A stretch of 64,000 bases of DNA from an uncultured Clostridia bacterium (GCA_944387915.1 CALXGT010000057.1:9990-73989), one strand, 5' to 3'. Counted from the first letter of the stretch, positions 1-64,000 are shown. Notes: generated by a model from the letters alone, not told the origin. Made by a program: numbers and translations.

Positions 1-710
1 AGTGCCAAAGGAGACATTGCCGTATCGACGATATCGGCGCCCGATTCGATGCCTTTGAGTAAGCACATGGAAGCCAAACCGGAAGTATAGTGGGTATGGA
101 TATCCAAAGGAAGCTTTACCTCTTTTTTAATAGCCTTCACCAAGCTTTCAGCACGGTAAGGAGTCAAAAGCGCAGCCATATCCTTAATGCAAATGGAGTC
201 CGCACCGATGGATTCAATCTGTTTGGCGTAGTCGACATAATACTCGTCGGTAAAGACGTCGCCCAAAGTGTAGGAAATGGCGATCTGCGCATGAGCGCCT
301 TCCTTTTTGGCCGCTTTTACCGCGGAATCCAGGTTCCGAATGTCGTTGAGCGCATCAAAAATACGAATGATATCAATGCCGTTGGCGACGGATTTCTGAA
401 CAAAATACTCCAAAACATCATCCGCGTAATGCCGGTATCCCAACATATTCTGGCCACGGAACAGCATCTGTAACTTGGTGTTGGGCATTTCCCGACGAAT
501 GATCCGAAGGCGCTCCCAGGGATCCTCGTTTAAGAAACGAAGGCAAGTATCAAAAGTTGCGCCGCCCCAAACCTCAGCAGAGAAAAATCCTACCTTGTCC
601 ATGGTGGAAAGAATGGGAAGCATATCGGCTGTAGTCATTCGTGTCGCCAGCAAAGACTGATGCGCGTCACGAAGGACTGTCTCAGTAATTTTAATAGGCT
701 TTTTTTCCAT
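1..710 (-). CDS. Carboxyltransferase 5S subunit / oxaloacetate decarboxylase alpha-like (pyruvate carboxyltransferase TIM barrel); N-terminal ~236 codons only, since the gene runs off the window start
   Basis: Absent from the ORF track because it has no stop in the window. My reverse translation from ATG 710-708 reads MEKKPIKITETVLRDAHQSLLATRMTT...LFRGQNMLGYRHY...DIHTHYTSG. This is typical of PycB/OadA/5S subunits. It lies 21 nt downstream of the BCCP gene. Confidence 0.85.
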   Translation of the reverse strand, partial: MEKKPIKITETVLRDAHQSLLATRMTTADMLPILSTMDKVGFFSAEVWGGATFDTCLRFLNEDPWERLRIIRREMPNTKLQMLFRGQNMLGYRHYADDVLEYFVQKSVANGIDIIRIFDALNDIRNLDSAVKAAKKEGAHAQIAISYTLGDVFTDEYYVDYAKQIESIGADSICIKDMAALLTPYRAESLVKAIKKEVKLPLDIHTHYTSGLASMCLLKGIESGADIVDTAMSPLA

Positions 711-731
711 ATCTTCTATCCTCCCTTGGGA

Positions 732-1133
732 TTAAGCGATCACCGCGAGGACATCGCCGGCATTCACCGTATCGCCCTTGTTCACGTTGATGGAAGCAAC
801 CGTTCCGGCCACAGGCGTTACAATGTCGTTTTCCATTTTCATCGCTTCCAAAACGATTACAACTTCGTTCTTTCCGATAGAAGCACCGGCGCTGACTTTT
901 ACGTCCAGGATAGTTCCGGGCATAGGAGCGACGATCTCCGTTCCCTCCGCAGGAGCAGCGGGAGCGGCAGGAGCAGGCGCAGCAGCCTCAGGAGCCGGAG
1001 CCGCAGGAGCGGCAGGAGCAGGCGCGGCGGGAGCAGCAGGAGCGACGGGAGCCGCAGGAGCGGCACCGGCAGCGACTTCTTCCACAGCAACATCATAGGC
1101 TTTTCCGTTAACGGTAATATTAAATCTTCTCAT
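732..1133 (-). CDS. Biotin carboxyl carrier protein (1.3S/gamma-type) with a long Ala/Pro linker
   Basis: 133 aa. C-terminal biotinyl domain with an EAMKMEN biotinylation motif. About 45 aa of (A/P)n linker. Confidence 0.9.
   Translation of the reverse strand: MRRFNITVNGKAYDVAVEEVAAGAAPAAPVAPAAPAAPAPAAPAAPAPEAAAPAPAAPAAPAEGTEIVAPMPGTILDVKVSAGASIGKNEVVIVLEAMKMENDIVTPVAGTVASINVNKGDTVNAGDVLAVIA
940..1080. repeat. Low-complexity GC-rich Ala/Pro-linker coding repeat inside the BCCP gene
   Basis: Reiterated gcaggagc/ggcagc units. They create spurious ORFs in several frames (778..1098 +, 899..1096 -). Confidence 0.8.
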
Positions 1134-1169
1134 TGTGTTACAACCCTTTCTTTATTTGATGGGAAATCG

Positions 1170-2510
1170 TTAGTTAATATGTTTCTTGGGAAGGCCAACA
1201 GCCCGTTTCGATGCCAGCATGTCCAACGCCGCAATCAGGGACGTCTTGGTAGCAGCCGGATCAATCACTTCCTCTACCAAAGAGGCACCGGCAGCAGCAA
1301 ATGCGCTGGCTTCTTTGGAAGCATACTCCTCTTCCAAAGCCTTTCTCGTCGCTTCGGTGTTCTCAGCACCCTTCAACCGATCGTGCCAGAAAAATTCAAC
1401 CGCAGCCGCCGGATCCAAAGCAGAGATGGTCGCCGTAGGCCAGGCAATTTTATAGTTAGAGGTAGAAAATACCGCAAAAGCCGTACCCACCGCTTTTCCG
1501 GCAAACAGAGCGATTAAAGGAGAGGTCGCGCTCGCGTACGCTTTTGCCAACGTAGCGGCGGCGTCCGCAACCACAGCCTTTTTGGGATTCTTTTTGCAGA
1601 ATCCTTCCGTATCCACAAAGGTCACCACCGGCAGATTAAAGCAATCGCAGAAACGAACAAAACGAGCGATTTTCTCGCTGCCTTCTACGCCGAGCGTACC
1701 GCAAGCCGCAACCACGCCGACGCCCACGCCGCCAATGGAGCCAATACCGGTCACCGCGGAAGTATATCCCGCTTTCAACTCAACGAAGGTTCCTTCATCG
1801 CACACATCTTTCGCCGTCTTTTTTAAATCCGCGGAAGAATCATACGTATAAGCCATGTCTCCGTCGCAAACAGGAGCCATGGACAGATTATTTAAGGGCA
1901 GTACGCTAAGCAGTTCTCTCGCCTTCAATACCGCGGACAGCGCATCCTCGCAGACAATATCCGCCGCGCCGCACTCAGCGGCGTCTTTTCCGGAAGTGTT
2001 TCCATCGGGAGAAGAGAGGTAAACCGTCGCGTCTTCCGCAACAATCAGAATATCCGCCGCAGCCGCCAACATAGCGCAAGAACCGACACAGCTTCCCGCA
2101 GCTACCGCGATTTGCGGTACAACGCCGGACAAAGCCGTGATCGAAGCGATAATCTTGGTAAAAGCGGCCATTACTTTCTGGCCATCGGAAATTTTCGCGC
2201 CGTTGGAATCATAGATTCCCGCCACCGGCACTCCGTTCTTTGCCGCCAAAGCATAGATCTTGGCAATTTTCTCCGCATGTGCAGCGTTTATGGCGCCACC
2301 CATAGCCTGGACGTCCTGAGAGAAAGCGTAAACCATTGCCCCCTCAATCTTTCCATAACCGGTAATCACTCCGGCGTCGGCCGCAAACGCATCCATTTCG
2401 ACAAAAGTTCCCTCGTCAAACAAAGCGGTAATCCGCTCTCTGGCAGGGGAATCGGTCTGGCAGGCGCTCTTTTTTTCGTTCAGCGCCTGAAGTCCGGTCT
2501 CTAAATTCAT
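1170..2510 (-). CDS. Acyl-CoA carboxyltransferase (12S / propionyl-CoA carboxylase beta family), divergent and short (446 aa)
   Basis: Family-like blocks: DEGTFVEMDAF, GVITGYGKIEG..VYAFSQD, and a second half with PVVTFVDTEGF. Canonical GGSLG / DSGGARIQEG blocks are replaced by MGGAIN / DSNGAKISDG. Confidence 0.8.
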   Translation of the reverse strand: MNLETGLQALNEKKSACQTDSPARERITALFDEGTFVEMDAFAADAGVITGYGKIEGAMVYAFSQDVQAMGGAINAAHAEKIAKIYALAAKNGVPVAGIYDSNGAKISDGQKVMAAFTKIIASITALSGVVPQIAVAAGSCVGSCAMLAAAADILIVAEDATVYLSSPDGNTSGKDAAECGAADIVCEDALSAVLKARELLSVLPLNNLSMAPVCDGDMAYTYDSSADLKKTAKDVCDEGTFVELKAGYTSAVTGIGSIGGVGVGVVAACGTLGVEGSEKIARFVRFCDCFNLPVVTFVDTEGFCKKNPKKAVVADAAATLAKAYASATSPLIALFAGKAVGTAFAVFSTSNYKIAWPTATISALDPAAAVEFFWHDRLKGAENTEATRKALEEEYASKEASAFAAAGASLVEEVIDPAATKTSLIAALDMLASKRAVGLPKKHIN

Positions 2511-2640
2511 GATGTTGCCCCCATTCTATGACTTTTCCCGACAACTTCGTTGCCGGGTTTTTTTATGATAATCGGGAAAATTTGGGAAATTCCCTCAGAA
2601 TCCCCAAATTTCACCCACTATATTATACTGCGTTCATTCG

Positions 2641-3033
2641 TCAACTGCAATCTTTTTTTTCACTCTCCGGTTTGGTTTTATGTTCTATACAATTTCCAAG
2701 GAAATCATCGATGGATTCTATGTATCTTTCACATGAAAGATGGTATCCATAAGGGGCATATTTTGTCATATCGATGAATTCGGAAAAATGCGCCCGATTG
2801 ATTCCCGAGGAAAAGGCATAAAACATGGCGGACCGCAGCAGTCCGTCGCCGGTAAGCCGATCCCCCTGATCCCGAAGCGACAAAATATAGACGGTATTCG
2901 CCCCCAGCCGGAATTGGCAATACCCCGTAAGCGCATCGTTTTCCAAGGCGATGTAAAATAAATCGCCCGGCGTTTTTACAGCGTCGATTTCCGAAATATG
3001 ATCCTTGTCGTTATAAAGCCTCATAAAGAGCAT
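2641..3033 (-). CDS. Small hypothetical protein, possibly GNAT-like
   Basis: 130 aa ORF. Its start overlaps the rluB stop, which suggests translational coupling. Weak acetyltransferase motif-A-like segment DRLTGDGLLRSAM. Confidence 0.5.
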   Translation of the reverse strand: MLFMRLYNDKDHISEIDAVKTPGDLFYIALENDALTGYCQFRLGANTVYILSLRDQGDRLTGDGLLRSAMFYAFSSGINRAHFSEFIDMTKYAPYGYHLSCERYIESIDDFLGNCIEHKTKPESEKKDCS

Positions 3034-3797
3034 TATCGTCTTTCCCCCTTCCGGCGAAGGGGAGCCTTTTTCCCTCTTCTACCCAAATCGTAAAGCATGT
3101 CCACTTCGTCTTTGGTCAGTCTCCGGTATTCGCCGGGTTTGAGCATTCCAAGGCGCAGGGGGCCCACTGACACCCGTTTCAGACGCGCTACCGAAAGGCC
3201 TACCGCCTCGCACATTTTCCGGATCTGGCGATTTCTTCCTTCCACAATGGTAATCAAAAGAACCGTTCGATTCTCCTCTTCGGTTACTACCCGGACTTCC
3301 GCCGGGGCGGTCTTTCTCCCGTCGATCTCCACACCTTCGCTCAACGCCAAAATCTCGGCATCTCCCACCGGGTCATGGGTAGTGACCCGGTATCCTTTGG
3401 GAATCTTATGGGAGGGATGCGTCAAAACGTTGGCGAACTCTCCGTCATTGGTCAATAAAAGCAAGCCTTCGCTGTTTAAGTCCAGCCTTCCCACCGGATA
3501 AACCCGATCGGAAATGCCGGTAATCAATTCGGTAACGCACTTCCTTCCCCGGTCGTCGGAAACCGCCGTCAAATATCCCCTGGGCTTATAGAGCAAGAGA
3601 TACTGATACTGTCCTTTTTCCCGTCGCGAAAGTTTTTCTCCGTCAATGGCGATTAAATCTTTATTCGTCACTTTCTGTCCAATATGAGCAATGCGGCCGT
3701 TGACTTTGACTCTGCCGCTCTCAATTAACGCCTCCGCCTTTCTTCGAGAACAAAAGCCGCTGTCTGAAATTACCTTCTGTAACCTTACTTCTTCCAT
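3033..3797 (-). CDS. rluB: 23S rRNA pseudouridine synthase, RluB/RsuA family (S4 domain + PUS domain)
   Basis: N-terminal S4 motif (RLQKVISDSGFCSRRKAEALIESGRVKVNG). Catalytic block VYPVGRLDLNSEGLLLLTNDG. Basic C-terminal tail. Confidence 0.9.
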   Translation of the reverse strand: MEEVRLQKVISDSGFCSRRKAEALIESGRVKVNGRIAHIGQKVTNKDLIAIDGEKLSRREKGQYQYLLLYKPRGYLTAVSDDRGRKCVTELITGISDRVYPVGRLDLNSEGLLLLTNDGEFANVLTHPSHKIPKGYRVTTHDPVGDAEILALSEGVEIDGRKTAPAEVRVVTEEENRTVLLITIVEGRNRQIRKMCEAVGLSVARLKRVSVGPLRLGMLKPGEYRRLTKDEVDMLYDLGRRGKKAPLRRKGERR

Positions 3798-3817
3798 GGC
3801 GTTTCCTTTCTAATTCC

Positions 3818-4966
3818 TTATATTTCTAACCATCTTCGCAGCCGGTTTATCCATCGCTTGATCCAGGATGATTCCTCGGCTTCCCGATATTCCACTGCCT
3901 CTGTCGCAAAAACAGGAACCGTCTTCAATGCGGTTTCCTCGCCGTTTTTTTCCTGATAATAGGTCAAATACCCTACGCAGCTTCCCTCATCCACCGGCGC
4001 ATACAAAAAGGGGCTTGTGGGAACAAAGCGGGAAAATACATTAGCGGTTTCCCCTTTCACCTGCGCGACAGTAAGCGGCTCCGCCGTTATGGGAACTCCC
4101 GAGGAAAGGCCTCCTACAACCGGATAACTCTCCGGTAAATCCGGCTGGACGGTTTGGGGCTCCAAAAGAGAGAACCCATAATCCAAAAGGTTTTTATGAT
4201 CCTGCCAGTCATTGGGGTCATTGAGGGTGACGCAAATCAGGGTCATTCCGTCCCGCCTCGCCGCCGAAACCAGACAACGCCCCGCTTTTTTGGTGTAGCC
4301 GGTTTTGAGCCCGATACATCCTTCATATTCCTTCAAAAGCCGGTTATGATTGCTCAAATATCGGTCATACGCCGGATTTCCGTAACTGAGTTTCATGGTG
4401 GATGAGGAACAAATAGCCAAAAAATCCTCGTTTTTCAGCGCTTCGACCGCTAACAGCGCCATATCCCGCGCCGTGGAACCATGGTTTTCTCCGTCTAAGC
4501 CGGAAGGCGTCTCGAACACGGTATGCTCCATGCCGATTTCCTTTGCCCGCTCGTTCATCATCTCTACGAACCGGGTAAGACCGCCGGCGACCTTCACCGC
4601 AGCGGCGTTGGCGGCGTCATTTCCGGAAGCCAATAGCATCCCGGCAGCCAACGTCCGAAGGGTCACCTTGTCATTTTTTTGCAACCCCATCGAAGAGCCT
4701 TCTACTCGGATGGCCCCTTCGTCCACCAAAAAGACCCGATCCAAATTTTCCTGTTCCAAGGTCAGCAACGCCGTCATAATTTTAGTGGTGCTGGCCATAG
4801 GAAGGAAGGTATCGGCGTTTTTCTCATACAGCACAACGCCCGTTTCCATTTCCATCAGGATGGCCGCCTTCGCGGAAGAAGATGGCGTATCCTGAGCGGC
4901 CGTCGGAACAGCCAGAAGAGAAAAAGCCAATAACCAACAACATATTTTCTTCAACACAAAAACCAC
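3818..4966 (-). CDS. D-alanyl-D-alanine carboxypeptidase (PBP5/DacB-type, S11 peptidase) with signal peptide
   Basis: SxxK motif ASTTKIMT, SGN motif (LASGNDAA), KTG motif (LKTGYT). The start is uncertain; a TTG at 4954 behind AGGTGG is a plausible alternative. Confidence 0.88.
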   Translation of the reverse strand: MVFVLKKICCWLLAFSLLAVPTAAQDTPSSSAKAAILMEMETGVVLYEKNADTFLPMASTTKIMTALLTLEQENLDRVFLVDEGAIRVEGSSMGLQKNDKVTLRTLAAGMLLASGNDAANAAAVKVAGGLTRFVEMMNERAKEIGMEHTVFETPSGLDGENHGSTARDMALLAVEALKNEDFLAICSSSTMKLSYGNPAYDRYLSNHNRLLKEYEGCIGLKTGYTKKAGRCLVSAARRDGMTLICVTLNDPNDWQDHKNLLDYGFSLLEPQTVQPDLPESYPVVGGLSSGVPITAEPLTVAQVKGETANVFSRFVPTSPFLYAPVDEGSCVGYLTYYQEKNGEETALKTVPVFATEAVEYREAEESSWIKRWINRLRRWLEI

Positions 4967-5006
4967 CTGCCCCTTTATGCCTATGCGCGGGGCAGACGGT
5001 CAATGC

Positions 5007-5420
5007 TTATTCTTCTATTTTCTCTTCCGTAGTTTTTTCTATTTTCACGGTATTTTTCTCGGATTTATATTTCTGAATCAACCCGGATACCTGGTCAATC
5101 ACCGCGGGAACGGTATTCACGATCCGATCCGCCGTAGAATCGGCGCCGTTGATCTCCAAAAAACGGACATCGCTTCCGGAAACAGTCAAGAATCCCAAAG
5201 GCTGGAGCGTAATTCCGGCTCCACCACCGCCGCCAAAGGCGGTTTTTTGGGTGGGAAGATCGCTCCCCCCCGAAGCAAATCCGAAAGAAACCTTGGAAAC
5301 CGGAATCAAAGTCACGTCGCCTATCACAATCTGTTTTCCGACGATCACATCGGTGTCAACCATTTCCTTAATTTTTTCCATGGTGATTCCCATTAAATCT
5401 TGAATCGGATGATCTGCCAT
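5007..5420 (-). CDS. ytfJ: Sporulation protein YtfJ / GerW family
   Basis: 137 aa. Typical GerW sequence: KIKEMVDTDVIVGKQI..TLIPVSKVSFGFASGGSD...GGGGGAG. Confidence 0.88.
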   Translation of the reverse strand: MADHPIQDLMGITMEKIKEMVDTDVIVGKQIVIGDVTLIPVSKVSFGFASGGSDLPTQKTAFGGGGGAGITLQPLGFLTVSGSDVRFLEINGADSTADRIVNTVPAVIDQVSGLIQKYKSEKNTVKIEKTTEEKIEE

Positions 5421-5422
5421 AT

Positions 5423-6073
5423 CTATTCCTCCTGCAACAATGAATTTGTTTTCTTTTTTCTTACTTTTTTCTTCTTTTTCAAGACGAATCGGAAAAAGGA
5501 GCCGACTGCCGAAAAAGCCGCCCGCAGTATGGAAAATACCGAAACGCGCAGTTCAAAAGAAAAGAAAAGCTTCGTCTTTTGAGACAGAAAATCGGAATAC
5601 AGGGAAATTTCCCGAATTTGAAGGTGAAAAAAATTTCGAAGCAACGCTGCCGCGCCGTAGATGTACGCATTCATTTGACCGTATTGAAGCGCCGTTTGAG
5701 CCGCATCGCTACCACCGACGGAACATCGTACAATCAGTCGCGTAATCCGGATCCCGGAAAGGAATTTGCCTACCGGGGACAATATATCCCGGAAGAGCTC
5801 CACGCCTTCGGATACCGACGACACCAGCGCTTCCTTCGGCGTCTCCTCTTTAGGTTGCTTTTTTTTTGACGCCTCTTTGGGCTTTGGTTTTTTCTTCTCT
5901 TTCTCCTTCTCGGTCCCCTTCGTCTTCTTTTCGAATTGTTACGGGTAAATCTGAAACGTTCCCAATCCCCCTTTCAAAAGGAAGGTCTCCCCGTTTTCCA
6001 CATAGAGGACAAGGTCGCTCATTAAAAAGACCGCAATCAGGATCAGGATAACGCAAAGAAGAATCCATCCCAT
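5423..6073 (-). pseudogene. DUF2953 (YtfI-like) sporulation membrane protein gene interrupted by a single in-frame TAA at 5941-5939
   Basis: ATG at 6073 overlaps the scpB stop (TGATG). It encodes a TM segment MGWILLCVILILIAVFLMSDLVLYVENGETFLLKGGLGTFQIYP, then TAA. The same frame continues without further stops through a Lys/Glu-rich spacer into the listed 5423..5824 ORF (verified codon by codon). Confidence 0.7.
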
Positions 6074-6633
6074 CACGTACTTCCCTCCTCTTTTTCGCGA
6101 GGTACCGTTTCTTCTAAGATGAGCTGGTCATCAGTATTGGGGAGGGGCGGAAGCTCGGACAAGGAGCTTAACCCGAACGTCCTTAAAAAGTGGGCGGTCG
6201 TTCCGTAAGCAATGGGACGGCCGGGAATGGGAAGTCTCCCCTTTTCCTCCAAAAGTCCCTTTTCACACAAGGTATTGACCACCTGACTGCTGTCTACGCC
6301 TCGAACCTGCTCCACAAAGCTGCGCGTTACCGGCTGGTTATAGGCGACAATCGCCAAAACCTCCATCGCCGCCGGAGAAAGAGGGGCGTTCTTTTTAGCG
6401 GCAATCACCGCTGTGATAGGGTCTTTGTACTCGCTTTTGGTACAAAGCTGAACCTTGTCCTCCAAAAAAAGGAGTTTTAAGCCCCGATCTTCCTTTTTCA
6501 AACTTTCCCCGTAGACCACAAGTTGTTGCCGAACGGCGGCAAGATCCAACTCCAACCCCGCGGCAATCTTTTCAATCTCAATCGGTTCTCCCCCTGCAAA
6601 TAAAATGGCTTCTATAGCAGCGGTGTAATTCAC
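6073..6633 (-). CDS. scpB: Segregation and condensation protein B
   Basis: 186 aa. AIEAILFAGGEPI..., AMEVLAIVAYNQPVTR..VEQVRGVDS. GTGA overlap with the scpA stop. Confidence 0.92.
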   Translation of the reverse strand: MNYTAAIEAILFAGGEPIEIEKIAAGLELDLAAVRQQLVVYGESLKKEDRGLKLLFLEDKVQLCTKSEYKDPITAVIAAKKNAPLSPAAMEVLAIVAYNQPVTRSFVEQVRGVDSSQVVNTLCEKGLLEEKGRLPIPGRPIAYGTTAHFLRTFGLSSLSELPPLPNTDDQLILEETVPREKEEGST

Positions 6634-7349
6634 TCGTTTCTCCTCCTTTTTTCTCTTCTTTGAAAATAAACGAACCGATTGTCGTCACTGAGACGAATCC
6701 GGCTGGATTTAATTAACTCCAGCATTGCCAGAAAAGTAGCAACCTTTTCACTCTTATCTCCGGTAGAAAAAAACTCCTCGTAAGAGGCTTTCCCCGTCTG
6801 GTACAGCTTACGAAGGATAAATAAAATTTTGGATGGAATGGAGACGACTTTTCGGCTGACAATGCCGGAAAAAGCGGAAGGCGGCGGCGGAAGGCGGCGT
6901 TTTGCCTTTCCTGCCGCTAAAAGATAGGCGTTTAACAGTTCTTCCCTATCATGCGTTCTCCGGTACATCGGATCCACTTTTACCGGTTCCGGCTTTCGGA
7001 CAAAGGGCCAAACGCCTTCCCTCTTTTTCTCCAGCTTTCCCGCCATCTCTTTGCAAAGCCGGTATTCGGAAAGCTGGCCCTTGATCTCTACGACAATCGC
7101 CTCCGCCTCTTTGTGGCGGGGCAGCAAAGACAGCGTCTTTAGGTAAACCAACCGCGCCGCCATCTCCAAAAAAGAGGAGGCAATCTCCAAATCCGCATCC
7201 TTCATCGCGTCGATGTAGGCCATATATTGATCTAAAAGAGAAGCAATCTCCACATCCTCGATCTTTAAACGATGTTTCGAGATGAGATAAAGCAAAAGGT
7301 CGAGGGGACCTTCAAACTCTCCCACCCGATATTCCAAAGCTTTTTCCAT
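6630..7349 (-). CDS. scpA: Segregation and condensation protein A (kleisin)
   Basis: FEGPLDLLLYLISKHRLKIEDVEIASL motif. I prefer ATG 7349 (MEKALEY...) over the track's TTG at 7376, which would overlap the upstream gene. Confidence 0.88.
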   Translation of the reverse strand: MEKALEYRVGEFEGPLDLLLYLISKHRLKIEDVEIASLLDQYMAYIDAMKDADLEIASSFLEMAARLVYLKTLSLLPRHKEAEAIVVEIKGQLSEYRLCKEMAGKLEKKREGVWPFVRKPEPVKVDPMYRRTHDREELLNAYLLAAGKAKRRLPPPPSAFSGIVSRKVVSIPSKILFILRKLYQTGKASYEEFFSTGDKSEKVATFLAMLELIKSSRIRLSDDNRFVYFQRREKRRRNE

Positions 7350-7354
7350 ACGGC

Positions 7355-8032
7355 TCACATCAACCGGTACAACCAATCCACGTAGCCGGTCAGAAAATCG
7401 AAAAGGGAAAACACCAAGTTTTGCAAAACACTTAAGGGTCTGTCCAAAACGCCGCTGAAAAGCAATACGAACAGTCCCAACATAATATAGCGCTCATACC
7501 GCATGATGGAAAAATAACTGCGTTCCGACAAAAACAACGTCATAATCCGGGAACCGTCCAACGGCGGGATAGGAAGAAGATTAAATACCGCCAACCCCAC
7601 GTTAATTCCAACCAAAATACTGAAAATATTGGTGAGATTGAGCATAAGCTCCCCCGCTAAAGGAAGGCTCCCCCAAAGAAGATAACCAATAAAGGAAAGC
7701 TTATACAAAATCATGGAAATATATGCCAAAAGAAGGTTCGACACCGGCCCCGCCAAAGAGGAAAGCGCCATCCCCACTTTGGGATTTTTAAAATGGTACG
7801 GATAAATAGGAACCGGCTTCGCGTAACCGATCCCCACTAACATCAGCATAATCGCCCCAAACGGATCCAAATGTTTGAGTGGATTCAACGTCAGTCTCCC
7901 CTGATTTTTTGCCGTGGGATCTCCCAGTTTGTAAGCGGCCCATGCGTGGGCGCACTCATGAAACGGAAGGGAAATCACCAGCGCAATAGCGCGGACAAAT
8001 AATGTGTACAGATATTCAGCGACAGCAGGCAT
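7355..8032 (-). CDS. Site-2 protease family (peptidase M50) membrane metalloprotease
   Basis: HExxH motif (FHECAHAW), multiple TM segments, and LLPIPPLDGS, a typical M50 second motif. Confidence 0.85.
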   Translation of the reverse strand: MPAVAEYLYTLFVRAIALVISLPFHECAHAWAAYKLGDPTAKNQGRLTLNPLKHLDPFGAIMLMLVGIGYAKPVPIYPYHFKNPKVGMALSSLAGPVSNLLLAYISMILYKLSFIGYLLWGSLPLAGELMLNLTNIFSILVGINVGLAVFNLLPIPPLDGSRIMTLFLSERSYFSIMRYERYIMLGLFVLLFSGVLDRPLSVLQNLVFSLFDFLTGYVDWLYRLM

Positions 8033-8134
8033 CTAAAATCTCCTTTCTCTCCCAAATCCTTTCCATTATTATACTGAGTTTCCGTTAAAAAAACAAGGGA
8101 AAGGAAAAGAATTTAAAAAAATTCAAAAAAGGAC

Positions 8135-8163
8135 TTGATTTTCCTGCGGAATTCTGCTAAAAT
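8135..8163 (+). promoter_or_regulatory. Sigma-A-type promoter for rpmB
   Basis: TTGATT (8135-8140), 17 nt spacer, TAAAAT (8158-8163). About 35 nt upstream of the rpmB ATG. Confidence 0.45.
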
Positions 8164-8198
8164 TCTATCGTTATATGTTTGTGAAGGAGGTGCAGAAT

Positions 8199-8387
8199 AT
8201 GGCTAAATGTGATTTCTGCGGCAAAGGAGTATCGTTCGGAATTAAGGTTTCCCATTCCCATCGTCGTACCAATAGAACGTGGAAACCCAATGTGATGCGT
8301 GTGAAAGCAATCGTTGACGGTAAGCCCTGTCGTGTTCATGCCTGCACCCGCTGTCTGCGTTCCGGAAAAGTTACCCGCGCAGTATAG
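8199..8387 (+). CDS. rpmB: 50S ribosomal protein L28
   Basis: MAKCDFCGKGVSFGIKVSHSHRRTNRTWKPNV... Start is the ATG at 8199, behind GAAGGAGG. The track ORF carries an 8-codon 5' extension. Confidence 0.93.
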   Translation: MAKCDFCGKGVSFGIKVSHSHRRTNRTWKPNVMRVKAIVDGKPCRVHACTRCLRSGKVTRAV

Positions 8388-8416
8388 AGAAAGCGGCTGC
8401 AAAATAAAGCTTGAAA

Positions 8417-8445
8417 AGAGGCGCAGGAAGCTGCGTCTCTTTTTC
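8417..8445 (+). terminator. Rho-independent terminator after rpmB
   Basis: 10-bp stem agaggcgcag/ctgcgtctct (one G-U), GAAG loop, then a T-run. Confidence 0.7.
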
Positions 8446-8485
8446 TGCTGAACAAAAGGAGTCTTTTAGAAAGGAACGGACGGTT

Positions 8486-8992
8486 ATGATTGTCAGGAAA
8501 GCGTTACCTAAAGACTTGCATGTTCTCTGTGAAATGATTGAAAGCGCGAAAGCCTTTTTAAAGGAAAAAGGCATCGACCAATGGCAAAAGGGCTATCCCA
8601 ACCCCGAGGTCCTCGCCGCCGATATCGAAAAAGGCGCCGCCTATGTGGTTGCCGACGAAAAGGACATTCCCGTCGCCTATACGGTGCTCCAGGAAGAAAG
8701 CGAGCCTACCTACCAAAAGATCTGCGACGGAGACTGGCTCAACAAAAACCGGTATATCACCATCCACCGGGTGGTGGTTTCCAGCGCGGTCCGGGGAAAG
8801 GGATATGCCGGAGTTTTACTGCGGGCGCTGGAACAAAAAGCCAAGGACAAAGGCGCCCTCAGCATCCGGATCGATACCCATAAAAACAACATTCCTATGC
8901 AGCACCATCTGCAAAAGAACGGGTTTACTCCTTGCGGAAAAATTTATCTTCTGGACGGAAGTGAACGAATCGGGTTTGAAAAAATACTGTAA
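8486..8992 (+). CDS. GNAT family N-acetyltransferase
   Basis: Motif A region VVVSSAVRGKGYAGVLL. Start is the ATG at 8486 (MIVRKALPKDL), because the upstream part of the track ORF contains the rpmB terminator. Confidence 0.85.
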   Translation: MIVRKALPKDLHVLCEMIESAKAFLKEKGIDQWQKGYPNPEVLAADIEKGAAYVVADEKDIPVAYTVLQEESEPTYQKICDGDWLNKNRYITIHRVVVSSAVRGKGYAGVLLRALEQKAKDKGALSIRIDTHKNNIPMQHHLQKNGFTPCGKIYLLDGSERIGFEKIL

Positions 8993-9015
8993 GCCGCCCA
9001 AGTGGGCGGCTTTTT
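8992..9015. terminator. Bidirectional hairpin terminator between the convergent GNAT and radical SAM genes
   Basis: agccgccc-aagt-gggcggct followed by TTTTT. Confidence 0.65.
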
Positions 9016-9022
9016 CCACGCT

Positions 9023-9997
9023 TTAAACGCCGTTCATCATCTCATAGAAACAATCGGGACCAATCTCCCGTGTGGGCGCCTTTTCTCTTAAAAAGCACCG
9101 GATCCTATAACAAAGATCACAGTTGGTCGCACAGGGGGTTTCTCCATCAAATCCCAAAGTTTCCGCATATGCCAAGAGCCCTCTTGTACCCTCGGTAAGA
9201 AGTCGCTCTAAAACGGGATACCGTTCCCGATCAAAGAGAGGCTTTTCCTCTAAATATTCCGCTAACGGTATGGAGATACCGGTACAGCCCGCCGGAATGA
9301 CGTTTCCGTACAAATCCACGTGACAATGGTGCCCCCGAAGCATCCGAGAACATGGCTGCTTCGAGGCGATCTCCCGCGCCGGGCGCAGGGGATACAATTC
9401 CCGGGCAAAAGAAAGCGCCCTTCCGTTCATCCCCACCCCGTATTCTTTAGCTGTGTCGAGAAGGTAATTGTCTCCCAAAAGGGCTTTCAGCTCCTCTTCG
9501 GTATGAACCTCGTTTCGATTTAGCGGCAGCAGTCTCCGAAGGAACCGGTCCTGCCAGATAAAATAACCGATTCCTACTTCCCTTGCCGCCTCGCACATCA
9601 AAAGAGGGCGGGAGAGAGGAACATGCTCAATGTGGAAAGGATCCACCGACGCCATAACGGTGTCCACACCTAATTTTTTTAAAACAGTCAGCTTATCCAC
9701 TGCGTTCCTTTTGTCGTAGCACCAATAGGCGTTGGTCTCGATGTAATCCACCGCGATATGATACCGATTCATCAAACGGATGGTCTCCACTAAGGAATCA
9801 AAATCCAAAAAAGGCTCTCCCCCACCGATATGAAGGCTATAAACGCCCGCATCCTTAAGTATTCTTAAGATCTCCTCCCCTTTTTGAGGAGTGAGAAATT
9901 CCTTTTTCCCCTTATTGGAACAGCCGTACAGACAGTGCCGGCACTGGGCGGTACAAAGATACCCGGTAATTAACCCGGCTCCCGCGATTCTCGCCAT
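9023..9997 (-). CDS. Radical SAM domain protein, function unknown
   Basis: CxxxCxxC cluster (CTAQCRHCLYGC) near the N-terminus, GGGEPF SAM-binding motif, Cys-rich C-terminus. Start is the ATG at 9997, behind AGGAGG. Confidence 0.85.
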   Translation of the reverse strand: MARIAGAGLITGYLCTAQCRHCLYGCSNKGKKEFLTPQKGEEILRILKDAGVYSLHIGGGEPFLDFDSLVETIRLMNRYHIAVDYIETNAYWCYDKRNAVDKLTVLKKLGVDTVMASVDPFHIEHVPLSRPLLMCEAAREVGIGYFIWQDRFLRRLLPLNRNEVHTEEELKALLGDNYLLDTAKEYGVGMNGRALSFARELYPLRPAREIASKQPCSRMLRGHHCHVDLYGNVIPAGCTGISIPLAEYLEEKPLFDRERYPVLERLLTEGTRGLLAYAETLGFDGETPCATNCDLCYRIRCFLREKAPTREIGPDCFYEMMNGV

Positions 9998-10263
9998 AAA
10001 ATTCCTCCTAACGGAATAATAATTGTTCACATTTAGTTTACCATAAACCCCCAATTTTCGCAACCAGGAAGCATACTAGGAAAGAATTCTGTTTAAAATA
10101 CCGAAATGACTTTTAGTTTTTTATGTATTTTCCATATTTTTTACAGGAATTTTACTCTCATTATACCCATTTGGGAGAATCCCCTTTAAAAATTCTCCAG
10201 AAGCTTGTAAATTCAAAAAAAGGTCCTATAATAGGTAATAGTTTTGGAGAAAGGAAGAAAAAA

Positions 10264-11643
10264 ATGAAATCTTACGAAATGGATATGTGTTCGGGTCCTT
10301 TACCCGGAAAAATATTGCGGTTTGCGTTTCCGCTGATGCTCTCCAGCATTTTGCAGCTCCTTTTTAACGCTGCTGATGTAATCGTGGTAGGACAGTTCGC
10401 CGGAAGCACTTCCCTGGCGGCGGTGGGCTCCACAGGCGCGGTAACCAACCTGTTGACTAACATCTTTCTCGGCCTTTCCATTGGAACCAACGTTTTGGTT
10501 TCCCATAGCTATGGAGCCAAGCAAGACAAGGATCTTCATGAGACGATACATACTTCCATTATGATCTCCCTCATCGGAGGCGTGATTTTGCTGGTTTTGG
10601 GTATTTTACTGACCCGCCCGCTGTTGACCCTGATGGGGACGCCGGAAGACGTAATCGACAAGGCTGCGCTGTATATGCGGATCATTTTTGTCGGCTGTCC
10701 GGTTATGCTGGTGTATAATTTCGGTTCCGCGATTTTGCGGGCTATTGGGGACACCAAACGCCCCCTGTATTTTCTGGCGATCGCCGGAGTTTTGAATATT
10801 TTCTTAAATTTGTTTTTTGTCATTGTGTGCAAAATGGATGTAGCTGGCGTTGCCCTGGCCACCGTCATCTCCCAGTGCCTTTCCATGGGTTTGATCCTTC
10901 GTTGCCTGGTTCATGAAAACGGGCCTTTGCGGCTTCAATTTTCCAAGCTGAAAATTTACAAGGACAAATTGAAGAACATTGTCCGAATCGGCCTCCCCGC
11001 CGGATTGCAGGGCGCTATTTTTTCCATCTCCAACGTGCTGATCCAATCCACTGTCAACTCCTTTGGTTCTACGGTTGTGGCGGGCAATACCGCCGCCGCC
11101 AACATTGAGGGCTTTGTTTATGTGGCGATGAACGCTCTATATCAATCTGCGATCTCCTTTACCGGGCAAAACATGGGCGCCCAAAAATACCGCCGAATCA
11201 ACAAGATCCTGATTGTTTGCCAGGGATATGTGGTGCTGTTTGGTCTCTCGTTGGGACTTTTGGCTCTCCTTTTCGGCCATCAGCTCTTAGCCTTATATAC
11301 CAGCGACCCGTCGGTTGTGGAATACGGACTTTTGAGAATGTCCATCATCTGCCCCACTTATTTCCTCTGCGGGATTATGGACACCATGGTAGGAAGTCTT
11401 CGCGGTATGGGGTATTCGATTGTACCAATGGTGGTATCGCTGACCGGCGCCTGCGGTTTAAGAATTTTATGGATTTTTACCATTTTCCACTTCCTCTCCC
11501 CCACCCTGACCACCCTTTACCTGTCTTATCCGGTTTCCTGGGCGATTACGGCTTTTACGCACGTTGTCACTTTCCTTATTGTCCGGCACAAATATCCCAA
11601 GGACGACATGGAAATTCCTACGCCGGTCCAAAACCCTGCTTAA
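10264..11643 (+). CDS. MATE family efflux transporter
   Basis: About 460 aa, 12 predicted TM segments, N-terminal ...PGKILRFAFPLMLSSILQLLFNAADVIVVG typical of the MatE family. ATG 10264 lies behind GGAGAAAGGAAG. Confidence 0.88.
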   Translation: MKSYEMDMCSGPLPGKILRFAFPLMLSSILQLLFNAADVIVVGQFAGSTSLAAVGSTGAVTNLLTNIFLGLSIGTNVLVSHSYGAKQDKDLHETIHTSIMISLIGGVILLVLGILLTRPLLTLMGTPEDVIDKAALYMRIIFVGCPVMLVYNFGSAILRAIGDTKRPLYFLAIAGVLNIFLNLFFVIVCKMDVAGVALATVISQCLSMGLILRCLVHENGPLRLQFSKLKIYKDKLKNIVRIGLPAGLQGAIFSISNVLIQSTVNSFGSTVVAGNTAAANIEGFVYVAMNALYQSAISFTGQNMGAQKYRRINKILIVCQGYVVLFGLSLGLLALLFGHQLLALYTSDPSVVEYGLLRMSIICPTYFLCGIMDTMVGSLRGMGYSIVPMVVSLTGACGLRILWIFTIFHFLSPTLTTLYLSYPVSWAITAFTHVVTFLIVRHKYPKDDMEIPTPVQNPA

Positions 11644-11649
11644 CAAAAA

Positions 11650-11685
11650 CTCCCCGAAAGATCGTTTCATTTCGGGGAGCTTTTG
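11650..11685 (+). terminator. Rho-independent terminator after the MATE gene
   Basis: ctccccgaaa ... tttcggggag, a 10-bp stem, followed by cTTTT. Confidence 0.7.
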
Positions 11686-11769
11686 ATATTATGCAGATAT
11701 CACAAATTACATTTTTTCATACATTGTAAATGATTGCAAAAGAGGATACAAAAGATTGGAGGAATAACA

Positions 11770-12399
11770 ATGAAGTTTGATGCAAGCAACCTTAAATGGA
11801 CAAGAGAGCCCCAGGATTATACGATATCCCAAGATAAAATCGAAATTGTTACAAAGCCGCATACGGATTTATGGCAAAGGACCTATTATCATTTTCGCAA
11901 CGATAACGCTCCAGTCCTTCAAATATCTACCCGGGAACAGTTCTTTTCTTTCACGGTAAAAACCGAATTTTCCGAAAGCAGCCATCGCTTCGACCAATGC
12001 GGCGTGGTTTTATATCTGAACAGCGAAAATTGGCTGAAAGCATCGATTGAATACGAAAATGAACATTTCCAGCATTTGGGCAGCGTCGTCACAAATCATG
12101 GGTACTCCGATTGGGCAATTACCGAAATTCCGGCTACTGTAAAATTTATGTGGTATCGATTGAGCCGCCGGGAGGATGATTTTTGCATCGAATGTTCAGA
12201 AGATGGAAAAACATTTCATCAAATGCGTATCTGTCATATGGCCGAAGCAAGAGATGAAATCCGTTTCGGCGTCTATGCCTGCAGCCCCGAGGATTCATCC
12301 TTTCGAGCGCTTTTCACCAATATGGAAGTAACAGGATGCAAATGGATGGCGCATGACGGACAGGCCCCGGACGAAAATCTCTGGGTGAAAAAGAGTTAG
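11770..12399 (+). CDS. DUF1349 family protein (concanavalin-like beta-sandwich)
   Basis: MKFDASNLKWTREPQDY..KIEIVTKPHTDLWQRTYY..F..DNAP resembles DUF1349 / regulation-of-enolase-1-like proteins as I recall them. Confidence 0.65.
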   Translation: MKFDASNLKWTREPQDYTISQDKIEIVTKPHTDLWQRTYYHFRNDNAPVLQISTREQFFSFTVKTEFSESSHRFDQCGVVLYLNSENWLKASIEYENEHFQHLGSVVTNHGYSDWAITEIPATVKFMWYRLSRREDDFCIECSEDGKTFHQMRICHMAEARDEIRFGVYACSPEDSSFRALFTNMEVTGCKWMAHDGQAPDENLWVKKS

Positions 12400-12462
12400 C
12401 GCCACAGCGGTTTAAACGCCCAAAGAGGAACTGAAACATTGATAAAAAGGGAGAACTATACC

Positions 12463-13002
12463 ATGATTATGTCGGATCAAACGATTCTCAAAATGTTGGA
12501 AGAAAAAACGCTTATCATTGAACCGTTAGAAAGAACACAAATTCAACCTGCCAGCGTAGATATACGGTTGGGAAATACTTTCAGCGTTGTTGAAGATTCC
12601 TCTACGGGGATCATAAATTTAGAGGATGAGATCCCATATAAGACAATTCAAAGCGACACGTATATCCTTTTGCCCAACCAATTCGTCTTCGCAACCACCA
12701 TGGAATACTTTGATTTGCCAAACGATCTGACTGCTTTCGTAGAAGGAAGAAGTTCTCTTGGCAGAATGGGACTGTTTATCCAAAATGCCGGATGGGTTGA
12801 TCCCGGTTTTAAAGGGGAAATTACGCTGGAATTATACAATGCCAATCGTTGCGCCATCGAATTAAAAGCCAGCAGAAGAGTGGGCCAGCTTGTTTTTGCA
12901 AAGATGGATAAAACCGCGCTAAATCCTTACAACGGCAAATATCAAGGTCAAAAAGGAGCAACCGGTTCCAAAGTTTTTTTAGATTGCGAAATTTCATCGT
13001 AA
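12463..13002 (+). CDS. dcd: dCTP deaminase
   Basis: ILKMLEE..LIIEP......IQPASVDIRLG...; EGRSSLGRMGLFI..AGWVDPGF.G.ITLEL.N. Confidence 0.9.
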   Translation: MIMSDQTILKMLEEKTLIIEPLERTQIQPASVDIRLGNTFSVVEDSSTGIINLEDEIPYKTIQSDTYILLPNQFVFATTMEYFDLPNDLTAFVEGRSSLGRMGLFIQNAGWVDPGFKGEITLELYNANRCAIELKASRRVGQLVFAKMDKTALNPYNGKYQGQKGATGSKVFLDCEISS

Positions 13003-13032
13003 TTCCAGGCGATTCCCGATGGAAAAAGCAAA

Positions 13033-13073
13033 AGAGCGAGCTGAGAAATCAAAATCAGTTCGCTCTCTTTTTA
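13033..13073 (+). terminator. Rho-independent terminator after dcd
   Basis: agagcgagctga ... tcagttcgctct stem (one G-U), then cTTTTT. Confidence 0.65.
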
Positions 13074-13199
13074 TGAAGGATGAAAAAACGTGCTCAATCG
13101 TTATGTTGTCCCCATTGCGGAAACCAAAACCATAAGCGCAGCGGCAAGACCGCTTTGTATTGCGCGCCCGGCTTTTGAATCCCATCGATTCGTATGCCA

Positions 13200-13952
13200 T
13201 TATTTTCGCTGAACATCCTGCAACTGTTCACAAATCTCCGCGTGTTCCTCTATCTCTTCCTTAATAAACATCAAAAAGAACCCAACAAGCAAAAGCGCAC
13301 AGGAAAGCCAAATGGTTTTCGCCCCAAACACGGACACAAAATGCCCGCCAAGCCCCGCGCCAAATCCAAACAGGAAAATAATTTTCCAATAGTATAGCGA
13401 CTTTTTTAGCGTTTCCCTGTCGCGCGTCCGTATGTATGTAAAAAGCGCTTCCATACCGCTGCGCATATTGCCGATACACATTGTGCTGGAAAAGGCGTAT
13501 CCCGTCATTTTTCGGAAGGTCTGCACCTGCATCGCGCATGAAAAGGACACAAGCACATTTGCCAGCATATCGAAGTTCTCCGGCAGGAATCCCACGACAA
13601 ACAACAACAGGATTTCGCTCAGCAGGACAATCTGGCGCCAGTGAATGGCCCGCCAACTTTGAAAGGATTGCCGAATCCATTCAGCAATCGCTACGCCCAG
13701 CACAAAAGAAAGCAGAGGGAACAAATAGTGGAACGTTGCCGACCAGTTTTGTTCATAGATGTTTTGACTCAGCAAAACGATGTTTCCCGTCTGCGCGTTG
13801 GCAAAAACCTTGCCGCGGCAAACATAGGTATAGGCGTCTTGCAAGCCGCCGGATAACGACAGGAAAACGGCCGTCAGAAAGGATTCGGACATTTGTCCAT
13901 GAGAGTGATATTTCTTTGCTGGTTTTCTATCTCTTTTACGCTCCGATAACAT
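13200..13952 (-). CDS. DUF1275 (YoaK) family membrane protein
   Basis: LSGGLQDAYTYVCRGKVFANAQTGNIVLL motif and about 6 TM segments. The start is uncertain (the track ORF extends to 14099). ATG 13952 lies behind AGAGG. Confidence 0.75.
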   Translation of the reverse strand: MLSERKRDRKPAKKYHSHGQMSESFLTAVFLSLSGGLQDAYTYVCRGKVFANAQTGNIVLLSQNIYEQNWSATFHYLFPLLSFVLGVAIAEWIRQSFQSWRAIHWRQIVLLSEILLLFVVGFLPENFDMLANVLVSFSCAMQVQTFRKMTGYAFSSTMCIGNMRSGMEALFTYIRTRDRETLKKSLYYWKIIFLFGFGAGLGGHFVSVFGAKTIWLSCALLLVGFFLMFIKEEIEEHAEICEQLQDVQRK

Positions 13953-14130
13953 CTCGTCATTACCTCTTTTCTCTGGCATCCACAGTATTATGCGGTGCGC
14001 CGCACCGTCTGTTTTATCGGGAATCTTATCAATCACACCATAAAAGCGCCTCAGGCGCCACATGGAAACGACTCTTTTTAACTCTGGCTGATCGCTCATC
14101 GGTTACGGCATCGCTAATTCCTTATTTTGG

Positions 14131-14928
14131 TTACAGGTCAAGGCTTCCGGCTCCCGCGATTTTGACCATGTTCTCGCGACAAGCCAACACCAGACCGTCT
14201 ATTCTTTCAAGATGCTGAAGCATTGTATTCTCAAACTGGTGGATGGGCAGAAGTACGCCAAGCTCATCAAAAGATTTCCCATTGTTCGTTCCTGTCTCCT
14301 GTCCATAGTAAACAACCGCGGAAAACGCAACCTTCTGGATTTCCTGAAATGTAGTCCAGACAATATCGTAGGCCTGCGCTTCTGTGAGGTGTAGCTTTTT
14401 GGTGTCCGGAAGCGCGTACAGAATTAGAATCCCCCGCTTTTTATTTTCCTTTCTCTCCCCAATCTCCATCCCCTCGGTATAATGTCTGATAAGATCATAG
14501 CCATCCGCAAGGTACAATTGAGAACGTGGGGCGGCAAAATGAGATCGATAAATTTCAAAGAATTTTTTGTATTCGTGTTTGGAGACCGTCTCCTTTTTCT
14601 TTTCCAACAGCATCCCATCTTTATCGGTAAGGATCACTGGATTTTCACCCGCTTTTCCGTGAAACCGTTTTGGAATCAGATAGGACTCTTTTAATAGGTC
14701 AAACATGCTGCGATGGCACAGTTCCAGTAAAACAGCGCTGACATCTCCGTTCTTGTATGCGGTAAAAAGAACCTCAGCCAGATGGCGAGGGTCGGGATCC
14801 ACGTATCGGTTATCATCCAGTAAATGGTCGTAGAATGTCTCGCTAAGCCGCTCACAGGCTGCTTCGGATGAAAGGATTCTGGAAAAAATATTCTCCGCTT
14901 CCTCTTCTCGCGGAAGAACAAATGGCAT
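14131..14928 (-). CDS. Hypothetical protein (266 aa), no motif I recognise
   Basis: Long ORF with the local coding strand's codon pattern. ATG 14928 lies behind AGGGGA. It is divergent from the LysR regulator gene. Confidence 0.6.
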   Translation of the reverse strand: MPFVLPREEEAENIFSRILSSEAACERLSETFYDHLLDDNRYVDPDPRHLAEVLFTAYKNGDVSAVLLELCHRSMFDLLKESYLIPKRFHGKAGENPVILTDKDGMLLEKKKETVSKHEYKKFFEIYRSHFAAPRSQLYLADGYDLIRHYTEGMEIGERKENKKRGILILYALPDTKKLHLTEAQAYDIVWTTFQEIQKVAFSAVVYYGQETGTNNGKSFDELGVLLPIHQFENTMLQHLERIDGLVLACRENMVKIAGAGSLDL

Positions 14929-15160
14929 AAAATCATCCCCTAACATAAGTTTTATGGATGGATAGGCGTTTCTTGACTGTAATAAACGGAATGGTATAAG
15001 AGATAAATTACATTCCTCGGTATAAGGCAGTCATTCCTGGACAGTATGTGACAGCGACTATGTGGAAAGGGGGGGTTCTCTTTTTCATGATAAGTCCCTC
15101 CCCACTTGTTTTTACAGCTACGATTCATTATACTAGTAACATGGAAATTTGTAAAAAGCA

Positions 15161-15175
15161 TTATTGATATAATAA
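15161..15175. promoter_or_regulatory. Candidate LysR-type T-N11-A operator in the divergent intergenic region
   Basis: TTATT-GATAT-AATAA dyad, 34 nt upstream of the LysR start. Confidence 0.3.
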
Positions 15176-15208
15176 CTATCATAAAATGATATGTCAGGGG
15201 CAAAGAAT

Positions 15209-16126
15209 ATGGACGTTAATTTTGAATACTATAAAATATTTTATTACGTAGCCAAGTACAATAATTTTACCAAAGCAGCTATCGCTTTGGGGAGTGGGCA
15301 GCCAAATGTCACCCGTGCTATGAATTGTCTGGAGCAGCAACTCCATTGTACCCTTTTTATCCGAACCAACCGGGGTGTAAAGCTCACACCGACGGGAGCG
15401 CGGCTGTTCGAGCATGTCGCCGTCGCAATGTCCCAGTTGCAGGCGGCAGAGGCGGAATTGACAGCCAGTACGGGGTTAGAAAATGGCAGTATCTCCATTG
15501 GCGCCAGTGAAACGGCGTTGAACATCTACCTGCTTGACAAATTAAAAACCTTCCGTATGGAACATCCCGGCATTCGGTTGAAAATCTATAACCACTCTAC
15601 TCCACAGGCAATTCGTTCCATTAAAAACGGCGAAATAGACTTCGCGGTTGTCTCAACACCTACCAACGCGGATGCCTCGCTCCAGGAAATAAACCTACAA
15701 TCGTTCCAAGACGTTCTTGTGGGCGGAAAAACGTTTGCTCCACTGGGCAGCCGGGAACTCACTCTTGCCGAATTGCAAAATTATCCACTAATTTGCCTTA
15801 GCCATGAGACAATGACCTGGGAATTTTATCACGACCTGTTTTTATCTCACGGTCTGGAACTGAACCCCGACACCGAAGTGGCAACCGCGGATCAGATTTT
15901 GCCCTTGGTGAAATCCGATCTCGGTCTTGCTTTTCTCCCGGAGCCTATGGCGCAGGAAGCCCTTCGTCAACGGAAGATTGTCCAAATCAAACTGCGAGAG
16001 AAAATACCGGAACGGCAAATCTGCATGGTATATGATCGACAGCATCCGCTGAGTGCTGCGGCACAGCGGCTAAAAAAGGACATTTTGGAAAATCACATGG
16101 GATCATTCCCGGCAATCCATTGGTAA
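15209..16126 (+). CDS. LysR family transcriptional regulator
   Basis: N-terminal wHTH (FEYYKIFYYVAKYNNFTKAAIALGSGQPNVTRAMNCLEQQL) plus a periplasmic-binding-like effector domain. Confidence 0.9.
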   Translation: MDVNFEYYKIFYYVAKYNNFTKAAIALGSGQPNVTRAMNCLEQQLHCTLFIRTNRGVKLTPTGARLFEHVAVAMSQLQAAEAELTASTGLENGSISIGASETALNIYLLDKLKTFRMEHPGIRLKIYNHSTPQAIRSIKNGEIDFAVVSTPTNADASLQEINLQSFQDVLVGGKTFAPLGSRELTLAELQNYPLICLSHETMTWEFYHDLFLSHGLELNPDTEVATADQILPLVKSDLGLAFLPEPMAQEALRQRKIVQIKLREKIPERQICMVYDRQHPLSAAAQRLKKDILENHMGSFPAIHW

Positions 16127-16523
16127 TCCGGGTAACAATTTTAAATTTCTCCTGCGACTCAAATTCTCGCACCGCCGGACGCAACAAGGCATCCTGAGTC
16201 AAGCGCGCTGTTATCCTAGCCGTATCTACGCCTTCCCCATCATTGGACAGCGTCAATAGAAAATTGTTACATTCACGGGTGCTATAGATAGTGAAAAAAG
16301 GCAAACAAAAAGGCCGCCGCCAAAGCGCCAGCCAAATGGAAACAACAAAAAGCTTTGCCATGCCCCTAAAAATGGCCGCACGGCAAAGCTGTATACAAGG
16401 TGCGTCGTAAAAGAACGGGTCAGGGAGCGGATTTTATCAACCGCTTCTTTGTTGCTAATATATCCTTCTGCGGTCAAAATGAGCGTTCGGAAGCAAACTG
16501 TAGGAGCCTATGCCACCCGTCTG

Positions 16524-16991
16524 TTATTTTGCCGGACGAAGCTGGGAATACCCGTTCCACGCAAACAGAGCTTCTTCCGTTTCATCCCCATAAACCCGCT
16601 CTACATCGCAGATATACAGGTAATGGTCGCCCACTTCGTGATACTCTTTCAGATTACAAACGATAGCAACACGGCTGTGAGCGGGGATTTTAATCGCGCT
16701 GCCCTCTACCTCGGCAAGCGCAATATTGAATTTGGAAACCTTATCGGTATTGCGCCCGGTGGTGCTGCCGCAGCCCAGTACGACGTCGGCAATTTCTGCG
16801 CCGGGAATGGTAAGAATCACCTTCTTATTATTCCGCACCATTTCTCCGCTGTAGGAAGTCTTTGCCATAGCGTAGGCAATCATACTCGGATTGTAGGAGA
16901 GATAAGTCCACCAAGATACTGTGGCAAGATTGGTAGAACCATTCGGCTTTTGGGTACATACCACCGTTACCGGGTTGGGCGAGGTTAGCAC
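16524..16991 (-). CDS. Flavin reductase-like (FMN-binding split barrel) domain protein
   Basis: 155 aa. PNPVTVVCTQ...NLATVSW... pattern of the Flavin_Reduct family. GTG start. Confidence 0.7.
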   Translation of the reverse strand: MLTSPNPVTVVCTQKPNGSTNLATVSWWTYLSYNPSMIAYAMAKTSYSGEMVRNNKKVILTIPGAEIADVVLGCGSTTGRNTDKVSKFNIALAEVEGSAIKIPAHSRVAIVCNLKEYHEVGDHYLYICDVERVYGDETEEALFAWNGYSQLRPAK

Positions 16992-17042
16992 AGAGGCCTT
17001 AGGTAAAGTAATTTGTTTTATGGCAATGCTCCTTTGTATGGA

Positions 17043-17594
17043 TTATTCAATAGATTTTCCGAGCGCGTAAGCTTGCTCGATTTCTTTCTTTCCTTTGATG
17101 TCGCCAACTTTCATATTCCCTCCGGCGAGCACACACCCGAGGTTTTTCCACCGTAAATGTTCCATCAAGTGGTCATAGTAAAGCAGAGCGTCATCAAAGC
17201 CGTGACCTTCTGCCGCCATCAAAAGGGCTGACGATTTCCCATTTCCTCTAAGGAGATTCCCGTCTCCTTCCTCCAAAGCAAACAGACGGTCAAGGGCTGT
17301 TCTAAGTTGTCCGCTCATCGTCCAATAATACAGCGGACTGGCCAGCACAACCACATCACTTGTTTTTACTGCGGGATAGATCTGATCCATGTCATCCTTC
17401 TGAACACAGGGACATTCCCTGCTGCTGTGGCCGCCAAAGCAGCCTTTACAGCCATGAATATCCATGCCGTCCAAGAAGAACTCGATTACCGTATTGCCGG
17501 CACCTTCTGCCCCTTCCGTAAACGCTTTGACAAGAGCAGAAGTATTTCCCGCCTTGCGGGGGCTACCGTTTAAGATCACAATTTTTTTACTCAT
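17043..17594 (-). CDS. NADPH-dependent FMN reductase / iron-sulfur flavoprotein-like flavodoxin-fold protein
   Basis: MSKKIVILNGSPRKAGNTSAL... N-terminus. Cys cluster HGCKGCFGG..SRECPC. ASPLYYW motif. Confidence 0.8.
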   Translation of the reverse strand: MSKKIVILNGSPRKAGNTSALVKAFTEGAEGAGNTVIEFFLDGMDIHGCKGCFGGHSSRECPCVQKDDMDQIYPAVKTSDVVVLASPLYYWTMSGQLRTALDRLFALEEGDGNLLRGNGKSSALLMAAEGHGFDDALLYYDHLMEHLRWKNLGCVLAGGNMKVGDIKGKKEIEQAYALGKSIE

Positions 17595-17610
17595 GTCCCA
17601 TGTCCCGCGC

Positions 17611-18183
17611 TTATTTTTTCATCAGATCCGCGCCGCTGTGCCAAGCCTTGCCGACCTTCTCGCCGATAGCATAATACCCATGCTGCATTTGGTCAAAGGC
17701 AAAAGCATGGAGCTTTCCGGCGTCGATCTTTCCGGCGTCATCCAAAACTTTTTCGTCAGCAATCACATTGACAATCTTTCCAAGCACCCGCAAACCGTAG
17801 GGTTGGGATTGCATCTCCACAACCTCACACTCCAATGTGACCGGGTATTCGGCAATCACGGGTGCATCCACCCGCTCGCTTTTGACAGCGTGAAGACCGG
17901 TACGCTCAAACTTATCCGCCATCTTGTTGGAACTGGCAATTCCGAGAAAATCAGATTCCCGCAGCGTATCCGTTCCGGGGACGGCAAGGGTAAAAGCTTT
18001 TCTGCTTTCCAGATTAGCCACCGTTTTATGTTCGGCCTCCAAATTTAACGCAACCATATCTTCGGCGCAAATCCCTCCCCACGCCATCATCATCACATCG
18101 ACTGTATTATCTTCGTTGTAAGTGCCGATCATGTAAGTCGGCATAGGGAACAAGTAAGGCTGAACGCCCAAATTCTTTGCCAT
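17611..18183 (-). CDS. Flavin reductase-like domain protein
   Basis: 190 aa split-barrel-type sequence (P.PTYMIGTY.EDNTVDVMMMAWGG). Confidence 0.7.
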   Translation of the reverse strand: MAKNLGVQPYLFPMPTYMIGTYNEDNTVDVMMMAWGGICAEDMVALNLEAEHKTVANLESRKAFTLAVPGTDTLRESDFLGIASSNKMADKFERTGLHAVKSERVDAPVIAEYPVTLECEVVEMQSQPYGLRVLGKIVNVIADEKVLDDAGKIDAGKLHAFAFDQMQHGYYAIGEKVGKAWHSGADLMKK

Positions 18184-18330
18184 AGTTATGACTCCTTTCC
18201 TTATTAGCCGGATTGACTTTATCCGCTATTGATATTATAATTATAGCATGAATAAGGAGCAAAACAAGTACGCACATGAAAGTGTGATACTAACATCAAA
18301 ATAATATACTTACTTTTAGGAGAGTGTAAA

Positions 18331-18663
18331 ATGAGTATCGAATGCATTAAAGACGCTAATTTGGAAGAAACTGGTTTCAACTACACTATGTCTTTAATAC
18401 AAGGAAAATATAAAATGTTTATCCTGTACGCTCTGATGGGCTTTAAAGTAGTTCGTTTCAACGAATTGAAGAAATATATCAAAACCATTTCCTACAAAAC
18501 GCTGAGCGCCACACTAAAGGAATTGGAGGCGGACGGACTTGTCCATCGAGAGGAATATCCGCAAACCCCGCCCAAGGTCGAATACAGTCTAACAGAACGG
18601 GGAAAATCACTGATTCCCATTTTAGATAGTATGTGTGACTGGGGAGAGAAAAACAGAATATAG
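18331..18663 (+). CDS. HxlR family (MarR-like wHTH) transcriptional regulator
   Basis: GKYKMFILYAL..FKVVRFNELKKYI..ISYKTLSATLKELEADGLVHREEYPQTPPKVEYSLTERG. Confidence 0.9.
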   Translation: MSIECIKDANLEETGFNYTMSLIQGKYKMFILYALMGFKVVRFNELKKYIKTISYKTLSATLKELEADGLVHREEYPQTPPKVEYSLTERGKSLIPILDSMCDWGEKNRI

Positions 18664-18912
18664 CGCAAACCATTTCGCCATTGACAGTTTTGGCTTAATT
18701 ACAAATCCGGTATGACGCCGGGCTTCCCGAAACGGAGTGCCGATCGCTTTACACAAAAGCAGCTCTCGCAAACCTCGAAGATGTTTTTATGGCTTAACCG
18801 TCAGCCACTCTGGATATGCGAAAGTTCCGTGACAAGAGTTAAGCGACGCAATGGGAAAAGCGTATCCGGGTAATCAGAAATGAACAAATTAAAAATTGAT
18901 GTAGGTGTTCGT

Positions 18913-19389
18913 ATGGATATTTCATTTGAAGTTAATGGTGGAAAGTTTAATTATCGTGTATGCGCTATGATGATAAACCATGATAAGATATTGGCCATGC
19001 ATGACGAACGCTCACCGTATTATTATTTACCAGGCGGTCGTGTGAAGATGGGAGAAACTGCTGAACAGGCAGTTGTTCGAGAAGTTCGAGAAGAATTAGG
19101 GATTACCCCTAAAATTATTCGTCCGTTATGGCTTAACCAAGCATTTTTCAAAGAAGATGTTGATGGCTTGAATTATCACGAATTATGTGTTTATTTTCTT
19201 ATGGATATTACAGACACCGATTTATTGAGCAAAGGCAGCAAGTTTTTCCTGAAAGAGGGAGATTGTCGCCATGATTTTGAGTGGCTTGAATTTAAGCGAT
19301 TAGAAGACGAGTATTTTTACCCATTATTTCTAAAAAAAGAAATATACAATTTGCCTTCGACATCCACAATCAGAACGGAACAAGAATGA
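18913..19389 (+). CDS. NUDIX hydrolase
   Basis: Nudix box GGRVKMGETAEQAVVREVREELGI. ATG 18913 lies behind AGGTG and is preferred over the track start at 18880. Confidence 0.85.
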   Translation: MDISFEVNGGKFNYRVCAMMINHDKILAMHDERSPYYYLPGGRVKMGETAEQAVVREVREELGITPKIIRPLWLNQAFFKEDVDGLNYHELCVYFLMDITDTDLLSKGSKFFLKEGDCRHDFEWLEFKRLEDEYFYPLFLKKEIYNLPSTSTIRTEQE

Positions 19390-19432
19390 ACTTGATAAAT
19401 TCGCATATCTCTTTTTGTAAAATGACAATAAA

Positions 19433-19475
19433 GAGCGAACAGATTCCTATACCTGTCCGCTCTTTATTTATGAAT
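19433..19475 (+). terminator. Rho-independent terminator after the NUDIX gene
   Basis: agagcgaacag ... ctgtccgctct stem (10/11 bp) followed by a T-rich tract. Confidence 0.55.
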
Positions 19476-19786
19476 CATGAAAAGTGTTGCCAAATCGTTG
19501 CCACAGAGGGCCTTAACCTCTCAAAAGCCCAGTTATATCAGGCTTTTTGGGCTTCTGAAATTATTCGAACTCGACAAATCCTAATCAATTTTGTTTATAG
19601 ATAATTCGTTTCTATTCTTCAGATTGTTTTGATTACCCATATTACCTTAGTTATACGATGGATGGTTGTCAAAATCTTATCAACGTTGATAGACTGCGGA
19701 GGGCAGTTCGGGAAAGTCCCGTCGGGCGGTTGTCCATTCGAAAGCATATGTGATAGCGTAGAAAACGGGAAAATTCAATAAACTCT

Positions 19787-19815
19787 TTGAAAAATTAACT
19801 TTTTTATGTTATAAT
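19787..19815 (+). promoter_or_regulatory. Near-consensus extended -10 sigma-A promoter upstream of the leader ORF and ABC exporter
   Basis: TTGAAA (19787-19792), 17 nt spacer, TGtTATAAT (19807-19815). Confidence 0.65.
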
Positions 19816-19864
19816 TTGTATTATAATATATAATATAGTATTTTTACTTTTGAAGGTGTTTCTT

Positions 19865-19891
19865 ATGGTAAAGCGTCGTATGTCCTTCTAA
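19865..19891 (+). CDS. Candidate regulatory leader peptide MVKRRMSF
   Basis: ATG sits 6 nt after GAAGGTG (19852-19858). Eight codons then TAA. The last three codons and the stop lie inside attenuator segment 1. Confidence 0.5.
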   Translation: MVKRRMSF

Positions 19892-19944
19892 ACGATAGAA
19901 GGAAAAACTAAATATCCTTCTATCGCTTCAAAAGCATAGGAGGA
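19883..19944 (+). promoter_or_regulatory. Four-segment translational attenuator sequestering the ABC exporter RBS
   Basis: Seg1 tccttcta (19883-90), seg2 cgatagaagga (19893-903), seg3 tccttctatcg (19915-25), seg4 ataggagga (19936-44, contains the GGAGG SD). Pairings: 1:2 = 8 bp, 2:3 = 11 bp, 3:4 = 9 bp with one G-U. No U-run follows 3:4. Confidence 0.6.
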
Positions 19945-19948
19945 AAAT

Positions 19949-21547
19949 ATGAAAAAATATATAAAACAAAATCGGTCTTACTTTATAGGCGCCTTGTGCT
20001 GCACTTTGGTAAGTTCTGTTTTTGCGGTCATTTTGCAGTTCTTTAAAGGCGATGTGCTTGACTATGCAGTTGCCGGGCAGATGAGCAACACAGTGAAATA
20101 TGCGGTGCTGCTGATAGGTTTTATTCTTCTTGAGGTGTTTTTCTATTTTTGCTACAGACGATTTCTTGCAAAATTTGTGGTTGGATGCACAAAGTCATTG
20201 AAACAAGATATTTTCAAGAGTATCTTAGAAAGAAGCTATGTTGAGTATAAAGAAATACCTCAAGGTGAGTATATTTCCAAATATACGGTGGAAGCGGATG
20301 CCATTAAAGGAAGATATTTTGATATGTGGCTCTCCTTTTGTGAGATCGTGTTCAAAATTATCTTTGTTGCCGCAGCATTGTTGATATTGGATTGGCGAAT
20401 TGCAATTATCACACTTGTTCTGCTCACAACCCCTTTGTATATTCCGAAGCTAATCGAGAAACGGCTGCAAAAGGCACAAACTGCTTGTATGGAGGCAACA
20501 GCAGATCATTTGTCAAAGATAAACGATTGGCTGTCAGGCTTTGAAATTGTTAAAAACTTTTCTATCGAACAAACAATCATAGATAAGTTTGAAAAAAGCA
20601 ACGATTTCACAATGTCCAAATCGCTTTATGACGCACAGTTAAGCGCGGTAGCACAGCTCATTACTACCTTGATTTCGTATCTTTCGTATTTTTTGGTTTT
20701 GGTATGTGCTACATGGCTTGTTCTTCGCAGAGAGTTTTCCCCAGGTGATTTCTTTATTGCCATCGGAATGATTGACCAGCTGTCCTATCCGTTGATTTCT
20801 TTGGCACAAATAATTCGCTTGCTGGTATCTGTCAAACCTACCTGCGAAGGGATGGAAGAATTTCTTTCTTACTCTGATAAAACAAAACAAGTTGGTTTGA
20901 AATCGTTTGACAAGGAAATATGCTTTCAGGGTGTAACCTTTGGTTATGAAGCATCGCGGGCGGTTTTGAACGACGTCAATTTCAGAATGGAAAAAGGCAA
21001 ACGGTATTTGTTTTGCGGCCCCAGCGGATGCGGTAAGACAACGGCGATCAATCTTTTGCTGCGATATTTTGATGTTAAGAAAGGGCAGATTTTGATTGAT
21101 GGCAAGTCTGTTTCCGATTATACAAACACATATGCATGCATCACTGTTTTACGGCAGGACGCCGTTCTTTTCCGTGATACCCTTAGAAACAATCTAACCA
21201 TGTACAGAGATGTCGAAGATGAAGAACTTATCCGTTTGCTTGTAAAGCTGGGACTTGAAAAATATGCCAACGCAGCATCGCTGGATACGCTTATGGAAGA
21301 AAATGGCAGCAATCTTTCCGGCGGCGAGCGTAAACGAGTATGCCTTGCCCGAGCACTCTTAAGGGATACGGATATTCTGATTCTTGATGAACCGTTGGCA
21401 AATTTGGATACTGAGACCGCCCAGCGAATTGAAGACCTCATATTTTCTATTGATGGCCGAACAATAATTGTTGTTTCACACCAATTCAGCGATAATAAAG
21501 TGTGTCAATTTGATCGTGTAATAAATTTTGCAATGCTACACGACTAA
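19949..21547 (+). CDS. ABC transporter, fused permease/ATP-binding half-transporter (type I exporter)
   Basis: 532 aa. N-terminal 6-TM domain. Walker A GPSGCGKTT, signature LSGGERKR, Walker B ILILDEP, H-loop VVSHQ. Confidence 0.9.
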   Translation: MKKYIKQNRSYFIGALCCTLVSSVFAVILQFFKGDVLDYAVAGQMSNTVKYAVLLIGFILLEVFFYFCYRRFLAKFVVGCTKSLKQDIFKSILERSYVEYKEIPQGEYISKYTVEADAIKGRYFDMWLSFCEIVFKIIFVAAALLILDWRIAIITLVLLTTPLYIPKLIEKRLQKAQTACMEATADHLSKINDWLSGFEIVKNFSIEQTIIDKFEKSNDFTMSKSLYDAQLSAVAQLITTLISYLSYFLVLVCATWLVLRREFSPGDFFIAIGMIDQLSYPLISLAQIIRLLVSVKPTCEGMEEFLSYSDKTKQVGLKSFDKEICFQGVTFGYEASRAVLNDVNFRMEKGKRYLFCGPSGCGKTTAINLLLRYFDVKKGQILIDGKSVSDYTNTYACITVLRQDAVLFRDTLRNNLTMYRDVEDEELIRLLVKLGLEKYANAASLDTLMEENGSNLSGGERKRVCLARALLRDTDILILDEPLANLDTETAQRIEDLIFSIDGRTIIVVSHQFSDNKVCQFDRVINFAMLHD

Positions 21548-21579
21548 ATAGCGATTTTCGTTCCACAATTACCCAAAAG

Positions 21580-21621
21580 GCCGCCCGCGTGAACAATCAC
21601 ATGGGCGGTTATCTCGTTTTT
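21580..21621 (+). terminator. Probable terminator after the ABC exporter
   Basis: ggccgccc ... gggcgg imperfect hairpin followed by ttatctcgTTTTT. Confidence 0.45.
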
Positions 21622-21774
21622 ATATCAATTTGGACTGTATGACCCGAGAATATTCCTGCTTGTCTAAATGATATGATTTTCATCTGACACACATCCTGCC
21701 TAAGCTTACTATATAAGATTGCAATTTGCTTAACAAGTATGCAAAAGCTTTCAAAGGTATTATAAGACAGAGGA

Positions 21775-21810
21775 AAAAAGGACTCTGATTTTTCGTCAGA
21801 GCCCCTCCAT
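21775..21810 (-). terminator. Rho-independent terminator on the minus strand, about 160 nt downstream of the guaA stop
   Basis: Minus strand reads ggctctga-cgaaaaa-tcagagtcc followed by TTTTTT. Confidence 0.6.
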
Positions 21811-21968
21811 TACTCATTTTTCAGTTTCGCCGCAAAGCTACTTATAACAATTTCATCTGCTGCAAAACTTTTTGTGCGTGATGTGTTGCAACAGTGTTGC
21901 AATACGGATAGGCGATTTAAGCTGTACCCGCAAACCCGCATAAATACTGGGTTTGAGACTTTTTCAAT

Positions 21969-23507
21969 TTATTCCCACTCCACGGTTCCCGGGGGTTTCG
22001 AAGTAATGTCATACACCACCCGATTGACGTGTGTCACTTCATTGATAATCCGATTGGAAACCCTTCCCAAAATCTCATAAGGGATCTTTGCCCAGTCCGC
22101 CGTCATAAAGTCGTCCGTGGTCACGGCACGGATGGCGATCAGCTCATCGTAGGTTCGGGCGTCTCCCATAACCCCTACCGTCTTGACTCCCGGAAGTACC
22201 GCAAAGAACTGGCTCATTTGGGACTCGTAACCGCAGCGGCTCATCTCGTCTCGAAGCACCGCATCGGCGTCCTGCAATATCTTGACCCGTTCCGCATTGA
22301 TCTCGCCAATGATACGAACGCCAAGTCCCGGTCCCGGGAAAGGCTGACGCCAAACCAGCTCGTGGGGCAATCCCAACATCTCGCCTACCTTGCGCACCTC
22401 GTCCTTAAACAGATCCTTAAGGGGCTCTACCACGCCTTTAAATTGAACCTCGTCCGTGATCTTGACCTGGTTATGGTGAGTTTTAATCACCGCGGCGTCC
22501 CCTTTTCCGCTCTCAATGCGGTCGGGGTAAATGGTTCCCTGGGCGAAAAAGCCATCGCCGTAGTTTTCCTTGATTTTTTGAGAAAATACCCGATAGAACT
22601 CTTCTCCGATCACTTTCCGCTTTTGTTCCGGATCGGTAATCCCCTTGAGCTTTTCGTAAAACACATCCTGGCAATTCACCCGGACAAAATTCATATCAAA
22701 CAGCTTGGTGAAGGTCTCTTCGACGTAATCACCCTCGTCTTTTCTCATCAGCCCCTGATCTACGAAAACGCAGGTGAGCTGTTTTCCTACCGCACGGCTA
22801 ATCAAAGCGGCAGCCACCGAGGAATCCACCCCTCCGGAAAGGCCCAAAACCACGCCGCTGTCGCCGATCTCACGACGGATCTCGGCCACCGTCTTCTCGA
22901 TGAAGTCTTCCATCGTCCAGCTTCCTTCACACCCGCAGGCCTCATACAAAAAGGCGCGAAGCATCTCCTTGCCGTACTCGGTGTGATTGACCTCGGGGTG
23001 GAACTGAACCCCATAAAACTTCTTCTCTTTCCATTCCATAGCGGCTACAGGACATACCGCCGTCTTCGCCGTAACGGTAAAGCCTTCCGGAACGGCGCTG
23101 ATGTAATCCCCATGGCTCATCCAGGAAATTCCCTTCTCCTTGGAAAACAAAAGAGAGGAACAGTCGTATTCCGTCTCGGTTTTTCCATACTCCCTCGCCG
23201 AAGCGTCAGAAGCGGGAGAAACGGTTCCGCCAAGAAGATACGCCATCAGCTGACAGCCGTAGCAGATTCCCAAAACCGGAATCCCCAACTCGAAAATTTC
23301 CTTGGAAATATGGGGGGACGAAGGATCGTATACACTATTGGGACCGCCGGTAAAGATAATCCCCTTGGGATGAACCTCTTTGACCCGGGCTAACCCCTCG
23401 GTGTAAGGGACAATCTCGCAATACACATTATTTTCTCTGACCCGGCGAGCAATCAGCTGGTTATACTGACCGCCAAAATCAATGACCAAAACAATCTCTT
23501 GGTTCAT
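21969..23507 (-). CDS. guaA: GMP synthase (glutamine-hydrolysing)
   Basis: 512 aa. GATase block [12 protein letters not shown]-loop [12 protein letters not shown]-terminal ...PPGTVEWE. Confidence 0.97.
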
Positions 23508-23518
23508 ACCTTCCTCCC

Positions 23519-24811
23519 TTACTGGATCTCAATATACTGATCCCGCTCCGGTCCCACAGAAAGGTAGCGGATCTTACAGCCAACCGCTTTTTCTAAGTAA
23601 CGGACGTAATCTTTTGTCTCTTGGGGCAAATCCTCAAATTTCCGAATCCCCGAAATATCCGTTTTCCATCCGGGAAGGTACTCTACCACCGGTTTCGCGG
23701 TGTCCAGCGCCTCTCCCATGGGGAAACGATCGGTTAAAGTTCCGTCGGACAGCTCATATTTGGGGATCACCGGAATTTGATCCATATATCCCAGTACATC
23801 CAAAAGGGTCAGCGCCAGTTCATCGGCGCCCTGGCACATCACGCCGTACCGGCTGGCAACGACATCGAAGGGGCCTACCCGGCGGGGACGTCCGGTAGCG
23901 GCGCCGTATTCATGCCCTACCTCGCGAAGCTTATCCTTTTCTTCCTCGGTCATTCCCAATTCCGCGGCAAAGGGACCTTCACCGACGCAGGAGGAATACG
24001 CCTTCATAATTCCGATGGATTTATCCAGTTTCCGTCCGGGAAGACCGCTTCCAATAGGAGCGTACGCGCCGATGACGTTAGAACTGGTGGAATAGGGATA
24101 GATACCGAAATCTACATCCCGCAAAGCGCCAAGCTGGGCTTCGAACAGGATCTTCTTTCCTTCCCGATCCGCATCATCCAGATACGCGCCGGCATCACAG
24201 ATATAGTCCTTGAAGGTTTCGGCGTGACGCTGGCACCATGCCCACATCTCTTCCAGATCCACGGGATCGGCATGGTAAACGTTCTCCATAATCAGGTTTT
24301 TCGACTCCACAATGGTCGCAAGCCGCGATTTCACCGCATCGTCCAAATGGAGCAGATCCCCCATCCGAAGGGTCTTTTTCATATATTTATCGCCGTAAAC
24401 ATAGGCAATACCTCTCTGGGTAGAACCAAACTGGGCGCCGGTTTTAGAGAGACGAATTTCCTCAAGGCGATCCTGCAGCACGTGAAACGGCATACAAATG
24501 GTGGCCCGATCCGAAATCTTTAGATTATCGGGGGTAATTTCAATTCCCTTTTCCCGAAGGGAGCGAATCTCGTTGGTGAGGTGATCCGGATCAATGACCA
24601 TTCCGTTTCCCATCACACAAGCCACGTCGGGACGCAAAATTCCGGAAGGAAGCAAATTTAATACAAACTTTCCCTTGGGATTTTTTACAGTATGACCCGC
24701 GTTATTGCCTCCCTGATAGCGAACAACAATATCGTATTCCTCGCTTAACAGGTCCACCATACGGCCTTTTCCTTCGTCGCCCCAGTTGATACCGGTTACT
24801 GCAGTCAACAT
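23519..24811 (-). CDS. purA: Adenylosuccinate synthetase
   Basis: [34 protein letters not shown] motifs. Lies 11 nt upstream of guaA. Confidence 0.97.
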
Positions 24812-24895
24812 AGTATTTCATCCTTTCAACAAACCATCTTTGGTTTTGCATCCGGCGCCGTTACTCAACGAATCAAGGCGCCAAAAGCCTTTTCC

Positions 24896-24924
24896 ATTAT
24901 ATCTTTTTTCTTTGGGAGTGTCAA
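24896..24924 (-). promoter_or_regulatory. Consensus sigma-A promoter for purA-guaA
   Basis: Minus strand: TTGACA (24924-24919), 17 nt spacer, TATAAT (24901-24896). Confidence 0.6.
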
Positions 24925-24925
24925 T

Positions 24926-24970
24926 AAAATCAACAAATTTCAAGGGTGACCGGAATCCCGGCCACCCTTG
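24926..24970 (-). terminator. Rho-independent terminator ending the paaK-ior-paaK-ACT operon
   Basis: Minus strand: caagggtggccgg-gatt-ccggtcacccttg long hairpin, then a T-rich tract. Confidence 0.65.
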
Positions 24971-24982
24971 GCAACTCGACAG

Positions 24983-25414
24983 TTACATATCGTAAATTTC
25001 CTTGCTGGATACTAAAGTAACACCGGCGTCGAGAAGAATTTTAATCGCCGCCTCGTTATTCTCCACTCTCAAAATTACGAAAGCGGAATCAAACTCTTTA
25101 GAGACAAATGCATACATGTACTCTACATTGATGCCATGATCGGAAAGAATCCGAATGGGTTTGGCAAGCCCGCCGGGTTTATCCTCAATCTTAATGGTCA
25201 AAACCTCGGTAAGAGCTACCGTACAATGATTTTCCCTTAAGATGATGGCCGCTTTCTCCGGATCGTTGACAATCAGCCGTAAGATCCCGAAATCCTTGGT
25301 GTCCGCAACGCAAAGGGCGCGGATATCGATGTTCTCCTTTGCCAGAATATCGGCAATGTCCGCCAGGCGGCCCTTGGTGTTTTCTACAAAAATGGAAAGC
25401 TGTTTAATAATCAT
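24983..25414 (-). CDS. ACT domain-containing protein (tandem ACT)
   Basis: 143 aa. MIIKQLSIFVENTKGRLADIADILAKENIDIRAL... repeated in the second half (IKIEDKPGGLAKPIRILSDHGINVEY). Confidence 0.85.
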   Translation of the reverse strand: MIIKQLSIFVENTKGRLADIADILAKENIDIRALCVADTKDFGILRLIVNDPEKAAIILRENHCTVALTEVLTIKIEDKPGGLAKPIRILSDHGINVEYMYAFVSKEFDSAFVILRVENNEAAIKILLDAGVTLVSSKEIYDM

Positions 25415-25431
25415 AGTACTCTTCCTTTCCG

Positions 25432-26736
25432 TTAATCGATCAATTTCCGTTTATCAATAACGCGGACAGCCTTGCCTTCGCTTCTGGCGATGGTCTTCGG
25501 CTCTACCAGCTTCACCCGGACATAAATGCCAAGCATCGCCCGCATCGCATCCACCAGCTCTTTTTCCCGATTGGTGATATCGGCGACCGTACCGGAGAAG
25601 GCTTCCGGCATCATCTCTACCTGAACCTCGATGGTGTCGCTGTGGTTGACGCGGTCCACTAAGATCTGATAGTTGGCGGCGTAGCCCTTGTTCAGCAGCA
25701 CCGTTTCAATCTGGGAGGGGAATACGTTAACGCCCTTGACAATGAGCATATCGTCGCTTCTGCCCATCGGCTTGCTCATTTTCACATGGGTTCTGCCGCA
25801 GGAGCATTTTTCGTGAGACAGCACACAGATATCTCTGGTGCGGTACCGTAAAAGCGGGAAGGCTTCCTTGCTGATGCTCGTGAAGACCAGCTCGCCCTTT
25901 TCTCCATCGGGAAGTACCTCTCCGGTCACCGGGTCGATAATCTCCGCGATAAAGTGGTCCTCGTTGATGTGCATACCGGTTTGTTCCTCACATTCAAAGG
26001 AAACGCCGGGGCCGGAAATTTCCGTCAATCCATAGATATCGTAAGCCTTGATGCCAAGTTTTTCTTCGATATCCCGGCGCATTTCCTGGGTCCAGGCTTC
26101 CGCGCCGAAGATGCCGGCTTTCAGATGGATCTGATCTCTCAGTCCCCGCTCATAGATAGATTCCGCAAGATAGGCGGCGTAAGAAGGGGTGCAGCATAAA
26201 ATGGTGGAATGCAAATCGATCATAAACTGAATCTGACGGTCGGTATTTCCGGAGGACATAGGAAGCGTTAAGCATCCTACCTTATGAGACCCGCCGTTTA
26301 AACCGGGACCGCCGGTAAAAAGACCATAGCCATAGCAGACATGCACCACGTCGTCTTTGGTGCCTCCCGCCGCAACGATGGCTCTGGCGCAGCACTCATC
26401 CCAAAGATCGATGTCGTGCTGGGTGTAAAAGGCGACCACTCTTCTTCCGGTGGTGCCGGAGGTGGACTGAATCCGGACACAGTCACTTAACGGCGCAGCC
26501 AAAAGCCCGTAGGGGTAAGCGTCCCGAAGATCGTCCTTGGTCAAAAACGGAAGCTTACGTAAATCCTCAAGAGATTTGATGTCGTCGGGAGTTACGCCTT
26601 TTTGCTCCATGAGATTCCGGTAATACGGAACATTCTGATACACCCGATGTACCGTGTCAATGAGCCGCTTTGTCTGAAGTTCCCTTAGTTGCTCGCGAGG
26701 CATACACTCTACAGCCTGATTGAAATACTTTCCCAT
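25432..26736 (-). CDS. paaK: Phenylacetate-CoA ligase family (PaaK-like adenylate-forming enzyme), paralog 2
   Basis: 434 aa. SSGTTG-type P-loop (QSTSGTTGRRV), YGLTE, RYRTRD, and SDDMLIVKGVNVFPSQIE motifs. Confidence 0.9.
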   Translation of the reverse strand: MGKYFNQAVECMPREQLRELQTKRLIDTVHRVYQNVPYYRNLMEQKGVTPDDIKSLEDLRKLPFLTKDDLRDAYPYGLLAAPLSDCVRIQSTSGTTGRRVVAFYTQHDIDLWDECCARAIVAAGGTKDDVVHVCYGYGLFTGGPGLNGGSHKVGCLTLPMSSGNTDRQIQFMIDLHSTILCCTPSYAAYLAESIYERGLRDQIHLKAGIFGAEAWTQEMRRDIEEKLGIKAYDIYGLTEISGPGVSFECEEQTGMHINEDHFIAEIIDPVTGEVLPDGEKGELVFTSISKEAFPLLRYRTRDICVLSHEKCSCGRTHVKMSKPMGRSDDMLIVKGVNVFPSQIETVLLNKGYAANYQILVDRVNHSDTIEVQVEMMPEAFSGTVADITNREKELVDAMRAMLGIYVRVKLVEPKTIARSEGKAVRVIDKRKLID

Positions 26737-26764
26737 CTTTCATTATCCTTTCCGATAGATTTCT

Positions 26765-27337
26765 TTACGCTTTTTGCCCCAGGGCAAACGCTTTTTTATT
26801 CATATCCAGGAATTTCTTCGGCACATAGGTATCGATCGCTTTCTGCCAGGATTCCTCGGAAAAGCCCATAAACTTGGACGCAAGACCCATAAGTACTACA
26901 TTGGTCGCCTTGCTGCTTCCCGCCTCTTCCGCTAAGGAAAGGGCGTCGATCACCGTAACATCCGCGCCAGCAGCCGCAAGCTTTTCCTCAATCCCCTCGG
27001 GGTAAACCGCGGCGCCGGTAATCACCGGCATAGGAGCCATTTTTTGCCCGTTGACCAGAAGCTTTCCGCCTTTCTTTAAGTAGGAAAGCCATCTCGCCGC
27101 TTCCAACAACTCGAAAGAGATAATAACGTCGGCTTCCCCTTCATTGATTACCGGGGAATAAACCGGCTCGTCGCCGAATTTTACATAAGTCACTACCGAA
27201 CCGCCCCGCTGGGACATACCGTGGACCTCGGAAACCTTGACGTCGTAACCCGCGTCCATCGCGACGCCGCCCAAAAGCCGGCTGGCAAGCAACGTTCCCT
27301 GGCCGCCGACGCCTACAATCATAATGCTCTTTTTCAT
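26765..27337 (-). CDS. iorB: Indolepyruvate:ferredoxin oxidoreductase, beta subunit
   Basis: MKKSIMIVGVGGQGTLLASRLLG... Sits 14 nt after the iorA stop. The track ORF is 24 codons too long at the 5' end. Confidence 0.9.
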   Translation of the reverse strand: MKKSIMIVGVGGQGTLLASRLLGGVAMDAGYDVKVSEVHGMSQRGGSVVTYVKFGDEPVYSPVINEGEADVIISFELLEAARWLSYLKKGGKLLVNGQKMAPMPVITGAAVYPEGIEEKLAAAGADVTVIDALSLAEEAGSSKATNVVLMGLASKFMGFSEESWQKAIDTYVPKKFLDMNKKAFALGQKA

Positions 27338-27351
27338 GCCCTTCCCCTCCT

Positions 27352-29079
27352 TTATTCCGTAATCGCCGAAAAGGCGCAAAGCTCGCTGCAAATGCCGCAT
27401 CCCACACACTGGGTATGGTCGATCACCGCTTTTTTGTTCTCAAAGCTAATGGCGGGGCATCCAATAGCGAGGCAGGACTTACAGCCCTTGCATTTTTCCG
27501 GATCTACCTTTAACGGCGCTTTATGCTTCACATATTTTAACAGCGCGCAGGGGCGGCGGGAGATCACAACGGAGGGTTCGCTGACTGCGACCTCTTCCTT
27601 GACCGCCTCTATGGTGTTCTTTAACTCATAGGGATCCACGACCCGAACCCGCCGAATACCAACGGCTTCACAGAGCTTTTCAATGCTGATCTTAGCGGTG
27701 GGATCTCCTTTCAGGGTATAACCGGTGGTGGGATTTTGTTGGTGACCGGTCATACCGGTAATGGAGTTATCCAAAACAATCACGGTGGAATTGGTGCCGT
27801 TATAGGCAATATTCATCAGCCCCGTTACGCCGGAATGAACAAAGGTAGAATCGCCGATAACCGCGACGCTTTTTCCTTCGCTCTCCTCTTTTCTCGCCAA
27901 GTTGAAACCATGCAGTCCCGAAATCGAAGCGCCCATACAAACGGTAGTATCCATCGCCGAAAGAGGCGCCGACGCGCCGAGGGTGTAGCATCCGATATCG
28001 CCAAACACCGTCAGACCCAGCTTTTTCAGCGCGTAAAACAATCCGCGGTGAGGACATCCGGCGCACATCACGGGAGGACGCGCGGGAATCGTCTCGGGGA
28101 AGTCCACATACTCCGGCGTCTTTCCAAGAAGCTTTTCGGAGATGAGACGCTGGGAAAATTCGCCGATCCATGGGAACAGCTCCTTGCCGATGACCGAAAT
28201 GCCATGCTTTCTGCAATGGGTCTCGATGATATCGTCCAGCTCTTCGATCACATAAAGGGTCTCCACCTCTTTGGCAAAATCCGCGATCAATTTCACCGGA
28301 AGGGGGTTAATCATCCCCAATTTTAAGTACGACGCCTTGTCCCCCATAACCTCTCTGGCGTACTGGTAGGTGGTACCGGCGGCAATAATGCCGATCTTTT
28401 TATCCCCCCAGAAGATCTGATTCAAGGGAGTCGTCTCGGCGTAAGCGGCAAGCGCCTCCATCCGCTTTTCCACTACGTTGTGCTTAGGTTTGGCGTAAGC
28501 CGGCATCATAACGTATTTCGCCGGGTTTTTCTCATAGGGTTTCAACGGAAGCTCTTCCCGATCGCTTAATTCCACTAGGCTCTGGGAATGAGCGATCCGG
28601 GTAGAAGTGCGAAACAAAACCGGCGTATCGTACTGTTCCGAAAGAAGATATGCGAGCTTTACGTACTCGAGACATTCTTTAGAATCGGCGGGCTCCACCA
28701 TGGGGAGCTTCGAAGCGATGGCGTAGTGTCTGGAATCCTGTTCATTTTGCGAGGAATGCATGGACGGATCGTCCGCTACGGCAATGACCAATCCCGCGTT
28801 CACTCCGGTATAGGAAGCGGTAAACAAAGGGTCCGCCGCTACATTCATGCCCACATGCTTCATGGCACTAAAGGAACGTCTTCCGCCAATCGCAGCGCCA
28901 ATAGCGACTTCTACCGCCACCTTCTCGTTGGGCGCCCATTCGGCGTAAATTTCCGGATATTTGGCCGCGTACTCGGTAATTTCGGTACTGGGCGTTCCCG
29001 GATAGCTGGAGACAATCGCCACGCCGGCCTCATAAAGGCCTCTGGCTACCGCCTCGTTTCCAAGCATCAACTGTTTCAA
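27352..29079 (-). CDS. iorA: Indolepyruvate:ferredoxin oxidoreductase, alpha subunit
   Basis: 575 aa. LMLGNEAVARG..EAGV..VSSYPGTPSTEI, TPP-binding GDSTF, and a C-terminal 2x[4Fe-4S] (CKGCKSC..GCP; CVGCGICSELC). Confidence 0.93.
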   Translation of the reverse strand: MKQLMLGNEAVARGLYEAGVAIVSSYPGTPSTEITEYAAKYPEIYAEWAPNEKVAVEVAIGAAIGGRRSFSAMKHVGMNVAADPLFTASYTGVNAGLVIAVADDPSMHSSQNEQDSRHYAIASKLPMVEPADSKECLEYVKLAYLLSEQYDTPVLFRTSTRIAHSQSLVELSDREELPLKPYEKNPAKYVMMPAYAKPKHNVVEKRMEALAAYAETTPLNQIFWGDKKIGIIAAGTTYQYAREVMGDKASYLKLGMINPLPVKLIADFAKEVETLYVIEELDDIIETHCRKHGISVIGKELFPWIGEFSQRLISEKLLGKTPEYVDFPETIPARPPVMCAGCPHRGLFYALKKLGLTVFGDIGCYTLGASAPLSAMDTTVCMGASISGLHGFNLARKEESEGKSVAVIGDSTFVHSGVTGLMNIAYNGTNSTVIVLDNSITGMTGHQQNPTTGYTLKGDPTAKISIEKLCEAVGIRRVRVVDPYELKNTIEAVKEEVAVSEPSVVISRRPCALLKYVKHKAPLKVDPEKCKGCKSCLAIGCPAISFENKKAVIDHTQCVGCGICSELCAFSAITE

Positions 29080-29122
29080 TGAAATCCCACCTTCTGTTTA
29101 TTTCAATGTTGTTTTTATATCG

Positions 29123-30427
29123 TTATTTTCCGGCGTTTCTCAGGTCCACGATCCGCTGGGCTTTTCCCTGGAACCGCTCTAAGGATTTGGGCTCGCAAAG
29201 GGTTACCTTCGCCTGGATGCCCAATACGGTGCGAAGATTCCCCGCCACCGTCTTTTGAAGATTTTCCAGCGCTTCAAATTTATCGAGAAGAGAGCTATCC
29301 ACTAACTCCACCTTGACCTCCAGCGTATCGGAAAATCCTTCCCGACGAACAATCAGCTGATAATGGGCGCCGATCTGAGGAATGGAGACCAAAACGCTCT
29401 CAATCTGGGAAGGAAAGACGTTGACGCCCCGAATCTTTAACATATCGTCGCTCCGGCCCATGACCTTGTCCATCCGGACGTGAGTCCGGCCGCACTTACA
29501 GGGACTGTAATTGAGTCTCGTAAGATCCTTGGTCCGGTAACGAAGAAGGGGGATCCCCTCTTTGGTCAGAGTCGTCACGATGAGCTCGCCGATCTCCCCT
29601 TCCTGTTTATGCTCCAAGGTATTGGGGTCTACGATCTCGGGAAGGAAATGATCCTCGGCGAAATGCAGCCCGTCCCGGTACTCGCATTCACCCGAAACAC
29701 CGGGCCCGATCAGCTCGCTCATGCCGTAGTTGTCGGTAGCGAACAGATGGAAGCCCTTTTCCACCTGGGTGCGCATCTCCGGCGTACAGCCTTCGGAGCC
29801 AAACAGCCCCAAACGAAGCTTGAATTTGTCGACATCGTAACCCTTTTCCCTCGCTACCTCGCTCATATACAGCGCATAGGAAGGCGTGCTCACCAAAGCG
29901 GTGACGCCGAAATCGTTTAACAGCATGACCTGCTTTTCGGTGTTGCCGCTGGAAACGGGGATAACGGTAGCGCCGATCTTTTCCAGTCCGTAATGCAGTC
30001 CCAGCGCGCCGGTAAACAGCCCGTATCCAAAGGAAATCTGTACGATATCCTCGTCGGTGGCCCCTGCTGCGACGCAAAGTCTGGCCACGGCGTCGCTCCA
30101 CATATTTAAGTCATTTCTCGTGTACCCTACTACCGTAGGCTTTCCGGTAGTACCGGAGGAAGCATGGATCCGTACCATTTCCTTCATGGGCCTTGCAAAC
30201 AGCCCAAAAGGGTAGGAATCCCGGATGTCCGCTTTGGTTGTGGGAGGTATGTATTGAAGATCGGAAAGGGTCTTAATTTTATCGGCGGTCACCTTCGCCT
30301 CGGTGAGACGCTGATGATAAAAAGGAACGTTATCGTAGCAATACTGTACGATCCGCTTTAACCGCTCCAGCTGAAGCGCTTCCAGATCCTTTCGGTTCAT
30401 CGTCTCAATTTCTTTTTGGAAAAACAT
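29123..30427 (-). CDS. paaK: Phenylacetate-CoA ligase family (PaaK-like), paralog 1
   Basis: 434 aa. HASSGTTGKPT, YGMSE, RYRTKD, SDDMLKIRGVNVFPSQIE. Confidence 0.9.
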   Translation of the reverse strand: MFFQKEIETMNRKDLEALQLERLKRIVQYCYDNVPFYHQRLTEAKVTADKIKTLSDLQYIPPTTKADIRDSYPFGLFARPMKEMVRIHASSGTTGKPTVVGYTRNDLNMWSDAVARLCVAAGATDEDIVQISFGYGLFTGALGLHYGLEKIGATVIPVSSGNTEKQVMLLNDFGVTALVSTPSYALYMSEVAREKGYDVDKFKLRLGLFGSEGCTPEMRTQVEKGFHLFATDNYGMSELIGPGVSGECEYRDGLHFAEDHFLPEIVDPNTLEHKQEGEIGELIVTTLTKEGIPLLRYRTKDLTRLNYSPCKCGRTHVRMDKVMGRSDDMLKIRGVNVFPSQIESVLVSIPQIGAHYQLIVRREGFSDTLEVKVELVDSSLLDKFEALENLQKTVAGNLRTVLGIQAKVTLCEPKSLERFQGKAQRIVDLRNAGK

Positions 30428-30567
30428 GTTATACTTCCTCTCTGCTTTTGCGCTTTAAAGTGTCTTGTATAGTCTAACACATTTTTACAGAAAAGGCAAC
30501 TACTACAGTCTATCATATTTTTAAAAAAAAGACAATTCATTTTAAAGGCTTTTCCACTTTCCTCCGG

Positions 30568-30596
30568 TTGAAACGAAAAATAAATTATGGTATACT
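30568..30596 (+). promoter_or_regulatory. Extended -10 sigma-A promoter for the GHL10 gene
   Basis: TTGAAA (30568-73), 17 nt spacer, TGgTATACT (30588-96). The track's TTG 'start' at 30568 is the -35 box. Confidence 0.5.
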
Positions 30597-30639
30597 ATGG
30601 TTGCGAAATTTGTCACTGATATCAATGGAAGGAGAAAAA

Positions 30640-32343
30640 ATGAAAAAACTTGCTTTATTGCTTGCTGTAATGTTTTTTTCGGCGACGTTTATGCTGTTTG
30701 ACGGGGAGAAAGCATCTGCCGCCGACATCGAAATGAAAGCGGTTTGGGTCTCGACGGTTTTCAATTTGGATTACCCGTCAACCCCTACTACTAACGCGTC
30801 CACTTTGAAGAAAGAAGCGGACGAGATTTTACAAAACTCCAAGGATATGGGCTTTACCGACGTCATTTTGCAGGTTCGCCCCTGTGCTGACTCTTTCTAT
30901 CCTTCGGAATATTTTCCTTATAGCCGATACCTCACCGGAACCCAGGGTGTAGCGCCCTCGGGGGGATTCGACCCCTTGGAATACTGGGTGGAAAAAGCGC
31001 ATGCGCTGGGATTAAAGCTCCATGCCTGGATCAACCCGTACCGAATTACCAAAAGCGCTTCCGATTTTGCTTCCCTGACTTCCGATCATCCCGCGAAGGT
31101 GCATCCGGAATATGTTGTTGCTTACAGCGACGGCGGCTACTACTTTGATCCTGGCATCCCCGAGGTGCAAAAGCTCATTGTAGACGCCACGGCGGAGATC
31201 GTTAAGAATTACGATGTAGACGGAATTCATCTCGACGATTACTTCTATCCCGGCACCAATTTTAACGACGCGGCTACTTATCAAAAATACGGAAGCGGAT
31301 TTTCCAACATTGACGACTGGAGAAGAAATAACGTCAATACTTTGGTCCGTGCGTTAGACACCACGCTCCATCAAATTGATCCCGATCTCTCCTTCGGCAT
31401 CAGCCCGGCGGGAATCTGGGCCAACAAAAAGAATATGGCTAACGGAAGCGACACCAACGGCTCGGAAAGCTACTTTTCCCATTACGCTGACACCCGCTAC
31501 TGGGTCAAAGAGGGAATGGTGGATTATATCTGCCCCCAGATCTACTGGTACATCGGCCAAAGCGGCGCCGACTACAGCATTTTAGTGAAATGGTGGTCCG
31601 ACGTAGTGGAAGGCACCGACGTCAAACTGTATATCGGGCTTGCGGACTATAAGCTCAATAACAGCTCTTCCACCAGTCCGTGGTACGGCATTGCAGAGTT
31701 AGACCGCCAGCATCAACTGAACTTAAAAACCGCCAACGTCTCTGGCGAAGTCCATTTCCGGTATCAGTTTTTGCGCTCCATCCCCGGTCTTGCCGACTAC
31801 CTGACTTCTGTTTACAAAACCTCTTCCCCATCCACACCGGAGGGAAGTACGCCTACCGATCCGGGGAACAGCCAGACCATCGTTTTCCAGTATTCTCCCG
31901 CTGACCGGTCCGGCCAATGGCAGAAGCTTTCTGACGGAAGCTGGAAATTCCTTCTTTCCAACGGGAAATATGCTTCCGGATGGAGAAAGATCGATAACGT
32001 CTGGTACTACTTTGAGACGAGCGGTCTGATGAAAACCGGCCATTTCACCGACTCTGACGGCAAAGAATACTACCTGAACCCCTCTAACGGAAAAATGTGG
32101 ACCGGCTGGCTATTAAAAGATGGAAACTGGTACTATTATTGGGGAAGCGGCAGCATGGCGAAAAACAGTTGGGCACTACACGGCGGCAAGTGGTACTACC
32201 TCACCGGAAACGGAACGATGAAAACCGGATGGCTTTTGGACCGGGGAAAATGGTATTACCTGATGCCGGGTAACGGCGATATGGCCTACAACACCGTGAT
32301 CGACGGTTATAAAATCGGCGCCGACGGTGTCTGGATCCCCTAA
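30640..32343 (+). CDS. Secreted glycoside-hydrolase-like family 10 (DUF187/YngK-like) protein with C-terminal cell-wall-binding repeats
   Basis: Signal peptide MKKLALLLAVMFFSATFMLF. KAVWVSTVFNLDYPS...HAWINPYR...DGIHLDDYFYP is typical of GHL10. The C-terminus has about 6 GW..x..WYY repeats. Confidence 0.8.
   Translation: MKKLALLLAVMFFSATFMLFDGEKASAADIEMKAVWVSTVFNLDYPSTPTTNASTLKKEADEILQNSKDMGFTDVILQVRPCADSFYPSEYFPYSRYLTGTQGVAPSGGFDPLEYWVEKAHALGLKLHAWINPYRITKSASDFASLTSDHPAKVHPEYVVAYSDGGYYFDPGIPEVQKLIVDATAEIVKNYDVDGIHLDDYFYPGTNFNDAATYQKYGSGFSNIDDWRRNNVNTLVRALDTTLHQIDPDLSFGISPAGIWANKKNMANGSDTNGSESYFSHYADTRYWVKEGMVDYICPQIYWYIGQSGADYSILVKWWSDVVEGTDVKLYIGLADYKLNNSSSTSPWYGIAELDRQHQLNLKTANVSGEVHFRYQFLRSIPGLADYLTSVYKTSSPSTPEGSTPTDPGNSQTIVFQYSPADRSGQWQKLSDGSWKFLLSNGKYASGWRKIDNVWYYFETSGLMKTGHFTDSDGKEYYLNPSNGKMWTGWLLKDGNWYYYWGSGSMAKNSWALHGGKWYYLTGNGTMKTGWLLDRGKWYYLMPGNGDMAYNTVIDGYKIGADGVWIP
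31906..32340 (+). repeat. Cell-wall/choline-binding (CW_binding_1-type) repeat-coding region
   Basis: Iterated ~20 aa units, e.g. GWRKIDNVWYYFETSGLMKTG, GWLLKDGNWYYYWGSGSMAKN, GWLLDRGKWYYLMPGNGDMAYN. Confidence 0.8.
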
Positions 32344-32403
32344 CAAACAGTCAGAAAACGGCTCGGTATTTCTTACCCGGCGATGATAAAAAACGCTCAT
32401 TTT

Positions 32404-32444
32404 GCAAGACGGCGCGGCAATTTGCTGCGCCGTCTTGCTTTTTT
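32404..32444 (+). terminator. Rho-independent terminator after the GHL10 gene
   Basis: 12-bp perfect stem gcaagacggcgc / gcgccgtcttgc followed by TTTTTT. Confidence 0.8.
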
Positions 32445-32587
32445 GTCGCCCGATTTCGCTTGCTCCCCTCCCGTCTCCGTTTCCCGGTACCACTTCGAAT
32501 CTTTAAATTTTGTACCTAGGATGTCCATATAAAAACATACGAGCGGAAAAAACAAAAAGAAAATACGCGAATTGTTCCCAAAACCGC

Positions 32588-32615
32588 TTGACAACCGTTT
32601 CAGCTAAAGTATAAT
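32588..32615 (+). promoter_or_regulatory. Consensus sigma-A promoter about 210 nt upstream of the ABC-2 operon
   Basis: TTGACA (32588-93), 16 nt spacer, TATAAT (32610-15). Confidence 0.55.
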
Positions 32616-32824
32616 TTTCGTATGACAGCAAGGATATGGCAAAAAAAGTAAAGTTCCGCCGAAAATAGAAATTTTCAAGCAGAGTATCGACGCTGTACCT
32701 AAAAATTCCCGTAAAATAAATATAAAGTCCATTGCGGGAAACTTTATTTGCTGTTTACGCAATATATCCGGCAACAGGCAGGCATATGGAAAAAACAAAA
32801 TAGAAGCGCGCAGGAGGAAAAGGG

Positions 32825-33739
32825 ATGAAAAACATAATACAGATAGACCACCTTAACAAGAGTTTTGGAAAAGTAAAAGCGGTTCAAGATCTAAGCTTTC
32901 GTGTAAAAGAAGGAGAACTATTCGCTTTTCTCGGCGTTAACGGCGCCGGAAAATCTACCACCATCAATATAATGTGCGGACAACTGTCAAAAGACAGCGG
33001 CAATATTCTAATCGACGAACACGATCTTGATAAGGACATAGACTTTGTGAAGCGCGAACTCGGCGTCGTTTTTCAATCCTCTGTCCTCGACGCCGCGCTT
33101 TCGGTTTACGATAACCTGGAAAGCCGTGCCGCCTTGTACGGTATCACCAAAACAGCCTTTCAGGAAAGGCTTGCGGAGCTCGCAAAATTACTGGAATTTG
33201 AGGATTTGCTGAAACGTGGAGTTGGTAAATTATCGGGAGGACAACGTAGAAGAATTGATATTGCCAGAGCGTTATTTCATAAGCCGAAAATCCTTATTCT
33301 CGACGAACCCACAACGGGACTGGACCCCCAAACCAGAAAAAACCTTTGGAATGTCATATCCAATCTCCGTAAAAATGAAAATATGACGGTATTTCTCACT
33401 ACTCACTATATGGAAGAAGCCGCGGAAGCCGACTATGTTGTCATTATTGATGGCGGCAAAATATCCGCGGAAGGCACGCCGCTTGAACTCAAAAATACTT
33501 ATACGGGAGATTACATCACCATCTACGGCGTAAACGAAGACGCGATAAAAGAACTCGGCAAGGAATATGAGCACATACGAGACGCTTACCGCCTTTTCGT
33601 TCCCAACACAAAAACGGCTACCGAACTCATTATCAAGCATCCTTCTCTGTTTTATGATTACGAGATTACAAAAGGAAAAATGGACGACGTTTTCCTTGCC
33701 GTTACCGGTAAGACGTTGATGGGAGGCAGAGAAAAATGA
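32825..33739 (+). CDS. ABC transporter ATP-binding protein (ABC-2/DrrA-like)
   Basis: Walker A GVNGAGKST, signature LSGGQRRR, Walker B ILILDEPTTGLD. Confidence 0.92.
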   Translation: MKNIIQIDHLNKSFGKVKAVQDLSFRVKEGELFAFLGVNGAGKSTTINIMCGQLSKDSGNILIDEHDLDKDIDFVKRELGVVFQSSVLDAALSVYDNLESRAALYGITKTAFQERLAELAKLLEFEDLLKRGVGKLSGGQRRRIDIARALFHKPKILILDEPTTGLDPQTRKNLWNVISNLRKNENMTVFLTTHYMEEAAEADYVVIIDGGKISAEGTPLELKNTYTGDYITIYGVNEDAIKELGKEYEHIRDAYRLFVPNTKTATELIIKHPSLFYDYEITKGKMDDVFLAVTGKTLMGGREK

Positions 33740-34632
33740 GTATATTGCTCGTGCTGATAAAAAGAAATATTAAATTGTTTTTCAAAGATAAAGGCATGTT
33801 TTTTACATCCTTAATCACACCCGCTATTTTGCTTGTCCTTTACGCGACCTTCCTCGGCAATGTATACCGTGATAGTTTTACCTCCAATTTGCCCGATACA
33901 GTAAAGCTTTCGGAGGGCATAACGGAAGGACTGGTAAGCGGTCAGCTCATCTCCTCTATACTCGCCGTTTCATGTATCACCGTCGCTTTTTGCTCAAACT
34001 TCTTAATGGTACAAGACAAAGCGAACGGCACAATCAAGGATTTAAAAATATCTCCGGTAAAATCCGCCACGCTTTCGATGAGTTACTATATCGCGACTTT
34101 GGTTTCCACACTGATCATTTGCTTTGTCGCAACAGGGGTCTGCCTTCTTTATGCGGCTATCGTAGAGTGGTATATGTCTCTTGCAGACGTATTTCTTTTG
34201 TTCTTCGACATTTTGCTCCTTGTGTTCTTGGGAACGGCTCTCTCTTCGATTATTAACTTTTTCTTATCAACGCAAGGACAAATTTCCGCCGTAAGCGCGA
34301 TTATCAGCGCGGGATACGGGTTTATTTGCGGGGCGTATATGCCGATTTCCTCCTTCAGTGAAGGGCTGCAAAAGATCGTTTCTTTTTTACCGGGCACATA
34401 CGGAACTTCCCTCATCCGCAACCACGCAATGCGAGGGGTTTTTGCCGAAATGCAAAATCAGGGAATCCCCGCGCAAGTCGTTGAGAGCATGAAAAATTCT
34501 CTCGACTGCAATCTTTACTTTTTCGAAAATCCCGTGGACATCTCAACGATGTATGCCATTCTCATCGCCACCATCGTTGTGTTAATCGGTATTTACATCC
34601 TGTTAAATGCTTTTGCAAAAGATAAAAGTTGA
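33736..34632 (+). CDS. ABC-2 type transporter permease
   Basis: 298 aa, 6 TM segments. ATGA overlap with the ATPase gene. Confidence 0.85.
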   Translation: MSILLVLIKRNIKLFFKDKGMFFTSLITPAILLVLYATFLGNVYRDSFTSNLPDTVKLSEGITEGLVSGQLISSILAVSCITVAFCSNFLMVQDKANGTIKDLKISPVKSATLSMSYYIATLVSTLIICFVATGVCLLYAAIVEWYMSLADVFLLFFDILLLVFLGTALSSIINFFLSTQGQISAVSAIISAGYGFICGAYMPISSFSEGLQKIVSFLPGTYGTSLIRNHAMRGVFAEMQNQGIPAQVVESMKNSLDCNLYFFENPVDISTMYAILIATIVVLIGIYILLNAFAKDKS

Positions 34633-34820
34633 CCTTTACCGAAAATACCGGAAAACTCGATACGAAAGCTTTTGGCTTCGCGCAAACATCAAAAGCCACG
34701 AAACAAATGGAAGCAAAAAAGTTGCCCATTGATTTTTATAATAGGGCAATAAGTTAAATTCTCTTGACTTTTTTTCCAAATATTTGTAGAATAGGATTAA
34801 AAAAAGAGAGGAGTTTACTT

Positions 34821-35198
34821 ATGAAACTCGGTGTACATCATATTGCTTTGGAAGCGGCAGATTTCGAAAAAACGTTAGCCTTTTACATGGACGGATTGGG
34901 ATTCCAAATGGTGAGAAGCTGGGGAGACGAGCGGAAGACCGCGATGCTGGACATTGGCGACGGCGCTATGCTCGAAATTTTTTCCTCGGGAAACTACGAT
35001 GAAAGCGTCAATCCCAAATACCCCCACTTAGCTTTGCGAACCGATAACTGCGACGAAGCGTACGCGGCGGCGATCAAAGCGGGAGCAACTACCCATATGG
35101 AACCGAGAGATATGGTATTAGCGGATACCCTTCCGGTAAAAATTGCCTTCGTAAAAGGCTTGAGCGGCGAACTGATTGAATTTTTCCAAGAAAAATAA
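34821..35198 (+). CDS. VOC (glyoxalase/bleomycin resistance/dioxygenase) family protein
   Basis: MKLGVHHIALEAADFEKTLAFYMDGLGFQ... Second half-site HLALRTDN... The ATG lies behind GAGAGGAG. Confidence 0.85.
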   Translation: MKLGVHHIALEAADFEKTLAFYMDGLGFQMVRSWGDERKTAMLDIGDGAMLEIFSSGNYDESVNPKYPHLALRTDNCDEAYAAAIKAGATTHMEPRDMVLADTLPVKIAFVKGLSGELIEFFQEK

Positions 35199-35254
35199 AT
35201 TCTTAAAAAAAGCGGACTCCCCTTGAACCGCCTGGGCGAGTAAAAACAGTGCGA

Positions 35255-35293
35255 AAGCCCCCTTGTGTAGTTATTTCCTACACAAGGGGGCTC
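35255..35293. terminator. Bidirectional hairpin terminator between the convergent VOC and GT2 genes
   Basis: agcccccttgtgtag-ttatttc-ctacacaagggggct, a 15-bp perfect stem. Confidence 0.7.
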
Positions 35294-35309
35294 TTTCTAT
35301 TGTCCGTTT

Positions 35310-36278
35310 TTACCGGGGCGATTCATCTTCCCCTGTGTGGAGCAGCGTCTCCAGATGATATCGGGGCCTTGCTTTTACTTCACCATAAATTTTTCCCACA
35401 TATTCCCCCACTAACCCCAGCGCCGCAAGCTGTAACCCACAGCAAAACCAGACGCTGAGCCCCAAAAGGCCAAAAGAAAAGGGAATGGAAAAAATAAGGG
35501 CGATCAAATCATAAACCCCGCAAAGCGCCGACAGGCACAAAATCAAAATTCCCAAAACGGTAATCAGTCGAATGGGCCGTACCGAAAAAGAGGTAATCCC
35601 ATCGAAAGCAAACGCCAGCATCTTTTTTAAGGGGTACTTGCTCTCTCCGGCAAACCGCTCCCCCCGTTCATACTCCACCGTCGCGGTCCGAAACCCGATC
35701 AGCGGAACAATTCCCCGTAAAAAGAGGTTGACTTCCCGGTACTCCGAAAGGGCGTTGAGCGCCCGCTTGCTCATCAACCGATAGTCCGCATGGTTATAGA
35801 CGATGTCCACCCCCATGCGTTCCATAAACCGGTAAAACCCCTGGGCAGTCGCCCGTTTGAAAGCGGTGTCTGTCTGACGGCTGCTGCGAACGCCGTAGAC
35901 AATCTCGGCGCCCTCTTTATATTTTTCGAGCATTTCGTCCACAGCGTCAATGTCATCTTGCAAATCGGCGTCCATGGAAATCGCTACGTCGCAAAGCGCC
36001 TTCGCCGTCATCAATCCGCAAAGCAGGGCGTTTTGATGCCCCCGGTTCCGGGAAAGCTTAGCGCCGGAAAAAATGGGATTTTGCTGATGAAGGCCGCAAA
36101 TAATCTCCCATGTTCTGTCCTTGCTTCCGTCATCCACAAACAAAACCCGGCTTTGGCCGCTGATGGTTTCATTTTTCATAAGGAAAGAGAGCTTTTCTGA
36201 AAGGCGTTTTGCCGTTTCCGGAAGAACTTCCTCCTCGTTGTAACAGGGTACCACAATCATTAAAACCGGTTTATCCAA
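35310..36278 (-). CDS. Family 2 glycosyltransferase, polyprenyl-phosphate sugar synthase type (CsbB/GtrB-like) with two C-terminal TM segments
   Basis: IVVPCYNEEEVL, FVDDGSKD, DADLQDD (DXD) motifs. C-terminal TM pair. Confidence 0.88.
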   Translation of the reverse strand: MDKPVLMIVVPCYNEEEVLPETAKRLSEKLSFLMKNETISGQSRVLFVDDGSKDRTWEIICGLHQQNPIFSGAKLSRNRGHQNALLCGLMTAKALCDVAISMDADLQDDIDAVDEMLEKYKEGAEIVYGVRSSRQTDTAFKRATAQGFYRFMERMGVDIVYNHADYRLMSKRALNALSEYREVNLFLRGIVPLIGFRTATVEYERGERFAGESKYPLKKMLAFAFDGITSFSVRPIRLITVLGILILCLSALCGVYDLIALIFSIPFSFGLLGLSVWFCCGLQLAALGLVGEYVGKIYGEVKARPRYHLETLLHTGEDESPR

Positions 36279-36284
36279 AACGTT

Positions 36285-38999
36285 CTACTCCTTTTCGCTG
36301 TTTTCTTCCTGTGGGTTGTCTTCCGCCAAAGGTTCCGATGCTGTCGAAAGGTCCGATGTCCCCGAAGGCTGATCCTCGATGACGACGACTTCCGTATTGC
36401 CGCTTTCCGTCATGACCCGCTCTACATCCTCTTTGGAAAGTGTAACGGATGGATTTGCGTCTTTAGTCTCCTCGGTTTTCGGGATCTCCTCTCGAACAAA
36501 CGCCGGCTCCAAAGAAGCGTTTTCCGAAAGGCTGTCCGCCCAGTCTTTGACGGTACGGATATAGCTTTCCTCCGCCGAAAGAGCCTGGATCCGGCTCTCT
36601 ACATTCCGATGAAGAGGATTTGGTCTAAAAATTACCGCTTTTTCTTTTAAAATCAGTTTCACGGCGAGGAGGTACAAAATCAAAACCAAAAGCGCCCCCA
36701 ACGTGATCCAAAGTCCCAGCATCAATCCCGGCGTCTCGTAATGGAATTCGATTACCGCTTCCTCCGCCGGAACCTCTACCGCCATAAACCCGTTGTTGAC
36801 GTTTTCCACCGTCACCGGCTCCCCGTTAACGGTGGCGGTAAAGCCGCTTTCATATGGGACGCTGAAAAAGACAAGGGAGTCCTTTTCGAAATTACATGTG
36901 GCGGTAAACCCATCGGAACGGTAGGTGAAGCTGTCGCAGGAGAGCGCGTTTTTCTCTTCGGCGAGGGATAAGATCTCCTCGGCGTTTTTTTGAGGATACT
37001 CGTCCAAAGGAAGCTCGGTCAAAAGGTCCCCGTATTTTTCGATCTGCTCATTGGTAAGCATCACCGATTTCACCATCAAAAGATCTCTGCTTCTTTCGTA
37101 AAAGTCCTCGAAGTCCTCTTCGGTGCAATAATATTCGTAAGCAAATCCCATAGGCACAAACGCCAGATTTTCGTAAATGTCAAACCCATTTTCGGTGGCA
37201 ACATACTGGTAGTACGATGGGATCTGCTTTGCCGCGTCTTCATCCCCTTCATAGGAGAGAAGATACTTGACCGACGTGAGCACTCGAAGCCCTTCGTACT
37301 GCAAAGAGGGCCTCGACGCTACATTTCGGTCGTACCCGATGGAATCGTAAAAGGTAAAAATGGAACCGGAAACCACCGAATGGAAGGTCTGGATGGTGGG
37401 AAGAAGCCAAAACATAGGGAAATTATCCATGCACCACTCTTCCCCGTCGTTAAACATATCGATCCGGTAGAAGTTATCGGAATCCGCCTCAAGGAAACTA
37501 AACTTTTCAAGGCCGTCGATTCCCATATCCACTACTCGAGTATGGGAAAGAGAGCCTCCTTTTCCAAAGGACATCATCAAAATCGAGGTAAAAGCGATCA
37601 TAAAGGACAACGCCAAAGTCGTTGCCCGGAAAAAGAGCACCTTTTTATTTCTAAGCTTCAGCACCATCGCAAGGAGCGTCAATCCGGCCACTACAACAAA
37701 GAGATAGGAAAGCAGGCGGATGGGATATTCGATGAGCTGGCCGAACACCACCTCTCCATCTTCGTAGGATGGGAAAATGCCGATCAATCCGAACAGTATG
37801 ACCGGAATCAGGGTAAAGGTCATACCAAAGCGGAAATCCCGTTCGCTTGCTTCCTCCAACGCCTTGGCGGTGGCGAAAGCCATAATCAAAATAGGCATAT
37901 AAAACCAGCGGGCATAGTATGCGCTGTTGAAAGCGGAAAAAGCGCTGTTAAAGATGGGGACCAGCGCCAAAAGCAGACAAAGACGCAAAATGGTTTTCGC
38001 CCAGTGTTTTTTCTCTCTGCGGAAAAACGCCAATACCCCCGACAGCGAGACCATGGGCAAAAAGAGGGACACCGACGACCATTTGGCGTTGGAGTCAGGG
38101 AAAAGATTGGGATACGCGGGAACATCCGGCGGGAAAAAGAGGCTGGACAAAATTAAGCCGTAGCGTTGGACGTTTCCGTAAAAGATCCCGCTCCATCCCA
38201 AAAGGAACTGGCTGGTTCTCGGATTGCCCAAAATATAAAGAATAGACGGCGTCAACAGCACGGCGCCCAAAGCAAAACCGATTACCGCCTCAAAGCCCAA
38301 AAGGAAAAACCGGGGAAAGGTAAAGCGAAACTCTTTTCCTCTGACACAGCGGATGATGAAATAAATCACCACAAAAATGACTTCACCGAAAAAGAAGTAG
38401 TAGTTGACCACCGCGTTGAGCGCCACCGTCAATGCGAACAATCCCCGCCGCCCGTTGACCATAAACTCTTCCATGCCGATCAAAAGAAGGGGGAAAAAGG
38501 CGACGACCTCCAAAAAGTGGTTAAAGAAGATGTTGTAGATGCTGTAACCGGAAAAAGCGTATAAAAGCGCGCCCAGCAACGCATACCGGTCATCTTTGGT
38601 AAACCGCTTAATATAGCCAAACGAGGTCACCGCCGCCGTCGCCAGCTTTAAAATCAAAAGAGGCGCCATCAAATACGGCACCGCCTTTAGCGGAAACAGC
38701 AGCGTTAAATAGAAAAAGGGGTTGCCCAAAACATAAAAAGAATAGGAACCGATAAAATTCACACCAAGATCGGTATACCAGTTTAAGCCCCACTCCCCGT
38801 TTCGGATCGCTTCATGACACAGCCGGTAAAAAGGGATCTGCTGCACATTAAAGTCCCCGTAATAGATAAAATATCCCTTGTCCAAAATCAAAAACGGCAA
38901 GAAGATAACCGCGCCAATCGCCAAAGCGATAAGAAAAACCTTCCCATATCCGAACCGAAGTTCCATACGCCCCAGATAGTTTCCTTTCGTCTTTTCCAA
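36285..38999 (-). CDS. YfhO family polytopic membrane glycosyltransferase with an acidic C-terminal tail
   Basis: 904 aa. N-terminal ...FIYYGDFNVQQIPFY... typical of YfhO. About 13 TM segments, a large extracytoplasmic domain, a final TM segment, and an acidic disordered tail of about 130 aa. Confidence 0.85.
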   Translation of the reverse strand: MEKTKGNYLGRMELRFGYGKVFLIALAIGAVIFLPFLILDKGYFIYYGDFNVQQIPFYRLCHEAIRNGEWGLNWYTDLGVNFIGSYSFYVLGNPFFYLTLLFPLKAVPYLMAPLLILKLATAAVTSFGYIKRFTKDDRYALLGALLYAFSGYSIYNIFFNHFLEVVAFFPLLLIGMEEFMVNGRRGLFALTVALNAVVNYYFFFGEVIFVVIYFIIRCVRGKEFRFTFPRFFLLGFEAVIGFALGAVLLTPSILYILGNPRTSQFLLGWSGIFYGNVQRYGLILSSLFFPPDVPAYPNLFPDSNAKWSSVSLFLPMVSLSGVLAFFRREKKHWAKTILRLCLLLALVPIFNSAFSAFNSAYYARWFYMPILIMAFATAKALEEASERDFRFGMTFTLIPVILFGLIGIFPSYEDGEVVFGQLIEYPIRLLSYLFVVVAGLTLLAMVLKLRNKKVLFFRATTLALSFMIAFTSILMMSFGKGGSLSHTRVVDMGIDGLEKFSFLEADSDNFYRIDMFNDGEEWCMDNFPMFWLLPTIQTFHSVVSGSIFTFYDSIGYDRNVASRPSLQYEGLRVLTSVKYLLSYEGDEDAAKQIPSYYQYVATENGFDIYENLAFVPMGFAYEYYCTEEDFEDFYERSRDLLMVKSVMLTNEQIEKYGDLLTELPLDEYPQKNAEEILSLAEEKNALSCDSFTYRSDGFTATCNFEKDSLVFFSVPYESGFTATVNGEPVTVENVNNGFMAVEVPAEEAVIEFHYETPGLMLGLWITLGALLVLILYLLAVKLILKEKAVIFRPNPLHRNVESRIQALSAEESYIRTVKDWADSLSENASLEPAFVREEIPKTEETKDANPSVTLSKEDVERVMTESGNTEVVVIEDQPSGTSDLSTASEPLAEDNPQEENSEKE

Positions 39000-39211
39000 T
39001 CCAATCCCTCATTTTTACGACGTAACTCCGCCGATATTTTCTAACTTTTTCCTTACAACCAGGAACCTTCTAAAGTCAAACTGTTTAAAATACGAATTAT
39101 AGCGTAATTTTGTTACAAAAAAGGCAAAATTTCCCTTACAGTATACCATAAAACCAACGGATAGAAAAGAAAGAAATAAAGATTTAACAATTAGAATCTT
39201 TTCTTTTCGGA

Positions 39212-39240
39212 TAGACAAGCTTTTTCTTTTTTGCTACAAT
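39212..39240 (+). promoter_or_regulatory. Sigma-A-type promoter for the HD-domain gene / pepD
   Basis: TAGACA, 17 nt spacer, TACAAT. Confidence 0.4.
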
Positions 39241-39259
39241 AAGGCGAGGGGGCGATTTT

Positions 39260-39850
39260 TTGGAAAACAGTTTCTTTGCGCTGCTGCTTCGAATGAAGTA
39301 TATCGACCGATGGGGACTGATGCGCAACACTTTTAGCGATAATTTGGCGGAACACAGTTTAGAAACCGCCGTGATCGCTTACCAGCTTTGCCTGATTGGA
39401 AACCTTTGCTTTCAAAAGAATCTGGATGCGAACCGGTGCGCCGTGCTGGCGCTGTTCCATGACGCTTCGGAAATCATTACCGGCGATATGCCCACACCGG
39501 TCAAATACGGCGATCCTATGCTAAAAGAAACCTACAAGGCGATGGAGAAACGAGCGATGGAAACCCTTCTAAGCCATATTTCTCCCCCGTTTCGGGAACA
39601 CTATCAAGACATTCTTCTTCCCAAAGAAAACGACATTCCCCTGCTTGCCTATCTCAAGGCCGCCGATAAACTTTCGGCGCTCATCAAATGCCTTTTGGAA
39701 ACGGAAAACGGAAACCGGGAGTTTTCCGGCGCGCTGCGTTCCCAGAAAGAAGCACTCAAAGCGATGAATTTGCCGGAAGTCGATTATTTCATCAAACAGT
39801 TTATTCCCCCGTTTTTAAAAACGCTGGACGAACAAAAAAACGAACTATAA
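39260..39850 (+). CDS. HD-domain 5'-deoxynucleotidase (YfbR-like)
   Basis: FFALLLRMKYIDRWGLMRN...ENLAEHSLETAVIA..., HDASEIITGDMPTP. TTG start behind GAGGGGG. Confidence 0.85.
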   Translation: MENSFFALLLRMKYIDRWGLMRNTFSDNLAEHSLETAVIAYQLCLIGNLCFQKNLDANRCAVLALFHDASEIITGDMPTPVKYGDPMLKETYKAMEKRAMETLLSHISPPFREHYQDILLPKENDIPLLAYLKAADKLSALIKCLLETENGNREFSGALRSQKEALKAMNLPEVDYFIKQFIPPFLKTLDEQKNEL

Positions 39851-39862
39851 GGAGATGTTCCT

Positions 39863-41308
39863 ATGAGTCAATGGGTCAACGATTACGAGCCGGAAGCGTT
39901 TTTCCGGTATTTCGAGGAGATTACCGCGATCCCCCGTGGATCGGGGAATGAAAAAGGAATCGCCGATTATCTAAAAGCCTTTGCGAAAAACCAAGGGCTT
40001 TCCTGCTATCGGGACGACGTCCATAATGTACTGATTACCAAAGCCGGTCAAAACGGCGGTGAAAACAAAAAGCCGGTGATGCTGCAAGGGCATACCGATA
40101 TGGTTTGCGAAAAAAACGCCGATGTAGTCCATAATTTCGAGACCGATCCCATCCCCCTCTACCGGGACGGCGAGTACCTTCGGGCAAAAGGCACTACCTT
40201 AGGCGCCGATGACGGCGTCGCGGTGGCCATGATGCTAACGCTTTTAAGCGACAAAACCATCAACCATCCTCCCCTGGAGTGCCTGTTCACCGTCCAGGAG
40301 GAGACCGGGCTTATCGGCGCTACCCATTTCGATTTTTCCAAAACCAAGGCTAACCGTCTCATCAATCTGGATGCGGAACCAGAGGGAACCATGCTCATCA
40401 GCTGCGCCGGCGGCATGCGCTGCCGGCTTCGAAAAGACGGCGTCCGCCAAGGGGAAGCCCAACCTGCCGCCGTGATCCAAATTCGCGGCTTGATGGGCGG
40501 CCACTCGGGATCCTGTATCAATGAAAACCGGAAAAACGCCAATATTTTGATGGGACGGGTACTTTCCGCGCTGCGCCGTTTTGTTGCTTTTAAAATTGTG
40601 TCTCTTAACGGGGGAAGCAAGGATAACGCCATCCCCAGAGAGTGCGACGCGGTCGTTTGTCTTTCCGATTTTGAACAGGCGAAGACGGTGATAGACCGAC
40701 TTGCAGAAGAAATTACCTCCGAGGTCTCCCAATTGGATCAAAACTTCTCTCTCACGATACAAAAAGCGCCGGACGGCGTCCCCTTTGACCGGGAAACTAC
40801 TGAGGATCTTATCGACTGCCTGACCCTGGCGCCAAACGGCGTCGTCGCTATGAGCGCCCATATCGATGGGTTAGTGGAAACCTCTTTGAATTTCGGCGTA
40901 ATACAAACCGAAGGCGATACGGTAAAATTGACCTTCTCTCCCCGCTCCTCTTCGGAAGGAAGCCAAAACGCCACCGAGGAAAAGCTGAAAACCCTGGCGA
41001 GACGCTGCGGTTTTTCCTTCTCTTCGGACAGCCGTTATCCCGGCTGGGCGTACAACCCCCATTCCAAGCTGAGAGAGATCGCGAAGGAATGCTACCAAAA
41101 ACGGTTTGGTAAAGAAATGAATGTGGAAGCCATCCACGCCGGTCTGGAGTGCGGTCTCTTTATGGAAAAGCGGCCGACTTTGGATATTATTGCTACCGGC
41201 GGCACCGCTTTGGAGATCCATACGCCGGATGAATGCTTAGAGATCGCATCATGCGAACGGCTCTACCTCTGGTTAAAGGATGTGCTGGCGGCTCTTCCCG
41301 AGGAATAA
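39863..41308 (+). CDS. pepD: Aminoacyl-histidine dipeptidase (PepD, M20C)
   Basis: FFRYFEEITAIPRGSGNEK, LQGHTDMV, GTTLGADDG, QEETGL motifs. Confidence 0.9.
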   Translation: MSQWVNDYEPEAFFRYFEEITAIPRGSGNEKGIADYLKAFAKNQGLSCYRDDVHNVLITKAGQNGGENKKPVMLQGHTDMVCEKNADVVHNFETDPIPLYRDGEYLRAKGTTLGADDGVAVAMMLTLLSDKTINHPPLECLFTVQEETGLIGATHFDFSKTKANRLINLDAEPEGTMLISCAGGMRCRLRKDGVRQGEAQPAAVIQIRGLMGGHSGSCINENRKNANILMGRVLSALRRFVAFKIVSLNGGSKDNAIPRECDAVVCLSDFEQAKTVIDRLAEEITSEVSQLDQNFSLTIQKAPDGVPFDRETTEDLIDCLTLAPNGVVAMSAHIDGLVETSLNFGVIQTEGDTVKLTFSPRSSSEGSQNATEEKLKTLARRCGFSFSSDSRYPGWAYNPHSKLREIAKECYQKRFGKEMNVEAIHAGLECGLFMEKRPTLDIIATGGTALEIHTPDECLEIASCERLYLWLKDVLAALPEE

Positions 41309-41311
41309 AAG

Positions 41312-41350
41312 AAAAAAGAGTGTAAGGTCATTTACTTTACACTCTTTTTC
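41312..41350. terminator. Bidirectional terminator between the convergent pepD and SleB-like genes
   Basis: A-run, agagtgtaa ... ttacactct, T-run. Confidence 0.7.
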
Positions 41351-41354
41351 ATTT

Positions 41355-41888
41355 CTACAGAGTAAAGAAACGATGCCCTTCCATCTCGAAGCAAAAAGAC
41401 AATCGATTCTCAAACCAGTTCGCCGCGGAACCAACCGCCCATTTGGGCGCGTAGAAGAACATAGCGTTTTGAGAGAGGTCCGGCGTCGTACCGCTTAAAA
41501 CCTCGGCGACAGCCTGTTTGGTATCGGCATCCGGCGGATAATTTCTCTGGTAGTAGTTTTCGATAGAGCAAAATTGGTTTTTCTGGGTCAACACCTCGGC
41601 GATGGTATCTGGAAAGGCGTTCGACTTTACACGATTGAGAATTACATACGCGATAATCCGTTTATGCTCTATCGACGCTCCGCGCACTTCCTGCTGAACC
41701 ACGTACTCCATCATTGTCCGTTCTTCCTCGGTGTAAGCCACCGTAGGTGCGGCGACCGTTTCTACTTTCGGACGACGTTCGGCAAAAATGTATCCTGCCT
41801 TTACTGCGCTTTTTAATCCTGCGGCGGACGCTTCCCCGCCAAACAACAAAAAAGACGCCAGCAAAAAACACAAGAATTTTCGATACAA
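41355..41888 (-). CDS. Cell wall hydrolase, SleB/Hydrolase_2 family, with signal peptide
   Basis: ...VILNRVKSNAFPDTIAEVLTQKNQFCS... is typical of the SleB catalytic domain. Confidence 0.8.
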   Translation of the reverse strand: MYRKFLCFLLASFLLFGGEASAAGLKSAVKAGYIFAERRPKVETVAAPTVAYTEEERTMMEYVVQQEVRGASIEHKRIIAYVILNRVKSNAFPDTIAEVLTQKNQFCSIENYYQRNYPPDADTKQAVAEVLSGTTPDLSQNAMFFYAPKWAVGSAANWFENRLSFCFEMEGHRFFTL

Positions 41889-41961
41889 AATCCTTCCCCC
41901 TTTTCTTTTTAGAAAGTATTCACAAAAAAGGAGGATTTATACCATTTCTCCCGAAATAGAC

Positions 41962-41997
41962 AAACCCGGAGGCAGTAAATCCTGTCTCCGGGTTTTT
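41962..41997. terminator. Hairpin terminator at the distal end of the esterase array
   Basis: aaacccggag ... ctccgggttt, a 10-bp stem, with T-rich flanks on both strands. Confidence 0.6.
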
Positions 41998-42019
41998 ACT
42001 ATGGATGATTGGGACAAAA

Positions 42020-42823
42020 TTACGCTTCGTCCGGATAGATAACACTATGCCGGATGGGAAGCCAATGATTCAGCGCTTTACGCAAAGTCAGATCCCAGAA
42101 ATCCCACTCATGCTTGTAACCGGGCACCGCTTCAAAATGGACCTTGCAGCCAAGGCCGATCATATGCTGCGCCGTTGTAGTGGAATCAGGGTAAGCACCT
42201 TCATCGGCGGTGCCCACAGTAAAGAAGAACTCCGGCATATCCTTGCCCGCTTTGACCTGGGTCACTGCGTAATTCCACGGATCGTTGATGCCGTTGGGAT
42301 CCGCGCCGAATTTAGGCTCGGGAGAACGCTCTTTTCCGCCGTTGGCGTTGGGACCCCGTCCGCCGCCGGACATACAAAGCGCCGCCGCGTACCGTTCGGG
42401 ATAGGTCACCGCTAACTTATATGTACCCATCGCGCCCATGGAAAGGCCCGCTACAAAGTTATCCTCTCTTTTATCCGAGAAGGGGAAGATCGCCCGGCAC
42501 ATTTTCGGAAGCTCATCGGCAACAAATTCAAAGTATTTCGCGCCGTTGGGATCATCGGTGTAGCTGGCGTTGTAGTCAGCAGGCATAACCACCGCGATCT
42601 TGTTATCGTCCGCGTAACGGGTGATATTGGAGAAGTGAAGATAATCGCTGTCGTCGCCGGTTCCGCCATGCAACAGCCACAAAACCTGGTACTTCATCCC
42701 CGGTACATAAACGTCTTTTCTCCCCGACATAATGTCGGCAAAGCTAAACGACGGCAGACAAACAGTGATATTGGTCTGCATCCCAAGGGTTTGGGAAAGG
42801 AAATTCATTTTAATGACTGCCAT
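42020..42823 (-). CDS. EstA-like serine esterase (PF00756-type putative esterase / esterase D family), array copy 1
   Basis: GLSMG nucleophile elbow, GTAD acid candidate, GYKHEW His motif. No signal peptide. Confidence 0.85.
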   Translation of the reverse strand: MAVIKMNFLSQTLGMQTNITVCLPSFSFADIMSGRKDVYVPGMKYQVLWLLHGGTGDDSDYLHFSNITRYADDNKIAVVMPADYNASYTDDPNGAKYFEFVADELPKMCRAIFPFSDKREDNFVAGLSMGAMGTYKLAVTYPERYAAALCMSGGGRGPNANGGKERSPEPKFGADPNGINDPWNYAVTQVKAGKDMPEFFFTVGTADEGAYPDSTTTAQHMIGLGCKVHFEAVPGYKHEWDFWDLTLRKALNHWLPIRHSVIYPDEA

Positions 42824-42857
42824 AAAACAATGTCCTCCTTTAATTCAAATCAAATGA

Positions 42858-43661
42858 TTATTTCGTTTCATCGGGATAAATGACACTGTGGCGGATGGGG
42901 AGCCATTCTTTAATCACCTTGCGCAGCGTCAAATCCCAGAAATCCCACTCGTGGCCGTAACCCGGCACTTCCTCATAGGTCAGCTCGTAGCCCAAGCCTT
43001 CCATATACTCCCGACAAGCACGAACGCTCTCCAGCACAAAATCCTTGTCACCGGCGGTAATATAAAACTTCGGAACCTGAACGCCGTTTTCCTTATTCCT
43101 TTTTGCCGCCGCCCATGCGTCTTCCGGAGAACCGGGCTCCGGCAGGATCCGTTTGGTTCCCAATTTGGAGACCTTTCCCGTTTTCGCGGGATCGCCTCCG
43201 GCGCCGCTCATGCAGACTGCCGCCGCATACAGATCGGGACGAAGCATCGCGCACTTAAAGGTCCCGGCGCCGCCCATGGAAAGGCCGGCGACAAAGTTAT
43301 CCTCTCTCTTATCCGAAAAGGGAAAAATGGACCGGCACATTGTGGGAAGCTCTTCGGTAACAAAGGTAAAATATTTGGCGCCATCGGGGTCATCCGCGTA
43401 AAAATGGTTGTAATCACACGGCATTACCACCGCCAATTTATGGTCGTCCGCATAGCGGGTAATGTTGGAGAAATTAACGTAGTCGCTGTCGTCTCCGCTT
43501 CCTCCATGCAGGAGCCATAAAACCTGGTACTTCATTCCCGGTACGTAAACGTCCTTTCTTCCCGCCATAATGTCGGCGAAGCTGAAAGAAGGCAGACAAA
43601 TGGTCACATTGGTCTGCATCCCAAGCGCCTGGGAAAGAAAGTTCATCTTAATGACTGCCAT
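42858..43661 (-). CDS. EstA-like serine esterase, array copy 2
   Basis: GLSMG, AGDKDF, GYGHEW. No signal peptide. Confidence 0.85.
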   Translation of the reverse strand: MAVIKMNFLSQALGMQTNVTICLPSFSFADIMAGRKDVYVPGMKYQVLWLLHGGSGDDSDYVNFSNITRYADDHKLAVVMPCDYNHFYADDPDGAKYFTFVTEELPTMCRSIFPFSDKREDNFVAGLSMGGAGTFKCAMLRPDLYAAAVCMSGAGGDPAKTGKVSKLGTKRILPEPGSPEDAWAAAKRNKENGVQVPKFYITAGDKDFVLESVRACREYMEGLGYELTYEEVPGYGHEWDFWDLTLRKVIKEWLPIRHSVIYPDETK

Positions 43662-43669
43662 AGTTCCTC

Positions 43670-44458
43670 CTATTTGGCCTCATCCGGATAGATAACGCTG
43701 TGACGAATGGGAAGCCATTCATTCAACGCCTTGCGCAGGGTCAGATCCCAGAAATCCCACTCATGGCCGTAACCCGGTACTTCTTCTTCAAACACATCGT
43801 AACCGATCTCTTTTAAGATCTTGCAGGTGTCCTTATGATTATCCCGGACAAAATCCTTATCGCCCCAGCTCATAAAGAACTTGGGAACAGGAACGCCTTT
43901 GGCGATATTCTCTTTCGCCGCCGCCACGTTGGCGTCGGTAACCGCGTTTTCCTTTTCGCTGCGCTTACGGCCGTTATTTGCTTCCACCTTGCTTACCGAA
44001 CCGCCGGACATACCAAGTACCGCCGCGTATTTCTCCGGATATTTCAGCGCGATCTTCTGGCAACCCGCGGAACCCATAGAAAGACCGCCGATGAAGTTAT
44101 CCTCTCTCTTGTCCGAGAAGGGGAAAATCGCCTGGCACATTTTGGGAAGCTCTTCCGCGACAAAGGTCATAAACTTGCCATGCTCATTGTCCGCGTATCC
44201 CATATTGTAGTCGGCAGGCATAACCACCGCGATCTTGTTGTCGTCCGCATAACGAGTGATGTTGGAAAAATGAAGGTAGTCGCTGTCATCGCCGCTGCCG
44301 CCATGTAAGAGCCACAGTACCTGATACTTCATTCCCGGTACATAAACGTCTTTTCTGCCCGACATAATGTCAGCAAAGCTGAACGACGGAAGACAGATCG
44401 TTACGTTGGTCTGCATCCCAAGACATTGGGAAAGAAAATTCATTTTGATTACTGCCAT
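43670..44458 (-). CDS. EstA-like serine esterase, array copy 3
   Basis: GLSMG, WGDKDF, GYGHEW. Its stop TAG overlaps the SD of copy 2. Confidence 0.85.
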   Translation of the reverse strand: MAVIKMNFLSQCLGMQTNVTICLPSFSFADIMSGRKDVYVPGMKYQVLWLLHGGSGDDSDYLHFSNITRYADDNKIAVVMPADYNMGYADNEHGKFMTFVAEELPKMCQAIFPFSDKREDNFIGGLSMGSAGCQKIALKYPEKYAAVLGMSGGSVSKVEANNGRKRSEKENAVTDANVAAAKENIAKGVPVPKFFMSWGDKDFVRDNHKDTCKILKEIGYDVFEEEVPGYGHEWDFWDLTLRKALNEWLPIRHSVIYPDEAK

Positions 44459-44492
44459 AAATTAATTCCTCCTTGATATTGACAATCTATAA

Positions 44493-45296
44493 TTATTCCT
44501 TTTCATCCGGATAGATGATACTATGACGAATGGGGAGCCATTCATTCAACGCTTTCCGAAGGGTCAAATCCCAGAAATCCCACTCATGGCCGTAGCCCGG
44601 CACTTCCTCTTCGAAAACATCATACCCCAGCTCCCGCAAAAAATCGGTAGACCGTTTATGCGCTTCCCGGACATCATGATCATTCTCGCCCCAGGTCATA
44701 AAAAATTTCGGCGTCTGCACCCCCTCTCTGATCCATTTTTCAGCAAGCAACCTGCTTTCTTCCATTTGGCCTTCTTTTCTCGGCGACATCGGTATTCCGA
44801 GATTCAGCTGATTTCCGCCCGGCTTTTCCCAAAAGCCGCCTCTGGACATCGCCAGCACCGCAGCGTAATTTTGAGGATAGCGAATAGCGATCTTCTGGCA
44901 CCCGTCAGACCCCATAGAAAGACCGCCGATAAAATTATCCTCTCTCTTGTCCGAAAAAGGAAAAATTGCCCGGCACATCCTGGGAAGCTCTTCCGCCACA
45001 TAGGTCATAAACTTGCCGTGCTCCCAGTCTGTATACGCCATATTGTAATTTGCCGGCATAACCACCGCAATCTTGTTGTCGTCCGCATAACGGGTGATGT
45101 TGGAGAAATTCAAGTAATCGCTGTCATCGCCGCTTCCGCCATGCAAAAGCCACAATACCTGGTACTTCATCCCCGGTACATAAACGTCCTTTCTCCCCGA
45201 CATAATGTCGGCGAAGCTAAACGACGGCAGACAAATGGTCACATTGGTCTGCATCCCAAGGCATTGGGAAAGGAAATTCATTTTAATAACTGCCAT
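44493..45296 (-). CDS. EstA-like serine esterase, array copy 4
   Basis: GLSMG, WGENDHD, GYGHEW. Confidence 0.85.
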   Translation of the reverse strand: MAVIKMNFLSQCLGMQTNVTICLPSFSFADIMSGRKDVYVPGMKYQVLWLLHGGSGDDSDYLNFSNITRYADDNKIAVVMPANYNMAYTDWEHGKFMTYVAEELPRMCRAIFPFSDKREDNFIGGLSMGSDGCQKIAIRYPQNYAAVLAMSRGGFWEKPGGNQLNLGIPMSPRKEGQMEESRLLAEKWIREGVQTPKFFMTWGENDHDVREAHKRSTDFLRELGYDVFEEEVPGYGHEWDFWDLTLRKALNEWLPIRHSIIYPDEKE

Positions 45297-45329
45297 AAAG
45301 TAAATTCCTCCTTATACTTTAACAAAAAA

Positions 45330-46130
45330 TTATTTTACATCTTCCGGATAGATGACACTATGACGAATGGGGAGCCATTCATTCAACGCTTTCCGAAGGG
45401 TCAAATCCCAGAAATCCCACTCATGGGCATACCCTGGAACTACCTCTTCGAAAACATCATAACCCAACTCCCGCAAAAAATCGGTAGACCGTTTATGCGC
45501 TTCCCGGACATGATCATTCTCGCCCCAGGTCATAAAAAATTTCGGCGTCTGCACCCCCTCTCTGATCCATTTTTCAGCAAGCAACCTGCTTTCTTCCATT
45601 TGGCCTTCTTTTCTCGGCGGCATCGGTATTCCGAGATTCAGCTGATTTCCGCCCGGCTTTTCCCAAAAGCCGCCTCCGGACATCGCCAGCACCGCAGCGT
45701 AATTTTGAGGATAGCGAATAGCGATCTTCTGGCACCCGCCAGACCCCATAGAAAGACCGCCGATAAAATTATCCTCTCTCTTGTCCGAGAAGGGGAAAAT
45801 CGCCCGGCACATCTTCGGAAGCTCCTCCGCGACATAGGTCATAAACTTTCCGTAATCGTTATCCGTATAGCTCATGTTGTAATCGGCGGGCATTACCACC
45901 GCGATTTTGTTGTCATCAGCATAGCGGGTGATGTTGGAAAAATTGAGATAGTCGCTGTCGTCTCCGCTTCCCCCGTGCAAAAGCCATAAAACCTGGTACT
46001 TCATTCCCGGTACGTAAACGTCTTTTCTTCCCGACATAATGTCGGCAAAACTAAACGACGGCAGGCAAATGGTTACGTTGGTCTGCATCCCAAGGCACTG
46101 GGACAGGAAATTCATCTTAATGACTGCCAT
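45330..46130 (-). CDS. EstA-like serine esterase, array copy 5 (first gene of the array)
   Basis: GLSMG, WGENDH, GYAHEW. ATG 46130 lies behind AAGGAG (the track ORF is 3 codons longer). Confidence 0.85.
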   Translation of the reverse strand: MAVIKMNFLSQCLGMQTNVTICLPSFSFADIMSGRKDVYVPGMKYQVLWLLHGGSGDDSDYLNFSNITRYADDNKIAVVMPADYNMSYTDNDYGKFMTYVAEELPKMCRAIFPFSDKREDNFIGGLSMGSGGCQKIAIRYPQNYAAVLAMSGGGFWEKPGGNQLNLGIPMPPRKEGQMEESRLLAEKWIREGVQTPKFFMTWGENDHVREAHKRSTDFLRELGYDVFEEVVPGYAHEWDFWDLTLRKALNEWLPIRHSVIYPEDVK

Positions 46131-46361
46131 AAAAAACACTCCTTTTCCTTAATTAAGTTTATTTTACCACTTTTGTTAAAAAATGTCATCATCAAACAGT
46201 AAAAAAACTCTCTTATCAAATGAAAATTATCACTTTGCAATAAAAAGGCAGTGCATTTTTGTGATTTATTCTGATAAAATAAAATTTTGCCTAAATTTCT
46301 TGCACATCTCCTTTCTTTGTCATACAATAAGAGAATAGACTAAAAAGAAAAGAGGACAATT

Positions 46362-47582
46362 ATGACTGCATCGCACCAAGAACCCCAAAAACTTTGGAAC
46401 CGCTCTTACATTCTGGTATTGTCTTTGGGGGTGTTTACTTCCATGGCATCTCAGATGGTAACACCCCTCATCTCCAAGTACGCCCTTTCTCTGGGCGCGC
46501 CGTTGACCTTTGCCGCTACCATTGCATCCATGATGTCCATTGCCGCTTTGGTATTTCGCCCGTTTTCCGGCATGGTTTCCGACCGGGTCAACCGGAAACT
46601 TTTGATGATTATCGGCACTTTAGTCACTGCCGCGTCCGTTTTCCTTTACTCTTTTGCCGAAGGCACCACATCTTTGATGATTATGCGGATGATACATGGA
46701 ATTGCCTTCTCTTTCATGGGCGTTGCCAATATGGCGTTTGGAAGCTCCTTTATTCCCAAAGACCGCATGGGAGAAGGTATGGGATATTTGGGACTGGGCG
46801 CTATTCTTTCTTCGGCAATTGGTCCCAACTTGGGATTATCCCTCAGCGAAAGCTTCGGATACCCCATCTGCTTTACCATTTCCGCGATTATTTCGCTGGC
46901 CGCAGTGGGAATGATGTGTATCATCCCCTATGAAGCGCCGAAAAAAACCGAAAAGAAGAAATTTTCCTTTAACGATCTTATTGCCGGGGAAATTGTAATC
47001 TACGCGATGATTATGGGTCTGTTTAGCTGTGGAAACGGTCTTTTAAATACCTACCTCGCTCTGATCGGTGACGAGCGGCACATTTCCAACATCGCCCTTT
47101 TCTTTACCGCCTACTCCGTCGCCATTGTAGTGATCCGTCCCCTTACCGGAAAGATTTTGGACCGGAGAGGTTTGACCGTTATCTTAATTCCCGCTTTATT
47201 TGTCGCCTGCATTAGTATGTTTATTGTCGGCGCGGCACATACCCTTTGGCTTTTCGTTCTGGCGGGAGCGTTGAAAGCTATCGGTCAAGGCGCCGGCTCC
47301 CCTTCCATCCAAGCGAACTGTGTTAAAACGTTAGGCCGGGAACGGGCGGGCGTCGCGAGCTCTACCTGTTACATCGGTCAGGATATCGGAAACGCGTTTG
47401 CTCCCATTGTAGGCGGTGTGGTCGCTACCTCTTACGGATATGATACCGTTTTTTATGGGTACGCAATTTTGCTCCTCGTATTAGGCCTGGGATTGTACTC
47501 CATCCAATTGAGAATCGAAAAACGGAAAACGAAAGCTGTAGACGAAAGCCCTTTGATTTCCACTGCTGTCATTCCTGAGTAG
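46362..47582 (+). CDS. MFS transporter
   Basis: 406 aa, 12 TM segments. GMVSDRVNRK loop 2-3 motif. Divergent from the esterase array. Confidence 0.88.
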   Translation: MTASHQEPQKLWNRSYILVLSLGVFTSMASQMVTPLISKYALSLGAPLTFAATIASMMSIAALVFRPFSGMVSDRVNRKLLMIIGTLVTAASVFLYSFAEGTTSLMIMRMIHGIAFSFMGVANMAFGSSFIPKDRMGEGMGYLGLGAILSSAIGPNLGLSLSESFGYPICFTISAIISLAAVGMMCIIPYEAPKKTEKKKFSFNDLIAGEIVIYAMIMGLFSCGNGLLNTYLALIGDERHISNIALFFTAYSVAIVVIRPLTGKILDRRGLTVILIPALFVACISMFIVGAAHTLWLFVLAGALKAIGQGAGSPSIQANCVKTLGRERAGVASSTCYIGQDIGNAFAPIVGGVVATSYGYDTVFYGYAILLLVLGLGLYSIQLRIEKRKTKAVDESPLISTAVIPE

Positions 47583-47603
47583 TTTGTAATAGGAACTGTT
47601 TGT

Positions 47604-47637
47604 AAAAAAACGGAGCGGAAAACCGCTCCGTTTTTTT
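47604..47637. terminator. Bidirectional terminator between the convergent MFS and GH3 genes
   Basis: A7-cggagcgg-aaaa-ccgctccg-T7. Confidence 0.85.
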
Positions 47638-47639
47638 CA

Positions 47640-50504
47640 TTAAAGGTCGGGATAGTGCTGTTTCATCGCCAAAGAACGCATGATCACTGAGAGATTGTTT
47701 ATCGCGCAGCGCTGCACATCGCCGGTACAAATCTTCGGATGATTTTGCCATATTCCCCGATAGGTAATAGATTTTTTGTCCGGCGCAATCGTGGCAATTT
47801 TATTGGTAATAGGCCGCTCTTTTTGGAGTTTTGGTCCTTCCTTGGTTAGAAGCAGCTTATTCTCCGCGTATTGAAGCTCACCGTTCACAGAAAGAATCCC
47901 GTCGACAAACTCGATCTCACAATCGGTGGAAATGGGAGCTACGACTTCGTCGCTTCCCCCTTCATCCGGCAGGAAAGAGTTCCATTCAGGCACAGAAATG
48001 GGAATAAAAATCCGCTCCGTGCGGTAGGAAATCCCGCCGTTTTCCTGGAATACGGGAGGAATCGTCTGGAACGCCATCAAAATATTCATGATCCGCGCGC
48101 TTCCACCGGGCATGATCAAATCATTCCCCGCATGCATGGAAATGTAAGGCGTGGAACGTCCGCCGTTCCAGTCGGTCATAATCAGTCCATCGAAGCCCCA
48201 CTCGCCTCTGGCGATGTTGGTGTTCATCGAGTAATGATCCGCCGCCGGAATTCCGTTGATCCGGTTGTAGGAGGTCATAATGGTCATCGGCTTAGATTCC
48301 TTAACGGCAATCTCAAACCCTTTCAGGTAAATTTCCCGCAACGCCCGTTCGCTCACCACCGAATCCTCACTGTTTCGGTTGGTTTCCTGGTTGTTGGCGG
48401 CAAAGTGCTTGATACAGGCGCCGATTCCATCCCGGCTCTGAATGCCTTTTACGATCGCGGCTCCCATCTTTCCGGTGAGAAGGGGATCTTCGCTGTAATA
48501 CTCGAAGTTTCTTCCGCACAGAGGGTCACGATGGATGTTCATACCGGGACCAAGCAAAACCGCGATTCCGATTTCCTCAAGTTCCTCGGAAAATGCCTTA
48601 CCGACTTCCTCGAGAAGAGCCTCATCGAAGCTTTGCGCCAAAAGGGTTCCCACCGGCCAGGCAGTGCAAAAATGGAACTTCTCTACCTTTTCTCCGGTAG
48701 CCAAATCGGTAGCGGTAAAATGCTGGCCTACCCGAACACCGCCGGGGCCGTCAGCTACCACCATGGAAGGAATACCGAACTCCTCCATCATATCCACTGT
48801 CTCTCCGGCAGCGCCGGGAATGGTGGCGGAATTACTTCCGATAATGGGAGAACTGTCGTTCTGGACGCCCCATCCGGTACCGCAGTTTAACGTAGCAAGC
48901 TGTAAAGGAGAAAGCTGTGCAACTAACTCGGCAAGCGTTGCCTTACCCTGGTAAACATCTTTGAGGGTAATATTCTTCTTCTCTACGAGGCATACCGATT
49001 CATACGGCATCACGGCCTTGTAATCCGGATCGGTAGTGTAAGTGGTCACCTTCTCATCCCAATAAGGAGAGGCATGGTTTTCGGTTTTTACCGCATCCGC
49101 TTCCAGCGCAAACACGGGACAGCCGGAGAAATCCTCGGTGGGCTGGTAGCCTACCGCGCCCGTCTTGCTGATCTCCTGAAGCGCCGTCTGCAAGCGCATT
49201 TCGTTGCGAAGCTGCTCGGTCACCAGCGTTTTTGACACTTTGACCTGGCAAACAGGCATGGTATTTCTTGAAGAGGTTCCGACCCGAACTTGGTACTCCC
49301 CTTTTTCCAAAATATAAGCTGCCGACTCCTGGTCATAGCTGGCAACGTTGCGGAAGGGGAAAGAAAGGGTAAGCGTCTCTTTCTCCCCGGGGGCGAGAAG
49401 TTTTGTCTTCCCAAACGCCGCGAGAGCCTGGAAAGGCTTTTCCAGCTTTCCATCCGGTGCGGAAACATAAAGCTGAAGCACTTCTTTCCCGGCGTAAGTA
49501 TCTCCCACATTGGTCACAGTGACCGTCACGGAAAGATCCTCTCCGGAAAGAGCAGCGGTTACATTCCCGAGGGAGAACTGCGTATAGCTTAACCCGTATC
49601 CGAAAGGATACAAAGGCGCAATGCCAAAGGTATCGAAATACCGATACCCAACATAGATTCCTTCCTCGTATTTCTCGGTGTCTACATTGTTGTCATTGTT
49701 GGAGAAGGTTGCGGACGCGGGGTAATCTGCGTACGTTTTCGCCCAGGTATCAGTCAATTTTCCGCTGGGGGTAACTTTCCCTGTTATCACGTCCGCCAGT
49801 GCCAAACCGCCTTCCTGGCCCGCCTGACACATCGAGAGGATAGCACCCAGGCCGGAAATACCCTGCACTTCACTCAAATCCACAGGTCCGCCGCTGTTGA
49901 GTACCAATACCACTTTGGAGAAGGTGCCGCAAAGAGTATGGATGATCTCTTTTTCATGCGCGCTCAGGCAATAGTCGCCCATTTCATACTCTACACCGTC
50001 TTCGGTGATAGTGTAGGTCATTGTACGGTCATGTCCTTCACCCGTATTCCGGGAAAGGACATAAATCGCCGTATCCGTTTTTTCAGCACAAGCGGAAATT
50101 TCCTCTTTGGAAGGCATGTATTCAGGAAAGCTGAACACCGCCATGGGATTGTAGCTGTTTTTCACCATCTTGGCATCATACTTTTCCGCGTAAGCCGAAA
50201 GCGATTCCCGGTTCACAACCTGGAACCCCTCGGAAAGAAACGCGTCCATAATATTGATATGATACCGCGGACTTTGATTAACTAAAATGTCTCCGCCGCC
50301 GGAAACACCGCCGTTAAAAGGATCTCCAGAACCGGTTCCGCCGCGAATGGTTCGAACGGCGCCGCTTCCAAACAATGCAATGGTTCTTTCGGTCAACGGA
50401 AGAGTTTGATTTTCATTTTTCAGTAAAACCATGCCTTCCGCACCGGCTCTACGCGCTATTTTCGCGTTTCGGATTTCCCGTTCACTCATCGAAGGGTACT
50501 GCAT
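47640..50504 (-). CDS. Glycoside hydrolase family 3 beta-glucosidase with permuted domain order
   Basis: 954 aa from ATG 50504 (behind GGAGG). The sandwich-domain block (AEGMVLLKNENQTLPL) and Fn3-like block (GLSYTQF...LQLYVS) come before the barrel blocks KHFAANNQE and LIMTDW. Confidence 0.88.
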   Translation of the reverse strand: MQYPSMSEREIRNAKIARRAGAEGMVLLKNENQTLPLTERTIALFGSGAVRTIRGGTGSGDPFNGGVSGGGDILVNQSPRYHINIMDAFLSEGFQVVNRESLSAYAEKYDAKMVKNSYNPMAVFSFPEYMPSKEEISACAEKTDTAIYVLSRNTGEGHDRTMTYTITEDGVEYEMGDYCLSAHEKEIIHTLCGTFSKVVLVLNSGGPVDLSEVQGISGLGAILSMCQAGQEGGLALADVITGKVTPSGKLTDTWAKTYADYPASATFSNNDNNVDTEKYEEGIYVGYRYFDTFGIAPLYPFGYGLSYTQFSLGNVTAALSGEDLSVTVTVTNVGDTYAGKEVLQLYVSAPDGKLEKPFQALAAFGKTKLLAPGEKETLTLSFPFRNVASYDQESAAYILEKGEYQVRVGTSSRNTMPVCQVKVSKTLVTEQLRNEMRLQTALQEISKTGAVGYQPTEDFSGCPVFALEADAVKTENHASPYWDEKVTTYTTDPDYKAVMPYESVCLVEKKNITLKDVYQGKATLAELVAQLSPLQLATLNCGTGWGVQNDSSPIIGSNSATIPGAAGETVDMMEEFGIPSMVVADGPGGVRVGQHFTATDLATGEKVEKFHFCTAWPVGTLLAQSFDEALLEEVGKAFSEELEEIGIAVLLGPGMNIHRDPLCGRNFEYYSEDPLLTGKMGAAIVKGIQSRDGIGACIKHFAANNQETNRNSEDSVVSERALREIYLKGFEIAVKESKPMTIMTSYNRINGIPAADHYSMNTNIARGEWGFDGLIMTDWNGGRSTPYISMHAGNDLIMPGGSARIMNILMAFQTIPPVFQENGGISYRTERIFIPISVPEWNSFLPDEGGSDEVVAPISTDCEIEFVDGILSVNGELQYAENKLLLTKEGPKLQKERPITNKIATIAPDKKSITYRGIWQNHPKICTGDVQRCAINNLSVIMRSLAMKQHYPDL

Positions 50505-50518
50505 ATTGGCCTCCGTAC

Positions 50519-51286
50519 TTAAATTTTTCTCAGCTCGCCCGCGTAAGCGTCGGTGCGGGGAAGCCAGCGAATGAACTGTTCTACCGTATCGTTCCAAAAA
50601 CGCCACTCGTGGGCTTTTCCTTTCGCTTCCTGCCAGGTGACATCTGCGCCCAACTCCTTTAACATATCCCGGAATGCGGCATCTTGGGTATACAGGGGAT
50701 CGTCAGTTCCGCAAGAAAGGAAGACTTTTGGGAATTCTTTCTTTTCTTCCGCAATGCGGCGAGCCGCCATCTCAGGATCATCCGGTTTCAGAGCCGCGCC
50801 GGGGAGTTGAATACCGGCGGAAAAGCCACCGATCGCCCGGTACAGTTCAGGATGATTCAATCCGTTATACAAAGCGCCGTAACCGCCCATGGAAAGACCG
50901 GCCAGGTAGCTGTCCTCCCGCTTAGTGGAAATGGGGAAATACGCGCTCAAGAACTCAGGAAGCTCTTTGGTGAGAAAATCGCCGAAGAGATTCTTATCGA
51001 TGCCCTGGCTGGGCTGGTTTTTGAACGCCTTGTTCTCGCCGGAGAAAATTGCTACCGCAATATTGGCTTCCTCTGCGAAAAACTCAATATTGGTGTAGGA
51101 GGTCCAAGCGTTAAAGTCATTCCATCCGCCATGGAGCAGATACAAAATAGGATATTTCCCCTTGGGAAGCGTATGGGAAGCGTCCGGCATACAAGATTCC
51201 GGACAGGTCATAGACGGAACGATTACCGTCATCTCAATGCTCCGGGCCAACGAATAGGAAATAAACGAACAAGTAAAACGCGCCAT
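50519..51286 (-). CDS. Putative esterase (PF00756-type), distant paralog of the array
   Basis: YPILYLLHGG, GLSMGGYG, GTDD, and HEWRFW motifs. ATG 51286 lies behind GAAGGAG. Confidence 0.85.
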   Translation of the reverse strand: MARFTCSFISYSLARSIEMTVIVPSMTCPESCMPDASHTLPKGKYPILYLLHGGWNDFNAWTSYTNIEFFAEEANIAVAIFSGENKAFKNQPSQGIDKNLFGDFLTKELPEFLSAYFPISTKREDSYLAGLSMGGYGALYNGLNHPELYRAIGGFSAGIQLPGAALKPDDPEMAARRIAEEKKEFPKVFLSCGTDDPLYTQDAAFRDMLKELGADVTWQEAKGKAHEWRFWNDTVEQFIRWLPRTDAYAGELRKI

Positions 51287-51316
51287 AACAATCTCCTTCA
51301 ATTACCAAAGATTTTT

Positions 51317-52141
51317 TTATTCAATCAAGCCAGTTTCTTTCATGTTGTAGCAAGCGGCGGTGAGGCTCTCTTTCTGATCCAAATGGTTGTAGAAATCCTG
51401 TTCCACGATCGCCCATTCGATATTTTCCTCAATACCCGCTTGCAGGCAACCCTTCAGATCCAACTCACCGGTTCCAACGGTAGTGAACTGAGGTACTTTT
51501 ACATTGTCAAACCGGGGATAATTCACAATATTAGGCTGGTAGTCCTTAATATGCAACGCAGCGATCCGTTTTTTCAGCTGATGAATCAGTTTTACCGGAT
51601 CCGCGCCGGCAAAGTCCGCCCAACCGCAATCCAGCTCGAAGGTCAACGCCTCGGTGTTGGCGGCAATCAGTTGAAGCTGGGGAACGCCTTTGTAGCACTG
51701 TCTAAGCTCCACGTCATGGTTATGATACATCAGGCTAATGCCTTCCTTTTTAAAGAAAGCCGCTTTGGTTTCAAAGTCCTCGATCTCTTTCATGATCTCG
51801 TCATAAGGAGCGGGATCGGGTCTGCCGCCAAAGCGATACGCCGACGCCAGATTATCAAACGCCACAACCCGAGTCACTTCCAGCTTATGGGCATTCTCTA
51901 CCAGCTCTTCCATGGTTACAGGAGGCCGTCCGGGGAAGCTCATATAGCTGATATCAATAGGAGTGATCCCATAGCTTCTTACCCGCTTTAAATTTTCTTT
52001 TACATCGCCGTCCAAAAGAGCGGTTCCGTTTTCGAAGCCTTTAAAGCCCAATTTTCCGTAGTATTCCAGATAACTGTAATACTCTTCTCCCTTCACACCG
52101 AAGGGCATAAAATTAATAAAACCTGCTTTAATTTTTTCCAT
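51317..52141 (-). CDS. Sugar phosphate isomerase/epimerase (xylose isomerase-like TIM barrel)
   Basis: About 274 aa with an AP_endonuc_2-like pattern (..NHD.EL....; LHIKD..; WAIVEQD). Confidence 0.75.
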   Translation of the reverse strand: MEKIKAGFINFMPFGVKGEEYYSYLEYYGKLGFKGFENGTALLDGDVKENLKRVRSYGITPIDISYMSFPGRPPVTMEELVENAHKLEVTRVVAFDNLASAYRFGGRPDPAPYDEIMKEIEDFETKAAFFKKEGISLMYHNHDVELRQCYKGVPQLQLIAANTEALTFELDCGWADFAGADPVKLIHQLKKRIAALHIKDYQPNIVNYPRFDNVKVPQFTTVGTGELDLKGCLQAGIEENIEWAIVEQDFYNHLDQKESLTAACYNMKETGLIE

Positions 52142-52248
52142 TTTTTTCTTCCTTTCCAATAATAAATTCTAAACAAATAATAAAGCCCGCCTTAAATAAC
52201 AAACCGAAGCCGGCGTTATTACAGACAGGCCTTATCAACAGAGAAAAA

Positions 52249-53949
52249 TTACTCAGCGAGCTTCCAAACCTTGTTGTTGAAACGATCAACAGAAGTCTGT
52301 TTCAGCTCGATGCAACGAGCGATGTTCATGCCGTTAACGGTATCAACATAAGTTTCCCACTCGGCGTCAATGTCTCTGGTCCCCAAAATAAAGGAAACGG
52401 TCATTTCCTGAACGTAGGTCTGAATGTCCAGATACAGGTCGTCGTACTCCTGAGACTCCTCGGAAGTAAAGGAAGCAGCGGCAGGGAGCATAATCGCGTC
52501 AGTTTCCTGACCCCAGATCTCGTAAGCTCTCTCGCTCCAGTCGTTTCCGGTGAGCTCGTACAGCTGCCAGCCGTCTTTCCAATCCATAAATCCTACATCA
52601 TAGCAGGTGGTGTAAGCGGTAACCATGGAAGTGGTAGAGCGGCCAGGCTCCTCAGGATATTTGATGAGGTCAGTATAAACGTAGTACCACTCGCTGTCCG
52701 GATCCACTTCGTAGGAAACCCCTTCGACACCGTAAGCGTTGAGCACATCATAGTCATAGGTGTAGTGCCAGTCAAGCCATTGGGCCAAAATGGGCATCTC
52801 TTCCTCAGGAACGGAAGTGGTCACATAGGTGGGTTGCAGCGCGATGTTCGCCTGATAAGTAACCTGGATCTCGTCGCCTTCTTCCGCAACAACACCATAC
52901 ATCGGCTCAAGATAGAAGTCGGGGTTATCGGTAGAACCCTGGTTATACAACGTTTTACCGCACTGACCATGAAGCGCAACGCCGACGCCGCATTTCTCGG
53001 TAGCAAAGGTCTCGTTGGTGCTCATAACATACCAACCGTTATTGGTGGTAAAGTCAGGATTGATAAGACCCTCCGCGTACCAGTCGCGCATCAATTCGCA
53101 GTATGCTTTATATCCATCCGTAGTAGGGCCATAAGCCACCTTACCGTTATCCATGTAGTAGCTGGAGGTCACGCCAAAGGTAGAAAGAATATAGTCGTTT
53201 CCAAGAATACCGGTAGCATGGAAATCCATCCAGGCGCCGTAATTCTCTTTAAACGCAACCAAGACCTCATGGAGATCGTCAACCGTTACGGGAACCTCCA
53301 TATTCAGTTCCTCGAGCCAGTCTCTTCGAATCGCCATACCGCACCAGTTGGGCTCGTTTTCGATTACAACCTGCTGGTTGTGACCGTCAACATAAGTACG
53401 GATCATGTAAAGGCCAACGTTGTTTCCCTCATCAGTGATGACAATTCGCCGAATGTCCTCCCGATCCTCAAGAAGGGTACGGTAGTTGGGCATATAATAT
53501 TTGACGTAATCGGTCATATTCCAGAGAACGCCGTCGCTGACTCCGGCTTCTTCTCCACCGGGATAGGGGAGCTGACCGTTGTCAAAGATCATATCCGGCC
53601 ATTCACCGGCAGCAAGCATCAAACCGTATTTTTCAACAGCGGCAGTACCGGGAACACAGGTATAGTCGATGTGAATATTGGTGAGTTCTTCGATCTTCTG
53701 GATCGCCGCCACTTCTCCGTAATTGGAAAGATAGTCATCGGACCATCCTCTCCAGGAAGTGAAGGTCATCTTTTCTTCGGTAATAGGAAGGGTGATCTCT
53801 GTAAGCGGCTCTAATTCTTCCGTATCCTCCGCCGTCTGAGAGCTTCCTCCACTGCTACCGCTTGACGAATTGCCCGTATCTTCGCCGCAGGAAACAAAGG
53901 CCATACAGCACATAGAAAGAGCGAGAATCAACGTCAACAGCTTTTTCAT
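52249..53949 (-). CDS. Extracellular solute-binding lipoprotein (large family-1 SBP, LplA-like), paralog 1
   Basis: Lipobox LSMCCMAFVSCGE. 566 aa. About 75% identical by eye to the neighbouring paralog. Confidence 0.88.
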   Translation of the reverse strand: MKKLLTLILALSMCCMAFVSCGEDTGNSSSGSSGGSSQTAEDTEELEPLTEITLPITEEKMTFTSWRGWSDDYLSNYGEVAAIQKIEELTNIHIDYTCVPGTAAVEKYGLMLAAGEWPDMIFDNGQLPYPGGEEAGVSDGVLWNMTDYVKYYMPNYRTLLEDREDIRRIVITDEGNNVGLYMIRTYVDGHNQQVVIENEPNWCGMAIRRDWLEELNMEVPVTVDDLHEVLVAFKENYGAWMDFHATGILGNDYILSTFGVTSSYYMDNGKVAYGPTTDGYKAYCELMRDWYAEGLINPDFTTNNGWYVMSTNETFATEKCGVGVALHGQCGKTLYNQGSTDNPDFYLEPMYGVVAEEGDEIQVTYQANIALQPTYVTTSVPEEEMPILAQWLDWHYTYDYDVLNAYGVEGVSYEVDPDSEWYYVYTDLIKYPEEPGRSTTSMVTAYTTCYDVGFMDWKDGWQLYELTGNDWSERAYEIWGQETDAIMLPAAASFTSEESQEYDDLYLDIQTYVQEMTVSFILGTRDIDAEWETYVDTVNGMNIARCIELKQTSVDRFNNKVWKLAE

Positions 53950-53985
53950 TTTCTTGCCTCCATAAAAAGATTTCCCTTTTGTTTA

Positions 53986-54020
53986 CGAAAAAAGGCAGAA
54001 TAAACAACTTCTACCTTTTA
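53986..54020 (-). promoter_or_regulatory. Terminator-like hairpin in the 5' leader of SBP paralog 1
   Basis: Minus-strand RNA: AGGUAGA-loop-UCUGCCU followed by UUUUU, about 40 nt upstream of the start. The downstream leader ggaaatctttttatggagg is shared with paralog 2. Confidence 0.45.
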
Positions 54021-54307
54021 ACAAAACAAACAGGATTGACACCGTGCCCACCGGGCACAATCTCATCTTAACCGATTGATCCAATCGGCGGCAAGAAATA
54101 TTTCTCCGCTTTGTAGACACAAGTTACTTCGAATTGGTCACTTAATAACAAAATAACGACTTTAAGTAATTTCTTTTGTTGAAAAAGTGGAAAATATTCT
54201 TTGGAAAACCTATTTACCGTCTTTTGTCTGTCTGTTATTCAATTTTCTAAATTTTCTGCGTGTCAGGTAAAATACCCGACACGCAGACGTTGTGACATAT
54301 TAAATTA

Positions 54308-56122
54308 TTACTCAGCGGAGCTCTCAGAAGAAGATTCGGAAGACTCCATAGCCTCAGAGGACTCAGAGGATTCAGAAGACTCAGATACTTCGGAAGAAGA
54401 AGTGGCATCGTCGCCGGATTCAACAATCAAGTCGGCCAATTTCCACTCTTTGCCGGTGTAACGGTCAACGGAGGTCTGCTTGAGCTCGATGCAGCGATCA
54501 ATGTTCATACCATTGATGGTATTGATAAAAGTATCCCATTCCGCATCGATATCTCTGGTGCCCATGATGAAGGAAACGGTCATTTCCTGAACATAGGTGT
54601 CGATATCGAGGAAGATATCATCGTACTCCTGAGACTCTTCCGCAGTAAAGGAAGCGCCGGCAGGAAGCATGATCGCATCGGTCTGCTGACCCCAGGTCTC
54701 ATAGCCCTTCTGAGACCAGTCGTTGCCGGACAGCTCAAAGTTCTGCCAGGTGGATCTCCAGTCCATATAGCCGATGTCAAAGCTGGGAGCAACAAAAGCC
54801 AAGGCGGAGGTGGTGGTCATACCGGGAGTTTCCGGATGGGTAACCTTATCGGTAAACACATAGTACCACTCGCTGTTCTCGTCTACCGTGTAGCTATCGC
54901 CTTCCAGACCGTAAGAGCACATTACATCCCAATCGTAGGTGTAATGATAATCGATCCACTGCGCCAGGTAAGGCATCTCCTCGTCGGTGACAGAGGTGGT
55001 GGCATATACCGGCTGCAAAGCGATCAGAGCCTGGTAGGTGGTCACAACGGGATCGCCTTCGTTCAGTACGGGAGCAACCATAGGAGACAGATAGAAGTCT
55101 TCGTTAGCGGTAGCGCCGGTATCGTACAGGTAAGAACCAAGGAAACCGTGGAGATAAATGCCCACACCGATTACATCGTTCGCGTAGTTGGTGTTGTCGC
55201 TGGTGAGGTACCAACCGGTGTTGGTGATGAAGTCGGGGTTGATAAGACCCTCGGCGTACCAGTCACGCATCAGAGTCACATACTCTTTGTAAGCATCGGT
55301 GGTAGGACCATACGCAACCTTACCATTGTTCATATAGAAGTCGGAAGTGACACCATACGCGGAAAGGATGCAGTCATAACCCAAAGTACCGTCGCTGTAA
55401 AGATCCATGGTACCGCCATAGTTGTCCTTGAAAGCAACCAGAACGTCATGGAGCTCGTCAATGGTGGTGGGGATCTCCATGTTGAGCTCGTCCAGCCAGT
55501 CCTGACGGATCGCCATACCAGCCCAGCAGGGCTCGTTTTCAATCACGACCTCGTGATTGGCACCATCCACACGGGTACGGATCATATAAGCGCCTACGTT
55601 ATTGCCTTCGTCGGTAACAACAACCTGTCTTACATCCTCATTGGTGGCAATCAGGTTTCTGTAATTGGGCATATAGTACTCAACATAGTGAGTCAGATCA
55701 CGCAAAACGCCATCATCGATACCCGCCTCTTCACCGCCGGGATAAGGGGTGGTACCGCCATCGTAGATCATATCCGGGAAGTCACCGGAAGCCAGCATCA
55801 GACCGTATTTCTCGGTGCCGGCAGTGCTGGGAACACAGGTGTAATCCACATGGATGTTGGTCATTTCTTCCAATTTCTGGATCGCAGTGGTTTCTCCGTA
55901 GTTGGTCATATAATCGCTAGACCAAACACGCCACTGAGTGAAACTCATAGGCTCCTCGGAAATGGGAAGAGTAATCTCGGTCAAGGGCTCGAGAGTATCT
56001 TCTTCCGCCGTCTGGGAGCCTTGGCTACCGCTGTTCGATGAATTGTCTGTATCTTCGCCGCAGGAAACAAAGGCCGTACAGCACATCGAAAGAGCGAGAA
56101 GCAACGTCAACAGCTTTTTCAT
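54308..56122 (-). CDS. Extracellular solute-binding lipoprotein, paralog 2, with an acidic Ser/Glu-rich C-terminal tail
   Basis: MKKLLTLLLALSMCCTAFVSCGE lipobox. ATG 56122 lies behind GGAGG (the track ORF is 50 codons too long). The tail reads DLIVESGDDATSSSEVSESSESSESSEAMESSESSSESSAE. Confidence 0.88.
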   Translation of the reverse strand: MKKLLTLLLALSMCCTAFVSCGEDTDNSSNSGSQGSQTAEEDTLEPLTEITLPISEEPMSFTQWRVWSSDYMTNYGETTAIQKLEEMTNIHVDYTCVPSTAGTEKYGLMLASGDFPDMIYDGGTTPYPGGEEAGIDDGVLRDLTHYVEYYMPNYRNLIATNEDVRQVVVTDEGNNVGAYMIRTRVDGANHEVVIENEPCWAGMAIRQDWLDELNMEIPTTIDELHDVLVAFKDNYGGTMDLYSDGTLGYDCILSAYGVTSDFYMNNGKVAYGPTTDAYKEYVTLMRDWYAEGLINPDFITNTGWYLTSDNTNYANDVIGVGIYLHGFLGSYLYDTGATANEDFYLSPMVAPVLNEGDPVVTTYQALIALQPVYATTSVTDEEMPYLAQWIDYHYTYDWDVMCSYGLEGDSYTVDENSEWYYVFTDKVTHPETPGMTTTSALAFVAPSFDIGYMDWRSTWQNFELSGNDWSQKGYETWGQQTDAIMLPAGASFTAEESQEYDDIFLDIDTYVQEMTVSFIMGTRDIDAEWDTFINTINGMNIDRCIELKQTSVDRYTGKEWKLADLIVESGDDATSSSEVSESSESSESSEAMESSESSSESSAE

Positions 56123-56154
56123 TTTTCTTCCTCCATAAAAAGATTTCCTTTCCG

Positions 56155-56195
56155 CCCATGAAAAAAGGCAGACCTTACATTCTGCCCTTTTTTCA
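56155..56195 (-). promoter_or_regulatory. Strong terminator-like hairpin in the 5' leader of SBP paralog 2
   Basis: catgaaaaaaggcaga-ccttacat-tctgcccttttttcatg: about 16 bp with one bulge, with an A-tract and T-tract included. It ends about 35 nt before the RBS. Confidence 0.5.
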
Positions 56196-56404
56196 TGAAA
56201 ACAAGAAAGGAGGCCATTCATCATGCTTGATGAACGTGTCTTCATGATAACTGATTCAAAATAAAGGGGCAAGAAATAATTTTTTCATTTTTAGACAGAA
56301 TTTATTTTCCCCATCTTTTTTATTAGACAAAAGATTGATTTTTCATAAAAAATCTAATATAATAAATATATTCCTGTAGGTTTTTTGACAAAAGGGAGGT
56401 CTGT

Positions 56405-57262
56405 ATGATCTTTTACGAATCCCATCGTTCTAATAAAACGAAGTATCTCTACCACGAATTTAAGGAAAATTATTCCTACGGTTCTCACCTCCATAAGAGC
56501 TTTGAATTTGCGCTGTGCTTTGAGGGCCAGCTCAAAATCACCGTGGGTTCCAGTACCTCGGTGCTTGGTCCAAACCAGGCCGTTTTGGTGCTCCCCAATC
56601 AGATCCACAGCTACCAGACGATGACCGACCGCCACTTTATGTGCATTTTTTCATGCGACTATGTGAGCGACTTTTACAAGGAAATTCAGGGAAAAACGTT
56701 CGAGGATCCTTTTTTCACCGTTCCCGGCAAGGATTTTGTAAGAGGCTTTCAGTCTGCCAAAAGCACCTTTGAGATCGAATCTCTCCTCTATCATATCTGT
56801 GCCCTCGCCTATGAGAACTGTAAAATGGTGGAACTGAATTCTTCCCATACCGATTTGGTGGAGCGCATTATTTATTATATCCAGGAAAATTACCATGATG
56901 ACATCAATTTAAAATCCATGGCGCAGGAGTTAGGGTACAGCTACAATTACCTTTCATCCTTCATCAATCAAACCTTTGGAACCAATTTTTCTTATTTGCT
57001 GAACATGTACCGAATTGAATACGCCGCTTCTCTCCTTTTAGAGCATCGGCAAAGCATTGCGGATGTGGCCAGCAGCTGTGGCTTTGGTTCTATCCGGAAT
57101 TTTAACCGGATCTTTTCTCAATTTTATCAGATGACTCCCACCGAATACATCAATTCCAGCCAACAGGAAATTTCTACGTTACAAACGCTGCTTTTGCCGC
57201 CGTGGGGATATGAAGACCGACTGATGCAAAGCGGCTTGATACATAAGGAGGAGAAAAAATGA
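56405..57262 (+). CDS. AraC family transcriptional regulator (cupin sensor + HTH)
   Basis: C-terminal tandem HTH (..LKSMAQELGYSYNYLSSFINQ...IADVASSCGFGSIRNFNRIFSQ..). Divergent from SBP paralog 2. Confidence 0.9.
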   Translation: MIFYESHRSNKTKYLYHEFKENYSYGSHLHKSFEFALCFEGQLKITVGSSTSVLGPNQAVLVLPNQIHSYQTMTDRHFMCIFSCDYVSDFYKEIQGKTFEDPFFTVPGKDFVRGFQSAKSTFEIESLLYHICALAYENCKMVELNSSHTDLVERIIYYIQENYHDDINLKSMAQELGYSYNYLSSFINQTFGTNFSYLLNMYRIEYAASLLLEHRQSIADVASSCGFGSIRNFNRIFSQFYQMTPTEYINSSQQEISTLQTLLLPPWGYEDRLMQSGLIHKEEKK

Positions 57263-58815
57263 CAAAACCCTTTCTTTGCACCGGCTTTGAGCCGGTTGTC
57301 CAAACCAGGGAAGGTGCGCTTCGGGGCTTTCGCTTTGGAAGCACCTTCCATTTTTATGGCGTGACCTACGCTACCGCAAAACGGTTTATGCCGCCGAAAC
57401 CGGTAGCGCCATGGGATGGCATCAAAGACGCCCTTTCTTACGGCTACACCGCGCCCCTTTTGGAGGACGGCAACCCGGCTGGGGATATCTTTTCCCCCCA
57501 TCGTTTCTGGCCACAATCCGAAGATTGCCTTTCCCTCAACATCTGGACCCAGAACTTGGATCCTTCCGCGAACCTCCCAGTTATGGTGTGGCTTCATGGC
57601 GGCGGATATATGGCGGGGTCTTCTATTGAGATGCCCGCTTATGACGGAAAAAACCTTTCGGAATTCGGGAATGTGGTTGTTGTAACATTAAATCACCGTC
57701 TCAACGTTTTAGGATTTTTAGATCTTTCCGAATTCGGTGAAGCTTACAAAAATTCGGGGAACGCCGGTTTGGCGGACATTGTAGCCGCTTTAACCTGGAT
57801 CAAGGAAAATATCGCCTCTTTCGGCGGCGATCCCAATAACGTAACCCTTTTCGGCCAGTCCGGCGGCTCGGGAAAAATTCACGATTTAATGCAGGTACCC
57901 GCCGCGGACGCGCTGTTTAATCGGGGCATTACCCAGTCGGGTACCTCCCACGAAGGCGAGCTGCCCTTGGGTTCCACTGAATCCTGCACTATGTTAGCCA
58001 AAGAAATTATGAAATCGGAAGGCCTTTCCTCGGTAGAAGAGCTACAAGCCCTTCCCTGGGAGCGATTGAAAAAAGCCTGCATCAGCGGCATGGAGCTTTT
58101 ACAAAGCCAGGGTGTCATCACCGGATGGGGACCCAAGGTCAACGACTGGTTTTTGGGAGACGGCATCGACTATCCCTTTACCGAAGCCGCTTCTAAAAAG
58201 CCGGTGATGGTAGGAAGCACATTTGCCGAATTTTCTCCCTTCTCCGTGCCGGAAAAACATAATCTCTCTAAAGAGGAGAGCCTTGCGCTCTTGAAAAAAC
58301 GGTTTGGCGATAAGACCGAAGCCGCCGTGGCTCTCTTTTCCAAAGCGTATCCGGACAAGCATATCACCGATCTTCTCAGTCTGGATACCTTTTTACGGCG
58401 TTCCATTTTGGATTTTCTCGATCGGAGAGCTTCTCTTTGCGAGGCGGAAACCTTTAGCTACCTGTTTGCCTTCGACTTTCCCTATGAAGGCGGCAAAACA
58501 TCCTGGCACTGTGCCGAGATCCCCTTTGTGTTCCACAACGCGGAAAACATTCCCATCTGCAACCAACCTCCCGTTTCTCAAAAGCTGGAAAACGAGATTT
58601 GCGGCGCATGGGTAAACTTCGCGAGAAACGGTAATCCCAACCATAAGGATCTCCCCCTTTGGACGCCTTATACCAAAGAACAGAAAGCGACCATGGTCTT
58701 TTCCGACAACACCCGCCTGGCGGCGCCTTTCGACGAGGAATTGATCTCTTTCCTTGTGGAGAATTTTAACAACGCCCCCGCTTTTGCGGTAAACAGCAAA
58801 AAGGACGACAAATAA
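57259..58815 (+). CDS. Carboxylesterase type B (para-nitrobenzyl esterase-like)
   Basis: EDCLSLNIW, VMVWLHGGGY, FGQSGGSG (GxSxG) motifs. ATGA overlap with the AraC gene. Confidence 0.9.
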   Translation: MTKPFLCTGFEPVVQTREGALRGFRFGSTFHFYGVTYATAKRFMPPKPVAPWDGIKDALSYGYTAPLLEDGNPAGDIFSPHRFWPQSEDCLSLNIWTQNLDPSANLPVMVWLHGGGYMAGSSIEMPAYDGKNLSEFGNVVVVTLNHRLNVLGFLDLSEFGEAYKNSGNAGLADIVAALTWIKENIASFGGDPNNVTLFGQSGGSGKIHDLMQVPAADALFNRGITQSGTSHEGELPLGSTESCTMLAKEIMKSEGLSSVEELQALPWERLKKACISGMELLQSQGVITGWGPKVNDWFLGDGIDYPFTEAASKKPVMVGSTFAEFSPFSVPEKHNLSKEESLALLKKRFGDKTEAAVALFSKAYPDKHITDLLSLDTFLRRSILDFLDRRASLCEAETFSYLFAFDFPYEGGKTSWHCAEIPFVFHNAENIPICNQPPVSQKLENEICGAWVNFARNGNPNHKDLPLWTPYTKEQKATMVFSDNTRLAAPFDEELISFLVENFNNAPAFAVNSKKDDK

Positions 58816-58828
58816 CAAAAAGTAAAAC

Positions 58829-58862
58829 GAAAAGAGACGGATTTTATCCGTCTCTTTTTTGT
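58829..58862. terminator. Bidirectional terminator between the convergent carboxylesterase and GH2 genes
   Basis: aaaagagacgga-tttta-tccgtctctttttt. Confidence 0.85.
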
Positions 58863-58922
58863 TGCAATCGATAAAAGGAGGACGCGTCCTCTTCTTTCGG
58901 GATTTCCCTTCTCTTTGCATCG

Positions 58923-61919
58923 TTACGCTTTCGTTTTCTTTCCGCTCGATACCCGGCTTTTCGCCAAGGGACAAACTTCAAATTCCAAAGACATTTCTTC
59001 TTTGGCAGAAAGCTGAAACTCCGGATAGACGGGTGCTCCCCAGGAATTTTCACCGCCGACCCCCATCTGCTTTGCGGCGATCCGCACCCAAGTGTTTTCA
59101 GATTCCGCAAGCTCTTCGCGATGAGCGGCGCCATCCAATTGATACGCATTGTAAGGCAACACGCTCATTTCGAAAGGTTCTGCCGCCGCTTGAAACCGGA
59201 TTCCCCCTCCGTTTTCAGAAAATACTTCCACATATCTGACCCCCATGCGGTTTCCGCATTCCTGGGGATTCAAATACCTTGTAAAATTCTCCTCGGCGGT
59301 GGACGTATAGACTCCGAGCCTCGCTCCCTCTTTTCGATCCCAATAGTTTTCTTCCGGACCTAACCCGTAAAAAGTAAACTGATTATATTCCTTTTTCATT
59401 TTAAAGTCCATAGCCAGTACCGGCATATTGGGAAGCCCTTCCACTCCCGGATACTCTACCTTAATACCGAGCCGGCCGTCGAAATACGCTTTATATACCA
59501 CCTTATATGTAAATGCGGGCACGCTCGGGGAAAGGTAAACAAAGGTAAGCGCTAAATGATCCGACTCTTTTTTCGTGGTACACTGATCCCCGAGTAATTT
59601 CGCGCATTTACCCGCGATTTCCCATTGCGCGTTTTTAAAAGGATATCCCGCGCCGATGTCATTGTCGGTGTGCGCGCGAAAGAAACTGACCTTGGGGACC
59701 CGGGTAATGTATTCCCTGCCGTCGTAAACAAGAGAAGTAACCCCTCCCTCGCGCTGGTCAAACTGCATAGAGAAATTCTCCCCGTTGACGCCGACGCAAA
59801 AATTCCCGTATACAATATCCGCCTGTCCAACCGCCAAAGGCGCTTTCTTTTCTCCGACGGTAAAAACCTCCTGGGCAAAGGAAATTTCGTGCCCCTTTTT
59901 CGCCCAAATGGTATCCTTGGCGGTAACCGCGCTGGCTGTGAGGGTGTATTCCCCGCTCCGGTCGGGAATCGTCAAATCTACCGTTACACTGCGTGCTTCC
60001 CCCGCCAAAACGGTGAGGTGATACGTCCTGGTATCCAGAACCTCTTCTTCCTTTTTCAATGTGACTTGAAATACATAGCCGCTGGTATCAATAAAAAGAT
60101 TCTCGTTTTTGATGGTCAGCACGTTGCCTTTCATATCCATTTTAATGTTGGAATAAAGCTGTTTGACCTCCTGGACCTTGGGAGAGGGGGTTCGGTCCGC
60201 GTAAACGATCCCGTTGGTACAAAAACCGTAATCGGTGGGCCGGTCGCCGAAATCTCCACCATAAGCCAAAACCCCGTTTTTCTCTAACGCCTGGTCGATG
60301 TAATCCCAGATAAAGCCGCCTTGGTATGCCTCATACCGCTCTTCCAAATCGACGCATTGTTTAAGGCCTCCGAGAGAATTTCCCATAGCATGCATATATT
60401 CACAGCTGATATAGGGCTTTCCCGTGTTCTTTTTGAGATATTCCTCGATCTTTTTCGGGCTCAGATACATTCGGCTTTCCATATCGGTAATGGAATCATA
60501 TTTCCGGTTCCATACAACGCCTTCGTAATGCACCAGCCGGGTACGGTCCGTCTGATGAAAATACTCCGCCATCGCCGCAATGTCCTCGCCGCAATGGCTC
60601 TCATTCCCACAGCTCCAGATCAAAACGCAGGCATGGTTTTTATCCCGCTCGTACATAGATTTCGCCCTGTCGAGGACGGTTTCTCTCCATTCGGAAAGGG
60701 ATCCGGGAATAATATTTTTCGACATATTTCCCATGTTCTGCCATGTGCCGTGGGTTTCCAAGTTGGTTTCATCCATAAGATAAATGCCATATTCATCGCA
60801 CAGCCGATACCAAAAAGACTGGTTGGGATAGTGGGAAGTCCGAACCGCGTTGATATTGTTTTGCTTTAGAAAGCGAATATCCCATAGCATATCTTCTTCG
60901 GTCACCGCTCTTCCTCGCGCCCCGTCGAATTCATGACGATCGATTCCCTTAAATACAATTCTCTTTCCGTTTAAGCGCATCAAACCGTCCTTTAGCTCAA
61001 ACCGGCGGAATCCGACCTTTGTTTTTGCCGTCTCTACCATAACCCCGTCTCGATCCGTGACTTCAACAACAAGGGTGTAAAGATTCGGTTCCTCCGCGCT
61101 CCATGGCTTAATGTTGGGAATGACGAAGTTTGTAACCTCCCCGTCGCTTTCGAAAACCAAATTTCCGCGGCTATCCGCCAAAGTGAGACGAAGCAAGCCA
61201 TCGTCTCCGACAACATCGAGAGAAACCGAAAAAATCCCGTTTTGATGTTCCCAATCAAAATCAGCCGTGACTTTCATATCCCGAACATGGATCTTCGGAA
61301 TCCCATACAGATATACATCCCGAAAGATTCCCGAAAACCGCCAAAAATCCTGGTCCTCTAACCAGCTTGCCGTACTATAGCGATACACTTCCACCGCAAG
61401 GACATTGTCCTTCTCTTTTAAGTAAGGCGTAATACGAAATTCGGAAGGGGTAAAACTGTCCTCCGCGTACCCCACAAATTCCCCGTTGAGCCATAGATAG
61501 AAGGCTGTCTCCACCCCCTGAAAGCTAAGATACACTTCCTTTGAGAGCAAATCGGCGTCTACGTCAAAATATTTGACATAGCTTCCCACAGGATTTTGTT
61601 TTTGAGGGATCTGAGGCGGAATAAGGGATTCATGTCCCTCCCAGGGGTATTGCATATTGACATACTGAGGTTTTCCGTAACCTTGAAGCTGAATATGTCC
61701 GGGAACGTTGATTTCCCCAAAATCAGCGGTAGAAAAGCCCACCTTAAAAAAATCTACCGGCCGGTCGGCGGGACGCTCGGAATAGATAAATTTCCAAGTC
61801 CCGTTGAGATATTGCTTTGGCTCTTTGCCGTTTACAAAATAGGAATGATCCGAATGCGCTTTTTCCCGGTTTACTTCAAAAATTCTGGGGTCGGAAAGCC
61901 AGTCGAGAGTCGGTTTCAT
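58923..61919 (-). CDS. Beta-galactosidase, glycoside hydrolase family 2 (LacZ-type, about 1000 aa)
   Basis: DWLSDPRIFEVNRE..., RTSHYPN, WSCGNES (acid/base region), EYMHAMGNS (nucleophile region). C-terminal small-chain domain. Confidence 0.92.
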   Translation of the reverse strand: MKPTLDWLSDPRIFEVNREKAHSDHSYFVNGKEPKQYLNGTWKFIYSERPADRPVDFFKVGFSTADFGEINVPGHIQLQGYGKPQYVNMQYPWEGHESLIPPQIPQKQNPVGSYVKYFDVDADLLSKEVYLSFQGVETAFYLWLNGEFVGYAEDSFTPSEFRITPYLKEKDNVLAVEVYRYSTASWLEDQDFWRFSGIFRDVYLYGIPKIHVRDMKVTADFDWEHQNGIFSVSLDVVGDDGLLRLTLADSRGNLVFESDGEVTNFVIPNIKPWSAEEPNLYTLVVEVTDRDGVMVETAKTKVGFRRFELKDGLMRLNGKRIVFKGIDRHEFDGARGRAVTEEDMLWDIRFLKQNNINAVRTSHYPNQSFWYRLCDEYGIYLMDETNLETHGTWQNMGNMSKNIIPGSLSEWRETVLDRAKSMYERDKNHACVLIWSCGNESHCGEDIAAMAEYFHQTDRTRLVHYEGVVWNRKYDSITDMESRMYLSPKKIEEYLKKNTGKPYISCEYMHAMGNSLGGLKQCVDLEERYEAYQGGFIWDYIDQALEKNGVLAYGGDFGDRPTDYGFCTNGIVYADRTPSPKVQEVKQLYSNIKMDMKGNVLTIKNENLFIDTSGYVFQVTLKKEEEVLDTRTYHLTVLAGEARSVTVDLTIPDRSGEYTLTASAVTAKDTIWAKKGHEISFAQEVFTVGEKKAPLAVGQADIVYGNFCVGVNGENFSMQFDQREGGVTSLVYDGREYITRVPKVSFFRAHTDNDIGAGYPFKNAQWEIAGKCAKLLGDQCTTKKESDHLALTFVYLSPSVPAFTYKVVYKAYFDGRLGIKVEYPGVEGLPNMPVLAMDFKMKKEYNQFTFYGLGPEENYWDRKEGARLGVYTSTAEENFTRYLNPQECGNRMGVRYVEVFSENGGGIRFQAAAEPFEMSVLPYNAYQLDGAAHREELAESENTWVRIAAKQMGVGGENSWGAPVYPEFQLSAKEEMSLEFEVCPLAKSRVSSGKKTKA

Positions 61920-62175
61920 ACATACGCCCTCCTTAAAATAGATTTTTCATCTGTTTTATGCATAAAGCGGTCACTTCTATTTTACCGAAGATCGTTTCAA
62001 AAAGCCATAGCCCGAAGAGAAGAATCCATACAAAAAATGTCCCTGTTTTTTGTAACTCGAAAAGCTCCTGTTTACAAAAAATTGTTTTTCTTCTCTTAAA
62101 AACTTTTTTCCTTTACTTCCCCCATCATTTATTGTATAATCGTACTGGCGGGACAAAATCCCGAAACCGACATAA

Positions 62176-63603
<1,428 letters not shown>

Positions 63604-63625
63604 AGCGCGAGAAAGGAAGAAAAAC

Positions 63626-64000
63626 ATGAAGTGCCTGGTTTTGGACTTTGGCGGCAGTTCGGTGAAATCCTGCGTTATGGATGAAAACGCCAATATGGAT
63701 CAATTTGGCGAAACCCCCGCCCCCGTTTCCGGAGAGCAGGAGCTCATCGATACGGTGGTCTCCATTTACGAAAAACATAAAGACGAAGTTGAGGGGATCG
63801 CCATCAGCTTTCCCGGAATGTTGGATTCGGATACCGGATTCCTTTCCGGTGGCGGCGCCTATGTGATGCTGTGGCAAAAAAATATTCTCGAAATTCTAAA
63901 GCCCCATATTCCCGTCCCCATCTCCATTGAAAATGATGGGAAATGCGGCGCCCTTTCGGAAGTATGGAAAGGAAGCCTTCAGGATACCAACGACAGCGCT
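63626..64000 (+). CDS. ROK-family sugar kinase (BglK-like beta-glucoside kinase); N-terminal 125 codons, since the gene runs off the window end
   Basis: MKCLVLDFGGSSVKSCV... (DxGGT/S phosphate-1 motif) and ...SIENDGKCGALSE (ROK END motif). Sits 22 nt after the GH1 stop. Confidence 0.75.
   Translation, partial: MKCLVLDFGGSSVKSCVMDENANMDQFGETPAPVSGEQELIDTVVSIYEKHKDEVEGIAISFPGMLDSDTGFLSGGGAYVMLWQKNILEILKPHIPVPISIENDGKCGALSEVWKGSLQDTNDSA

What the first reader, a model, noticed from the sequence alone, without database searches (positions are those of the whole stretch)
42020..46361. Five tandem, co-transcribed paralogous EstA-like esterases with invariant termini and a divergent central segment
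Five consecutive minus-strand genes (262-267 aa) are separated by only 8-34 nt, each with its own GGAGG. The first ~100 aa are nearly identical in all five (MAVIKMNFLSQ.LGMQTN.T.CLPSFSFADIM.GRKDVYVPGMKYQVLWLLHGG.GDDSDY..FSNITRYADD.K.AVVMP). So are the last ~30 aa (VPGY.HEWDFWDLTLRK...WLPIRHS.IYP). All keep the GLSMG nucleophile elbow, an acidic residue and the HEW histidine motif, so none looks like a dead copy. The ~90 aa between the nucleophile and the acid/His region differ strongly in sequence and length. This is where a substrate-facing insert would lie in alpha/beta hydrolases. None has a signal peptide, so all should be cytoplasmic. From memory the fold family matches pneumococcal tributyrin esterase EstA / esterase D (PF00756). 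A five-fold, apparently functional, single-operon expansion divergent from an MFS transporter is unusual. It suggests a battery of specificities for imported acylated sugars or glycoside esters. It reads more like a specificity-diversified module than ordinary redundancy.
Basis: partly seen in the sequence, partly recalled or inferred. Interest (0 to 1): 0.72.

Follow-up and report, generated by a model that had tools for sequence, protein, structure and literature searches.

The report
Tandem five-gene EstA-like esterase operon
A gut or rumen Clostridia genome carries five back-to-back copies of a known cytoplasmic esterase that share an almost identical catalytic core but have four different substrate-pocket "caps", a tidy but unsurprising case of tandem gene-family expansion.

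Summary
Observation confirmed. There are five co-oriented minus-strand genes (E5 to E1, 262-267 aa) with 8-34 nt spacers, one promoter-like site and one strong terminator. All match PF00756. By sequence and predicted fold they belong to the EstA/FphF(FrmB)/Est12 clade, with Ser128-Asp207-His238 intact.

The termini are 82-99% identical. The centre (residues 153-231) is 19-39% identical, except between E4 and E5 (97%, dS 0.04). So there are four centre types, not five.

The centre corresponds to the family's published cap and acyl-pocket region. Positions equivalent to the FphF leaving-group pocket are near-invariant. Positions equivalent to its acyl pocket vary.

The conserved termini are a family-wide feature (omega 0.002-0.09). 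They are also homogenised within arrays by gene conversion: codon sharing z is about 4.5 within arrays and about 1 between orthologues. The centre types are ancient orthogroups with type-specific motifs across species.

Arrays of five or more are rare: this species plus one 7-copy array among 159 surveyed loci. Tandem pairs are common.

Substrates are untested, and the MFS neighbour gives little support for a sugar-import story. This is a known enzyme family with a neat but unsurprising tandem expansion.

The parts
46161..46189 (-). Promoter-like site upstream of E5 (ATGACA, 17 nt spacer, TAAAAT, with an extended-10 TG)
   Evidence: 10/12 match, the best in the region. It is a consensus match only. 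The total number of such sites is no higher than in shuffled sequence.
45330..46130 (-). E5, an EstA/FphF-like serine esterase (266 aa from the ATG; RBS AAGGAG). Its centre type is the same as E4's.
44493..45296 (-). E4, an EstA/FphF-like esterase (267 aa). It is a mosaic: from about codon 120 to the 3' end it is near-identical to E5, and the 5' 180 nt is closest to E1.
   Evidence: AF2 model pLDDT 91.1.
43670..44458 (-). E3, an EstA/FphF-like esterase (262 aa). Its centre type was found only in this species among the surveyed loci.
42858..43661 (-). E2, an EstA/FphF-like esterase (267 aa). Its centre belongs to the widespread, probably ancestral type (32 of 91 clustered sequences: 86 locus genes plus E1-E5).
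42020..42823 (-). E1, an EstA/FphF-like esterase (267 aa). Its centre type is shared with 7 other species (52-59% identity against 19-23% to array-mates).
   Evidence: AF2 model pLDDT 95.8. Foldseek TM 0.75-0.80 to 6vh9, 7l0a, 4rgy and 2uz0.
42131..42367 (-). Variable centre of E1 (residues 153-231): cap loop 152-181, helix 182-191, beta7, the Asp207 loop, helix 211-223 and beta8. Equivalent stretches in the other genes: E2 42972-43205, E3 43784-44005, E4 44607-44843, E5 45444-45677.
44496..44939 (-). Recent duplication or conversion tract in E4. Its partner in E5 is at about 45333-45773. The tracts are 98-100% nt identical, apart from a short patch around codons 225-240.
   Evidence: (dS 0.04)
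41951..41995 (-). Intrinsic terminator after E1: a 10+3 bp G+C-rich hairpin followed by a U-rich tail.
   Evidence: -32.1 kcal/mol for the 88-nt stretch, z -4.9, and 0 of 200 shuffles fold as well. The sequence was read.
46362..47582 (+). Divergently transcribed MFS_1 transporter. This is context; its membership of the system is uncertain.
   Evidence: Homologous MFS genes lie next to esterases in L042, L064 and L058-L060 only.

Best explanation
The locus is a one-promoter, one-terminator operon of five cytoplasmic serine carboxylesterases. They belong to the EstA/FphF(FrmB)/Est12 clade of PF00756 alpha/beta hydrolases.

All five share a near-invariant catalytic core. It includes the N-terminal beta1-beta4 strands with the HG oxyanion motif, the nucleophile elbow GLSMG, and the C-terminal His-helix HEWDFWD. 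By homology with FphF, this core carries the oligomer interfaces and the leaving-group (alcohol) pocket.

The copies differ in the cap loop/helix after beta6 and in the residues flanking the catalytic Asp. In FphF these elements form the acyl pocket.

The array therefore most likely supplies four different substrate pockets (E1, E2, E3 and E4=E5) on one common scaffold. That would make it an esterase battery acting on small esters inside the cell. Candidate substrates are dietary or plant-derived esters, possibly acylated glycosides.

In evolutionary terms, the cap types are old orthogroups kept under purifying selection. The array grows and shrinks by unequal crossing-over, and gene conversion keeps the conserved termini alike within a genome.

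Shown: family membership, intact triad, fold, the segmental conservation pattern, the orthogroup structure, the conversion signatures and the rarity of large arrays.
Inferred: co-transcription, the pocket mapping (by alignment to a homologue about 28% identical), different specificities, and the substrates.
For: Family and fold.

Triad invariance.

Cap as specificity element: PMC8318587. FphF pocket residues are listed in bioRxiv 10.1101/2020.04.21.054437 and were mapped through the alignment. Leaving-group equivalents (E1 positions 56, 127, 239, 240, 243) have 0-0.17 bits entropy across 91 sequences. Acyl-pocket equivalents (154, 159, 160, 163, 208) have 1.8-3.6 bits and differ among E1-E5.

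Type-specific conserved motifs across species.

Within-type centre dN is 0.31-0.50, against 0.64-1.40 between types.

Centres cluster by orthogroup across species while N-termini are most similar within a genome.

Codon sharing at identical residues in the N-terminal segment: z 2.6-7.4 within this array (mean 4.5), mean 4.1 within the L002 array, and -1.2 to 2.7 between cross-species orthologues. In the centre it is about 0.

Mosaic breakpoint in E4/E5.

Operon signals.

Context of other esterases and glycosidases.
Against: No activity, expression or ligand data exist for any copy.

The pocket mapping rests on a profile alignment whose reliability falls inside the cap loop. Model coordinates could not be read, so no distances to Ser128 were measured.

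E4 and E5 are near-duplicates, so at least one copy may only add dosage.

The MFS neighbour is generic or efflux-like and is rarely syntenic.

The conserved codon excess could partly reflect selection on mRNA rather than conversion. However, it extends over 85 codons and is absent between orthologues.
Confidence: 0.62

Rival explanations
1. Dosage amplification or redundancy. The copies all do the same job and the array simply raises esterase level. The central divergence is neutral drift in a tolerant surface region.
For: E4 and E5 are 97% identical in the centre. A closely related strain's assembly shows four rather than five copies (L082). FphF itself is promiscuous.
Against: Each centre type is conserved across species with its own motifs. 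Within-type dN is far below between-type dN. Seven different types are kept in the L002 array. Variation concentrates at the acyl-pocket equivalents.
Confidence: 0.15
2. Hetero-oligomeric enzyme. EstA and FphF form tetramers through beta1-beta1 and alpha2-alpha2 contacts, and both elements lie in the invariant N-terminal 85 residues. Co-translated paralogues could therefore co-assemble into mixed tetramers. The need to keep the interfaces compatible would explain why the termini stay alike within a genome.
For: The interfaces are described. The N-terminus is 88-99% identical within this array, against 76-91% to other species. The genes are tightly coupled in one operon.
Against: The N-terminus is also highly conserved in species with a single copy. 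The synonymous-site signal points to DNA-level conversion, not only protein co-evolution.
Confidence: 0.1
3. Not simple carboxylesterases. The conserved leaving-group pocket may bind one common thiol or alcohol carrier, as in S-formylglutathione hydrolase-type thioesterases. The paralogues would then detoxify or recycle different acyl-thioesters.
For: JGI annotates relatives as S-formylglutathione hydrolase FrmB. There is a weak partial match to TIGR02821. The leaving-group pocket equivalents are invariant.
Against: TIGR02821 scores 31-35 bits against a cut-off of 281.7, over only about 55 residues. The nearest characterised relatives (EstA, FphF, Est12) are O-ester hydrolases (PMC5352144).
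Confidence: 0.08

Closest known systems
Staphylococcus aureus FphF / FrmB (PDB 6vh9, 7l0a)
   Same: Same fold (TM 0.79-0.80). Profile E-value about 1e-50. Same Ser-Asp-His triad positions, no signal peptide, similar length, and a cap after beta6 that forms the acyl pocket.
   Different: Only 28-29% identical. The nucleophile motif is GHSMG in FphF and GLSMG here. FphF is a single gene, not an array. The cap sequences cannot be aligned in detail.
Est12, a metagenomic cold-active alkaline esterase (PDB 4rgy)
   Same: Best sequence match among solved structures (E 3e-58, 33-34% identity), including the N-terminal beta-hairpin and the C-terminal HEW..WD helix.
   Different: It comes from marine sediment as a single gene. 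Its cap is longer and unrelated in sequence.
Streptococcus pneumoniae EstA, a tributyrin and O-acetyl-sialic-acid esterase (PDB 2uz0)
   Same: Same clade (E 3e-39, TM 0.72-0.75). EstA is a cytoplasmic-type esterase with a documented role in deacetylating a sugar (PMC5352144). This is a precedent for a carbohydrate-deacylation role.
   Different: 27-28% identical. It has a narrow C2 pocket. It is a single copy located in a different genomic context.
Tandem paralogue clusters shaped by unequal crossing-over and gene conversion, for example the Lactobacillus plantarum lp_3561/lp_3562 esterase pair (PMC4949240)
   Same: Adjacent esterase paralogues separated by a few nucleotides. They diverged in function after tandem duplication and vary in presence among strains.
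   Different: That pair belongs to lipase family IV, has only two copies, and has no reported conserved-core/variable-cap mosaic.
CE1-type feruloyl and acetyl-xylan esterases (for example 5vol, 6ne9, 7xrt, 1jjf)
   Same: Same superfamily fold and the same Pfam family, with TM 0.62-0.73. They act on plant-derived esters.
   Different: 15-24% identical. Many are secreted or fused to CBMs. The NCBIfam feruloyl esterase model is far below its cut-off.

Membership tests
PF00756 'Putative esterase' (esterase D / EstA superfamily) | Pfam HMM score above the gathering threshold | tested here: met
   39.8-50.5 bits against a cut-off of 22, for all five proteins
EstA / FphF(FrmB) / Est12 clade | Closest solved relatives by sequence and by fold are members of this clade | tested here: met
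   (E 3e-58 to 3e-37). (the top 10 Foldseek hits are all from this clade, TM 0.72-0.80).
EstA / FphF(FrmB) / Est12 clade | Ser-Asp-His triad at the nucleophile elbow (GxSMG), after beta7 and after beta8, plus the HG oxyanion motif | tested here: met
   S128, D207, H238 and H52-G53 are invariant in E1-E5 and in 91 family sequences. They align with the FphF triad.
EstA / FphF(FrmB) / Est12 clade | Variable cap inserted after beta6 that shapes the acyl pocket | tested here: met
   AF2 secondary structure. FphF pocket residues mapped through the alignment. Literature statement. Distances in 3D were not measured.
EstA / FphF(FrmB) / Est12 clade | Carboxylesterase activity on short- or medium-chain esters | not testable with these tools
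   Needs enzyme assays
EstA / FphF(FrmB) / Est12 clade | Dimer-of-dimers assembly through beta1-beta1 and alpha2-alpha2 contacts | not testable with these tools
   No multimer prediction was available. The interface elements lie in the conserved N-terminal 85 residues.
S-formylglutathione hydrolase (TIGR02821 equivalog) | Full-length match above the curated cut-off | tested here: not met
   31-35 bits against 281.7, covering only about 55 residues around the nucleophile
Enterochelin esterase (NF007758) and PHA depolymerase (NF050058, TIGR01840) | Match above the curated cut-off | tested here: not met
   28-36 bits against 222, 33-53 against 150, and 26-29 against 108
CAZy CE1 feruloyl / acetyl-xylan esterases | Sequence membership of CE1 and activity on feruloylated or acetylated xylan | tested here: inconclusive
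   There is fold similarity only (TM 0.62-0.73, 15-24% identity). NF041944 scores 14-20 bits against 1200. No CAZy HMM library was available.

The most novel reading that the evidence does not exclude
The array may be a modular 'cap cassette' system. Near-invariant termini would act as recombination handles, and possibly as shared oligomer interfaces. Gene conversion and unequal crossing-over could then shuffle, duplicate or exchange ancient cap types within and between lineages. Co-expressed paralogues might also assemble into mixed tetramers. Together this would give herbivore-gut Clostridia a rapidly reconfigurable esterase specificity repertoire. One hint is that the array centres are about 100% identical to a MAG whose flanks are only about 85% identical.
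Probability: 0.12. Interest if true: 0.6.

Novelty: new member of a known kind. Interest (0 to 1): 0.3.

Why it matters
If the four cap types really encode different specificities on one scaffold, the array is a ready-made natural experiment. It could show how the cap of EstA/FphF-type esterases sets substrate choice. That is relevant to rumen ester and plant-glycoside metabolism, to enzyme engineering, and to esterase-activated prodrug design, where FrmB/FphF is a target. It is also a clean bacterial example of partial concerted evolution, with converted termini and protected centres. It does not reveal a new kind of system.

Tried and rejected
1. Recent DNA copying as the only cause of the identical termini. 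Rejected: N-terminal dS is 0.5 to over 1 with omega 0.002-0.09. Protein-level constraint dominates. An older conversion signal does remain.
2. Assembly artefact. Rejected by four independent assemblies.
3. S-formylglutathione hydrolase, enterochelin esterase or PHA depolymerase identity. Rejected: all are far below their curated cut-offs.
4. Degenerate copies. Rejected: all ORFs are intact. E4's unusual Arg153 and Asp132 sit at positions that vary within its type and are also present in the MAG copy.
5. Operator-like repeats in the divergent esterase/MFS promoter region. Only one weak 11-nt inverted repeat was found.
6. Internal promoters and terminators. The hits are no more frequent than in shuffled sequence, and the terminator-like hits lie inside conserved coding sequence.
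7. Exact-protein look-ups for E1, E4 and E5 found nothing. P0001 and E2 did give contigs.
8. The 667-nt gap in the L002 array is not a decayed esterase.
9. Literature searches for tandem EstA-like arrays found none. The search was limited.
Full report
**1. What is there**

Window 42020-46130 holds five co-oriented minus-strand ORFs:

| Gene | Coordinates | Length |
|---|---|---|
| E5 | 45330-46130 | 266 aa from the ATG; the mechanical ORF begins at a GTG 9 nt upstream |
| E4 | 44493-45296 | 267 aa |
| E3 | 43670-44458 | 262 aa |
| E2 | 42858-43661 | 267 aa |
| E1 | 42020-42823 | 267 aa |

- The spacers are 33, 34, 8 and 34 nt.
- E1-E4 are preceded by GGAGG and E5 by AAGGAG.
- The best promoter-like site in the region lies upstream of E5, at 46189-46161 (10/12 match with an extended-10 TG).
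- A strong hairpin with a U-rich tail follows E1, at 41995-41951 (z -4.9).
- Internal promoter- and terminator-like hits are no more frequent than in shuffled sequence.
- Co-transcription is therefore inferred, not shown.
- Independent assemblies reproduce the gene order. L080 and L081 carry E3-E2-E1 at 99.6-99.7% nt identity, L082 carries four copies plus the same downstream flank, and L012 carries E5-E4-E3. Mis-assembly is excluded.

**2. Family**

- All five proteins pass PF00756 (40-50 bits against a cut-off of 22).
- A profile of the five, or of 76 homologues, finds Est12 (4rgy, E 3e-58), S. aureus FrmB/FphF (7l0a and 6vh9, about 1e-50), pneumococcal EstA (2uz0, 3e-39) and S. pyogenes esterase A (4rot).
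- The AF2 model of E1 has pLDDT 95.8 and that of E4 has 91.1.
- Foldseek places E1 nearest the same five structures (TM 0.72-0.80). CE1 feruloyl and acetyl-xylan esterases and S-formylglutathione hydrolases follow at TM 0.62-0.73 and 15-24% identity.
- The NCBIfam models for S-formylglutathione hydrolase, enterochelin esterase and PHA depolymerase are all far below their cut-offs.
- Ser128 (GLSMG), Asp207, His238 and the HG motif are invariant in the five genes and in 91 family sequences.
- Residues 2-23 form the core strands beta1 and beta2 at pLDDT 96-97, as in cytoplasmic FphF and EstA. There is no signal peptide.

**3. Segmental pattern**

| Segment (E1 numbering) | Pairwise protein identity |
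|---|---|
| 1-85 | 88-99% |
| 86-152 | 59-91% |
| 153-231 | 19-39% |
| 232-264 | 82-97% |

The exception is E4/E5, whose centres are 97% identical (98% nt, dS 0.04). The array therefore has four centre types.

Across 91 family sequences, mean column entropy is about 0.9-1.0 bits in 1-85, 101-130 and 232-264. It is 2.7 bits in 153-196 and 2.3 bits in 208-231. 'Conserved termini, variable centre' is thus a property of the whole subfamily, including single-copy species, and is not specific to this array.

**4. What the variable centre is**

In the models, beta6 (147-151) is followed by these elements:
- a long loop (152-181);
- a helix (182-191);
- beta7;
- the Asp207 loop;
- helix 211-223;
- beta8.

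The FrmB paper states that the flexible cap domain is the most striking difference among FrmB, Est12 and EstA. It also says the cap is implicated in their substrate specificity (PMC8318587).

The FphF paper lists two sets of pocket residues (bioRxiv 10.1101/2020.04.21.054437). I mapped them through the profile alignment (chain numbering is the paper's numbering plus 2).

| Pocket in FphF | FphF residues | E1 equivalents | Conservation |
|---|---|---|---|
| Acyl pocket | L48, V147, N152, L153, L156, W158, F206, L207 | 54, about 154-165, 208-209 | All but the first lie in the variable centre. 1.8-3.6 bits where alignable. Position 208 reads E/F/F/H/H in E1-E5. |
| Leaving-group pocket | S49, S50, H120, D235, Y236, W239 | 55, 56, 127, 239, 240, 243 | 0-0.17 bits, apart from S/T at position 55 |

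This suggests a common alcohol-side pocket with diversified acyl-side pockets. It remains an inference.

**5. The centre types are old and constrained**

- Clustering the centres of 91 sequences (86 genes from 79 reference-genome loci plus E1-E5) gives 17 clusters.
- E2 belongs to the widespread type (32 of the 91 sequences, many taxa). E1's type occurs in seven other species. E4/E5's type occurs in five other loci. E3's type was seen only in this species.
- E1's centre is 52-59% identical to its cross-species orthologues and 19-23% to its array-mates.
- Each type has its own conserved motifs:
  - E1 type: MSGxxRGP...HSP...NDxW and GTADxxAYPD.
  - E2 type: MSGAxxDP and GDKDF.
  - E4/5 type: MP-MPPH...EE.
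- Within-type centre dN is 0.31-0.50 and between-type dN is 0.64-1.40.
- The centres are therefore under type-specific purifying selection, which argues against neutral drift.

**6. How the termini stay alike**

- Synonymous divergence in the N-terminal 85 codons is high within the array (dS 0.48 to over 1, omega 0.002-0.09). Protein-level constraint is the main cause.
- A DNA-level signal remains. At identical residues, the same codon is used far more often than the genome's codon usage predicts:

| Comparison (N-terminal segment) | Codon-sharing z |
|---|---|
| Within this array | 2.6-7.4, mean 4.5 |
| Within the 7-copy L002 array | mean 4.1 |
| Cross-species orthologues sharing a centre type | -1.2 to 2.7 |
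| Between the two arrays | mean 1.2 |
| Centre, within this array | about 0 |

- The two loci have similar G+C content (0.48 and 0.50).
- E1's N-terminus is 88-95% identical to its array-mates and 76-87% to its orthologues.
- This is partial concerted evolution. Conversion homogenises the termini while the centres escape.
- Discrete tracts are visible. E4 and E5 are sisters at essentially every informative site from aligned nt ~450 onward. In the first 270 nt, E4 groups with E1 (20 sites) at least as often as with E5 (13 sites). E1 and E4 are 96-98% nt identical over codons 21-55.

**7. How unusual the array is**

- Among the 79 reference-genome loci, 56 carry one copy, 13 carry two and 8 carry three. 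One is this species' own array (L012).
- One locus, L002 (a Solobacterium-labelled MAG from roe deer), carries seven copies with 3-16 nt spacers, each of a different centre type.
- Among 80 metagenome loci, 22 carry tandem pairs and none carries five or more.
- Short-read contigs often break inside arrays (L001, L012, L074), so these counts are lower bounds.
- The related MAG also has further paralogues on other contigs (L011, L016).
- Large arrays are rare. They are the extreme of a common tendency in herbivore-gut Clostridia.

**8. Genomic context**

- The divergent MFS gene (46362-47582) matches only generic or efflux-like MFS models, all below their cut-offs. It is syntenic in only a few loci.
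- The following genes lie downstream on the minus strand, or further along:

| Coordinates | Strand | Gene |
|---|---|---|
| 47640-50606 | - | GH3 |
| 50519-51301 | - | a distant sixth PF00756 esterase |
| 51317-52159 | - | xylose-isomerase-like TIM protein |
| 52249-53949 | - | unknown 566-aa protein, paralogue of the 654-aa one |
| 54308-56272 | - | unknown 654-aa protein, paralogue of the 566-aa one |
| 56405-57262 | + | AraC regulator |
| 57259-58815 | + | PF00135 carboxylesterase |
| 58923-61919 | - | GH2 |
| 62188-63603 | + | GH1 |

- PF00135 homologues sit beside EstA-like genes in at least eight other loci, and two of them flank the L002 array.
- The neighbourhood fits glycoside and ester catabolism but does not identify substrates.
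- EstA's documented deacetylation of O-acetyl sialic acid (PMC5352144) is a precedent for a sugar-deacylating role.

**9. Verdict**

- The corrections are these:
  - There are four cap types, not five.
  - The conserved termini are family-wide and are partly maintained by gene conversion.
  - A larger array exists elsewhere.
  - The sugar-import story is unsupported.
- This is a new member, and an unusually large tandem expansion, of a known esterase family.
- It is useful as a natural cap-diversity panel, but it is not a new kind of system.

Noticed in passing
window 41800-45700, compared with L001 and L012 (MAG E01__bin353): Between this genome and a related MAG the flanking genes are only about 75-90% nt identical. 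The esterase centres and 3' parts are 98-100% identical, with dips to 80-92% exactly at the conserved 5' parts. Either the array was recently exchanged between diverged lineages and conversion then altered the 5' ends, or the short-read MAG contigs are chimeric.
   Followed up: partly
L082 1-3372 (ENA ERZ21563861), compared with window 42020-46250: A closely related strain (flanks 98-100% identical) shows four copies. A single E5-like gene with an E4-like C-terminal end replaces the E5+E4 pair. This is either true copy-number variation by unequal crossing-over or an assembly collapse of the 98%-identical tract.
   Followed up: partly
window 50519-51301 (-): A sixth, distant PF00756 esterase (about 30% identical to E1-E5) lies between a xylose-isomerase-like TIM gene and the GH3 gene. 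Similar distant paralogues lie within a few kb of EstA-like genes in L014, L021, L029, L032 and L039.
   Followed up: partly
window 57259-58815 (+), and L002 5747-9145: A PF00135 type-B carboxylesterase follows an AraC regulator here. Its homologues are immediate neighbours of EstA-like genes in L002-L005, L009, L030, L061 and L074, and two of them flank the 7-copy L002 array. This is a recurrent pairing of two esterase families.
   Followed up: partly
window 47640-50606 (-): The GH3 glycosidase has a permuted domain order: GH3_C, then Fn3-like, then GH3_N. The likely true start is the ATG at about 50504, which removes the apparent overlap with the upstream esterase gene.
   Followed up: no
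window 52249-53949 and 54308-56272 (-): Two paralogous large proteins (566 and 654 aa) have no Pfam or NCBIfam match. They lie in the same minus-strand gene string as the GH3 and the sixth esterase.
   Followed up: no
L002 10759-11454 (+): A Cys-rich ORF of 231 aa with no Pfam match interrupts the 7-copy esterase array between copies 2 and 3. It is not a decayed esterase.
   Followed up: partly
window 18001-22000: A low-G+C stretch (0.38-0.40 against about 0.48 elsewhere) contains a fused ABC exporter gene at 19949-21547 (ABC_membrane plus ABC_tran). Nothing else was examined there.
   Followed up: partly
window 44523-45989 (+): A 488-aa open frame runs antisense across E4 and E5, and similar frames lie antisense to E1-E3. 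These are shadow ORFs of the repeated coding sequence, not evidence of genes.
   Followed up: no
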